Of a stretch of DNA of 64,000 nt, positions 1 to 64,000 are shown piece after piece. The stretch's first letter is position 1; each line of letters starts with the position of its first letter. The notes below the pieces were generated by a model, which was not told the DNA's origin, did no database searches, and saw only the letters and a list, made by a program, of their open reading frames with translations. The translations under genes were made by a program, and so were the position numbers. This stretch comes from Thalia democratica (taxonomy: Eukaryota): NCBI GenBank assembly GCA_965202585.1, contig OZ241831.1, positions 43,338,001-43,402,000 on the forward strand. Reading direction: 5' to 3'.

Positions 1-3000
1 GATCTACACTACAGCTGATGCTTAGTTTAATTTATACTTCAATACAACTTAAACTTATAAAACCTTACAACTGTAAGAGTACTCTCATTTATCTACTTTA
101 TTTAGAATTTATGCATCATTTGACTTAAAACCCTGTTAATATAGTATTCTTAAATAGGGTCGTCTTTACGAAACATTTTTTAGATAGAACTGAAGTAAAC
201 ATACAAGTATTCTTCTAATAGCAGTTATAAAATTTTAAGCAAGTATGTGTCTGTTGGCAGCTTTACATTTAAACTAAATGTTTAAGTAAATAACTTTATA
301 CATAGGCGTTCAAAGACTTTCTTTTTAAAAAGCAGCGGTTTTCTAAAGATAGCGTCTTAAAATGCTTTAATTGTGCTCTTTTTTAGAAAAGTTGTTTTTA
401 AGTGTTCTAGTACTAGTATACTTTTGTATTTAACTTAACTACTCATGCAAAAACAAAAAATCAATATATTCGTTGTAAAAAATACAAATACTTTTTTATT
501 AAGTTCATTTTTCAATTCAAAGCATTTTTTAATAACTCTTATTCTAAAATTACATTTTTTTAAGTTAGATAATTATAGTTTTAAGTTTTATTTCCAGTAA
601 ATTAATGTACATAAAACTTTACACTTTAATCATTTATTATAATTAAACTACCATGTTATTAAAAATATATATTTTTAACAAAAATATTAATTGTCCTGTA
701 AAAACATGCTAAAAAGTTGTTAAAAATTGTGTTAAAACAAATCAAATTATCAATAACATTATTTTCATACTATCAAGTACAAAAATATATTTTAAAATCG
801 TTTTAACTCGCTAAATGTCACTCAATTTTATAAACAACATAATAGATCAACTTTATAACTAAAACATTTTTCTGAATGAAAATTTTTGAAAAATATAACA
901 CAACATTTTCATAAATAACTTATAAATTTTTCAGAAAAAGCGTTTTTTTAACCATATGCACGATTTTTGAAGTTAAAAAGTCAAACTAAAGAAACTGTGT
1001 TAGTTTTCAAATTAAAAACAAACAATTGTAATATTTTTCAAACGAAAGGGAACTTTCTTTATGCTAGTTTCAAACTTAATTAATTTTTCATATTTAAATG
1101 TTAAACAAAGTTATCTTTTTTTATCTGTTTAGGCAGGAAAACATTTCAAAGCTGACAAAAATGCTATAACACTCAAAGTATGTTTCTCAACAGGGTTTTA
1201 GCTTTTTTTTATAATTTGTTACCCTTGCGATTTTTCCAAAAAATTGCTTAAAACAGAAGCTTTGTATTTTATACGTTAAAAACGCAGTAAGAACTTTCAT
1301 GGGTCAAGGGTCATCTGAAGCCGTTGCAGCTGCTTGTGAAAGCTTCAATTTTTTAATCATAGATATTTTAACGACCTAAGTACATAGTACCAGGGTTGAA
1401 TGATGCATCTTAAGCATATAGAAAGTGCTCAAGTAGCCATCGAAGCAGCCACTTGAGCACACAAGTCTCGATGATAACACAAGTACCAGTGGTGCATTTA
1501 TGTATTCATATTTTTATTCGAATTGGGGTTCACTTCTGAAGTTGTTGTTTTGACTCATTCGAAAACATTTTCGATTATTTTGAATGATGACATGTTGACA
1601 TATCTTTTGTCGTTGGTTAGAGAATTTTTTTGGTAATAGATGGTTTTTTGTTTTAGATAGTGTTGAGTAACCATAATTTTTTTTTTCTGAATTCATCAAA
1701 AAGGTACTTAAATGCAAACTAAAACATGTAATGCACAAAAAAGTTATCAAAGTGTGTTAGAAAATTTTAAATAAGTTTTAACTAAAACAAAACAGAAAAA
1801 CTTTAAATAGTTTTACGAATATGTTGATGACAAAATTAAAATAAATAACAAAAACTTGTTTTACGCTAAAACCGTTGCCTTTAATTGTTTAAAAAAACTA
1901 AAATATTACAGTCTAAATAAGTTAAGTTAAAATACAAAAATACAAATATAGTTTAAACTTAATGATTTGAAATTATCAACGCTGATGTTTTGTTTTTTTA
2001 ATCCTACACTATATAAATTTTATTGACAATTTGAATAATGCTGAATAAAACATTTTAACTTTTTAGCGTATAGGCTAATCTACAAAGTAATATTTAGCAA
2101 TTTTTATATGAATTAATTTATCTAAACTAGAATACTAATTTTTATAAAAACAAAAACTTATAGTCTTCTAAAAAATTTAAATTTTCATTTAAGTTCTAAA
2201 TTTTTTAGAATATTTCAACTTACGAAAGCTCGTTAAATTTATTCTAAATACAAATAACTTTTACTAATTTTTTTGTATTTAGAAAAAATACCCTTTATAA
2301 TAAAATTATTGCCAACTAGGATTTATATACAAAGAAACGGTTTTAGACTAATTCCATCATTTTAAATTCTCTGGACAGCAAAAAAACAGAAAATTTTGAA
2401 CTTTGTCAAAACAAAGCTTCATTAAAAGTCGACCACCGCAGAGCTGAAACTCTCAGTAAGTTTGAGCTTGAGAGATTAAATTGACAATTGGCACAAATTT
2501 AACATAAGTGCCACTTACCTGCATGAGTGACATCTCAACTTTACCGCCACCAATCGGTCGCCACTGGTGGCATAATAGCCAAATAAACACCAATTAAATA
2601 GACTCTCAATTATATCTTTAATTAGTTTATCGGATATTGCTCACATTATTTTTTGCTAACTTCAGTAATGTTATTGAAAAATTTAAGTGGAGTATACTAG
2701 CGCATTTTATCTTCTTATTTTTTGAAGTAGTATGAAACTCGTAGTGTGTTTAAAAAAAACTGTACGTGTACGTTTCGTTTAAAACCTACTACCAAAACAA
2801 TCTACTGTGATACTTAACGCCAATTAAAATTATTAAATAAACAAAAAAATTTTTGTGTGTTTTTTGTTCTAAATTACTTAGTTAAGAAAAATTTATTACA
2901 TGTTTTTTGTGAGTCTAAGTATTAAAAAGAAAATAAACAAGTTAGTTAAAAGTTATTGACCTTTAAGTTTAATAGTTAAGTACTCATAAAAAATACATCT

Positions 3001-3330
3001 CAAATTTTGTGTTTGAATACTAAATGTAAGCAACAAACTGGTTCAGAAAATTTATAGAAAGCCTAAAATTGTTTTGAGTAAATATGTAAATACCACCTAC
3101 GCTCACAACAAATTATCACTTTATCTGATAACTTGCTTGTTAAGCAACGTATAAGCACATCAGCAATTTTGCAAATACTTAGCAGCCCGACGATTTTACG
3201 CTGTAATGAAAAACAAAAAGCTGGATATTTTATCGCGTCATTCATTGTAGTAATGTCTTGTCTATGTTTTCGTTAATCTCAACGGGTATTACCTACGTTT
3301 CAGCGTTGACCGTATCATTTGGGCAACTTA
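1..3330. repeat. Segmental duplication block U, collinear with ~61270-64000 (far-upstream region of Lmx1 copy B)
   Basis: Ordered matches: GATCTACA..CAGCT (1/61272), TAAATAGGGT..TCTTTAC (~151/61410), TTTAAAATCGTTTTA (~790/61820), CGTTAAAAACGCAGTAAGAACTTTCATG (1274/62071), GTCGACCACCG (~2428/63197), CCACCTACGCTCACAACA (3093/63774). Confidence 0.93.
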
Positions 3331-3438
3331 AACAACTGTTGATATTTTTCACGAAAAATGTCTCTTCTTTTTTTTTGAACACAAATCTTAGAAGTTCGAA
3401 TTTTGTGTTTTCTGTGAGCAACTAGACAAGAATACTTG

Positions 3439-3900
3439 TACTCACAAGCTCGGGTCGGAAGATAACTAGCAGGGCGGCGAGACGGCAAATTCGAGAAATA
3501 GTTGTTATCTGAAAATAGCAGCGGGCACAGCTGTGTTCTCGGTATCGATCAAAAGGGGATTAGCGCTTATCTCACTACTCGTGCATTCAGAGCTTACAAA
3601 AGAAGTGAAAACAAAGCAGGCACAGTGATCGACAGTTTCAATTACTTTCTTCTTGTGACGTCACAATTCGAACTGTTTAATAGAAAATATTCGTTGACCT
3701 GCAATCGACCCTTGAAGACAATTTTTGTTGGTCGATGTGTGACGACCAAAGATGAAAGCGATGCAAATTAAGGTAGCATTCTTGCGAGAATTACCTGAAT
3801 GGTGAGTTAGAAAGAGACCACCTACTTTTGTGTGTTGAAAATAATTGAAATTTTATATGGTGGTAATTTTATAAGTACTTTCAGTTGTAGCCTTTTCAGT
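3439..3900. promoter_or_regulatory. Conserved GC-richer downstream element D (candidate enhancer); copies at 3439-3900, ~5348-5660 (partial) and 44690-45130
   Basis: All three copies keep ATGCAAAT (octamer), TTCTTGCGAGAA, TTACCTG and GACCCTTGAAGACAATTTTTGTTGGTCGATGTG. TGACGTCA (CRE) is present at 3656 and 5443 and degenerate (TGACCTCA) in the third. Function is inferred. Confidence 0.5.
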
Positions 3901-6704
3901 TAGTTTTTTCAGTTAATTCATAAATTTTGGTATTTTTTTGTTGTCATTAACTGTTCTTTGTAAAAACGTTGATTTCGGAATATTTAATGTTTCTTCTGAG
4001 TATGATTAATTTTTTGACGCAAATTATGTTTTGTAGAAACTTTATATTATCAAATTCAAATTCAATATTTAACAAAGTATAAATTAAATTTTTAAAATAT
4101 AATGACGTTGTTATAAACATTTATCTAGTTGTTAGAAAAATCTGACACATGCTTTAAAAATTATAATCTCCTTAACTAAAACTTAGTTTGAATTTACATA
4201 TATGAAGAAAAAAGTCTTCTTTATAGTTCTATACTTTAGGAAAAAATTTACCAAACCATTTTCAAAAATAAGTACAATTTATTTTTCGGTTTGTTTTAAT
4301 TATAATGTTTGTCAAGTTTTAAACGTTTTGAAATTCCAGTTTTTTAAAGTTTTAATTGTGTATTATCTCTACATTAAATTTTTTATAAACTTATGCTGAG
4401 TAAATGAGGTATATAAAAAATTTCTTAGATCTTTATAAACATTTGAATAGAATTTAAACAGTAGTTTAGTTGAAGTTTTCCTTTATAATATTTTTCTGTT
4501 TTATTTTTGTAGGTATAAGGTTTAATGACTTAATTAACACCTAAATAATCCATTGAAAGTTTAATTGTTGTTACTACATGAATAAACTGTTTGGTTTTAT
4601 TACAGTTGAAACTTGTTTAAATTTAAGAAACTATTAAATTGAAAGCCGCAAAAACTACTTTTTGTGCTAACCAGGCAATAAGTCTTAAGCCTAAATATAC
4701 GAGCATCGTACCATAGAACATCTCTTATATTAGTCTTTTGTTGATGTGTTTACAGTGTAATTTCCAGCTTTTAGAACAAGTTGTTGTAAAGGGAAAATAT
4801 TTTTTGGACCTTAATCATTAATCGTAAAATAAGCTGAGGCTTGCATTAAAATTAAAATTAATATATAGGTATTTGTTTTATAGCTTGGAACGAAGCTGGA
4901 TGTAAACAGATTAGTAAAGTTATGAGTTTAAAACGTAAAAGTGTGAACAAAAAACGATAATCGGTAAAATATATTCAATTATTTGTCAAATTAAGATAAC
5001 AAGTACAAATATAAGAAAAATTTAAAGTTTTCATATATAGTTGTATATTTAAACTTTGGTTGTATTGTAGTTTTATTTCATTATTTATGGTTCATACAAA
5101 CATGCTTAACTTCATAGCTTGTTATAACAAAAATTTAGCTTTATTTACTCATTTAAACAGTTCACTTTAATTAAAATAAAAATATATTATAGCTGCAAAA
5201 TGTCTATTACGCTTTTAAATTAAATAACACATAAATTATTATTTCAAGCTCAGATAGAGTTTTACTATTTAAAAGTTAGAACACGATATTTTTAAGTTTA
5301 TTAATATATAATTGCATGAATTAAACACTTACATTTAATATATATTTAGGGGATTAGCGCTTATCTCACTACTCGCGCATTCACAGCTTACAAAAGAAGT
5401 GAAGCGGGTGTCGGGTGTTTTCCCATTTTCAATCTGTTGATGTGACGTCATAATGTAGGTTGTTTAATAGAAGTTATTCGTTGACCGGCAATTGACCCTT
5501 GAAGACAATTTTTGTTGGTCGATGTGCTATAACTAGAGATGAAAGCAATGCAAATTAAGGTAGCATTCTTGCGAGAATTACCTGCATGGTGAGTTTTAAA
5601 GAGACCACCAACTTTTGTGTATTGGAAATAGTTGCAAGTTTGTATGCTGGTAATTTTATTAGTGCTTTGGGACGCTAGATAAGCATATAGTACTACACAG
5701 CGATATAAGTACAATAGTCTAACTTTTGAGTTCGCACTTTCTACCTAAAAAACGTTTTGTTCCAAGTGTTAATTAAAATTAGAAAAAAAATACCTAAAAA
5801 TCTCTATTACTAACTAAGTTTTATTCAAAACTAAGTTTTTCTTTTATTTTATTCATATTTAATGAAACTAATCGAAAAACAAAAAAACATTAAAAATACT
5901 AATAAAAGTGGAGTAAAATAAAATTGAAAACGATCATAAAGAACTGTGCAGTTTCCATTGAAATTTTAATGCTTAAATAGAAATTAAGTAAATATCAAAA
6001 GTTCTTACTAAAACTTACACATTCAAAAAATGAGCAGTGTAATATACTTTTGCATAAATATAACATAAAAAATGTCTAGAAGGCATTAAAAAAAAAGTTT
6101 TGAAACGAAATTTTTAAATATTAATTTTATTTTGAAGTAAATGCTTTGGAAAGCATGTCTGTATTTGTAGCTTTTTAATTTTGGAAACACTTTTGTTGTT
6201 GATAAGCTGTTTTGAAAAATAATCAATACGTTATTTGTATTAAAAATTCATTTTTTGCAATATTTGTAGAATATTGTTTATTTTACAAAAATCTGAAAGA
6301 AGTTACTTTGCATCATGTAAAATAAATTTGTAACTTGTTTTACATGACTATAATTAACTTAAATAATTGCTTACCATAAAAATAAAAATCTATAAATAGA
6401 GTTATGCGGTTCAATATACTAGTTTTGCAGTTTAGTTAAAAGCACTTTAGCTTACAATGTATAATAGGTATACCTAAAAGTTACAAAAATATGTAAAAAT
6501 AGTTTTCAGCTAGGTATTAAACTCAATTACTATTCGTTGTACAGAAATATTGTAGTTAAAAAAGCTTTTACAGTGGTTTTATGAAAAAGCGTTGTCCACA
6601 TTTTTATTGATTGTTAAAAAGTTTATACTGCATTAAAACTGTAGTTAGAAAGATTGTGTAAGCATACCAGCGAACTTTTGTGCATACGGTTTAAATAGTT
6701 GTAT

Positions 6705-9700
6705 TCATAAAGTGTTAAAGTAGTTGTTTTGCATGAAAAGCAACTTGTCTATTGGATTATTTTTATAACTCGGCTTGCTGCATTTATTTTCTACCCAAAA
6801 AACTTCTTCGCACAAGTTGGAAACTGCCGAATCTTCATTGTTTGAAATCTCAGCTTGGTTAGGAGGCTTGTTGTAACTCGGTGCCTGGTTGTAGCACAAT
6901 TCCTTGCCGAAGTTTTGTGAGAACGAGTTTTCGTTTGACCCCTGATGCGGTTTGCAAGTCGGTGCGGAATTGGAGCAGGCCATTTTGTCTTCATCAAGTT
7001 CGAAGTAGGGGAATTTCAGTAAAGTACTGTCATTCACAACAGAAAATTCATAGCTCCTAATGTCTGTAGGAAAACATAATATTTTTAGTTAGTTCAAGAT
7101 AGTCAAATGCTTTAAAAGTTGATCTAAGGAAAAAGAAAGTTCACAAAGCGAATCATTATGTAAAAAATAAAGTATTATATAATTGTATTATATAATATAA
7201 ACGTTTTAATTGATAATTCAATTTGTCTGTTAACTAAATTATTCGTTTTGTCAGGTGAATATATAAACTAGTGATCTACCGGATTTTATTTTAAAGTAAA
7301 TCTGGTCGAATCCGGTGCCGAATCTTATTTTATATTTAACACACGGCTAGATGTGGATCAAGATAGGATTCAGCCGTAAATTATGAAAATATCAAAATTT
7401 CTCGTACAATCTAGTATATTTCAAAATTAACCTTAAAGAACCTAAGACAAATTGTTTGTCCTTCTTAACAAACTCCAGAATATCTAGTGTAGTATTAAAA
7501 TATTTCGGCGAAAACTATTGTAGCTTTCACAAATTTCCTTTAAAACTTAGTATAAATTTTAAAATTTTCGTGTAATATTTAGTAGAATTTTAAACAGTTT
7601 TCACGTCTTATTAGTTTGAATTTCAAAACTCCCTTAGATATGTCTATTACTTTTTATTTTTACTTTTTTTAGCACCTTTCACCTTATCACTCACATAAAG
7701 TTCGGACGCATCCGGATATTTTGAAATTTCGTTGATAGTTGGATCCGGTATTCACTATGTAAACTCAAACAGTAGACTCAGAAATCTTACTTCGATTGTA
7801 AGTTTATACTTATTTAGAAAAATAAACAACCTACTCTTCATCGTTGTGATGATGTCAATTTGATTGTCTTCGTCCGAATTATTGTTTCGACAAAACTCCT
7901 CGTTTGTAGGAGACATGAAGGTTTCATCTGTGGAATTCAGATGCGGAGTTGTCGGCATTGACTGGTTGGAATACAAGCTCATCGTTTCATCTGAAAATTT
8001 TGTGATGAGTCTTGTTTAAATCATGTTCAAGCACAAAAACTTAGTTAAGTAAACAGATAGTTCACATTTGCCTTTAAAACCACTAAATTTATATACCAGG
8101 GATATAGACAGACAGTTTAGTAAACTGAAATTTTTGATTTTTTAATTAAGCATATATTGAACCTATAAATCATATACAACGTTTTATTATTTAAGTATTA
8201 TTCTATTTTGCACATATACTTATCTTACTCAAATTACTAATTAATTTATAATTTTGTTATTGTAAATTGTTAGTCTATCTCTTATTAAACTTGCTTAATT
8301 TTCCCTAATTTATTACTTATGTATTTTTTGATGAAACCTTTTACTTACTGTTTACTTACTCAAAGTTTAACTTCAAAATTAGTTGATAACATTAGTAATT
8401 GAAAAGGGTCAGCTAAAATATATCTTACTTGTTTGCTCAATAAAATGTTTTTGAATGAATGTGTCTAAAGTTTTTGTATAAACAAAATAAATTTATATAA
8501 GTTTTTCAAATAAAACTCACTGTCGAAATCGGTGTTGCTTGCTTTAGGTAAACTCTTGTCCCCTGAACTTTCTTGTTTTCGTGCTAATTTTTTGATCTGT
8601 TAGAAAAAAAGTGTAATAATAAAATAGCTTAAAAATTAATCATTTTATATATTTATTATATTATTATACTCATATATAATATTTAAATTAAGAGTACTTT
8701 TATAGATCCTGTACAAGACGTTAAACTATATTCAAGTAGTGTACGACTCTTTAACCGAAAACGTTTTCCTACACTAGGTCATCGTACCAAATTTTTTAAC
8801 GCCTCTTTCGTACGTTCAATAAAATTTAAGTTGTTTAAAAACAAAATGACAGTTTATTAAAATGATAAAACAATTTAACTTTTATCTAAATACTGAGAAT
8901 AGATGAAATTAAACAAGTAGAGTTTTATATAAAAGAAAACAAAATTCGTTTATCACTGCTCAATCTTGATTTGCTGTTATTTTGACAACATCAATTTTAA
9001 AATCTGTACAATATGTTTAACATGACAGGAGTATGTGTTATTGTAGGACGAACACTGCTTACAATTAATTTAAATAAAGTATGGGCTGTAATGAACTAAA
9101 AACTAGTTCCCTGTGTACTAAACAAGTTTAAGTTATAATTAAATCATTATTATTGTCTACTGAACTACATAAAAAACGCTCAAAAAGCTTGGTCTAAGAA
9201 CCTGGTGTACGAAAAAACCTTTTAGCAATCGAATAGTACACTATAACAGTTTAATGTCATGTCCAGGACATTAATTTTACCAAACAAACATTTAGCTTAA
9301 ATTTTTATTTTAATTTAAAATGTAAATTTTATAATTAGAAATCTTAGTCGTAAAAATATTATAAATACATAATATATACAATTCATATTAAAATGCACCA
9401 ACGTTTTGCAGCAGGAATTAAACGTTTAGCGAAGTTAAAACACTATTTTTATGAAGAGAAATTTTTTAATAAATGACGATAAGTCTGTCTGCTAAAGTCA
9501 TTGAAAAATATATAAAAGCTATAAATGTTGCTGCGATAATTAAATAAAAATAGCTTAGTATAAAAAGTCTATAAACTATATTTTCGTACATACAACCAAG
9601 TTTAACTAACTTTGGCTCGTTGATTTTGAAACCAAACTTGAACGACTCTAGGACTCAGACCTGTTTCGTTTGCTAAAGTTTCTCGTGCCTAATATATTAT

Positions 9701-12700
9701 TAAAAATTAACAAATAAAAACTTTATTTAAAACTATGGTGAAGATAAGCAAATACTAACCTAATTGAAAATTAAGAAAATATAAATATACGATATTTTGT
9801 TAAGTTTTACAAAAAATATACTGTTTTTTTTTGTCAATTGTTTTTAAGAGTAGGTGGTATAACCTTGACAGGATAATTTATGTCTTTTTTCAATGTTGAA
9901 TCATCCACATACGTCATAAGTATTTCAGTCATATTTAAACTTAACTTTTCGTAAGACATCAAATATTTTATTTAAAAAAAGGTAGTTAATATGTTTGACA
10001 TTGTTAAATTAACATATCTAAACACGAATAAGTTTAAATTTAGCAAAATTAACTTAAAAGTGTTTAAACAACATTTGAAATTTTCTCTTATTAATAAAAC
10101 AAAACAAAAACAATACAAACTTTACAACTTTTATAAGTATACAAGTTTTCAAAAACAAACAATAAATGTTTCCAACCTTTCTGGTAGGTTTCTGAAAAAC
10201 TTCAAATGCTGATTTAAACTTTCTACGTTGAGCTGTGGTCAGAATTGTCCTGGGTCGCTTCACTCCTCCCTGCTGGCTCCTTGGATCGTCTCCTCCGTGG
10301 ATGAACATACTTATGTCTCCGTGTGTGTCCTCACCTAGTTTTCTGTACCTCGCAGCGAGAACGTTGCACGAGTTCTCTGTTTGAAAAATTAAGAATATAT
10401 TTTAGTACTGAATGTTAGCTTATCTGAAAAAGATTTTGATATTGTAAGCTTAAGAAGTAGTAAAAAAATTAAACTTTTAAAGTAACGCATTTAGTTTGAT
10501 AAAATACTCCATAAAGGTTTGTGGCATTGTTTGTGAAGATTGTGTTTTACACATTTGAAAAAAATATACTTGTTGAAACTAAATATTAAAAAAAATAAAT
10601 AAACAATGCGTTATCAATTATAGAACCTACATCTGACATATTTAAAGATCCTGCTTCGGTCTGTTTATTAACGCAAGTTGATTGGTTCATTACAAAATTA
10701 CACGAGAGACAGGTAATAAGGCCACCATTTTCATCTCGTTTGCAATACTGTTCTCCAGGCTGTTTGTAAGCAAGTTTTTAACAATTTAGTTCCTTAAAAA
10801 TTAAAGATTTAAGAAGTAGAAACGAATTTAACTTATACTAATTTTTTTATTCAAAACTTTGTTTAAAAGTTAAACAAATATTAAAAGTCTTTTAAAACTT
10901 TAAAAAAAATATTTTTAAGTAATTTTAGAAGTATTTAAATAATTTGTAATAAGTTTCAAAGTAAAATGTATGTTAAGCTTTAATTATAATCAAGAAAATC
11001 ACACCAAATAACAAAACAAGTATTTCTGAACAATAAAAAAACTTTTTAATAAAAATTTATTGCAATTCACTCACCTTCACCAGTCGGCTGCATATTTCGC
11101 AGGAGAAGCACTCAACGTGAACGGGGCCGGGAAAAACCTTGGAGTTGGCGGCTATTGGCTGGCAGCAACGTTTGCACAGCTTCAACCTGTAAGTTGAACG
11201 TTGAATGTTTATTCTCCACGTTTGTGTGAAGTTTCAATGTTTATTTTTAATAAAACTTGTGTGAATATGGAATATTGATTTGTGTGCTTTTAGCTTGTGA
11301 TCATGTGCCGGTTTACTTTCTAGACAAGCGGCCTGTCAACTTGTGAGTGAAAATTTAATTGTTGTTGTTTTTTTTCACAAGTTTGCACAGCGCGACATGG
11401 CAAACAAAAATGCTGTCAGCTGTTAAAATTTTCTGTTGTTTTTAACAGCGAAGGTGTTTTACAGGTGCTCATATGAACTTGCCGAATTTTGAGACGAGCG
11501 ACGTCGAAGCTGCATTGTGACGTCATAACACAGCAAGACAGCAGAGAAAAACTTATGAAGCGCCTTCACTGTTGCGACTATGGCTCGCATTGAAACACCT
11601 GCCGAGGTGACTAAAGCAAAAACTTTCTCTCTTTGGAAATAAAGCCGAAAGTTTTCAACACAGAAGTGGGACACGAACTTGTGAGAACGCGTCGACAGCT
11701 GGGTTGCCACGGTAACGAGGTACGCTTTCGTCCAAACACCGTTTTTCTGTCAATCAAATCGAAGATGCGCCTAAACACCTTTTCACGATGAAAAGTTACG
11801 GTAGCTTTGTCTGCCATTGTGACGTCACTGTGAGACGGGCGTGAAATTCTCCCATCTGCTGGACTTCGTGACTTAAGTGAACAGAAAGGTGACTCAGCTG
11901 CTTTGTGATGATTGACGCAAATCTACAGAAGCAAAATACAAACTTTAATAAAAGAAATTGAGTGAGATGCACTTTCGTAATGGTGGATGCACGATGGGAA
12001 CTTTAAAATATTTTTGAGTTTGTTGTTGGTTTTAATTTACGAAATAAGTGTTGGTTGTATTAATTGTCTTTGCTTAATGCTAGTAGAGGATGTATAAAGT
12101 CAGTCTAATGTGTTGTACTTACCATACACATGTAGATTGTAAAAATTGTAGTTTGAAATTTAATAAAAGTGATTTAAGCAACTTATTAAATCTTATATGT
12201 GTTAAATTACCCAAACACAAATTTCTTCAATTTAAGAGACTTTCTCAACAAACTTGCAAAACAGTTCACAATTCTGCCCTCACTTTTGAAAGTTTCATGT
12301 GAAAATTCAGGTGAGAATCTCTCAGTGACAATTCAGTGGCGATGTGAAATTACATCAAAGCGTCAAAATTTTCCCATAAAAAACATTGGTATCTATTTTA
12401 GGAGCTAACATAAAAATGTTTTACTTGTTTTCGCGTATATACTTATTTACAAGCATGATAAACTAAACATTATCATTTGTTTTAAATCGCTTTAAAACAA
12501 CTATGCTTCATTCAATACAAAATCGTACCAACACTTTGATAGAGACAAAGTTGAAAACTTTAAACTAAAAGTGTTGTACAAAATAAGCTAACTTAATATA
12601 TATACAAAATAACTCACTAAATTGTTTATTTATTTTTAGCAGTAGGCTTAAAAAATAAAAAATAAAAAGTCATTTACTGTGACAGTTTATACACAATTAA

Positions 12701-15700
12701 TCTGTAAACTAAAGAAATTAATTGTGAAAGATAAACGACTTGCAAGCGTTAAATTTTAACATGTTTGCAATTTATTCTTGCAAAAACGGCCGACCTTACG
12801 AAAAGCACTGAATTTTTAAAAAGCTCTAAAATGCTTTTAATCTTGAAATAGCTGCAAATGCATTAAAAATTTTTTTATCGGCTTAACACAACTTAGCACG
12901 CACTAATGTTTGTTTATTGTTTACACTCGTTTGTAAGTCCACTCAAAACTTAAGAGGTATAAATGTAAAACTCAGTTATAAATGTATAGTAGAAAGCCTT
13001 CGTGGAAATTACATTAATACTGCACTTTAATTTCAAAGAAAAGTTCTTAATAAAAGTTGACCGTTGATACGCTCTATGAATTATTGAATTTTAACTTTAA
13101 AGTAATAGTTTTTCGGTACAATAAATTTAAAAATCATAAACTCTCTCGAAGTAGAAATGTTTGTGTGTTTTACTAAAATGATAAATTGACTATTAGATTA
13201 CTTTTATGTTTTATTTGCCGATACGCTCCTAGTAAATAAATTTATTTTAGTTTTAATAAAAACAGAGTAAGAGTTTAAACTAGTTCAAAAACTTGGCTTA
13301 AATTAGACATTTAGTTGAAAATTTTTTAAATTTGAAGATCAACACCAGGTAAAAATAGTCAAATTTTCAACTTTAATGTCAAAGTGTTTTAAAGATACAT
13401 GCGTAGCGCTGAACAGCTTAACTTTAATTGTTTATTCTCATCTTGACATTGATAAAATAGAGGTTTGTTAATTCTGAAAATATCTAGGCTAGCTATTTGT
13501 ATATTATTATTAGCTATGTAAACAACCGAAACTTTCTATATAGAAACTTTAAACATTTTAAAAAATTAGCATACGAAGTAGCTAGTTGCTTGCAAAATAA
13601 AAAATAATTGTCAAATTAATCAAGTTAACATTTTATCAACAACTTATTTACACCTGCTTGCAATTTCCGGCTGAGCCCAAATATCTTCACTAATTATATT
13701 CGTTCTGACTGAAATTATAGATGTGAGCTAATTTGTTTTCGTTTGCAGACAAAATAAGCTGACAGTTTCGGCTAAAAGGTGTGAACAAGTTTTATTTCCT
13801 GTTTACTGCCAAGCCAGTTCAATTCGGACGCGGGCTTGCCAAAACAAAATTATAACAAAATAAAACTCAATTAAACACCTGAGCTAAACAGAGTTATATT
13901 CAAACATATATAAGCTCACAAGAGTTAAATTTTAGTTTTTGAACCGTCAAATAAAACTTTTTTTTAACTAAAAATTTAGTTTAACGTTTACATCTAAAAA
14001 AAATCGATACTTAACCAAAAATAATATAAATTTTGATGAATTGATTTTTTTAATTCCTGCAAAAAAAAATTAATGCTTCCTCTTAACATGCATTACAAAC
14101 ATTATTAGTTAGTAAAAACTATGTGAAAAAGGCTAAAAAATTTAAAACTCGACTTTTTTGCATAAAAATTGTCGCGCTAAACTCAATTTCTTTGTTTTAT
14201 GAATGGTAGTTGTTTAATTCAGTTAAGTAATCTCTCTCCTCTGCGCAAAAACTTAATACGATCGAATTCCGATTCGTTAAATTTTCACCGGCTGCCGTTT
14301 GCCGCTACTTAACGCAATTTGACCATTGATTAGTTTTGACGAAAATTATTTTGTTTCTTTCAGGAGTTTATTTTTATATTGGCTACTCGCTTCAGAACAA
14401 ATCGAACTAAGATATTAAATTCAGCTGACATTCTCAAATGGTAATTGAAAGAACACTGAGCTGAATTAAATTAGAAAAATGAAAGAAAGTTTTTAGCTGG
14501 CATAATAAGTGTAATAATAAAATATTTGGTCGGAAAAAATCACTTTATAAGCTTAAAAACCATTAAAATATTTACTTTTGTAATAATTAGGTAAAAATAT
14601 AGACTAAAACAAAAATTAAAACTACTTATTTTAATAAAACATTTTTTTGTATAACTCATAGATATCTAAGAAAAAATTCTATATCGGAACAAATTAATCA
14701 TATGTGATTGATTTAAAAGACTTTAAAGCGAAGTTTATCATTTTATGTAATACATCAAAGTTTCAAAGGTCGTTGAGAGATTTACTAATAAGAAAAATGT
14801 ACATTTAACTTTAAACATGAAAATGGAGATGTTTTTATTTTTTTCTTTAAATTGAACAACTCAAAAATAAATAAAATAGCTAAAAATCTAAATTCGATAG
14901 TTTCTATGATAATACTAATCTAAAAACTTTTAAAATTTTAAAATCATGTTCTAATTGACTAAGTTAAATTTTTATTTATTTAACTATTAAGCAATCTTTA
15001 ATTTCTTTAAAACTAACTTTAATGAACAAATATATTAAAAGGAAATTCGAAACTAGCAAAATGTATGCGTCACTAAAACTTAAATCAAATGTATATTTAC
15101 TTTTAAAGTTTTACTTCTTATTACCTTGTGTAGTGTTGATGACAGTAGAAGTTCCCCTTTCTGACGTAACACTGGCCCACTAACACTTGATTGCACACAC
15201 AGCACACCACGCAGTTCTCGTGCCAATTTGATTGGTCAATTTTGAGGAAATACCGGTCTCTGATTGGCTTACTGCATCCCGCGCAGTAATGAACGCTGCT
15301 GATTGGATGTTTCTGTTCCATTGGTGCTGATTCGTTCAGTGAGTTTGTTGAGCAAAGTGATGAGCACATTCTTTCTTGCACTGTTTTAGTAGATTGTATA
15401 TGTAAAAATAGTGCACTATTGTTGTTAACAATATAATGCCACAAAAGTCTTTTAAAGTTAAAAATAGCAAATTAAAAAAAAACAAGAAAATCAAGCCGTG
15501 AGTAATAATTTTCTCAAAATTTCAAATCAATTATATTAATTTTTATAGATCAAACCTTATGGAAAATTTATGTGTGAGAACAACTTAAAGTGAAATAAAG
15601 TATTGGCAAAAAAGTTATTATGATTTACTTAACGTTCACAAGCCACAATTAATAAATTATTCACATCATTCGTAATAAAAATGTTCGCTAAAAGATGGAC

Positions 15701-15873
15701 TTTTACAAAAAAAAGTAAAAGTCCTTAAGGTTTTTTTTTTAACATAAAAAAGTACCTATGATTTTAAGAATTATAAAAAACTTACTTTTTAAACAATATT
15801 TGTTCATTTCTGCCTCACTCGTGAAATGACTGAAGGACTGAGTTGGTGAAACTTTGAATGTTAAAATTACCAT
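6705..15873 (-). CDS. Lmx1: Lmx1-type LIM-homeodomain transcription factor, copy A (~485 aa, 9 coding exons)
   Basis: Hand-assembled exons (minus strand): 15873-15786, 15380-15125 (LIM1, CAGCSKPIRDRYFLK..WHENCVVCCVC..CHQHY), 11186-11075 and 10759-10627 (LIM2), 10376-10177 ([28 protein letters not shown]), 9688-9611 ([26 protein letters not shown]), 8596-8521 (IKKLARK..), 7990-7835, 7063-6705 (C-terminal [14 protein letters not shown], like Lmx1 NPIDRLYSMQSSYF). All junctions are GT-AG and phase-compatible; total 1458 nt. Homeobox introns fall after RK and after NQRAK, as known for Lmx1 genes. The exon-4 donor (AG|GTTCTA) is the least certain. Confidence 0.92.
7269..7757. mobile_element. Non-autonomous hAT-like TIR element (~490 bp) in the last intron of Lmx1 copy A
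   Basis: Ends TAGTGATCTACCGGAT / ATCCGGTATTCACTA; 8-bp TSD ATATAAAC (7261-7268) / ATGTAAAC (7757-7764); internal CCGGAT repeats. Copy B shows the empty site with a single ATTTAAAC (49641-49648). Confidence 0.85.
11300..12400. promoter_or_regulatory. GC/CpG-richer intronic block in Lmx1 intron 2 (candidate enhancer); paralogue ~52620-53700
   Basis: Two CATTGTGACGTCA (CRE at 11518 and 11820), four RTGRGAA CSL-type sites (11681, 11994, 12311, 12371 reverse) and several CAGGTG/CACCTG/CAGCTG E-boxes in an otherwise very AT-rich intron. Confidence 0.45.
14230..14470. promoter_or_regulatory. Conserved non-coding element in Lmx1 intron 2 (paralogue ~55700-55940)
   Basis: High-identity island flanked by unalignable DNA; includes a 57-nt identical stretch (14411-14467 = 55883-55939). 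Confidence 0.6.
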
Positions 15874-16569
15874 ATTACATTGTACTGAAAAATTATTAGT
15901 GTATTAAATTACAAGAAAAATAGTACACAGAAAAAAATGGCCGATATACACTTTAGAAAAATGGTGCTTGTTAAATCTTTGATTACTTATATGAGATAAT
16001 TTTTAAATTAAGTAAGCTAAAAAACTAATTATAATAATAAACCAAAGCTTTAATAAAAATATTTTTATTTTATTTTAATTAAAAGATTCCAAATTTTTAC
16101 AGATAAAATTTTTAATTTAAAGTTAAAGATTTATGTACTGTTTTTTAATTAATTAAAGAAGTATAGAGTTCTATGAGAGGTTTACACGTTTAAGAATTTT
16201 GCTATGCACATTATTTTTGAGATACCAAATATGTTCATAACTTTTAAATATACACATATAACCAATAAGTTTAAAAAAAACATATCTGTTTAAACTTAAA
16301 CACTTTTATAAAAATGATTTTAAATTTAATGTATTCAACTATCAAATAATAACGGTTTATAAAAAGCTGAATTAAGTTGAATTTTTTTAAAACACTATTT
16401 GTTCATTTAACAATCTGTTTTTTTTTATAAATATTTGCAATAAAATTAATGCTTGTTTAAAAAAAAGCATTTAACAAATACTCTACAACTTTTTAATCAA
16501 TATCTAAAGGCAAAAAATAAAAGTTAAATAATATTATAATTACGTGTTCTTCTTTAAGCATCACTGAAA

Positions 16570-16720
16570 TGACACAATGGTCTTTCTTGTGTGTATCGCC
16601 ACAGAAACCATGACAACAAACATGATGCGTAAATTAGCTGAAATTGTAGCATAATTTAGTTATTCGTTTTTATATTTAGCAAATTTAATAAGACCGCACA
16701 AGCTGCTTTTGATATCAAAA
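16570..16720. promoter_or_regulatory. Conserved non-coding element upstream of the Lmx1 ATG (paralogue ~57850-57990)
   Basis: ACAGAAACCATGACAACAAA..CATGATGCGTAAATTAGCTGA..TAATAAGACCGCACAAGCTGCTTTTGA is shared by both copies amid divergent AT-rich flanks. Confidence 0.65.
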
Positions 16721-17569
16721 TTTATATTTTTTCTACTTAATAATATTTAAATAATTAAAGGGTAAAATAATATATTAAAATATAAACATAAGAAAGTTTA
16801 ATGTACTTTGACCGTAAAATTTTGTACTTTTTACGTAATGAAAATGTGGTAAAAAACTACTAAGTCAATTTTTTCTTGAAAGTAGACTTAGAACAAATAC
16901 TTAGAATAAACTAAAATGTGCGTATAACAGCATACACCATTAAAATTATAAACGATTATAATAAGTATTAACTTTTATCTTTAAGTTTAAATGTTTCAAA
17001 ATCAAATATACACTTTTTATAACTTATATACAAAAAAAAAAAAATTATAAATATTTAAACTATTTATATCCAAAATATTTCTATAATTTTTTTTTTAATT
17101 TAAAAAAAACTTTATGCATTTTTTGAGGTTTTTAATAGATCAAAAAATAGAAGTTTATGCATGAAGCTTTATTACAATTTTACGCCAAGCTATTGGAATC
17201 AAGATAAATGTTTTCTTGGCTACTGAGTAACTAATGTATTTCAAAACTTACTAAAATATATAGTTAAGAGTGTATGAACTTTGAACTAAATTACTAAAAT
17301 AAAAGTAGAAGCATTCAAATTATATAACTTTTTTTTTTGTTTTTGTTTTCAATAACATTTTAGTTAATAAAATCAAAACTAATTTGTTTTAGAGTATATT
17401 GTAATAAATTCTGTTTAAAATCAAGTATACACCTTTTAGAAATAGTGTGAAATAAAAAAAGCAAGACTTGTATTTAATTAATTGAAAAATTTTCATAGTT
17501 ATGATATATAAACCTTTTAGTTTTTGATAAAGCAATTTGATTGAACTTAAACTTTATAAGATAAACATA

Positions 17570-18130
17570 TTAAACCCGGATAACTTTTTTTTGACCTGCA
17601 GCGAAAATGCTAATTACCACTTGTAACAGTCTTTTGTTCGTCATTACAAAGTGACATTTCTCCTTTAAAAGCAACCAATCAATGTTTGTCATCAAAGTTA
17701 ACAGGTTTATTTTTAAACTCGGTTGCTTGATAATTACATGCTTTTGTTTTTATTATATCATAATAAAAGCTTTTTACAAAATGATGTACATGTTTTGAGA
17801 AAAAAAGGTATTTTGAGACATTTATTTTATCAAGTGTTAAAACTTTGTTGCTTGTAAATCTAATCTTAAAAAAATTTCATAGCCGTATAAATACTGTGCA
17901 TCGTTTTACCTTGAACTACGAAACAACAAAAAAAAATTAGTTTTCATATTTCAACGATAAGACAATGTTGTAAAACCACACTGAAGAATTTAACGAAAGG
18001 TCACATGTGTAAGCCTAAAATGGCGAAGAATGTTGTTGAAATGGGGAATCACCGTGGCAGAAATCATGTTTGACGGATGTTTATACAAACAAAGAACGTT
18101 GTAACACATTGTTTTCTTGTTTTTATTAAA
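17570..18130. promoter_or_regulatory. Conserved non-coding elements upstream of the Lmx1 ATG (paralogue ~59130-59720)
   Basis: Shared blocks AACCCGGATAA, GACCTGCA, ATGCTAATTACCACTTGTAACAGT, GACAATGTTGTAAAACCACACTGAAGA and GGGGAATCACCGTG. Confidence 0.65.
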
Positions 18131-19388
18131 AAGTTTGAACTATAACTTGATATGTTTTAGGATCAATAATTAAATATAATAAATGGTGTTATTCGGTCTT
18201 TGTTTAAATGAAAAATTAATTTCGTAAAAAATGTTTATTTATAAATTTAAACATAACAACTTAACATTTATACTTAATAAACTATTTAAAAAGTAATAAG
18301 AAAGTTTTCTTTGTTTCAAAAAAAATATATGTTTTTAAAATAGAAAACAAGCTATAATATTTTAAAAACCTTTATGCTTTTATATAGTTTTTAAATAGAA
18401 GAAACTTTGAAAGTTTGTGCTAAACAAAACATGTACCTCGTAAATAACTTATCAGTATTAAAACTTGTCTTCAACAAAATTTTTAACTTAGCTTTACTAC
18501 AACTGTGAATTTTTAATAGGCACAATCTATAAGATAATCGACAATATTAAACATTTTTAACAACAAAGATCAACAAATGCTTCTAATCTTTTATTTTCGT
18601 TTAAGCCTCTTACTTTAATATATTTAATATCTACGGATTTTTCTTTGTGTCTATTTTTTAGTTTAAAATTGGGTATTTGATTTAAAGAACTTTAAAAATT
18701 ACAATATAAAATATACAGTATTTTATAAATATAAATATTTGATTAGATAAGTATTATTTTTTATATAATATATTTTTTTGAGATATAACGAACTAAAAAG
18801 TATACTTAACCTTTGTTATTGTTTTTTTAGATGTCTGTAACTTAAACACTTGTGTTAATAAAATTTGACTTTTGTATGGGCTTAAAGTAGGTTATATAAG
18901 TTGTTTATTAAATACTGACAAACGCTATAATTTTGTTTAAAATCACAATTTGGAAACTAAATGTTTATTTGAAAAGTATCTGTATAGCAATACAATTTTT
19001 CATAATAAAAACAATAAAATTACAGCTTATTTTTTTCAATAATTTTCAATAATTTGATATAAAATATTTTAAATAGCATAAACACAATTACTTACTAACT
19101 GTAGTCAGTTTAATAAAAAACATGTTTTTTTAATAACTTAGCCTAAATGTTATGTAAATTCTTGCTACAAATAAACCTAAAGCTAAAAAAAATGTAATAT
19201 AACTAAATCTAAACAAAAAAATAACTTACTTAACACTACTTTAAAAACAACTTAAAATAACTTTCAAAGCTTTAAAACTTACTACTGGTCTAAATTTTAT
19301 TCGCATTGAAAGTTGTCAGTTGTATTTGGAAAGTTGGCTTCAAACTTTTAACTGAGTTTACTTTTTACCTATCTCATCTCTCACTTAC

Positions 19389-19435
19389 TTTCCTCTCTCG
19401 TTTGCCGCCATTACTTTTCAAAATTTCTCTCGCTT
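19389..19435 (-). other. Putative non-coding first (5' UTR) exon of Lmx1 copy A; paralogous exon at ~61150-61195 in copy B
   Basis: Conserved block in both copies ends in AAA|GTAAGT (donor at 19388/61149). A conserved TTTTTCAG acceptor lies 11 nt upstream of the coding ATG (15884/57459), so a spliced leader exon is implied. The 5' end is not defined. Confidence 0.55.
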
Positions 19436-19869
19436 TATTTTATTAAAGCTAACCTTCGAAACTTTTTTGAAAAAATAAATCTATATTCGGTTCTATATTT
19501 TAATCTATAAAGAATACTAAAGTATACGTATAAATAAAATATCTAGTACACTCATAATCTTAGTAAACTTTTTTAGAATATACTTATAATTTAACGTTAT
19601 ATCTTGTAAATAAATTTTTCCTAAATAAAAGTTTTTTTTAAATAATATTTTTAAATAAAGCAGAATATAGCATAGGTGTGCAGAGAATTGTTGAGTAAAA
19701 AGCCGCATTTTTGGTTTGAAAAACACACGTTTTTTATTACTTCAACAGTTACAGGCATAACTAACTTACTTTATAAAAAATTAACCTTTTTATTAGGAAA
19801 CAGTATTGTAAATAATTAAAAATAGAATGAATTTTTGAAAAGATAATTTAAATTTTTAATTAAATGTTA

Positions 19870-20781
19870 GTATACATAGAGTTATTACAACTTTTGCTTT
19901 TAAATTTTTAACTCTTTACATTTATATACCTATTTATATCAAAAACATTTTTTTAAAGTAATTTAGTCAATGATAATTGAAATTACACTAAATAAAATGT
20001 TTAGACTTATACAAGTAAATTAAAATATCTTTAAATTACAGTTAAAATTTAGCCTGATGGTGAAGGGATTTTAATGATGGTTTTGAACTTTTTTTGAGTA
20101 GAAAATTTAAAAAAATCAAGATTAAACTTTTTGGCCAATAGATATACAAAAATAAAACAACTTAAATAAAAATATTAAAATACCAGTAAAATAAAAAAGA
20201 ATAAATTTTAAAGTGGTGTAGTGATCTAAAGATGTTTTGAAAACTCTCTAAACTGAACTTTTCAAGGTTTAAACCCAGTTGGTCGACCCATAAACAAAAA
20301 ATATAAATGTTTAAGTACAAAAGCTTCACACAACATTATTATATACAATCAATTAAGTAAATTAAAATTTTGTTGAAAATATTTTACACTTTTCAAATAA
20401 AATTGTACTTACTAGTTGAAAAACAATACATAATCAAAAGTTATTTACACTAAGTAACAATTTATTATGGGAACCATAAGCATCTTAGTAAAATGTTTCC
20501 CAGAAAAAAAATGCTTCTTTAAGACTTTTGCCTATTTTCAAGTCACGATTAAAATTTTATTTGAAATCTATTTCAGCTGGGCAAAAACGAGCATTTTTTG
20601 TTGCTGCAAATTATAATCTTTCAGTGTTATAAATTTAACATTCATCATTCAAAGTATATCAAATAACCAAAACAAAGTCAATAAACAACTATTTAGTGAT
20701 ATTCTAAGATTATTTTTTTGTTTTCTTTTTTTTTTTTAGGGTGTTCACACGAAACAGGAAACCAATTTAAACATGCCCATG
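19870..20781. mobile_element. Left-truncated copy of the TIR element at 23568-24759
   Basis: About 900 bp of direct similarity to 23870-24759, ending ACATGCCCATG (versus ACACGCCCCTG) and followed by GTGTACAC. No left end found. Confidence 0.65.
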
Positions 20782-21152
20782 GTGTACACCGGTGTACTCC
20801 TTGAAGACCACTGCTGTAAACTATAAATACTTGCGTTATAATACTAGTTTAACAAAATAATGATTTATTTTATAAGCTAACTAGTACCAAAATAAATTAA
20901 AAATTCACAATAAACTCTATTTGTGTTTTTAGGAAAAGGTGTTTTATATCTATTTGAAAGAAGTGTTACAAAAATGTATAGTTATGTCAAAGATTTATAT
21001 TTTTTTATACAATATACTTTATTTCCTTTTTCAGTACAAAAAAGTTTTCTAGTTTTTTTAATTAAAAATCCTAAAAAAGATAGCTAAACAAGATTTTTTT
21101 GATTTATAAAGTTTTAATTTTCAATTTTTTTTTAAATTTGTTACTACAGAAC

Positions 21153-21267
21153 TTTTGAAATATTGCAAATGACATTTCCAGAAAAATTGACCAGAAAAAT
21201 TTATGATATAAATAAGATTTTGTTACAAATAAAATTTTCTTGAAATGTCACTTGCAATATTTCAAAA
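21153..21267. repeat. Inverted repeat/foldback with 36-bp arms (33/36 complementary)
   Basis: 21153-21188 TTTTGAAATATTGCAAATGACATTTCCAGAAAAATT versus 21232-21267. Confidence 0.9.
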
Positions 21268-21302
21268 TTTTATTTTTTTAAATGTTATAGGAACAATCAT
21301 TT

Positions 21303-21560
21303 TAATTTCTTATTCAGAAGCTACAATATATTTTGGTAATTAATTTGCAATAGTTTTGATAATTTTTGCATATGTGTCAACCACTAAGTTTCAATATTGC
21401 ATTTAACTCGGAGAGTTTTAAAGCTGTTACTATACGACTTAATAATAAAAATTTTCTACAATTACTGTAATTAAACTGCAATGATGATACCTAGTAGTTG
21501 ACACATATACAAAAAATATTGGTAAATACCAAAAAGTATTGTAGCGTCAGAATATTAAAT
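21303..21560. repeat. Larger imperfect foldback (MITE-like)
   Basis: Arms ..CTACAATATATTTTGGTA..TTTTTGCATATGTGTCAACCACTAAG versus CTAGTAGTTGACACATATACAAAAA..TACCAAAAAGTATTGTAG. Confidence 0.8.
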
Positions 21561-21656
21561 TGAAATAAAGGTGCCTTTAACAATTTTTAAAATACATCTA
21601 TAATAAATTAAGTTTTGCCTCTCTAAAGTTATCATAATGAAATTAAATGTTTAACC

Positions 21657-21861
21657 CATAGGTCGGCAAACTGCGGCCCGCGGGCTGCTTTAAGTTTTTT
21701 TTTAATTAGTTTAATATATTATTATTCTCAAAAAACCAAAATAAAGTTTTAGTGCTATGTTTAAAGGATAATCTATAGCAAATTTATTTGTTCAAAATTA
21801 TCTTTAAATAGTTTTTTTAAAGCACATAAAAAACGTTGCTTTTTTGACCTGCTGATCCCTG
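21657..21861. mobile_element. ~205-bp internally deleted, degenerate MITE of the hAT family at 31376-34609 (opposite orientation)
   Basis: Left end CATAGGTCGGCAAACTGCGGCCCGCGGGC matches the reverse complement of the large element's right end. Right end CCTGCTGATCCCTG matches its left end. Flanks GTTTAACC / TTCTAACC (6/8). Confidence 0.75.
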
Positions 21862-23087
21862 TTCTAACCAAAAAATAATAGAGATTTTCAATTATTATTT
21901 ATAAAAATGTTGATGTAACTTTTTTAAAATTATTAAAAATTTATGATAAGTAATATATTTCAATTAAAACAATGAAATAAACACATTTTTCCTATATACT
22001 TATTTTTCATACTTACAATGATTAACACTTACAAATAACTTGGACGAATTCGGAGGTATTTTTTGCTCAATTTTTTCCAACTTTTTTTCCATATTTCTTT
22101 TCAAAGACGCAGTAATAAAAAAATCACATTCACCATTAACATCACAGAAAAATTTTAAAAATTAGTAAGACTAAAGACATATGTTGAAACTCTCGTGTCT
22201 ACAAAGTTTTTGAATTTTTTTAATTATGTATTTTACTTTTCTTAGGCCACCTTTTATAGGGCAGGGCATGCATTTTCTAAAATAAAAAGTCAGTGAACAA
22301 ATGACTAAAACTAAAAAAAGACCACACTTTAAATTAAATGACCTCTCAAAAGTTAGTTTTTTGTGCTTTTAAACTTTGATTTTTGAAACATACAAAATTG
22401 TTTATTAAAAAGTTGATCAAGTAAAATTTCCTTGCTTTGTGGTGTCTTATGCTAAATGTTTCGTAAATTCATTAATATAAACTTAGTTCTAAAATAAAAA
22501 GTAAAATATAAACTTATTTTTTATACAATACCTACCAAATAGTTTAGGATATTTTTAACTAAAGCTGTTTTTGAACTTAGTTTATCTTGGCTGTTATTTT
22601 TTGCTTTGGCTGAACCATTAAAATCAACCAACCATAAAAAATGGTCCATTTTTGCATAAAAAGTCCAATTTTGGCTTGACACCCATATATAAATACTCAT
22701 TAGTTGAAGAGGGTATTCATTTGTTCTACCACCTTGCTGGTGTTAACATGTATTATAACTTGACATTTGTATTATTTATTGTTTGTTATGAAGCTATTTA
22801 TTAAAACATAGTTATTTATTATAAAAAGCTTTCTTATTTAAACTTAAAGCAGTAAAATGTAAATTTATTTATGCATTCTTGAATATTTTTCTTTGAAAGT
22901 TAAAAGTGCTTTAAGGTTTTACAGGTATTCAAAGGTATTTCTATTACATTTTTTTTTTGTATTTTTAATTCATAGATAGTTCTTTAATTTTATTTGTTTA
23001 TTCTTTCATGCCTAGTTTTATAAAAATTAACCTTAAGTGTCATTTAATATCAGTATGAATTAGGTTAATGTTATTATTTATTATGGT

Positions 23088-23522
23088 CAAGGTTGCCACA
23101 CACTCAGGGAATTTAGGGAAACTCAGGTAATTTTCAAGCTATAGAAAATCTCAGGGGACTCAGGGAGACTCAGGGAAATTTAGGGAAATTTAATTCTTTT
23201 TTTCAAACTCAGGGAAACTCAGGGTAGTTTTGTTTTTTTCTAGACATTTCAAGGAAATTTTAAGATTTTTTGAAAGATCTTAGGGAAAAATTTTTCTAGA
23301 TCTAAAATAAGATTTAGTTAATCCAGTTTCAATACTTAGTTAGAAAAAGTTTGTTTTATTTATTTTTATATGCTTATTTTGAAACTTTTTAGTCTTGCTG
23401 CTAGTTCTTTAATATTCTTATAATTAAAATTGTATATAATCATTTGAAAAAAACTTAGGGAAATTCAGGGAAGTTTCTGGTCACTGAGGGAAGATTTTTT
23501 GACTTAAAGAGTGGCAACCCTG
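23088..23522. mobile_element. MITE with CA(A/G)GGTTGCCAC terminal inverted repeats and many CTCAGGGAA subterminal repeats
   Basis: CAAGGTTGCCAC at 23088 and GTGGCAACCCTG ending 23522; about ten (T/C)TCAGGGAA-like motifs. No clear TSD. Confidence 0.75.
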
Positions 23523-23567
23523 TGTAGTATATAAAGTAGGTTTAAAGTACACTATAACTGTTAACCC

Positions 23568-24759
23568 CAGGGACGTGTCTAGACTTTTTTCTAAGGGTGT
23601 TCACAACTTTTTTTTTTCTTAATTTGCCGCTTAAGTACGCATTTCTTAGGTATGCACTGCCAGTTAAGCACGCAATATTTAACCGAAAAACTTTGTGTTT
23701 GAAATGCTTTTTTTCTGCTTAGAAATAACAAAACATTTAAGTAAAAATAGAAAAGTATTATATTTATTTATTTATTACACTGTATAATTTTTAAATAGAA
23801 TAAAAACTAAAAGAACAAGAAAAAAATTATGAACATACAAATTTTGATTTAGATAATAGTATAGATGGAGTTCTTTCAAATTGCTCTTGTGAATTCTAAA
23901 TTCTTTACATTTATATATCTTCTAATATTAAAAAAATAATTTCAAGTAATTTAGTCTATTAAAATTGAAATTTTACTAAAATAATGTTTAGACTTATACA
24001 AACAAATTTGAAATCTTTAAACTATAATTAAATGTTTGCCTGATGGTGCGGGGATTCTTATGATGGTTTTGAAACTCTATGAAAATTTAAAAAAATAAAG
24101 AATAAACTTTGTGGCCAATAGATATACAAAAATAAAACAACTTTAATAAAAATTGAAATTTCACTTTACAAAATGTTTAGACTTATTCAATTAAATTAAA
24201 ATATCTTTAAATTATAAATAAATGTTTGCCTGGTGGTGCAGAGATTCTAAAGATGATTTTGAAAACTCTCTTAATTGAACTTTACAAGGTTTAAAAGCTT
24301 CACAAAACATTGTTATATACAATCAACTAATTAAAATAAAATTTTATTGATTAAATTGGATATTATCTAAGTAAAATTGTACTTACTAGTTGAAAAATAA
24401 TACTTAATTAAAAGTTATTTACAGTAAGTAAAAATTTATGGTGGGAATCATTATCATCTTAGTAAAAAGTATCCCAGAAAAAAAATGCAATTTTAAAACT
24501 TTTACCTATTATCACGTCACAATTAAAATTTATTTGTAATCAATTTCAGCTGGGCAAAAGCGAACATTTTTTATTTAGGAAACTTGTAATCTTTCAGTGT
24601 TATAAGTTCAACATTCATTATTCAAAGTTTATCAAGTAACCAAAACAAAGTCAATAAACAACGTTTTTAGTGATATTCTATGAATCTTTTTTTTGTTTTT
24701 TGTTTTCTTTTTTTTCAGGGGTTCACAGGAAACAGTAAACTAGTTAAAACACGCCCCTG
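23568..24759. mobile_element. Non-autonomous TIR element (~1.2 kb), probably hAT-like
   Basis: Ends CAGGGACGTGT / ACACGCCCCTG; degenerate flanks GTTAACCC / GTATAACC; internal ~200-bp tandem duplication; second partial copy at 19870-20781. Confidence 0.65.
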
Positions 24760-27030
24760 GTATAACCATACCTCAGTTCCGCGTAGGTAATAAGGTACTT
24801 CAGTGAATAAGTAAGCTTTTTTTATTATGTTGTTTTTCAATACAATAAAAAAAGGACTTAATAAAAATCATTAACAAAAAAAGTTAAAAAACTAGAATGA
24901 TATTTAGAAAACTATCAAAATTAACCTGTGTTTCACAAAAAAAAATTTAAAAGAACCTATGTCAGCCTCTAATGTTTTAGAATTTTGTCCTAATGACCTG
25001 AGGTCCTGTATAAACCTCTTTCTGTTCAAACAAGGAAAAGGTTTAAACTTAAATCTATGTAAGAAATTTCAATTAAAAGAAATATATTTACCGAAAATTT
25101 TTAGCTAAGTAAAAACTTTGATTAACTAATAAAGAATCATTTTTTTCTTCTTTTTTAATTTTTACAAACATTTTTGAATCACACAGGATGACCCTATCAA
25201 GCTTTAAATTCTTTACAACTTTTTAAAGAACTCGCTTAAGTTATCAATATAATTCAGAGTTGCCATGCTATTATGGTAGCTTGAATCATTTTAGAACTTC
25301 AGGCTGGTTGAACTTATTTGAACTCAGCCTCCTTCACGATTGAATTTTCTTAAAATATTTATGTTGTAGATCTTAGATTTTTTAAATATTATTCTAGCCG
25401 TTAAGATTTTGAGTTTTTAAATTTCTTACAAGCTTTTCAAAGCCTCGTGATGTCTTAAGCTAGTTTGATACAACTAATACTAGTTTTGGTCACTAGGCTG
25501 AATTTTGGTTTCAAAATAGTCTAACTTGATAAAGTTATAATCTTTCAAATTAATCAGAAATTCTTTTTGATAAGACTAAGTAATATCTTTTTTCTTCTCT
25601 CCGCACCTGATAAGAAATATATATAGTTTGATCAGATGGATTTATAATATGATAGTTGGATTAAAAAATTTCTGTTTAAGTTTTCTAAATATCCTTTAAC
25701 TCCAGCAAAAAAAATATTATCTTGTTTCCTGTCATTAAAAACTTAGATGTAAATATGAAAAATGGAAGCTAAATATCATGTGAACGACAAAAATTATTTT
25801 TCAAATAATTATTTAAATCAGAATTTAATTTTGATAGTTGGTTGTTTAATAAGTTATTTACTTTTTTACAAAAACTAAAATCTTCTTACAAATATTTGAA
25901 TTAAAGTATCTTTTGAAAAATTAAGTATGAAATTATTCCTTGTTTAATATAACTTAGGTCTAAGAGAGTTTAAGGTTGATTGGTTTTTTAAACTCCAGCT
26001 GGTTAAGAAAACTGTAGGAAATTCTGGTTATTTAGTATCCTTTTTAAACTTTAGAATATTTTTTTTGTAAATATTATAGTGTTTTTTTATTCTCTGGTAA
26101 TTTGAATTTTCAATTTATTGTATTAATTAATTTGTTTTTTCGGAAATATTTTAGTTATTTAACCTTATTAAATAATGATGTGTTTCAGTTTTTGACTTAT
26201 AAGGCTTTTTTATAGTTTTTTCTATTAAAAAACAATCTAATATATTTTAATGACTTAAAAAATATTTTTGAAACTTACAAAGATATTTTTACTAGTTCTA
26301 GCTTTGAAGATAATGAAAAATTAAGTAGCATTGCCTTAAAAAGAACAAAATAAGTAAAATGTGCTTGGTTTATTAAAAATAAAGCTAGAGACAATTTAAT
26401 TAAATTTAAGCATAAGTTTTCTACTGCTAGGTATAAACCTAATTTTTTTTTTATGAACCAGTTGAATTTAGTTGGAAGTAAGTAAAGAAAAGACATGTAT
26501 TTTATTCAGTATTTAGGTTTTTCGCACACTCAGATAATTATCTGACATGTGCTCGTTTGAATTTTTTGTTGTAAAACACTTTTTATTTTTGATAGTTTTT
26601 TTTAAATATAAGACCACTTTTTTGACTATCTTTAAACATTGCTTGTATTAAGTCATTCTAATGTTGTATGGGAAAACAGTGTATTAAAAAATTAGCTTAC
26701 ATGTAAAATGATGCTGAAAAGTTTATAAGTTCATTGTTTAAATTTGTTTTTTCTTTTAAGTACTTAAGTGGTATATATAATTTGATTTAACAGTTATCAA
26801 TTAATTAAAATATTTGTTATTATTCAAAATGAATTAATTATAACAACTAACATTTAGGATGCGAAATGAGAAGAATCATATCAGCGCAGCATCAAGTGAA
26901 CAAAAATCTGCACATGTTGAGTAAAAAGTTGACCAGAAAACCCAGCTTTCAACGAGTCCGATTAAACTTTAAAAGTGTTTCCTCTAATGCATGTTGACAC
27001 AAAATAAATTTAAAGTATTTTAAAACTTAA

Positions 27031-27362
27031 TTTTATTCATACCCCTATCTCTAACCTACCTTACCTCAATATATCACAAATTAATTAAACATAAAGTTTA
27101 GTAAATAACATCTAACATATTTTTAAGAGAGCTTATTTTTTATTGACTCAGCAAATATTAGGGGAATTACCGAAGAGTTTTAACCAGACTTCTTTTAATG
27201 GGTTCAATTTTTTTTGACTGCTAATATAGAGTCTTTTTGTTGATATGACGAAAATCCCCCAATATTTGCTGAGTCGGCATAAAAATGTTATAAAATTTTA
27301 TGTTTTAATTCGTTTTTAATGTGTTTGGGTAAGGTGGGTTAGGGTTAAGGGTATAAATAAAA
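27031..27362. mobile_element. Palindromic MITE/foldback element with CCTAACC-type arms
   Basis: Outer arms TTTTATTCATACCCCT..CTAACCTACCTTACC versus GGTAAGGTGGGTTAGGGTTAAGGGTATAAATAAAA. Inner arms GACTCAGCAAATATTAGGGGA (27145) versus TCCCCCAATATTTGCTGAGTC (27255), 20/21 complementary. Confidence 0.7.
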
Positions 27363-29459
27363 GAAATTAAAGTATTTTGTGTAAGATGGATTAGGGTTTA
27401 GGGTAAATATATTAAAAATAAATTAAAAAAAATATTTTTAATTGGTGATTCATCAAATATTTGGGAAAACACCTTTGCTTTAAAATCGGACCCCAAACAT
27501 AGTGCCTTTTTTCACTCTTTTGTTCAAATTAAACTATAATGAATAAAAGAATTCATAGTAGTTAGCTAATAAGACATTAAATTTAATGTCTAATTGTTAA
27601 TGTTAAGTTAATAATTAAGAGAGAGGTAGGCTCCGTTTTTAGTCGGCGGGCAATATGTGGAAAAATTTAGCAACAGCTGGGCTGAAACATTTCTTAGCAA
27701 TTAAATACACAAAAACTATTAAATTATTTTCGATTAACTGCCAGTTCTGTCAGACCTTTTATTACTACGGAAATTACATATCTCCCATAAATTAGTCTTA
27801 AGAACATTTTGCTCTTAATTTTAATTTTAAGAATTAGAAAATTGGTTTGGCGTGGCTGACTCACTAGCTTACGGACCACAGCTATTGCGCGTTTCTACTA
27901 AAATTTTGTAAATATTGGCGGACCGATCATTTTCACCCCACAGACCTAAAGAGTATGAAAATATTTTTTTTATTGTAAAAGTATATTTAATAAAAAAAAG
28001 CGATCGTTTGAATAATAGAAAATTACGATCATTATAGCTTAAGTTTGTGGGAGTTTTGTATTTATAAATCAGCAAATTTATAAATCAATTGACAAAAACA
28101 TCAACTGTTGCGGTTTCCTTATAAAACGATTAAAGCTAACTTCGTAACTAGCACTTCAACCTTTTACAACTAAGTGTGCACTAAAACTATTTTTGCATAT
28201 TTGTGTGCATAGATTTCAATCAGCTCGCTGACCGCTTCATCTACTTCTACTTAAATACACTATCACTTTGTATGTTATCTACTTAAGCTTTAAAATTGAA
28301 AAAATAAAATGTTTGTATGTTTATTTCCAAAAAACATACTTTAGACTCGTTTGAAACCTCTATTGTTGATTGATTGGTTTACTGCTCAAAGTTTAGAGCT
28401 TGACTGGTTTAACTAAATACAAATTAGATGCTAAAAATTGAATTTTGGCCATTTTAAGTTTCTCAGCTTGGCACAAACAAAAATTTTTGTTAATTAGTTT
28501 AAATTATCTTCCGCACTTAAGTGTACATTATTTTACATACATAAGAGATACACATTGTTTTTAAATAAATAGAAATCTTAATTCTTAACTAGAAAAATTC
28601 CTGACTTTCATCACTTCTAAAAATGTGCTCAAAATCAGTTTCTTTGCGCTGCAAGCACACTCAAATTAAACATCAAAAACTCTTGATTACGAATTAAAAA
28701 AATGGAAAGTTTTGCAGATAGATTTCTGCAAAAAATGTAACAAATATAAATACTTCTCGCTGAGAAGTCCACGGCATCTCCAATTAAAAATCTTGATGAT
28801 TGTCAAAACAACAGTGTACGTGTTTGATTTGTAAAGTATAAAGAATTGGTTTATTTTGACCTGGATTTTGAAAATAATGTTTTTATTACCCTGATAATGA
28901 CTTTTTTCTGTATGATATACCTAAAGTGACTTTGAAAATCGCAGAGTAACACTTTTTAAAAGTTGTTGAAACAATACTCGAACATTTTATGTTGGTGTGA
29001 AGTTTAAAAAATTTACAATAAGTTTCATAAAATTTATGAAGGTTTCGGTTAATTAAAAATGGCTTTGTCATTACTAGACTTGGCGTAGTACGCAAAACCA
29101 AAACTATTTTTTAAGGGTTAAAACACTTTTAAAAAGGCCCTTTTCCGATAAATAAGTAAAACTACTTTTAATTGATTCAAACTTTAGACTTTATTACTAA
29201 CTATAGCTTTTTATGACAATCTAAAAAACTGTTGGGCTTTGGAAAAAAAAACGGCAGCTAGTATCTGAAGTTCTTTAACTATAGTAATGTAATATTTACA
29301 ACTTCTGGTTAATGTTTTATATTTTTTTATACTTGCGTTAAACTTTTAATTTTTTTATGTCTAAACGATTGCAAATTATTACAAGTTTTATTAATAGTAA
29401 GTACTTATTATTCAAAGTAAAATAACTTTTCAGAAAATATTAATAATTAAACATTTGAG

Positions 29460-30719
29460 ATGGTTCGTAGAGTTGAACGCTTTAAAGCATTGAAAGAACA
29501 TAAAAAGCAAATAAAATACTTGGGGGTTTTAGAAGCAAGAAAGAACAACAAAATTGAAGAGAAAAATCTGCAGATCCACGACTTTCACCAAGGGTTCGTT
29601 GGAAACTGTTCGTTGATTGCCGCTCTGGCTGCTCTTTCGCAACGACCCGAGTTCTCGAGCGAAATCGCCCCGTCGATCGATTACTCGAAAGGCTTGCTCC
29701 ACTTCAGAATGTTCTGCGAGGGGGCGGAGGCGCGAGTGACGGTCGACGACAGGTTGTACTACGACAAAAAAAGAAACAAAGATGTGGACCTCGTTTACGC
29801 GCGTTCGTTGCGAGGCGACGATCAGGGCCGCGACCTGGTGTGCCTGTCGTCGTTTTTTGAAAAAGCTTTCGTGAAGCACGCTTGCTTCAACGACTACCGC
29901 AATTCCGAATGCACAGGAGCTTTTTTCGCATTTTCCTGTTTCAGCAACAACGTGACAAACCTTGTCACTTACGACGCAGACGAGTCGAAAGAAACCATCA
30001 TGGAACACCTGCGATACGAAATTGATAACAACAGCTCGGTGACTCTTGGTATCACGCCAGATATTAATCACTCAGTCGACTCTGATCAAGATGGACATTG
30101 CTATACTGTTATCGGTTATAGCGAACAGGAAAGAGCGGTGAAACTTTATGATCCAAGTTTCGTACAAGAATGTAGCTTTTCAAGTGAAAGTTTGCCCACC
30201 TCACTTACTATGGATGCCAATCATTACAACGGACAATTTTGGCTTGCTTTGAAGGAAATTGATCAAAGAGAAGTAGATATATGTGCTTTGCATTCTGAAA
30301 GTATGTACAAATCAGTTTATCATTTCAAAAAGATAATAAATCCATCCAAGTTTGATGAAAACAATGAAGCATGTTTAGGCGTATGCAAAATCACTCTGAA
30401 AGAAGCATCAACATTTATGGTAAACTTTTTTTCTTACTCACACGAATTCGAAGGTTTTGACATCATTGTACGAACTGATGGTGATGATAAAAATAATGTT
30501 AAACTAGATAAAGAGTTGCCTGATGCTTTTAATAGTACTTATTGTGATCAACATCGGAAAGGACAACCGAAGACTCAATATAATCAGAGGTTTCAGCTGC
30601 AACCAAACAATTACACAATTTCTTTAGAGTTCAAACCTATTTGTGAAAATCTAATAGATAAAGATTTAAGTCTGCATCTAAGAATGGGTTCTTTTCAAGA
30701 ATGCACATTTGAATTATGA
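29460..30719 (+). CDS. Intronless calpain-like cysteine protease (CysPc catalytic domain plus C-terminal domain-III/CBSW-like region, no EF-hands), 419 aa
   Basis: Calpain motifs: DFHQGFVGNC (Q44, catalytic C50), VTVDDRL, FFEKAFVK, GHCYTVIG (H213), VKLYDPS (D231 where calpains have N in RNPW). The C-terminal QRFQLQPNNYTISLEF..LHLRMGS resembles calpain domain III. Confidence 0.85.
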   Translation: MVRRVERFKALKEHKKQIKYLGVLEARKNNKIEEKNLQIHDFHQGFVGNCSLIAALAALSQRPEFSSEIAPSIDYSKGLLHFRMFCEGAEARVTVDDRLYYDKKRNKDVDLVYARSLRGDDQGRDLVCLSSFFEKAFVKHACFNDYRNSECTGAFFAFSCFSNNVTNLVTYDADESKETIMEHLRYEIDNNSSVTLGITPDINHSVDSDQDGHCYTVIGYSEQERAVKLYDPSFVQECSFSSESLPTSLTMDANHYNGQFWLALKEIDQREVDICALHSESMYKSVYHFKKIINPSKFDENNEACLGVCKITLKEASTFMVNFFSYSHEFEGFDIIVRTDGDDKNNVKLDKELPDAFNSTYCDQHRKGQPKTQYNQRFQLQPNNYTISLEFKPICENLIDKDLSLHLRMGSFQECTFEL

Positions 30720-31375
30720 ATGTTTAAGTCAAGGTGATCTAAAAATTTAGAAAAACTTTTACGTAAAAAGAAATATTTTTGTAACGAGTTTGCTCTATTT
30801 TTTACTTCGTTATTTGTCTATTAAAAGTTATATCAACGGTTGTTTACTGTGTGCAGATATTTTATTATTATTGATTATATTTTATAAACGATGGTCTAAT
30901 ACATTGGCGGTCAAAGTGTGCACACAATCCCTAAAATTTTGAAGTTTACACTATATATTCAGGAATTCTAGATGAAAAAAAACGAATTAATCATTATTAA
31001 AACTAATGTGTAAGTTAAACTACACATTATGAGAAAATTTGGGTGCACTGATTTATCATTTCTCTATTTGGTGTGCACTGATTTTGTTTAGCTGGACGAT
31101 CACTGTTCTAATACAACTTGGAAATTAATAGGGATTTTTGCCTAGCTTTAAAATGCGTAACTTGTCAATTCACCTACTGTATAGATAATAAACCCTTCTT
31201 TATAATTTGACTTTATCTTATTTTGTTTGTTTGTAATATTCTGTGAAGTTTAAGGGTATTGTTCTAACAAAGTTCAAGCAATAATAAAATTATTTATTTG
31301 TTTAGTATGCACACAGTTTTTTTTTTATTTTTGATTTTTCGGTTTAGATAATGATAGAGAACCTTTGCTCTAATC

Positions 31376-34300
31376 CAGGGGTCGGCAGGCAGTTAGTGCT
31401 CGCGGGCCAAATTTCAAGTTTCAAAAAACTTCGCGGGCCGCAGTTTTAGTTTTACTTACATTTAAACAACCTTCTGGTTTTAGTTTTAGTCACACTTTTA
31501 GTTAACTTTTATTAAGTTTATTATTTGGATTTACTTTTACTTTTACATAGACTATTTATTAAAAAAAAGGATTTACATTTACATTGACTAATATACTTAA
31601 TTCAAAATAAACTATGTACTACTTTTTCCAGTTAATAGTTTAACTTAATATTTACTTAACTTTTTATCAAAACCAAGCTTGAATTACTTTATGAGTGACT
31701 TTTATACATTTTTTTTATGTTATCAACTAATTTTTTATATAAAAAATTGTTAATTATTGAAAATAAATTTTAAGTTTTGAAAAATTTGCACTCTTTTAAA
31801 AATTTAGAAATTAGTTTACATAAAAATAAAACCTATTTGTACTGAAGAAACCTAAAACATTTTTTTTACATAATTATTGCTCAAATACTTTATTACTAAT
31901 TAACTTGTCTTTTACATAGTTGTCACTTTAACAGCAAAAATGTTTGAGTTATATAAAACCAGTCTAAGTTTACTAAAAGTTAAAAAAGCTTAAAAATTGC
32001 TGTTAATCAAGCTTAAATAATTAACTAAAATATTATCATTTCATAAAATGAAAATACATGTACAAAATATGTACGTAGCCTAGAATATATTACAATAAAT
32101 AAACTACAGTCATAAAACTATTATGAGTATTGACAGATTTACTAAAAGTACTTGAAAAATAAATTTTACACAGACCTGAGTTTTCAACAATGTCTTAAAC
32201 AGGTTTAATTTAGTCTGAGTACACAAAATTCAAAACTAGGCATTTTTTTTGCAACCCTGTTTATAACAAAGTTTACAAAAAAAAAAAACGAAATATAACA
32301 GTGAATTAAATATAAACAAAACAAAATAAATGTTATAAGTCAGCTTGAATGTATATTTAAGTTTTTTAAATATTTATAACGAAGAAATGAAAATTTATTA
32401 ACCCATTAATAAAAAGAAGTTTTTTTTTTTAGCATTATAACAAATGTTTATCGCAATAAAAATTTTGCATTTAAAAATAGTAAATGTGAAATATAAGACG
32501 AACTATAGAAATATAAAAACGTTGGTTAGGAGTTATTGCAAGAAACGAAAAAATGCTTACGTCAGTTTTAACAAAGCGCATGATTATCTTTAGTAACTAC
32601 AGACTTATCAGAACAAGTTTTCAAGGCATTTATAAAGTAGCAAAAGTAATTAATAAAAAGGAGATACCGTTTGAATTGAAAACATTTGTCTTAGCAACAT
32701 AACTTGGTACTACAAAAAAACAAGTTATCTATGAAATGTGGTGCCATATAATGACACTTGAAACAAAGTCAAAACTTTTGGAGTTTCAGATAAACGAAAA
32801 CAACTATAAAAATTTACACAATCTTTGAAACATTGAACTAATAACATATTTTGACTTTTTAGATGCAATTAATACTTATCAGACAATTTTTTTTCTACAA
32901 TTTTTTGACCTTCAATAGTTATAAATTAAATTTAGATTCTAAAAAACTTACACAAAAAAATTAAGTTAAAGTCTAACGCACATTTACAATCAAAGTTTTC
33001 TGCGTGCAATAGCTTGATTGAAGTTGTTTTTTTTTTTTTGTAAATTAAGTTGTATCACAAGTTATCAAACAACTCAAAAAATGGCAAAAGAATTAATAAT
33101 TAAATTAATGAAGAAGGATCATTTGAATCACATACGAAAAAATTATATTGTTCATATCTGCATCTGTAGCTTAAAAAAAAAGACATTTAAAACTCTTTTT
33201 TTTAATCTCAATTTCCAGGTTTTTGTAGCCAAATTGTTAAATTCAAGGTATTACGTCATCATTGATTTTTCACACTTATAAATTAATATAAATAATATTT
33301 CAAAGTATAGCAGCTGCAAGACTTAAAACATAAAATATATTGTAATCATAACCATAACTGTGAGTATAACAAAACATAAATCATAAGTTTGTTTGACACT
33401 CTTCAAAGCAAAAAGTTTTGAATAAGTGCCAAAAACTAGCCTGATAACTTAGATTTAAATTTTAGAACAAAAAAAGCAATTCAAGCTAAATACTAAAAAA
33501 ATGTCTAAATTAGCCTGAAATTTGAAAAGTATTCAATGACTGACTTAGTCCAATATTATGGCAAAGTTAAGTTGCTTAATTAATTGAATTTGAACTATTT
33601 TGATTAACAACTTTTAAATTTATTAATTTTACCATCACTAAATATAATATATCTTAAATACGTAGTTACAAAAAATAGCATATATATAAGGGTGGAAAGC
33701 AAAGAAATAAATTCGATCTACCAAAGACTTTTGTTTGAAAAATGAAACTGTATACATACCAATTTAAATAACAAGTAAATTTTTATTTCTGCATATATAC
33801 TGTTTTAAAAGTGTTTGTAAACACTAAGATTTTCAAGTAGAAAAAAAAAAATTATACATATGATTAAACTTCACTTAATCTAACTTAAGTATTTAAAAAA
33901 AAAGGTTTAAAAAATGGTTCTAAACATCTGTGTACATTGGTGTGTATAGTAATTAATTTAAATTGCACACAATCCTTCTAAAATTTATTATGTATTAAAT
34001 GGAAAATAAAATAAACCTATTTATTATTATGCTATTTTAAATGTTTTTGTGCACACTTAGATATAAATTACTGTGATAAAACATTTATAAAAAAATTTAG
34101 GTACTAATTACATGTTAAACAAAATACCTGAACTATACAGAATGAAATTTTAGTTAATTACTGTGCATTACATAGAAAGCATTTGCGTTTAGTTTGTTAT
34201 ATAAATAACTAAATAAATGTCATATATAAACTGCATCCAAGCACTTCTTTTTTCAGCTAATAATTTACAGATTCAATAAGAAAGTTATTGTGAAACTGAT

Positions 34301-34609
34301 ATAAGATCACTTGTCAAATGCTAATCTGTCTTTTTAACATTTTCAAGTTAAAGTATGTAATAGATTCTTTTAGTTGTTTTAAAATGTTATTTAGGGACTT
34401 AAAACGATATCAATCAATCTAAACCGAATTCCCGAAAAAAAGTTTACGAAAATTTATTTTTGCTCAGCGGGCCACATTTAGTAGCTCGCGGGCCGCAGAA
34501 ATTTCTCTCGCGGGCCGCATTCCATTTAAAAAAATAACGTGCTCGCGGGCCGCAGATTTACCCTTCGCGGGCCGCATTTGGCCCGCGGGCCGCAGTTTGC
34601 CGACCCCTG
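31376..34609. mobile_element. hAT-superfamily DNA transposon, non-autonomous (3234 bp)
   Basis: Perfect 12-bp TIR CAGGGGTCGGCA / TGCCGACCCCTG and perfect 8-bp TSD CTCTAATC (31368-31375, 34610-34617). GCGGGCC subterminal repeats: 2 at left, ~6 at right. No transposase-length ORF inside. Confidence 0.95.
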
Positions 34610-36872
34610 CTCTAATCGTTAATTAAAATAAATCAAAATTTCTCCTTTTATTTTTATTTTTTGTATAAATTTAAATCAATAAATAATTACTACAGATGGA
34701 ATTTTAAAATTAAATTAGGTCCTAACCAACGGTTTTAGTTGATTTTACTATATATAAAAATAACAAATACCAGATCTAACGAAAATATTTATAATATATA
34801 TAAAATTGTACTTAACAACAGTAAGCGGTGAAGACAAAGATAGGGAAGTAATAGGGAAGTTTTGTCATAACTTTCTGGAATCTTTGTTTTTTTCATATAA
34901 AGTTTATTATCTTATTGATTTTTGATAATAAATGATTATTGACACATAGAAGTTGCTTAAAATCGTCAATAAGCGACATAAACGCTCTACCTCAGCTCAA
35001 GCCTATCAGATAGCCTTCTTTTGCCGTTTGAATTGATTATTAAAAATTGCTTCTAAATCTAATTATGAGTCATTAAAAAATGACGTTTTCCAAATTGAAT
35101 CTGTTTTAATTAATCATAACACCAGTTAAGACATTTTAGGAATTAAAAAAACTTTACATAAACTTTTTGTTTGTCTACTACAAAAAAAATTTAATCAATA
35201 AACATCTTGGTATAATTAATACCTTTTTTAAATACTGTAGCGAAGAAAAGAATGTAACACATAAATTAAAACTAGATAGCTAAATAGTCTGTGTCAAAGT
35301 CAATACAACTTTTATTCCCTTACTAAAAATTCTACTTAATGTTTTTTACAAACATATTTTTAGAACACGCTTTCTGACTAATGTTTGCTATAATTTCTAA
35401 AGCTATGTGTGAAGAGTATTCTTTAACAAACAATTTTTTTCGGAGACAATACATAATGATAGTTTTATTTACAAAAAGATAACAAAGTTTCACCCAAAAT
35501 TGCAATTTTCAGGTCTGAAAATAAAAAATAAATGATGATGGTTTGATAACTTAACAAAAAGTGCAAAACAGTTAATATAATTTGGTTTATAAATATCATC
35601 AAGCTAATTTATTATTAGTGTTTAAATATACAAAAATCATAAATTATCAAAGTACTTTATACTTACAATTATTAGTATGTTGTATATAGTTTAGATACTT
35701 ATATAAAAAATAGCTTATAGCAACACAAATCGAAAATGTCATTTAACAAACAAAAGTACAGTAAAGATTAATAAACAAAAACTAAAAATACGTTAAGCTT
35801 TTAAATATAACTTTCTAAAAGCGGGCAGGTGTAAACAAATTCTTGTCTTTTACTTAAGTTGCGTTTATTTTTAGTAAGTGAATTTCTTTTTTTTTAAGTT
35901 ACAGGTTTTACAGATCTTACTTAAATTCTTTAATTCCCTATTCTTATACATAATGTTACATTTAAGTTCATAGCATATGTTATTGTTTTTTTATTTCAAA
36001 ATGTAATTAGAAAGTTGTTCTCTTTTGTTTCTTTCATTTTTTTTTGTTAGTAATATGCGCGTTCCATTTCTTTTTAAATAGACCTCCCGTAGATCCTATG
36101 TACCTTTAATTTTAGTAATTGTTGCCTTGTATACCACATTCTCCTGCAAACACTTACCATTTAACGGCAGAGATTTTTCAGTAGTTACACATACTTTTTT
36201 CTTGATATTTCTTATTGTTCGTTGTATTTAGTACCTTCTTTTTGTAACCGTTTATTAGTGATTTAACATTTGCCATACAATAGTAGGATATTTTACAGTC
36301 GTTTCTGTTAAAAATATTTTCATGCTTTTGTTTTTAAAATGTTTATTGACTATATCTAACAATTTTATGCCAATATTAGTTTTAACTAATTGGCAGTAGG
36401 AGAATAGAAAACATAAACTTTATTTTTTGTTTTCGTTTATTTTTATATATAGGGTTGGTCTTCTTTGCGTGTTCTAGCTACAAGATAGTAATCAATTTTA
36501 AGGAACTTGATAAATAATGTTAAGATGTTCTCAAATCTTCGTTGCTTGAAATATTTGTTCACAAACTTTAAGAAAACAGTAAAAGACCTTAAGCGCTTCT
36601 TCGATAACTATACGCAATAAAAAAATCATAATGATTTTTTTTTCAAGTAAGCTGACTTTTAGTTCAATTTTATTTTATTAAATAAACTCTACTAGCTTTT
36701 TTATTAGACTGAAGTTAGAAACTACTAATCTTATATCAAAGTTAGTTAACGTCAACTAATCTACAAACTGTTTTTTAATAAACAAATAAACAAAAATAGA
36801 AAACACTAACATTGGAAATATAAAAAACAGTTTAAAAAATAGTAAATATTTATAAGGTACTGTATAGACTGT

Positions 36873-37153
36873 TGTTCTAACGATTCCAACCAGACTTTGC
36901 AATAGCTTGCCGAGATCGGCTTAAAACCAGTTTTCAATTAAAAAAGTAAGTTCTAATCTAATTCAAACTGGATCGTGATTTTGTATTACATATTCGGCAA
37001 AGCTAAATTTAAAAATAAGGTTAGCCGAATCAGGTGGGCCAGTTATACAAACAAAGATTCAGCTGTGACCGGTTTTAGAATGATTTTTTATCAAAATCTA
37101 ACTAAATCAAGACCTTGGCAAGTTATCGCTAGATCTGGCGTTTGGGTAGAACA
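36873..37153. mobile_element. Degenerate MITE-like element with ~40-bp imperfect terminal inverted repeats
   Basis: TGTTCTA..CCAGACTTTGCAATAGCTTGCCGAGATC versus GACCTTGGCAAGTTATCGCTAGATCTGG..TAGAACA. Confidence 0.55.
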
Positions 37154-38699
37154 CTGTTAGAAATTTATGAAGATCACAAGTACTTTATAGTTAACTAGTT
37201 ATTTAGTTGGCTATTAAAAAAATGTCATTAATTTTATTTTATTTCAGAAAAGCTGTAAAATTTAATTTACACCTTAAATAGATATTTTAGATCATTGTTT
37301 TACCTAAAAGTTAAATACTATTTTTTTTTAATATAGTTTTTTCAAAAACTACTTTATTGAACGAAATCACGGATTTACAATGTCAACAAATAAATGCTTT
37401 TGAATATTTTCTTAATAGAAACTATTTTCTTAATTACTTCAAAATAATATCAAGCGTAGCAATTAAATATAAAATAAACAATTTTTAAGTACATACAGAA
37501 GTTTAATTTTTCTACAATAAATCAACTCCATGAAAACTACAGTTAAAGCAACGTTAGCTTGTCATCCAAACCATTTTTCTTTAGTTTCTTCTTCAGAAAA
37601 GTTCATTTAGTACAACGCTGAGTCACAAGGGTTTTGAATTATGTTTAAGTCTTAATGTATTGCCTATAAAGTAGTTCGTTTTTTAATGTTTAAGATACCA
37701 AAACGTCTTAAATATTAAATATTAATTTACGTATAACATAAAATATAAGTATTTTAAAGAAATAAGTAACATGCTAGTAACATATTTATTAAGTACTCAT
37801 AAAACAGAAATAGTCAAATTGTTAAAATTATTGTAGAATGACTTTTTCAGACAAACAGAAATACATCAATCTAAAAGATAAAGGCAACCCTAAAATCAAA
37901 CCTCTGTCGCTCAAATATTTCATTTAAAAAAGGCTTCAGGGGTAATTTAATTTAGTTGTGGTAACTAAATTTACTAATTACAAGAAATAAGATATTTTAA
38001 TTTATTAGAACTTAGATGAAGACATATCAAATAATGTACTTCTAGACTTCTGAACCGCCTGATTGAATTAAAATTTCTAGTAACAGAAGTTTTTACTTGA
38101 ATTTATAAAAGACTTAAACATACAAATATACTGTAAATGTACAAGCTCAATTGTACATATATACAAGTATATACTAAGCATTTGGAGCTTACTACGTTTA
38201 GCTTAGAAAAACCCACAAGGCACTCAGCGATTACCAACGAAAGAAAACACTAAAACCAAACAAATTTTGTACAAAAAAACTTAATTCAAAGAATCAGGGG
38301 TAGCGTTACAGAAATAAAATTCATAGTCGTTCACTTAGAAGAAATTTGTTGAATTAATTTTTTGATAGTTAATTACTTTTTTATTACTAAATTAATTTTC
38401 AACCACATTACTAACTGCTGTGCCTCCAAGATCTTAAAAAGGGTTTCTTAAAGTGAACCATGTTGCCTTTTTCAGCAATAATTATTGGTGCAGAACGAAC
38501 TTATCATAAAAATGAAAAATTTTTCTAAGGAGAACATTTTTCACCCTACTCGCCCCCTTTCTTAATCTTTTACATCTTTAGAGAGTGTTGAAAACTCAGG
38601 TTGTTTTGTTGTGATCAACCTTTGCGTAGTAAAATAATCTTAAATTAATAAACTTCAAGATGTACAACACAAAATTGAGGTTCGCGGATTTCGCTGCTA

Positions 38700-40095
38700 G
38701 CGCATAAATTTAAATGTTATCACAGCACCCACTAAGATAAATAGCATGGAAAGTACATTGATTGATTATTTTTATTGTTTATGTTCTGAATAAATTACTA
38801 GTTCTTGTATACTATTATCAGATATATCAGACCACTTTCAACTTAATATAAAACTAAGAAGTTTCAATTCAGTTATAATTAACTTAAAGAATAGAATAAA
38901 TATATTAAAGACTTTTCAAGAATTAACACTAATAAACTTTTAACTGATGCTACTCAATTTTTTAACAAACATAAAACAGATAAAATTATTTAATCTAAAA
39001 ACTCCATAGATAGCAAATTTAATTACTTAATAGGCAAATTTAAAGAGATCACTGACTAAAATGTTTCAACTAAAATGTTTTCCAAAGCTAAACTAAAACT
39101 TAAATCTAAACCCTGGATAACAAAAAAATACTTAAATCCATAAAAAGAAAAAAACAGACCATATGAAAACCTTTTCAAGAGTAAATTTAATAGCCAAGTT
39201 AAACTACAAGAATACAAAAATACAGAAGCAAAACTTTAAAATAGTAACAAATTAAAAAAAAGCATACTACGAAAACATTCTAAAAAATTCTTACAAAAAT
39301 AAATCTAAAACTAGGAGAGTAATAAATAACATGACTACTAGACAGAAAAAAAGACAGCCATTATCCACATAGACTAGATGTGAATCATATATCTGAAATA
39401 TAACCATTAGACATAGTAAACAAACATAATATTCATATTCTAGCATTGGAAAGCAAACATCAACACAAAAAGGTTACCCAATAGGTTTTACTGACAATCT
39501 AAAATTTCAGTAATAACTTTTTTGGTTTCATGCAACAGAGACTAAAACTTACAAAAGTGATACCATTTTTTTAATCAGGATTAAAAACATTAACAAGAAA
39601 CTATAAACCCATTTCACTTCTATCTGATTTGAATAAAATGATTGAAAAAGTAATCTATAACCGCCTGTACAGTTTTTTTTTTAAATTTAGTTCTAAAAAA
39701 TTCTCAGTTTGGCTTTCAACAGAATCATTCCACCACTTTAGCTTTGTCTGAATTTGTTAAAGGGGCTCTGTCCAATTTTGATAAAGGAAACGCAGTTTGT
39801 GCAGTCTTTTTGGATTCAAGTAAAGCATTTGATAGTCTAGATAGAAATACCTTACTAAGGAAATTTGAATGTTATGGTGTGATAGGAAATATGCATTAAA
39901 TAATCAGTTCATATCTAGATGGAAGAAAACACTTAGTAAACTTTGAAGGATATGAGTCAACCTGTGAAAAAAGTGAAATTGGGAATCACAAGGCTTAGTA
40001 TTAGGACCGTTGTTGTCCCTAACACACATAAATGACTTACAAAATAATACTAGTCTTTAAGTCATCAACTTTGCAGATGATGCAATGTTATACAA
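38700..40095 (+). mobile_element. Decayed CR1/L2-clade non-LTR retrotransposon ORF2 (end of APE endonuclease, linker, RT), pseudogenised
   Basis: Hand translation: ITAPTK..STLIDYF (38719), ISDHF (38824), PWIT (39111), NHSTTLAL, VFLDSSKAFDSLD (~39810), VLGPLL, FADD (40070). Many stops and frameshifts; the 5' limit is uncertain. Confidence 0.85.
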
Positions 40096-40109
40096 AACAA
40101 TGTTATACA

Positions 40110-41450
40110 GGTTTTTAAAATTTCTAGATTGTATTGTTAATTGTCTTTTTGATTATATGTTGTGGATAACCACGAGCTTCAAAATTATCTTTAATTTTAT
40201 CTAATTCTTCCTTAAAAAACTTTTTTGAGCAAATCTTGTGTGCTCTGAATACTAAACAGGATATTAAGCCAAGTTTTTGGGATAAAGGACAAAACGACTG
40301 AAATGGAATATATTTGCTAGCAAATGTTGTTTTTTTTATACAGAGTAGTAAGCAACAGATGAACATCTAAGAAAGGTAAGCAATTGTCATTTTCTTTCTC
40401 AATAGTAAATTTAAATTTGGGTTTAAATTCGAAATTTTGTTAAATAATTCATCAATGTCAAAATAATCATTGTAAGACACAAAAATGTTATCAACATATC
40501 TAATATAGTTTATTGGTTTTTGATACTCGGAAAAGAGCATTGATTCAAGATATTTCATAAAAATGTTGGCTAAAATAGGGCCTAGTGGACTACCCATTGC
40601 CACTCCATCTATCTGTTTATAGATATAAGAATTAAAACTAAATTCAAAATTTTTTACTGCCATGTCTAACAAACTTAGACAAATTTCTTTTGGAATAGAA
40701 GGTGCTGTAAGACCAGAATTATAATGCTCATTTAAACATAGTTTTATAGTTTTATCTACTAGGACATTAGTAAAGCGGCTTTTTATGTCAAAGGAACACA
40801 TGTTACTTGGTATCAAAGCTTTTTTTTATAACTTCAACGAATGATAAAGAGTCTTTTATACAAAAAGTGGAATACTTACTGAAACTGGTTCGAGTATTTT
40901 GATTAGTAGCTTTAAAATTTTATATTGAGCAGAATTACTCATATCCAAAATAGGTCTAATTGGAATAAACGTCTTGTGGATTTTAGGTAGACCGTAAAAT
41001 TTCAATCACTGAGGTCCTGAAAGTCTAAAAGATTCTTACAAATTCTTAGAAATATAACCTTTGGCATACCAACCTCTGAGTTTAAGTTGAAAAGCTCGCT
41101 CTATTTTAAAAGTTGAATCAAATCCTTCAAAACGAGCTAGTTTAATAAATTTATCTTTATCTAATAAACTATCCTTCATTTTCTTTAAACACAAGATAAG
41201 CCCTTATCAGCTTTTAGGATTGCTATATCAGAATTATATTTGAGAGACTTATAGGCTTCATTGCAGTCTTTAAACATTCCAAAATCAAAATAGTTACATT
41301 TTATATTAGTGAAAGAAAGAGATAAGCTGTATAGCTTTGCATTACAACCGTCCAACTTCTCTTGGGAAATTGGTCGATGATGTCTTAGTTGTCCTGATAA
41401 AATTTCAAACTCAGAGAAAATGTTTTCATTTTACAGGTTGTTAAAGGAAA
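40110..41450 (-). mobile_element. Decayed Penelope-like retroelement RT fragment
   Basis: DIAILKADKG, FYGLPKIHK..PIRPI, SFDIKSRFTNV, YKQIDGVAMGSPLGPILANIFMKYLE, YIRYVDN (catalytic DD changed to DN), ICSKKFFKEELDKI..RGYP. Truncated before any GIY-YIG domain. Confidence 0.88.
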
Positions 41451-41768
41451 TAAAAAATTTTAGACCATTTTCTAATAAATTTTATTATTAACATTCGGTT
41501 CATAATTAGAAACGTTTAATATTTAAGTCAATGTCGAAGAGAAATTACCAAAGCGTTTTGTCCTGAGGTGTAGTATTTTTTTTTTGTTTTTATTTAGAAT
41601 CTTTCTATTATTTCTTTTGCTAAGTTCACTCGAATACTTTAGAAACTTTAATCTATCTATTAATGACAAAAAAGTGACGACCATTTTAAAATTACTGATA
41701 AAAGTCATTTTTATATATTTGTTTATATTGTTTAGTCTACCAATTTTACCTTTTATGAATGGACTTTG

Positions 41769-41848
41769 CTACTGATGGACTTTGCTTAAGTTTAGACGTT
41801 TTTATTCTATGATGAATTAATATAAACTTAAGCAAAGCCCATCAGTAG
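41769..41848. repeat. Isolated 80-nt hairpin with a 26-bp stem
   Basis: CTACTGATGGACTTTGCTTAAGTTTA (41769-41794) versus TAAACTTAAGCAAAGCCCATCAGTAG (41823-41848), 25/26 Watson-Crick pairs. Confidence 0.9.
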
Positions 41849-43938
41849 AAAAAATGTTAATTAAAGATTAAATAGAAATATTAATACACGATAGATTGTG
41901 TCTTTTAAAAAAGTAAATATTAATGTTAGTTATTAGATCAGGATTTCCCAATTTTTCTTATCATAAGTCCCTCTTAAATAAAATTAGATAAGCAATAGTC
42001 CTATATTTTAAAATTTCGTAAAAACTATCCTAAGACTTATTTTTTTGCTTTTAATCATGAACTCCAAAAAAACTAGTGTAAGTTTAAAAATTTTCTTAAG
42101 TTTTTCTGTAGTATCTAGTGTAGGTTTCAAAACTACCCTTAAGAACTTCTTTTTGCTATTCATCATCAACTCAAACTGTTCAAGTGAGTTTGATATTATT
42201 GTTTCAGATTTTTTTTGTTTGATTTGTCAGTTGGTTAAGGTGTATAACTACGAAGAAGCGGTACTAGTTTTATGTTTGGCTTTTTGTAATTAATATTATA
42301 GAATGTTTTTGTACTTTTTTTAGTTCGGTAGGTTGTATAGAGATGAGTAAATATGTTTGTTTAAGCATCTTAAGTATGTAAAGATTAAACTTGTATTCAT
42401 GACTACTTTTTATTAAGCGTTTACGTTATCTTCTAACAAGATTGTACATTTGATAATAAACTGTTTCTTATAATAGATTTTTTTCTTTTGGAGAATTTCT
42501 GATTTCTTTTGTGTTTAAATAATTATTCTATTTTTTATTTTAAAACTTTTATTTCAATTTGTTAAAATTTAAATAAAGCAACAAATAATGAATTTATTTT
42601 ATTTAAAAGTTAGCTTTAACTTTAAACCATCAAACGATTTAGCTTTTGAATTAATATTCAGTACGTTAAAAAATTAAATAAAATCAAATAAATAAAACTT
42701 GTTATTTACACACGGCTATAAGCCAGCTTTTAGTGAAAAGTTTGCAGAAAAATCTGTAGACAAATGATTGAAATTCAAGAATTTAAAAAAGTTAAAATTT
42801 TATGCTAAAACGAGGTTTTGACAAAATCACAATGGATTTTAATTTGAACTATAGCTTATTTTTATTTGGTAAAGTATATTTTAAATAATTATTAGTGTAT
42901 TATTGAAATAATTTTATTAAAACTTATGTACTAAAGTATAATATATTTATTTTAAAGAAATTAAAAAGTTAAGTTTTGTAATTAATTGTATATTCGTTTT
43001 CTTTGTTGAATGTTATTAAAAAAAAAACTCAAACAATCTTGAAGATTTTCTTTTGAACTTTTAGTTTAAAGCCAAATGGGATATTTTCAAAAGTCGTATT
43101 TAAAACTTGATAGTAAAAAATAAAAGCATTGCTCTAAAACAAATTTTTAAAAGTTACTCAAGTAAAAAAAAAACTATAGAAATTTAAAGATACTTTGGAA
43201 ATTTTATTACTATAATTCTTTATAAATTTTATTAACTTTTTAGCATTTGTTTAGATATTTGTTCTAATTTGTTTGAGTGTTAAAAACACGTTTTGTTGTA
43301 ACAAGTATGTACTAATTGTTGGCTTTGTGCTTTTTAAAACTTTAAAAATTTTGTCGTTAAGAAGACTTAATTAAGTAACTAAAAAACTTAAAGTTGCTTT
43401 ATAATGTTTAAATTTGCAAAACTTGAGTTGTATGGCATGGTTTATGTCATCGTAAAAATAGTTTATTTAATTTAAATGTATACAAATAGAATTTAATACA
43501 TTTTTGAAGTCAAGATAAAAGAACTATAAAGCTAAAATATGAACTCTAACTTTTCTAAGGTATGGTGAATTATGTCTTTTTTTATTATTGTTTCAATATT
43601 TTGTTTTACCATCATAATCTTATAAGTTAGACATTCCAATTTAATTTACTATTTTTCTTTTATTAGTTGAGGTATGGCATTTTGAATTGTCATGATAAAT
43701 TAAATTGTTTTGTAACCAGTTTAAAGTAAGTATATTTAATTTTAGTTAACATGAAATACTTTGTAAGTAGTATCTATTATAAAATAACTTGTTGAAGTAA
43801 CATTAATGAACTTAAAAGATTAAGTAATTTTAAGACAAAAATTTGCAAAATAATAATCTTACTTCGAATTTGCATAAAAAAATTATTTTATATAAAAACA
43901 AAACTTTTTTAAGGAAAATTAAGTTTAGTTATATAAAC

Positions 43939-44889
43939 ATGAACAAGCTCAAAACAAACAGGAGAAGAGAAAGAAATAAGAATATTAAAGAAATGTTAAA
44001 GAAAAAGAATAAAAACAAAGAAAAAAGAAGACAACAGCGATCTCAGGAGCCACCGGCCAATCAACAAAACCAAAGGGTTGGTCAACAAGCAGCTCAGGCT
44101 CCGAATGCAGCAGAAGACGAAGAAGAAGAAGAAGAAGATGCTGCTGATGATGCTGCTGATGATGACGCTGCTGATGATGACGCTGCTGCTGATGACGCTG
44201 CTGATGATGACGCTGCTGATGATGATGCTGCTGATGATGACGCTGCTGATGATGCTGCTGCTGATGACGCTGCTGCTGATGACGCTGCTGCTGATGACGC
44301 TGCTGATGATGACGCTGCTGCTGATGATGCTGCTGATGATGACGCTGCTGATGATGACGCTGCTGATGATGACGCTGCTGATGATGACGCTGCTGATGAT
44401 GACGCTGCTGATGATGATGCTGCTGATGATGACGCTGCTGATGATGCTGCTGCTGATGACGCTGCTGCTGATGACGCTGCTGCTGATGACGCTGCTGATG
44501 ATGACGCTGCTGCTGATGATGCTGCTGATGATGACGCTGCTGATGATGACGCTGCTGATGATGATGCTGCTGATGATGACGCTGCTGATGATGACGCTGC
44601 TGATGATGCTGCTGCTGATGACGCTGCTGCTGATGATGATGCTGCTGATGATGAGGCTGATGATAATGATGATCACATACAGCTAACTTTTACTCACAAG
44701 CTCGGGTCGGAAGATAACAACCAGGGCGGCGAGACAGCAAATTTGAGAATTAGCTGTTATCTGAAAATAGCAGCGGGCACAGCTGTGCTCTCGGTATCGA
44801 GCAAATGGGGATCTCACTATTTGCGCATTCAGAGCTTACAAAAGAAGCAAAGCAGGAGTGGGGAATTTTTGATCACTTTGTTGTTGTGA
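43939..44889 (+). CDS. Hypothetical low-complexity protein: basic K/R N-terminus, Q-rich linker, poly-E, then ~180-aa Asp/Ala repeat (316 aa from ATG 43939)
   Basis: Open frame 43843-44889; first ATG at 43939 (MNKLKTNRRRERNKNIKEMLKKKNKNKEKRRQQRSQEPPANQQ..). The non-repeat N-terminus looks protein-like. The C-terminal ~70 aa run through a duplicated non-coding element whose other copy has TAG in this frame. Coding status is unproven. Confidence 0.4.
   Translation: MNKLKTNRRRERNKNIKEMLKKKNKNKEKRRQQRSQEPPANQQNQRVGQQAAQAPNAAEDEEEEEEDAADDAADDDAADDDAAADDAADDDAADDDAADDDAADDAAADDAAADDAAADDAADDDAAADDAADDDAADDDAADDDAADDDAADDDAADDDAADDDAADDAAADDAAADDAAADDAADDDAAADDAADDDAADDDAADDDAADDDAADDDAADDAAADDAAADDDAADDEADDNDDHIQLTFTHKLGSEDNNQGGETANLRISCYLKIAAGTAVLSVSSKWGSHYLRIQSLQKKQSRSGEFLITLLL
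44113..44673. repeat. Compound trinucleotide/minisatellite: (GAA)n followed by GAT/GAC/GCT array with dominant 15-bp unit GATGATGACGCTGCT
   Basis: Directly visible: 12-18 bp units (DDAA, DDDAA, DDAAA) plus a larger internal duplication. Confidence 0.97.
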
Positions 44890-45896
44890 CCTCATAATGT
44901 AGGCTGTTCGAAAGAGTTTTTTTCATGACCTGCGATCGACCCTTGAAGACAATTTTTGTTGGTCGATGTGTGACGACCAGAGATGAAAGCAATGCAAATT
45001 AAGGTAGCATTCTTGCGAGAATTACCTGCATGGTGCGTTAGAAAGAGACCACCTACTTTTGTGTGTTGAAAATAATTGCAATTTTAGTATGCTGGTAACT
45101 CTATAAGTACTTTCGGTTTATGCCTTTTCAGTTTAAAATTTTTAGGTTTATGATTCTTTAAAAATGCTTTTGTGTTTTACTTGAACGGCTTGCATTAACA
45201 AAAAAGATCTTGCTTTCTTAATTGATTTTGAAATACTAAAAGTGTTTTTAATGCGCAAATTTTGTTTTTTAAAGTTTTAACGTTATAACGAAGAAGTTAG
45301 TCTTACATGGAGTTGAAAAAAAATAAACTATCTAGTTTAAAATATTACAACGTTGTTATAAATATTTACCTAGCTGTTTAAACAAACTTCAAACATGCTT
45401 CATAAATTAAAAACTTCTTATCTCATTTAACGCTTGACTTAAATAAAAAAAAAAAAAATTCTATATAGTTTTATACTTTATCAAACAAAATATTACTGAA
45501 CCATCTTAATATTAATTAATAGACTTTGTTCAGGCTATTTCATCGTAATTGTAATCTAAGCTTTTAAATTTTGTTGTTGTTGTGTTATCTTAACTTTTCA
45601 ATATTTTATGAACTTCACTGGGCAGTTGTAGTAATAAGAATAAGCTTTTAGATCTTTTTAATAGTTGTATGGAAATTTCACTGAAAACTTAATTGAAGCT
45701 TAATTTAGAATATTGATTTTTGTTTTGATATTTTTTTTGTAGATTTAAGAATTATCGAGTTATTGAATACTTAACGAATTTAACAAAAACCATAATTGTT
45801 ACTACTATAAAAACTAACTATTTTGCTTCATACCGCTAAAATTCAGTTAAGTTTAAGTAACTACTTAAGTGGAGTAGGAGTCTAAAATGCTTGAAT

Positions 45897-46366
45897 GGAC
45901 ACTTTTGCACGGGGGGGTCAAATATGCACGAAGACGCTTTTGCACGAAGGGATATATTTTCACGAAGAAAATTTTGCACGGTATGGAAAAGTTTTCAATT
46001 TTTATCATTTTTTATTTACTTTAGTTAATTATCAATTTTTTCTATTATTACTTTTACCCCTAACCCTTATCTTCGGTCGGGTTATCTTTCTTTTTTTGTG
46101 TTTTTTATAATTTTTTTTTACTTTCTGTTTATTTATTTTATTTTTTTTTTAGTTTTGTTTTATAAACTTGTTCTTGTTTTTTTATTGCTACATTTTTATT
46201 TTTACTATTACTGTTACCCCTAACCTTTACCCTTAGTCGGTATTTTTTTTTGTTTTTTTTATTAATTTTTTTTTTTATCTTGTTTATATTTGTTACTCTC
46301 GTTCAAAAATCACCCTCGAACAAAAATGTTTTCTTGCAAAAGTGCCCGATCGTGCATATTTGGCCC
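45897..46366. mobile_element. MITE/Helentron-like insertion specific to unit B
   Basis: Left has GGACACTTTTGCACG and GGTCAAATATGCACGA modules; right has the inverted CAAAAGTGCCC and TCGTGCATATTTGGCCC. Internal ~160-bp duplication with CCCTAACC. Absent from the collinear position in unit A (~4640). Family assignment is tentative. Confidence 0.65.
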
Positions 46367-49152
46367 GTTCTCAATTAAATGAGTGCAGCAAAAAATATTT
46401 TGGTGGGAACTAGATAATAAGTATTAAGCCTAGTTATTCGAGCCTCGTACTATAGAACACTTCTAAAGTGATTTGGTGTTAATGTTTTTACGGTTAAATA
46501 TACAGCTTGTAAAACAAGTTATTGTAGGCTTGAAAGGTTTGTTGAACCTTAGTTTTATAATTGTATGATAAGTTGCAGCTTTCATTAAAGCTTAAGATTA
46601 CTATTAATTTACTTGTATTATAGCTTAAAAGAAAAAATTAACAAAACATTTGGATACAGTTATGACTTTTAGTCGTAAAAGCACGTACAAAAATCGTAGA
46701 ACTTATTTTTTTCGGTAAAAAATATTTGGCTTTTTGTGAAGTTAAGATAAATAGTAACAAAAAACTCCTGTATGAAGTTAAAACTTTCATTTATTGTTTG
46801 TATAAATAAACATTTATAGGCATTGTAGTTTTTTTTTTTTTAAGTTATTCAATTCACATAACTTCTCTAATCAATCATCAACTACAAAAATTGTTACAAC
46901 TAAAATGTAGCTAAAATATATCAAAATAAATGTAAATAAAGTACTTTTTCGTTTAGTTTAATTACTTTAAAAAATGTAAAATGTATCATAGCTGCAATAA
47001 GTTTTTCCTGTTTTGCAAGAAAAAAACATCAAATATCCACTGAAGGTCAGATAGAAAACGAGTAAACAAATTAAAAAAAAAAAACGATATCTTTAAAGCT
47101 TAACTTAAACAAAACAGTTACACTCGATACTTTTTCGTTTTAATAAACTACAACAGTAATATTAAGAAAAAAATACATTTTTCGCTAAAGATGCGTAGTA
47201 AATGATTTGATATTATAGTTTCTTTCACAAAAAACAAAATAAATTAGCTAGAAGTGTTAAAAAAAAGTTTTAAAGTACAGACTTTTAAACATTTTACTTT
47301 TTTTTGTATTATTTAAAAACTAATAGATCATTTAAAACAAGTATTTAAAACAAAAATATTTAATATAGTTTTTATCTATTAAGAACTTATAAAAAAACTT
47401 TTCATGAAACATTCAATTCCGTGAGAAACTGTTTACAAATAAATTTATATCAAATGCGTGCAACTTATCTTAGAGATATTTACTAAAATAATATTATAAA
47501 ATTTGTAAAATGCATCCAAACGCCGAAAATTAAAGTTTGATATTTTTTTAAACGAAGCTTTTTTGTCAGTTTTTTTTTTTGTCACTTTTACTAAATTTAA
47601 ATTTTACTAGTTCTATATTAATTTTAGTTTCGCAATCATAATGAACTCCGAACTAATCTATAAAATACTTAACTTCGAATAAATAGTTTTATCAAGAAAT
47701 TAATTTTCTTGCTTACGTTTCATATATGCAATAATTTAGTCATGACCTAAAAATAACAGTTATAAGAGCTACAGTCTCTTCATCTAATCAATCTACCTGA
47801 AAAACTAATGTCAAAAAATTGCAACCTCTAGATTGACTAGATTTAATGGAACTTTATTTGTAAGTGCTGGGCTGTAAAAAAATTAAAGAAATATCAGGAC
47901 AAAAAAAAACTATTTTGTTCTAATGATTATGGTAAAGATTATAATAATAAAATCTATTCAAACTTTTCATAATTGATTTCAAACCATTAAAATAAAAAAG
48001 AAATAATAAGCTTAAATTGGAACAAATGAAAATCATTGAAACTATATCAAACACTTAAACAGTTATTTTCAAAAGTATATGCTAAGTAATAATACAGTAC
48101 TACACAATTATATAAGTACAGTAATCTTGCTTTTGAGTTATACCTAAAAATGTTTTGTTCAAAGTGTTAATTAATATTTGAAAAAAAAGTGTTAAAATTT
48201 TTTGTTACTAACTAAGTATTAGTCAAAACTAAGTTTTTCTTTTATTTTATTCATATTAAATGAAATTAATCGAAAAGTAAAAAAAAACATAAAAAATGTT
48301 AATACAAGTGCAGTAAAATAAATTTGAAAACGATTATAGATAACTGTGCAGTTTCTATTAAAATTTTAATGGCTTAATAAAAATGAAAAATATTAGTAAT
48401 CATAACTAAAACTTACACATTCAAAAAACGAGCAGTGTAACTTACTTTTGCATAATTCTAATATAAAAATCGTCTGTAAGGCATTTTGAAAATATAAATT
48501 TTGCAACTCAAATCTTAAAATATTAAATTTACTTTGAAGTAAATGCTTTAGAAAGCATGTCTGTATTAGTAGCTTGCTTTTTAATTTTGGGAAACACTTT
48601 TGTTGTTGATAAGCTGTTATGAAAAAAAATAATAAATACTTTACTTGCGTTAAAATTTGATTTTATGTAAAGTTATTAGAATATTGTTCATATTAGACTC
48701 GGCTAAAAAAAGTTATTTTGCATGAACAGCAATGATAGTTTGCCCGATTGTGATTTTACATCATGTAAAATAAATCTGTAATTTATGTTACATGACTATA
48801 ATCAACCAAAATAATTCCTTACCATAAAAAAGCTGTAAATAGAGTTATGCGGTTCAATATACTCGATAGCACGTTTTGCAGTTTATTAAAAGCACTATAG
48901 CTTACAATGTATAATTTATATACCTAAAAGTAACAAAAATATTTAAAATTGTTTAAGCAAGGTACCAAACTCAAATACTGTTTGTTCTACAAAGATTGTG
49001 TAAAATAAAAGTTTTTACAGTGGTTTTATGAAAACGTGGTGTTCACATTTTTCATTGATTATCAAAAAGTTTATACTGCTTCAAAATGGTAGTTACAAAG
49101 CTTCTGTAAGCATGTCAGCGAACTTATGTGCTTACGATTTGTAAAGTTCTGT

Positions 49153-52100
49153 TCATAGTGAGGTAAAATAGTTATTTTGCATGAAAAGCAACTTGTCTAT
49201 TGGATTGTTTTCATAACTAGGCTTGCTGCATTTACTTTCTACACAAGAAACTTCTTCGCACGGGTTCGAAACCGCCGAATCTCCATTAATTGAAAATTCA
49301 GCTTGGTTTGACGGCTTGTTGTAACTCGGTGCCTGGCTGTAGCACAGTTCCTTGCAGAAATTTTGTGAAAAGGAGTTGGTAAAGTAGGAGCTTTTGTTCG
49401 ACTCCTGATGCGGTTTGCAAGTTGGTGCGGAGTTTGAGCAGGAAATTTTGTCCTCATCGAGTTCAAAACTGGGGAATTTCTGTGAAAGGCTGTCATTCGC
49501 AGTTGGAATTTCATAGCTCTTCATGTCATTACTAGAACCTTTAATCAATAAATGATTTTAGTTAGTTTCATAAAACTAAGTGTTTTAAAACTTGTTTTTT
49601 TCTTTTTACTAAACTTTTTATTTTTCAAATGAGCACGAATATTTAAACTCAAACAGTTGACACAAAAATTTTATTTCTAATTGTAAATTTATACTTATTC
49701 AACAACATAAACAACCTACTGTTCATCGTATTGAAGATTTCAATTTGCTTGTCTCCGTCCGCATTATTGTTTTGACAAAATTCCTCGTTTGTAGGAGACA
49801 TGTAGGTTGTATCTGTGGCATTCAGATGCGGAGTTGTCGGCATTGACTGGCTCGAATACAAGCTCATCGTTTCATCTGTAGTTTGTGATGAGACTTGTAA
49901 TAAAGCTAGTACAAACAAAAAAAAGTTAAAAGATTCATTTGATTTTAGGTAAAAAGAATAACACTAGGTATTTATTTACTAATGCATGCACAGAGAATTT
50001 AGTGAAATAAAATGTTTAATTTAAAAAAAGTACTTCTCATAAGCCATTGAAACACTTTGTTTGTATTTATAAGTTTGTATAAATTTGCTAGATGAACTGT
50101 GAACACTCACTGTCAGAATCGGTGTTGCTTGTTTTAGGTAAACCTTTGTCCCCTGAACTTTCTTGTTTTCGTGCTAGTTTTTTGATCTTTATGGAAGAAA
50201 GTATGGTAATAATGTACTATAATATTATTAATTATTTTAATAACAATTTAATTACATGTTGAGAAGTTTTTAGACTATTATATAAGTTGAGATTTTATAA
50301 AAACTATTTTCCTTTGTCAGTACTTATTCTAAATTTAATTTTTGACAAAGTCTATTTATAACTCTGTGCAATATGTTAAAAATCACAAGAATTAGTGTTT
50401 TATAAGCAAAATACTGCTTATAAGAAACATAAAAAATATGGTCTTTAAATATTTACTTTTTATAGTAAATATACTTAGTTTTTTAAGGGCTATATTTTAT
50501 CGAAGTATTTTATACAAAAAGTTTTTTAGTTTTATCAAAAAAAGTTGGTAGTAATTAAAATCAATGTTTTTTTAGAGGTTTACAAAGTATGTACTATATA
50601 GCGTATGCTTAATATGAAAGCTTGACATTTTGAGAAGTTTACGTTATACTTACTTTTGCTCGTTGATTTTGAAACCAAACTTGAACAACTCTCGGACTCA
50701 AACCAGTTTCGTTTGCTAAAGTTTCTCTTGCCTAAAATATTAAAATAGTTAATAAGTTTTATATTTAAATACTAAATGTTAAATTGTTCAAGTTTATTTT
50801 ACACTTAGTAGTTTTTAATGCTCAACGTAAAAATACAGTTATATACCCTATTAAAATTATTAAACCTAATAAAATAAATTTACTAAAAATCTTAACCAGA
50901 AAAATATTTAATAAAAACCTAAAATTTACATTAAACTTGATTTATATTTTTACAAATGATGTTGATCAATATTTATGAATGTTTAGTTCAAAAAAACTTT
51001 TAATAATATTAATCTTTTTTTTTTTTTAATTGTTTAGCTTTAGTAGAATTATATGAAACAGGTCGTAAGATATTACTAGTCTTAAAATTATTTCTAAATG
51101 AAAAAATAAATTAGCTATAGTAAAATTATATGAAATAGGTCGTACGAAGTTATTAGTTTTAAAAATATTTCTAACTAAAAAAAAAATTTGCTATACGAGA
51201 ACTTTTATAAAGAAGAGGTAGTAGAACGTTGCTAATATAAATATATTATTTTTAATTATTAAACATTCACTTAAGTCATAAATGTTTTGTTTATTACTTT
51301 ATAAATTTTCGTAACTTGAAAATGTTTTAAGTATATTATAATGTTTGAAATAGCTTAAGTTATGATACATACTTGCAAATAAAAAAGTTTAATAAAGGAA
51401 AGTACTTAAATAAATTCTGAATTTCTATCTAACTTAAACAAGAAAACATCACTTTTAAAATTAAACCAGTTTTTAAAAACAAACAAAAAATGCTCCCAAC
51501 CTTTCTAGTGGGTTTCTGTGATACTTGAAATGCCGATTTGAACTTTCTACGTTGCGCTGTGGTCAGAATTGTCCTCAGTCGCTTCACTCCTTCCTGCTGG
51601 CTCCTTGGATCGTCTCCTCCGTGTATGAACATACTCATGTCTCCGTGTGTATCCTCACCTACATTCCTGTACCTCGCATCAAGAACGTTGCACGAGTTCT
51701 CTGTTTGAAAAATTAAGAAATGTTTTTAAGACTGAATGTTAGCTTTTCTGAAAAAGATTTTGATGTTGTAAGCTTAAGAAGTAGTAAAAAAATTAAAACT
51801 TCTAAAGTAACGCATTTAGTTTGATAAAATACTCCATAAAGGTTTGTGGCATTGTTTGTGAAGATTGTGTTTTACACATTTGAAAAAAATATACTTGTTG
51901 AAACCAAATATTAAAAAAAAAATTTAAACAATGCGTTATCAATTATAGAACCTGCATCTGACATATTTGAAGATCCTGCTTCGGTCTGTTTATTAACGCA
52001 GGTTGATTGGTTCATTACAAAATTACATGAGAGACAGGTAATAAGGCCATCATTTTCATCTCGTTTGCAATACTGTTCTCCAGGCTGTTTGTAAGCAAGT

Positions 52101-55100
52101 TTTTAACAATTTAGTTCCTTAAAAATTAAAGATTTAAGAAGTGGAAACGAATTTAACTTATACTAACTTTTTTATTCAAAATTTTGTTTAAAAGTTAAAC
52201 AAATATTAAAAGTCTTTTAAAACTTTAAAAAATATATATTTAAGTAATTTTAGAAGTATTTAAATAATTTGTAATAAGTTTCAAAGTAAAATGTTTGTTA
52301 AGCTTTAATTATAATCAAGAAAATCACACCAAATAACAAAACAAGTATTTCCGAACAATAATAAAACTTTTTAATAAAAATTTATTGCAATTCACTCACC
52401 TTCATCAGTCGGCTGCATAATTCGCAGGAGAAACATTCAACGTGAACGGGGCCGGGAAAAACCTTGGAGTTGGCGGCTATTGGCTGGCAGCAACGTTTGC
52501 ACAGCTTCAACCTGTAAGTTGAACGTTGAATGTTTATTCTCCACGTTTGTGTGAAGTTTCAATGTTTATTTTTAATAAAACTTGTGTGAATATGGAATGT
52601 TTACTTGTGTGATTTTAGCTTGTGATCATGTGCCGGTTTACTTTCTAGACAAGCGGCCTGTCAACTTGTGAGTGAAAATTTAATTGTTGTTGTTTTTTTT
52701 CACAAGTTTGCACAGCGCGACATGGCAAACAAAAATGCTGTCAGCTGTTAAAATTTTCTGTTGTTTTTAACAGCGAAGGTGTTTTACAGGTGCTCATATG
52801 AACTTGCCGAATTTTGAGACGAGCGACGTCGAAGCTGCATTGTGACGTCATAACACAGCAAGACAGCAGAGAAAAACTTATGAAGCGCCTTCACTGTTGC
52901 GACTATGGCTCGCATTGAAACACCTGCCGAGGTGACTAAAGCAAAAGTTTTCTCTCTTTGGAAAAGAAGCCGAAAGTTTTCAACACAGAAGTGGGACACG
53001 AACTTGTGAGAACGCGTCGACAGCTGGGTTGCCACGGTAACGAGGTACGCTTTCGTCCAAACACCGTTTTTCTGTCAATCAAATCGAAGATGCGCCTAAA
53101 CACCTTTTCACGATGAAAAGTTACGGTAGCTTTGTCTGCCATTGTGACGTCACTGTGAGACGGGCGTGAAATTCTCCCATCTGCTGGACTTCGTGACTTA
53201 AGTGAACAGAAATTATTCAGCTGCTTTGTGATGATTGACGCAAATCTACAGAAGCAAAATACAAACTTTAATAAAAGAAATTGAGTGAGATGCACTTTCG
53301 TAATGGTGGATGCACGATGGGAACTTGAAAATATTTTTGAGTTTGTTGTTGGTTTCAATTTACGAAATAATTGTTGGTTGTATTAATTGTCTTTGCTTAA
53401 TGCTAGTAGAGGCTGTATAAAGTCAGTCTAATGTGTTGTACTTACCATACACATGTAGATTGTAAAAATTGTAGTTTGAAATTTAATAAAAGTGATTTAA
53501 ACAACTTATTAAATCTTATATGTGTTAAATTACCCAAACACAAATTTCTTCAATTTAAGAGACTTTCTCAACAAACTTGCAAAACAGTTCACAATTCTGC
53601 CCTCACTTTTGAAAGTCTCATGTGAAAATTCAGGTGAGAATCTCTCAGTGACAATTCAGTGGCGATGTGAAATTACATCAAAGCGTCAAAATTTTCCCAT
53701 AAAAAATAAGTTTGACGTTTCACTATATTCGCAAAACTAAACCGACGAAATTTTTTATTTTCCATTGTTGATTTTATTTTACTTTAGCTTAAATTTGTTA
53801 TTTCGAATAATAAAAAATAGTCATTGAATCATAATGAAGATTTCAATTTTTAAGAAGATAACAGTATTTTAAAAGAATTTATTTTGTTCGAATCTTTTTT
53901 TGTCATGAAATAAAAACATTGGTATCTATTTTAGGAGCTAATATAAAAATGTTTTACTTGTTTTCGCGTATATATTTATTTACAAGCATGATAAACTAAA
54001 CATTATCATTTGTTTTAAATCGCTTTAAAACAACTATGCTTCATTCAATACAAAATCGTACCAACACTTTGATATATATATACAAAAAAACTCACTAAAT
54101 TGTTTATTTATTTTTAGCAGTAGGCTTAAAAAAAAATAATAAAAGTCATTTACTGTGACAGTTTATACACAATTAATCTGTAAACTAAAGAAATTAATTG
54201 TGAAAGACAAACGACTTGCAAACGTGAATTTTTAACATGTTTAAGATTATTCTTTCAAAAACGGCCGACCTTACGAAAAGCACTGAATTTTTAAACAGCT
54301 CTAAAATGTTTTTAATCTTAAAATAGCTGCAAAGACACTAAAAATTTTGTTGCTCGGCTAAACACCACTTAGCACGCACTAATGTTTGTTTATTGTTTAC
54401 ACTCGGTTGTAAGTACACTCGAAACTTAAGAGTTATAAATGAAAAACTCAGGTATAAATGTATAGTAGAAAGCCTTCGTGAAAATTACATTATTACTTCA
54501 CTTTTAATTTTAAATAAAATTCACAATAAAATGTAGACTGTTGTTACGCTCTATGAATTATTTAATTTTAATTTTAAAGTAATAGTTTTTCGGTACAATA
54601 AATTTAAAAATCATAAACTTTCTCAAAGTAGAAATGTTTGTGTGTTTTACTAAAATGATTAATTGACTATTAGATTACTTTTATGTTTTATTTGCCGATA
54701 CGCTCCTAGTAAATAAATTTATTTCAGTTTTAATAAAAACAGAGTAAGAGTTTAAACTATGTAGTTCAAAAACTTGGCTTAAATTAGACATTTAGTTGAA
54801 AATTTTTTAAATTTGAAGATCAACACCAGGTAAAAATAGTCAAATTTTCAACTTTAATATCAAAATGTTTTAAAGGTACATGTGTAGCGCTGAACAGCTT
54901 AGCTTTAATTGTTTATTCTCATCTTGACATTGATAAAATAGAGGTTTGTTAATTCTGAAAATATCTAAGCTAGCTATTTGTATATTATTATTAGCTATGT
55001 AAACAACCGAAACTTTCTATATAGAAACTTTAATATTTAAAAAAATTAGCATACGAATTAGCTAGTTGCTTGCAAAATTAAAAAATAATTGTCAAATTAA

Positions 55101-57448
55101 TCAAGTTAACATTTGATCAACAATTTATTTACACCTGCTAGCAATTTCCGGCTGATCCCAGAAATCTACACTAATTATATTCTAACAGAGATTAAAGTTG
55201 TGAGCTAATTTGTTTTCGGTTGCAGACGAAATAAGCTGAAAGTTTCGGCTAAAAGGTGTGAACGAGTTTTATTTCCTGTTTACTGTCAAGCTGGTCCAAT
55301 TCAGACGCGGATTTGCCAAAACAAAGTTATTACAAAATAAATTCAATTAAGCACCTGAGGGAAAAAGACCTCACAAAATTCTACTTCAATACTTTTTGTA
55401 TCGTCACATACTTTTTTATAGTAACTAACTATAGTTATAACAATTGAGTAAGTGTATACTTGCCATAAAAAAATATTTTTATCGATTGTGTAATTCATAA
55501 TTTAGTTTTCTGCTAAAGAACTACTTTTCCTTTTTGAAATTCATTATGAAAATGCTTCTTCTTTAAAATGCATTATGTGTTTATTAAAAACTGCGTGTGG
55601 AGGGTTAATAATTTGATAGCAAGTTTAATTTTGGTTAAAAGTATTGGCCCTTAAGTTCAGTTTTATTTGGATGTTACTTTTTTGAAGCAGTTATGAAAAT
55701 TTCTCGCCTCTGCGCAAAAAAATTAATCCGATCGAATTTCGATTTGTTAAATTTTCACCGGCTGCCGTTTGCCGCTTCTTAACGCAATTTGACCATTGAC
55801 AAGTTTTGACGAAAATTATTTTGTTTTTCATGTGTTGAGTTTATTTTCGTAGTAGTCACTTTTTTTAAATAAACAGAACTGTGATATTAAATTCAGCTGA
55901 CATTCTCAAATGGTAATTGAAAGAACACTGAGCTGAATTGAATTATAAAGTTTGCAAAATTGCGAGCTTGTAGCGTGTATGACAATGATGATAAAAATTA
56001 TTGATATTTAAGTTAGTTTTAGCTGTAACATTATTTGTAACGGGTTTAGACATTCGAGTTGTAGTTATTCAATATAAGTGTGATCTAAGTTAGAAATAGA
56101 TAATACTTATTAAACTTAAAAGTTTTTTGATAAGAAGTAAAAAAAAAACTAAAATTAAAATTGTATGGTGCTTTTTATAAAACTCACAAATAACTATGCA
56201 AAAAATATCTATATCGGAACAATTTAATCATTAGTGATTGATTTAAAAGTCACTTTAAAGCGAAGTTTAACAGATTAAGCATTTTAATCTGCTCTTATAA
56301 TTATCTTATCTATACATCAAAGTTTCAAATGTCGTTAAGAGATTTGCTGATGACCAAAGTAGTAAATTTAACTTTGAACATGAAAATTAAGATGTTTCTA
56401 ATCAATTTTTCTCTTGAATTTGAAAAACTCGAAAAAAAAAGCAACAAAAATCTTAACTCAATCAAATTTCTTTGCAAAACTATTCTATAGACACTAAAAA
56501 AAATTTAAAAATGTTCAAATTTTTATCGTTTTCTTTCATTTATTTAATTATTAAGCAATCATTATCAAATCAAAGCAAAAATTTAAACAAATCTGTTAGT
56601 GAACAAACATAACAAAATAAAAAAGAAAAACTAGCAAAATGTATGCTAAACTAAAAATTAAGTCAAATGTATATTTATTTTTAAAGTTTAACTTCATATT
56701 ACCTTGTGTAGTGTTGATGACAGTAGATGTTCCCCTTTCTGACGTAACACTGGCTAACTAACTTTTGCTTGCACACACAGCACACCAAGCAGCCCTCGTG
56801 CCAGTTTGATTGGTCAATTTTGAGGAAACACCGGTCTCTGATTGGCTTGTTGCATCCCGCGCAGTAATGGACGCAGCTGATTGGATGTTCCTGCTCCATT
56901 GATGCTGATTCATTTGGTGAGGTTGTTGAGCAAAGTGATGAGAATATTTTTTCTTTCACTATTAAAATAAATAAGTCAGTCTTTTTTATTTAAGATTTAG
57001 TGCTAAAAACGTATTTTAATGCCACAAAATAATACAGTAAATTAAAAAAAGAGAGAATAAAGCCGTAAGAAATTTACAGATCTACAGTCTCTTAAGATTA
57101 CAAATCAAACATAGCTTTATCATTTTAAGTGTTATGAAATGGGCATATATGAGAACTACTTAAAGTGATTAAAGAGTGTTAGCAATTAATTTGTCATGAT
57201 TTACTAAACGTTCACAAACCACATAAAATTATTCACATCATTCTCAGTAAACAAATATTGCTAAAATTAGACTTTAACTTGAAAAAAGTAAAATCTCTTA
57301 GCGCCGATTTCTTAGCATAAACAAGTATCTGTGGTACTTTAGATTAAAAAATAATCTTACTTTTCAAACAATGTGCGTCCATTGTTGCTTCCATTTTTAT
57401 ATGACTGAAGGACTGAATTGATGATATTTTGAATGTTGAAATTACCAT
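49153..57448 (-). CDS. Lmx1: Lmx1-type LIM-homeodomain transcription factor, copy B (~494 aa, 9 coding exons)
   Basis: Exons: 57448-57361, 56958-56703 (LIM1), 52511-52400 and 52084-51952 (LIM2), 51700-51501 ([28 protein letters not shown]), 50731-50654 ([26 protein letters not shown]), 50186-50111, 49875-49720, 49538-49153. Lengths 88/256/112/133/200/78/76/156 match copy A; the last exon is 27 nt longer. Total 1485 nt, no stops or frameshifts seen. Confidence 0.92.
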
Positions 57449-60400
57449 GTTACATTGAACTGAAAAACATACTTGTAATTTAAACAACAAAAGATAAGTA
57501 CACAGATAGAAAATGACCGATTTAAACGCTAAAAATACTATGCTGTTTAAAAGTTTGTAATTTATATATATAGAAATGTTTTAGACAGCCACTATACAAG
57601 ATTTTAGCCACTCTATTTCACCAATTTTTTTTTTTTTGTAGTTTTAAATTTTATTTTTATAAAGGTTTTTACAACATAACAATAACAAAATAAGCTGTCT
57701 TTTTTTATATAAACACGACGCAACCAACACTTATTTAAAACAAAGCATTTAACAATTAAAAAACGAGTCTTTGGCCACTATCTTAACCTAAAGGAATAAT
57801 TCAAATTAATTTACAATAACATGTCTTTCACAAAAATGTCTTCACAATAACATGTCTTTCTTGTGTATATCGCGACACTAACAGAAACCATGACAACAAA
57901 ACATGATGCGTAAATTAGCTGACTTGTAGCATAATTTAGTTATTCGTTTTTACATTTAGCAAACTTAATAAGACCGCACAAGCTGCTTTTGAGAGCAAAA
58001 TTTCAATGTTTTCTAACTTGGGATATCTAAAAAACAAAATAACAGATATCAAAAAAATTGTTACATGATGTATTGTATTTAGTCCTTTAAGTAATGTACA
58101 GTTTACGTAATTAAATTATGGTAAAAAAGTAGAAGTTTAATTTTTATTTGAAATAGTATAACAATAAACAATAAGAAAAAATTAAAAGAATTATAAGTTT
58201 TATATACAGCTACACATTACTATAACTAATTAAAGTTATAATAAGCAAAACCAAGCTTACAAAAACAACTACAAACGTTTACATCTTGTACATAATGTTT
58301 CATAGAAAATTAAAGCTTTCGTAAACTATAAAACAAGGTTATATGATGAAAAATATGATTATATACATTGGAATTAACTTTTGATATTCTGAACTGTAAC
58401 ACTAAAAACAAATACTTATTATTATTTACAATCGAGTCTTATTTAGTCTGTCTTCATACCGTTTTAATATATTTTGACAATTTTTTTTTTCGCAAAAATT
58501 TAATTTAATGGTACATAAAAAATAAAAATGGTCAAAAATATTTTATTCTTAACGTAAGACTTCATATTGCAACACTTAATAAATGATAGCTTTCGTTTTT
58601 TACAAAAAGTACTAACTATAAAGATTAGGTTTAAATGCGTTAAAAAAAACCCTAAATTTTGTATTTGTCTTAAATTACTTGTCTTATCCAAAATACTTTT
58701 TTCAAAACGTTTAAATATAAACAAACTGTACACGTTTTCTTAGCCTTCTAAACGAGAATGATTCTAGCCCTAATTTATTCAATTAAGTCATAAGCTTTAT
58801 TAAATACTTAGTAATTAAGGTATTGTATAACTTCTTAACTATACAGTTAAGAGTGTTTTAATTTTTGATTTAAAGATGTATTGACTAATAAAATTCTCTT
58901 TAAAAAAATACTCTAAGTAACATATAAGTAATCAAATTTCTAATTTATCTAGTTTTAAAGATTTTGTAACAGATATGTTTAAAAACAAATTTATAACTTA
59001 TAAAGAGTAGGGTTAAGTTATAAAGCAAAAACACTGTGTAAATTTTTTTAAAATTTCATAATTATGCTACGTTAGCCCATGAGTATTTGATAAGCAATTT
59101 AATAAAAGATTTTATAAGGTAAACATGTTAACCCCGGATAATTATTTTTGTTGACCTGCAAGCGAACATGCTAATTACCACTTGTAACAGTGTTTTGTTC
59201 GTCATTACAAAGTGAAATTTCTCCTTTGACAGCAATCAATCAATGTTTGTCATTGCAGTTAACACGTTTATTTTTAGACTCAGTTGCTTGATAACTGCAT
59301 GCTTTTGTTTTTGCTTTGTTTTGAAAATTATACTTCATATAATGTTGTATAAAAAACCAAAGTGTTAAAAATGTTATAAATAGACATTTATTTAATCTAA
59401 TGTTAATTTTTTTCTTGTTTTTCTAATCTTAAAAGAAAAACTTTATAGTGGTAAAGATACTGTACATCGTTTTACCTTGAACATCTCAACAACAACAAAA
59501 TTAAAAGGAGTTTTTCATATTTCAACGACAAGACAATGTTGTAAAACCACACTGAAGAGTTTAAAGAAAGGTCACGTTTGTAAGCCGAAAATGGCTCAGA
59601 ATGTTATTGAAAAGGGGAATCACCGTGACAGAAATCATGTTTGAATGATGTTTCCCACCAATATTTTTATTATGCACACAGACACCGTTGTAACACTGCA
59701 CACTGTTTTCTCGTTTTTATTATAAAGTTTGCATATACAACTCAATAAAAATAACTAAAAGTAATGAAACTTAAGCTGATAGGCAACTAAAAGTACACAG
59801 TAAATTATTTTCTATATAAAACTATGCATTAAACTTTAATTTTAAGATGATGAAAAATTAAAAAAAAAATTATGCAAACACTTAGCTATTATACATTAGC
59901 AAAAAAAAGTGCTAGCTAAATCTTAGCAACATAACATTTTTTATGTTTTAACAAGATACTATTTGATACAAAATAAATTAAAGCTGAAAAACGAAGAAAA
60001 ACATAAAAATATTTTTTTTGCTTTCAAAGACTATTTTCTAAAGCTAAATAGAATAAAGTTTAAATTTTTTAAGCTAAACAATATATCCTGCTCGTAAAAT
60101 TTTTATCAATAATTAAAAATAGTCTTTCACAAAACGTTTTACCTAACTTTAATGTGTATTTTAAATAGTCAAAACTTTTAAGATAATCGACAGGAAACAA
60201 AATTTCCAACAACAAAGAACAATACATGCTTCTAATCTTTATTTTTGTATAATCCTCTTATTTTAATTATCTTTGGATTTGTTTTTGTTTTACTTGTTTA
60301 GATTCATGCTTAAGATTTGTTTAAAGGAATTGCTAGAATTAAGATTCAAAGTACACGATACTTTATTAATATAATTACTCGACTAAATAATTGTTTTTAT

Positions 60401-63400
60401 TTGTTCTACACTTTTTGTTGAGAAATAAAAAAAACTTAAAAAAGTCTTCTTAAAACTTTATCACTTAAATTGGTAGATTTTGTTACTTACACACTTGTTT
60501 AAATTAAATATTTCGCCCGTAAGGGAATATACAAATAGCTAGTTAATAAATATTGATTAACATTACAGTTGGTGATTTTAAACATAACTTCCATTTAAAA
60601 AATAAAATATTATTATCATTATTATTATATTGTTTATTGTGCAATGTTGGACTCAGGCATCAAAACTTGAGCCACTTAAACAGGACACACAAAAAGAGAA
60701 AAAGAAAATAAACTTATATTCAAAACTTTAAGATAAAACTAGTTTGCAAACTTTTTCATAACCAAAACAAAAACAAAATAAAACTAATTGTAATGTTTTC
60801 ACGGTAGCAAAACAAAAATTACTAAAATGAGTTTTGTAAAAAATAGATCGATTTATTTGTTTTTAGTATAGTCTAATGTCTTGTAAATTCTCGCTACAAA
60901 CAAACTCAAAACTAAAAAGATTGTAAAACAGAATAACTAAATATAAACAAAACAAAAATAGTTACTAAATTTTTGTATAAAAACTTTCAAAAAGACTCAA
61001 AATAACTTTTAAAACTGTAAAATCTTTTACTTTTTACTAAACCAAAACGCTTTGTCAAAGTAAAAATTTTCAGTTGTATTTGGAAAGTTTGCTTCAAACT
61101 TTTGACTGAATTCATTTTTATTAAATTTCCTATCTCATTTCTCACTTACTTTCCTCTTTCGTTTGTCACCTTTTTTTTTCAAAAGTTCTCTTGTTTTAAT
61201 AAACTTGAGATCAACTTACAAAAACTTTGTAAAATGAACAATAATAATGTTCTGTAATTATAACTATTAAGGATCTACAGCTAATGCTACTATTTTTTAT
61301 TAAAGTAAACCTATGAATTTAAATTGTTTAACAGTAACGCACATTCAATTAATTATTTATAGAATTTATTCATCATCTAACGTAATATTCTGTTGACACA
61401 GTTTACCTAAATAGGGTGTCTTTACATTTTTTTTTTTAAATAGAAGTGAAGTTAACAAGCAAATACACTTCTAAAGGCAGTTTTACTTTACTTTTTTCAT
61501 GTGTAATATAACTCAAACTATTTTATCTTGTTATTTACTGTTATTTTAAATTATTTTTTTACTAATATTATCATTATGTTTGGTTTTATTTTTAGCTAGT
61601 AATTGAATTTTATAATAATGAAATTTATACTTAAGCTATATAAATAAACTATAGTATACTACCAATATAAGTTTATATTTTTATACCAAGTTGTTTACAG
61701 TCGTGTTACACTGTTAAGGCATGCAAAAAAGTTTTTCTAAAATTAACATCTAAAATAAAAAAGAATATCTTTACGGCTGTTTGCACACAAAACTAAAATA
61801 ACTAACTCAAAAATCAATTTAAAATCGTTTTATAAAACATAGTAAATGTAACTTAGTTTCAATAAAAACTTGCTGAATTAATTTTGTAACTATAGACATT
61901 ACCCGACAAAATTTATTCTAGAATCGATCATAAAAAGATCATAGGCACAAAATAATCTAACAAAAGAGCTTTCTAGCGCAAGTCAAACATCAATATTTAG
62001 TTTTTTTTTTTTTCGCCACATTTTTGTCAACAATATCACTTATTTTAAAACAGAAGTTTTATATTTTACACGTTAAAAACGCAGTAAGAACTTTCATGAG
62101 TCAACATTTATTTGAAGCCGTTTCAGCTGCTTGTGACCACGAAAGTTTCAATATTTTAATCAAAGATATTTTAACGACCTAAGTAAATAGTACAAGGGGT
62201 TGAACAATACATCTTAAGCATATCGAAAGTGCTCAAGTAACCCTCGAAGCGACCACTTGAGCACATAAGTCTCAATGATGACACAAGTACCAGCGGTATG
62301 TATGTGTATATGTTGTCTATTTCGAGTTAGGGTTCATTTCTTAAGCTTTCATTTTTTCAAAAATATTTTGCAAACAGTTTAGATTTTTGAGTCATGACAT
62401 ATTTTCTTTGTTTTGGTTCAAAACTTTTATTTTAATTAGTTTGTAGTTTTTTGCTTTTGAAAATGTGTAGTGAACATATAAAGAACCAGAATAAGTTTAT
62501 CAAAAGTGGACTTTGTACAAACAAATGTATATAACACACAAAAAGTTTATCTAAGTTTGTATGCTTTGTTTAGAGTGTTATTACTTTAAACAAAGTCAAA
62601 ATAAAATAAATTTAACCACTATTTTTGATAATTTTGAATAAAATCTGGCAGCATAATTAATTTAAATAACATATTTAAAGTTATACAATGCTACAGTAAA
62701 ACCTACATTATGCTAACGAAAATTCTTTAAACTGCTTAAAAAATCGAAAGTTTAAAAAGTTTAAATGCTTTTAGTAAAGTAATAAAAAAATTTAAACTTC
62801 ATGACTATAAAATATCGATGCTGATATTTTTAGTTTCAATTATCAAATTTGATCCATGAATTTAAGAATACTTATTTATATTTTGTGACATTTAAACTTA
62901 TAGGTTAATTTACATAGTGGTATTTGACAAGTATTAAATTAATCAGTTTATCTGAGATAAAATATTAATTAAAAAAAATATATATATAGTCTTTTGTAAA
63001 ACAGTAGAAATGTTTTTTACTATGTTAAAGTAGTAAATTATTTAATACTTAAAAAAGACTTTTTATACTTAGTATTATTATCAAATAGGATTTTAAAAAA
63101 GAACTGGTTTCAATTTAATTACATTGTTTTCTCGCTTCGGGCAGCAAAACAGCAAGAAAAAGCTTTGAACTTCGTTGATACAATTCTGTATCGAAAGTCG
63201 ACCACCGTAAAGCAGAAACTCTCAACAAATTTGAGCTTGAGAGATTAACTTGACAGTTGAAACAACTTTAACATAAGTGCCACCTACCTGCATGAGTGAC
63301 ATCTCAACTTTATCGCCACCAATCGGTCGCCACCGGTGACATGACAACCAAACAAAATCCAATTAAATAAACTCTTATTTCCATCTATGAGAAATTCGAA

Positions 63401-64000
63401 ACTAACTTGTGTGTGTATTTGTGTTTGTTAGTACAATTAGTGAAAAATTCAACTGACGTTATGTATTTTTCTCAATAGTTTTTTTTTAACGTACAACAAA
63501 ATAATTTACTGTGATGTTTAAATTGTTTAAAAGTTAAAAAGTAAAAAAAAATAGGGTGTAAGTTTGAATTTTGTAAATTATTAAGTTAGGAAAAGTTAAC
63601 TAAAGATCAACTGTCAGTTTAATTAATGAAGCTAAAGCAAACATTTATTTTGAAACTATCTCTAAATTTGTGTTCGAAAATCAAATATAAGCTCCCCTTA
63701 AAAAAATTCAGCAACATACTCATTTTGAAAATTTTAACAAAGCCAAAAATTGTTTTCAGTAAATAAGTTACGACCACCTACGCTCACAACAGTTTATCTT
63801 TTTATCTGATAATTTGCTTCTTAAGCAACGTATAAGCACATCAGCAACTTTGCAAGTACTTAGCAGCCCGACGATTTTACGCTGTTATGAAAAACAAAGA
63901 GCTGGAGATGTTATCGCGCCATTCATTGTAGTAATTTCTTGTCTATCTTTGTGTTAATCACAACGGGTATTACTTACGTCTCATCAGTGAAACTGTCATT

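Follow-up and report, generated by a model that had tools for sequence, protein, structure and literature searches.

Genes and features of the locus

The window, a stretch of 64,000 nucleotides from Thalia democratica (GCA_965202585.1, contig OZ241831.1, positions 43,338,001 to 43,402,000), carries two eight-exon genes on the minus strand, A and B, each in its own repeat unit, and the beginning of a third unit, C. Gene A has a 452-aa open frame, and all its introns are GT-AG. Exon 1 of the coding model (15125..15369) encodes LIM1 and contains two in-frame ATGs; an acceptor-like AG directly upstream of it suggests a further 5' UTR exon. The first half of LIM2 is encoded by exon 2 (11075..11186) and the second half (...YCKRD...CLSC) by exon 3 (10627..10759), followed by the linker and the N-terminal half of the homeodomain in exon 4 (10177..10376, found at 16 places in the genome), homeodomain helix 2-3 in exon 5 (9611..9688) and the homeodomain end (IKKLARKQ...) in exon 6 (8521..8596). 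Exon 7 (7835..7990), placed like exons 3 and 6 by the GT-AG model, precedes exon 8 (6705..7063), which holds the C-terminal part with the stop codon and whose ORF is conserved at 17 other genome places.

Exons were searched singly, and the spliced join was used only for translation and dN/dS. LIM1 scored 50.2 bits against Pfam LIM (cut-off 22.9) and matched LIM1 of Lhx4 in PDB (E 3.6e-13). The homeodomain, split over two exons, scored 13.1 bits over profile positions 1-28 and, in exon 5, 42.5 bits over positions 30-54. In this exon-by-exon search the first half of LIM2 reached 19.5 bits (Pfam LIM positions 1-34), which is under the cut-off, and the second half was unmatched; Pfam gave no match for exons 3, 7 and 8, and the C-terminal part of 170 residues belongs to no Pfam family. 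The spacing of LIM2 was read as C-x2-C-x15-H-x2-C-x2-C-x2-C-x10-C-x2-D, or as x21-C-x2-C at its end if the conserved CLSC is used; the loop of its second zinc finger has 10 residues versus the usual 16-21. The possibility that a normal LIM2 is restored by an overlooked micro-exon or by another splice site was rejected, as the frames at both junctions are closed by stops and no other AG or GT is available. Intron 1 contains three minus-strand ORFs (11462-12002), which were likewise discarded as exons, since other copies have stops there despite conserved DNA.

Gene B (49153..56947, minus strand) is open for 441 aa from its second ATG (56899), the first ATG being mutated to ATA. Its exons lie at 49153-49526, 49720-49875, 50111-50186, 50654-50731, 51501-51700, 51952-52084, 52400-52511 and 56703-56947. 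In exon 8 the downstream acceptor was lost and the upstream in-frame acceptor retained.

Unit B (44686..61198) is collinear with 3434-19437. Every unit contains element D (3434..3881 in unit A; 11 copies, 93% identity over 3501-3600), for which self-BLASTN matched 3434-4637 to 44686-45868 (71%, E 4e-151). Part of D is repeated directly within the unit as D' (5348..5671; 3554-3881 versus 5348-5668, 82%), and this D/D' repeat recurs in all units. A nearly invariant block of ~150 bp (16560..16720, minus strand), 1.2 kb upstream of gene A exon 1, was found in 12 of 12 units examined, pseudogene units among them, at 96% identity and with almost all columns invariant; it may be a promoter, a 5' exon or an enhancer. 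Each unit comprises one eight-exon gene and ~10 kb of upstream DNA with this 150-bp block and three distal X blocks; no kelch gene co-duplicated with it was seen. Upstream of gene A, ~25 kb of non-array DNA (19501..44685) without array homology replaces the gene's own X module and carries a reverse-transcriptase-like fragment as well as a calpain-like ORF, which ESM Atlas confirmed as a calpain.

The spacer at 1-3330 and the adjoining copies

Positions 1 to 3330 form a spacer (X). It is non-coding and represents the distal upstream module of a pseudogene, c4, lying 6.6-8.6 kb upstream of c4 exon 1. ORFs of at least 80 aa are absent from 1-3330, and no Rfam family was matched in 1-20000, spacer included. 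Collinear copies of the spacer in other units lie 7-10 kb upstream of exon 1. They also occur upstream of the outermost genes c0, d4, g1 and g5, where there is no neighbouring gene, and the spacer is therefore assigned as the upstream module of its own gene.

The initial annotation took the whole of 1-3330 to be collinear with 61270-64000 and to continue the upstream region of copy B. Self-BLASTN of the window bore this out for 1248-3302, which is collinear with 62045-63983: positions 1248-2617 matched 62045-63386 (68.2% over 1432 columns, E 5e-137) and 3029-3302 matched 63710-63983 (87.6%, E 4e-94), both directly after the end of the unit B upstream region (19127-19437 versus 60860-61198). 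The counterpart at 62045..63983 is X', the distal upstream module of gene B. Positions 1-1247 are without a counterpart in 61270-62044 and are matched by only two other array spacers (window -20656..-18997 and -73093..-71433, 78%). Element D follows the spacer as had been described, with its start at 3434 in self-BLASTN instead of 3439.

Three conserved non-coding blocks stand out within the spacer. Block X1 (1250..1590) is shared by ~8 units at up to 87% identity, versus a background of 65-72%; X2 (2430..2630) is shared by 10 units at 81-88%; and X3 (3020..3302), also in 10 units, reaches 93% over 3101-3200 and contains a palindromic GATA-type motif, TTATCTGATAA. All three can be aligned to the array on contig C10 (1155-1587 for X1, 71%; 2492-2593 for X2, 82%; X3 to C10:8451881-8452052, 84%). 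These blocks may be candidate cis-regulatory sequence.

A copy predicted to the left of base 1 does exist. All eight exons of c4 were located at window -5335..-13803, with the ATG ~5.4 kb left of the window (LIM1 exon 5.3-5.6 kb away), not ~3.8 kb as predicted. This copy is a pseudogene: codon 129, in exon 3, is a TAA stop both in the alignment and in the genome search (within C7:43327782-43327910), and a 1-bp deletion in exon 7, at about C7:43325008, shifts the frame. For annotation, the copy adjoining the window is to be recorded as a pseudogene and genes A and B within it as open. A low-complexity stretch was noted in c4 intron 6 (C7:43325586-43325630). On the other side, the further unit expected near 64100 begins at ~63.7 kb; the start of its element D is in the window (63710..64000) and its gene, which is intact, lies beyond it (67625-79481).

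Extent of the array

The DNA of unit A recurs collinearly over 264 kb, in both orientations. In total 18 units were counted, 13 on contig C7 (8 direct, 5 inverted) and 5 on C10, with a unit length of 18-23 kb that agrees with the ~19 kb claimed initially. A tandem array of three or more copies had been proposed; the array stood, and its size was far underestimated, since its 18 units are spread over two contigs and occur in either orientation. The genome-wide exon search returned 11 copies of exon 4 on C7, 4 on C10 and 1 distant; 11, 5 and 1 copies of exon 1; and 13 and 5 copies of exon 8. All array exon matches were confined to C7:43.23-43.53 Mb and C10:8.46-8.54 Mb, and a single-copy Lmx-type gene lies apart from the array at C10:18.36 Mb.

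An open gene is present in nine of the 18 units, namely A, B, C, c1, d1, d2, d4, g2 and g5; another unit is of doubtful status, and the remaining eight hold pseudogenes or relics. The nine open frames have ~440-460 codons over eight exons with intact splice sites. Full alignment of nine copies showed seven with an open frame and a frameshift in c2 and in c4. The homeobox exon is interrupted by stops in c0 and g4, and d3 is open with two zinc ligands and one splice donor lost. The exons of d4, g2 and g5 were read as open frames in search tables or 3-kb loci and not as full aligned genes, the genes of c0, d4, d5 and the C10 array were read in part, and copy number and the c4 lesions come from one assembly.

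That the unit is the cargo of a very large mobile element, spread to two chromosomes, and not a product of unequal crossing-over, would fit the presence of arrays on two contigs in both orientations, the internal direct repeat D/D' of each unit and the reverse-transcriptase debris nearby. The copies are, however, strictly clustered head-to-tail in two blocks and not dispersed, no transposase or integrase ORF lies inside the unit, and the unit boundaries are not sharp, which makes such an origin very improbable.

Affinity to the Lmx class

Among the PDB chains compared with exon 4, LMX1A was the best match (E 5.9e-8, 29-30 aligned residues), followed by Lhx4 (0.046), with no match to Islet. For exon 5 the LIM-homeodomain matches were LMX1A (8e-10), Lhx4 (6e-8), ISL1 (1.5e-6) and Lhx9 (1.5e-5). 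Within this comparison, which was of PDB chains only, the homeodomain is closest to Lmx proteins among the LIM-homeodomain classes, and on this point the initial annotation is supported.

In every copy, phase-0 introns lie after ...KPTRK and ...QNQRAK, and the homeodomain intron places are identical in the genome's single-copy Lmx-type gene (C10:18.36 Mb), whose LIM2 exon would fall between C10:18364430 and C10:18368790. Presumably these intron places also equal those of other phyla, judging by human LMX1B. LIM1 of the array is 44% identical to LIM1 of the genome's own single-copy gene. We regard the array genes as probably of Lmx class; the parent could have been Lmx1 or another Lmx-class gene such as the tunicate Lmx1-r.

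The array genes appear to share the domain order LIM, LIM, homeodomain with LMX1A and LMX1B and with Lmx1 and Lmx1-r (= Lmx-like) of Ciona. They also share two introns within the homeobox with the Lmx subfamily, of which such a conserved pair is a trait according to PMC2828406. That source (Srivastava et al. 2010) gives one Lmx gene each for Hydra, Nematostella and Trichoplax, and Ciona has Lmx1 and Lmx1-r (PMC11001920). Unlike these one or two genes, 18 linked units are present here. Array LIM2 also departs from the class in being split by an intron, with a second finger that is shortened or rebuilt around the downstream CxSC, as does the C-terminal part of 170 residues in its lack of a Pfam family. 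A literature search found no report of such an Lmx array.

Divergence, selection and gene conversion

Between open copies dS was 0.18-0.34 and the median pairwise dN/dS 0.32; all dN/dS estimates are pairwise. By region dN/dS was 0.05 for the homeodomain (dS ~0.34 versus dN 0.016), 0.12 for LIM2 and 0.25 for LIM1, and the synonymous excess had Fisher p of 1e-7 to 1e-11. Non-coding identity between units was 68-89%. The array had been called young, which neither this identity nor a dS of about 0.2-0.35 supports. From dS and dN/dS of the open copies it follows that these are old, under selection and not haplotigs.

An assembly artefact, in which alternative haplotypes or collapsed or expanded repeats were joined in tandem, is extremely improbable, even though one assembly was examined. 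The copies differ beyond the allelic level, with 11-32% difference and many indels in non-coding DNA and with lesions of their own, which excludes the haplotigs or misassembly against which the initial annotation had cautioned. Coding dS between units is 0.18-0.34, while 48-62% of gene A 31-mers were present in other individuals, whose divergence is estimated at ~1.5-2.4%. Both orientations and two contigs are involved. In ENA contigs of another, related organism, moreover, exon 4 exists in at least 15 distinct versions that all differ from the copies here, which suggests that the array is common to at least one related species.

Exchange between units is visible in a gene-conversion tract at 10127..13892, shared with unit B at 51451-55368. 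Identity is 96.6% over 2258 bp and 89.6% over 1522 bp of the tract, versus 72-79% in the flanks. A clade of A and B had support of 1.0 only in the partition of this tract, and four partitions yielded strongly supported, mutually conflicting trees. On this evidence the units appear as mosaics made by patchy gene conversion.

Conversion bears on a further explanation, that the whole array is dead and consists of unexpressed pseudogenes with frames left open by chance or through homogenisation. Eight of the 18 units are visibly decayed, and the non-coding blocks are conserved like exons even in pseudogene units; therefore conversion can preserve sequence without selection on each copy, and the conservation of these blocks could stem from gene conversion rather than function. 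Against a dead array, nine copies retain open frames of ~440-460 codons that span eight exons and their preserved splice sites, the homeodomain has a dS of ~0.34 and a dN of only 0.016 (Fisher p down to 5e-11), and a dN reduced relative to dS is not produced by conversion alone. We consider it improbable that all copies are dead. The comparison of copies instead shows about half of them to be open under purifying selection and the rest decaying.

Interpretation

The signs of birth-and-death evolution were found together at this locus: linked, diverged copies, both open and pseudogene, purifying selection and exchange between copies. Positions 1-3330 are very probably a non-coding spacer in a large, old tandem array of Lmx class that evolves in this way. 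Unequal crossing-over together with segmental duplication would have enlarged the array, the head-to-head arrangement would go back to one inversion on C7 and a second array would have arisen on C10, the units presumably being reshuffled continually by patchy gene conversion.

Lineage-specific homeobox clusters that evolve by birth and death include the mammalian Rhox, Obox and Dux and the lepidopteran Shx. The array resembles them in its tandem and inverted units, many pseudogenes, patchy conversion and a conserved homeodomain beside a faster remainder. The clusters named originate from PRD- or Hox-type genes and are mostly fast-evolving, whereas the parent here is a LIM-homeodomain cell-fate gene, and the DNA-binding and LIM parts of the array are strongly constrained (dN/dS 0.05-0.25). 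It is conceivable, although we hold it to be less likely than not, that the open copies, nine or ten in number, act as Lmx-derived transcription factors that are expressed and sub-functionalised, with a remodelled and strongly constrained LIM2.

LIM-homeodomain genes are conserved cell-fate selectors, with each subfamily present in one or two copies in most animals. Eighteen units, about half of them under purifying selection, are an unusual fate for such a selector gene. If the copies are expressed, the array would be a natural experiment on how the amplification of a dosage-sensitive developmental regulator is tolerated, on the co-duplication of its regulatory modules and on the rebuilding of a partner-binding LIM domain. 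The open copies would then belong to a multiplication, specific to this lineage, of the cell-fate 'LIM code' genes.

Array extent and copy census

The region examined comprised the window and 100 kb on either side (264 kb), in a very AT-rich genome of 802 Mb (window 27% G+C). DNA of unit A, a repeat unit of the window (1-19500), was found again collinearly across all 264 kb with a period of 18-23 kb, the units being in direct orientation to window position ~88 kb and inverted from ~89 kb on. A census was made by whole-genome searches for each exon, alignment of nine full genes and inspection of 3-kb loci. It returned 18 units, 13 on the contig that carries the window (C7) and five on a second contig (C10).

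On C7, the genes of units A, B and C, of the inverted units d1, d2 and d3 and of unit c1 were open, and every exon seen of the inverted d4 was open too; d3 lacks two zinc ligands and a splice donor, and an in-frame deletion removed intron 3 of c1. Of the other C7 units, c0 carries two stops in exon 5 and c2 a 2-bp insertion in exon 1, c4 is a pseudogene, and two are relics: c3, from which exons 1, 3, 4 and 5 are missing, and the inverted d5, which retains exons 7 and 8 only. From left to right the C7 units are ordered c0-c4, A, B, C and d1-d5. In the C10 array (8.46-8.54 Mb) g2 and g5 were open; g1, g3 and g4 had stops or missing exons. In unit c1 (locus C7:43254488-43254769) the deletion was a single genomic event between two GCA repeats, by which intron 3 and ~17 flanking codons were lost and exons 3 and 4 were fused into a single open exon.

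The initial annotation had predicted a third Lmx1 copy to the left of base 1, with its start about 3.8 kb away if the spacing followed copy B. A copy, c4, does lie just outside the left end of the window (exon 1, -5335 to -5578, ~5.4 kb away; exon 8, -13466 to -13803), but it is a pseudogene, its lesions being read in one assembly. It has lost 1 bp between the two candidate start codons and a further 1 bp in exon 7; at codon 129, past the LIM domains, CAA has become TAA and ends the frame (seen in the alignment and independently as '1 TAA' in the genome search); and one of the two exon-8 acceptors is gone. The further unit expected near the right end of the window was found: its element D, which every unit has, begins at 63710 and opens unit C, whose open gene lies at 67625-79481.

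Gene structure and class

Domain and homology searches were run exon by exon, and exons were joined for translation in scripts only. Gene A is on the minus strand and has eight exons with GT-AG borders and an open frame of 452 codons: exon 1 (15369-15125; LIM domain, Pfam 50.2 bits), exon 2 (11186-11075; first half of a LIM domain, 19.5 bits), exon 3 (10759-10627), exons 4 (10376-10177) and 5 (9688-9611), each with half of the homeodomain, exon 6 (8596-8521), exon 7 (7990-7835) and exon 8 (7063-6705). The closest solved structure to exon 4 was human LMX1A (E 5.9e-8), followed by Lhx4 (E 0.046), and LMX1A was also the best match of exon 5 among LIM-homeodomain proteins. The homeobox is interrupted by two phase-0 introns, a pattern reported in the Lmx subfamily (PMC2828406), and a more distant Lmx-type gene, present once (C10:18364275-18369008), has homeobox introns at the same two positions. 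The Lmx class of Ciona consists of two genes, Lmx1 and Lmx1-r (PMC11001920).

LIM2 is atypical: an intron splits it, and its second zinc finger either has a loop of 10 residues that ends in YCKRD or uses a conserved CLSC located 21 residues further downstream. In exon 8 (6705-7110 and counterparts) a pair of in-frame acceptors is separated by 15 nt, and each copy keeps at least one of the two; the upstream one is lost in A and the downstream one in B, d2 and c4. By their C-terminal endings (…NNYFTSL and …YNSLPLEFS) the copies fall into two 3'-end types.

Spacer and conserved non-coding blocks

Collinearity of 1-3330 with 61270-64000 had been proposed. Self-comparison of the window upheld it for 1248-2617 against 62045-63386 (68% identity, E 5e-137) and for 3029-3302 against 63710-63983 (88% identity, E 4e-94), both matches coming directly after the parallel stretch of units B (44686-61198) and A (3434-19437), but not for 1-1247, which has no partner near unit B and matches two other array spacers instead. 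The window-start region gave no long ORF in an ORF scan and no match in Rfam. Copies of this spacer (X) sit 7-10 kb upstream of exon 1 in each gene. Since the outermost genes c0, d4, g1 and g5 also carry it upstream, though they have no neighbour on that side, the spacer is assigned to the upstream region of the left-hand gene, in agreement with the initial annotation.

A block of ~150 bp at 16560-16720, 1.2 kb upstream of exon 1, was near-invariant in 12/12 units read, including units with dead genes. Its conservation exceeds that of the coding exons, and TAAT/ATTA-type motifs are abundant in it. Within spacer X, three blocks (~1250-1590, 2430-2630 and 3020-3302) showed 81-93% identity against a background of 65-72%, and the C10 array could be aligned with the spacer only in these; block 3020-3302 contains a palindromic GATA-type motif. 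The three X blocks and block 16560-16720 are considered candidate regulatory elements, although gene conversion could also explain their conservation.

The X module of gene A itself is lost, and ~25 kb of unrelated DNA (19501-44685) stands there instead. This insertion contains an intronless ORF of 419 aa (29460-30719, plus strand), assigned by the ESM Atlas to the calpain-family cysteine proteases (PF00648; score 0.99), and, at 40367-40816 on the minus strand, a 149-aa ORF with reverse-transcriptase-like motifs (…DGVAMGSPLGP…YVDNIF…), probably retroelement debris. A direct repeat of ~0.95 kb (75% identity) is located at 19850-20786 and 23839-24764, and a minisatellite at 44105-44671, whose copies are offset by ~60-390 bp and 84-93% alike, immediately precedes element D of unit B and would give a long acidic D/A repeat in one reading frame.

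Divergence, selection and exchange between units

To judge from between 48 and 62% of the 31-mers of gene A being present in runs of other individuals, we estimated a difference between individuals of ~1.5-2.4%. Units differ from one another about ten times as much, and haplotigs or an assembly artefact were rejected as the source of the copies. Short ENA contigs of a different, related organism, from public metagenome or assembly data, contained at least 15 distinct exon-4 versions with their own intron starts, none identical to a copy in this genome, and one contig was the orthologue of the single-copy Lmx-type gene. The C10-type deletions are also present among these exon-4 versions (66-residue alignment), which hints that both arrays may predate the split from that organism.

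The array had been thought young. Against this, open copies differed pairwise by dS 0.18-0.34 (dN 0.07-0.11, median dN/dS 0.32), and non-coding identity to A was 68% to 89%, save for a tract in common with B, in which 10127-12383 is 96.6% and 12379-13892 is 89.6% identical. By region, dN/dS was 0.05 in the homeodomain, 0.12 in LIM2, 0.25 in LIM1 and 0.43 in the C-terminal part, and the synonymous excess was significant in three pairs (Fisher p 1e-7 to 5e-11). These values argue for an old array maintained by selection. Trees from four gene partitions contradict one another with strong support: the 5' part places A with C, the middle part places it with B, and c2, c4 and C have a distinct 3' end in common. 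Together with the tract shared by A and B, this conflict indicates that the units are mosaics arising from gene conversion or unequal crossing-over. Literature searches found no earlier description of an Lmx array. Overall, the Lmx-class gene forms a large and old array in which copies are gained and lost.
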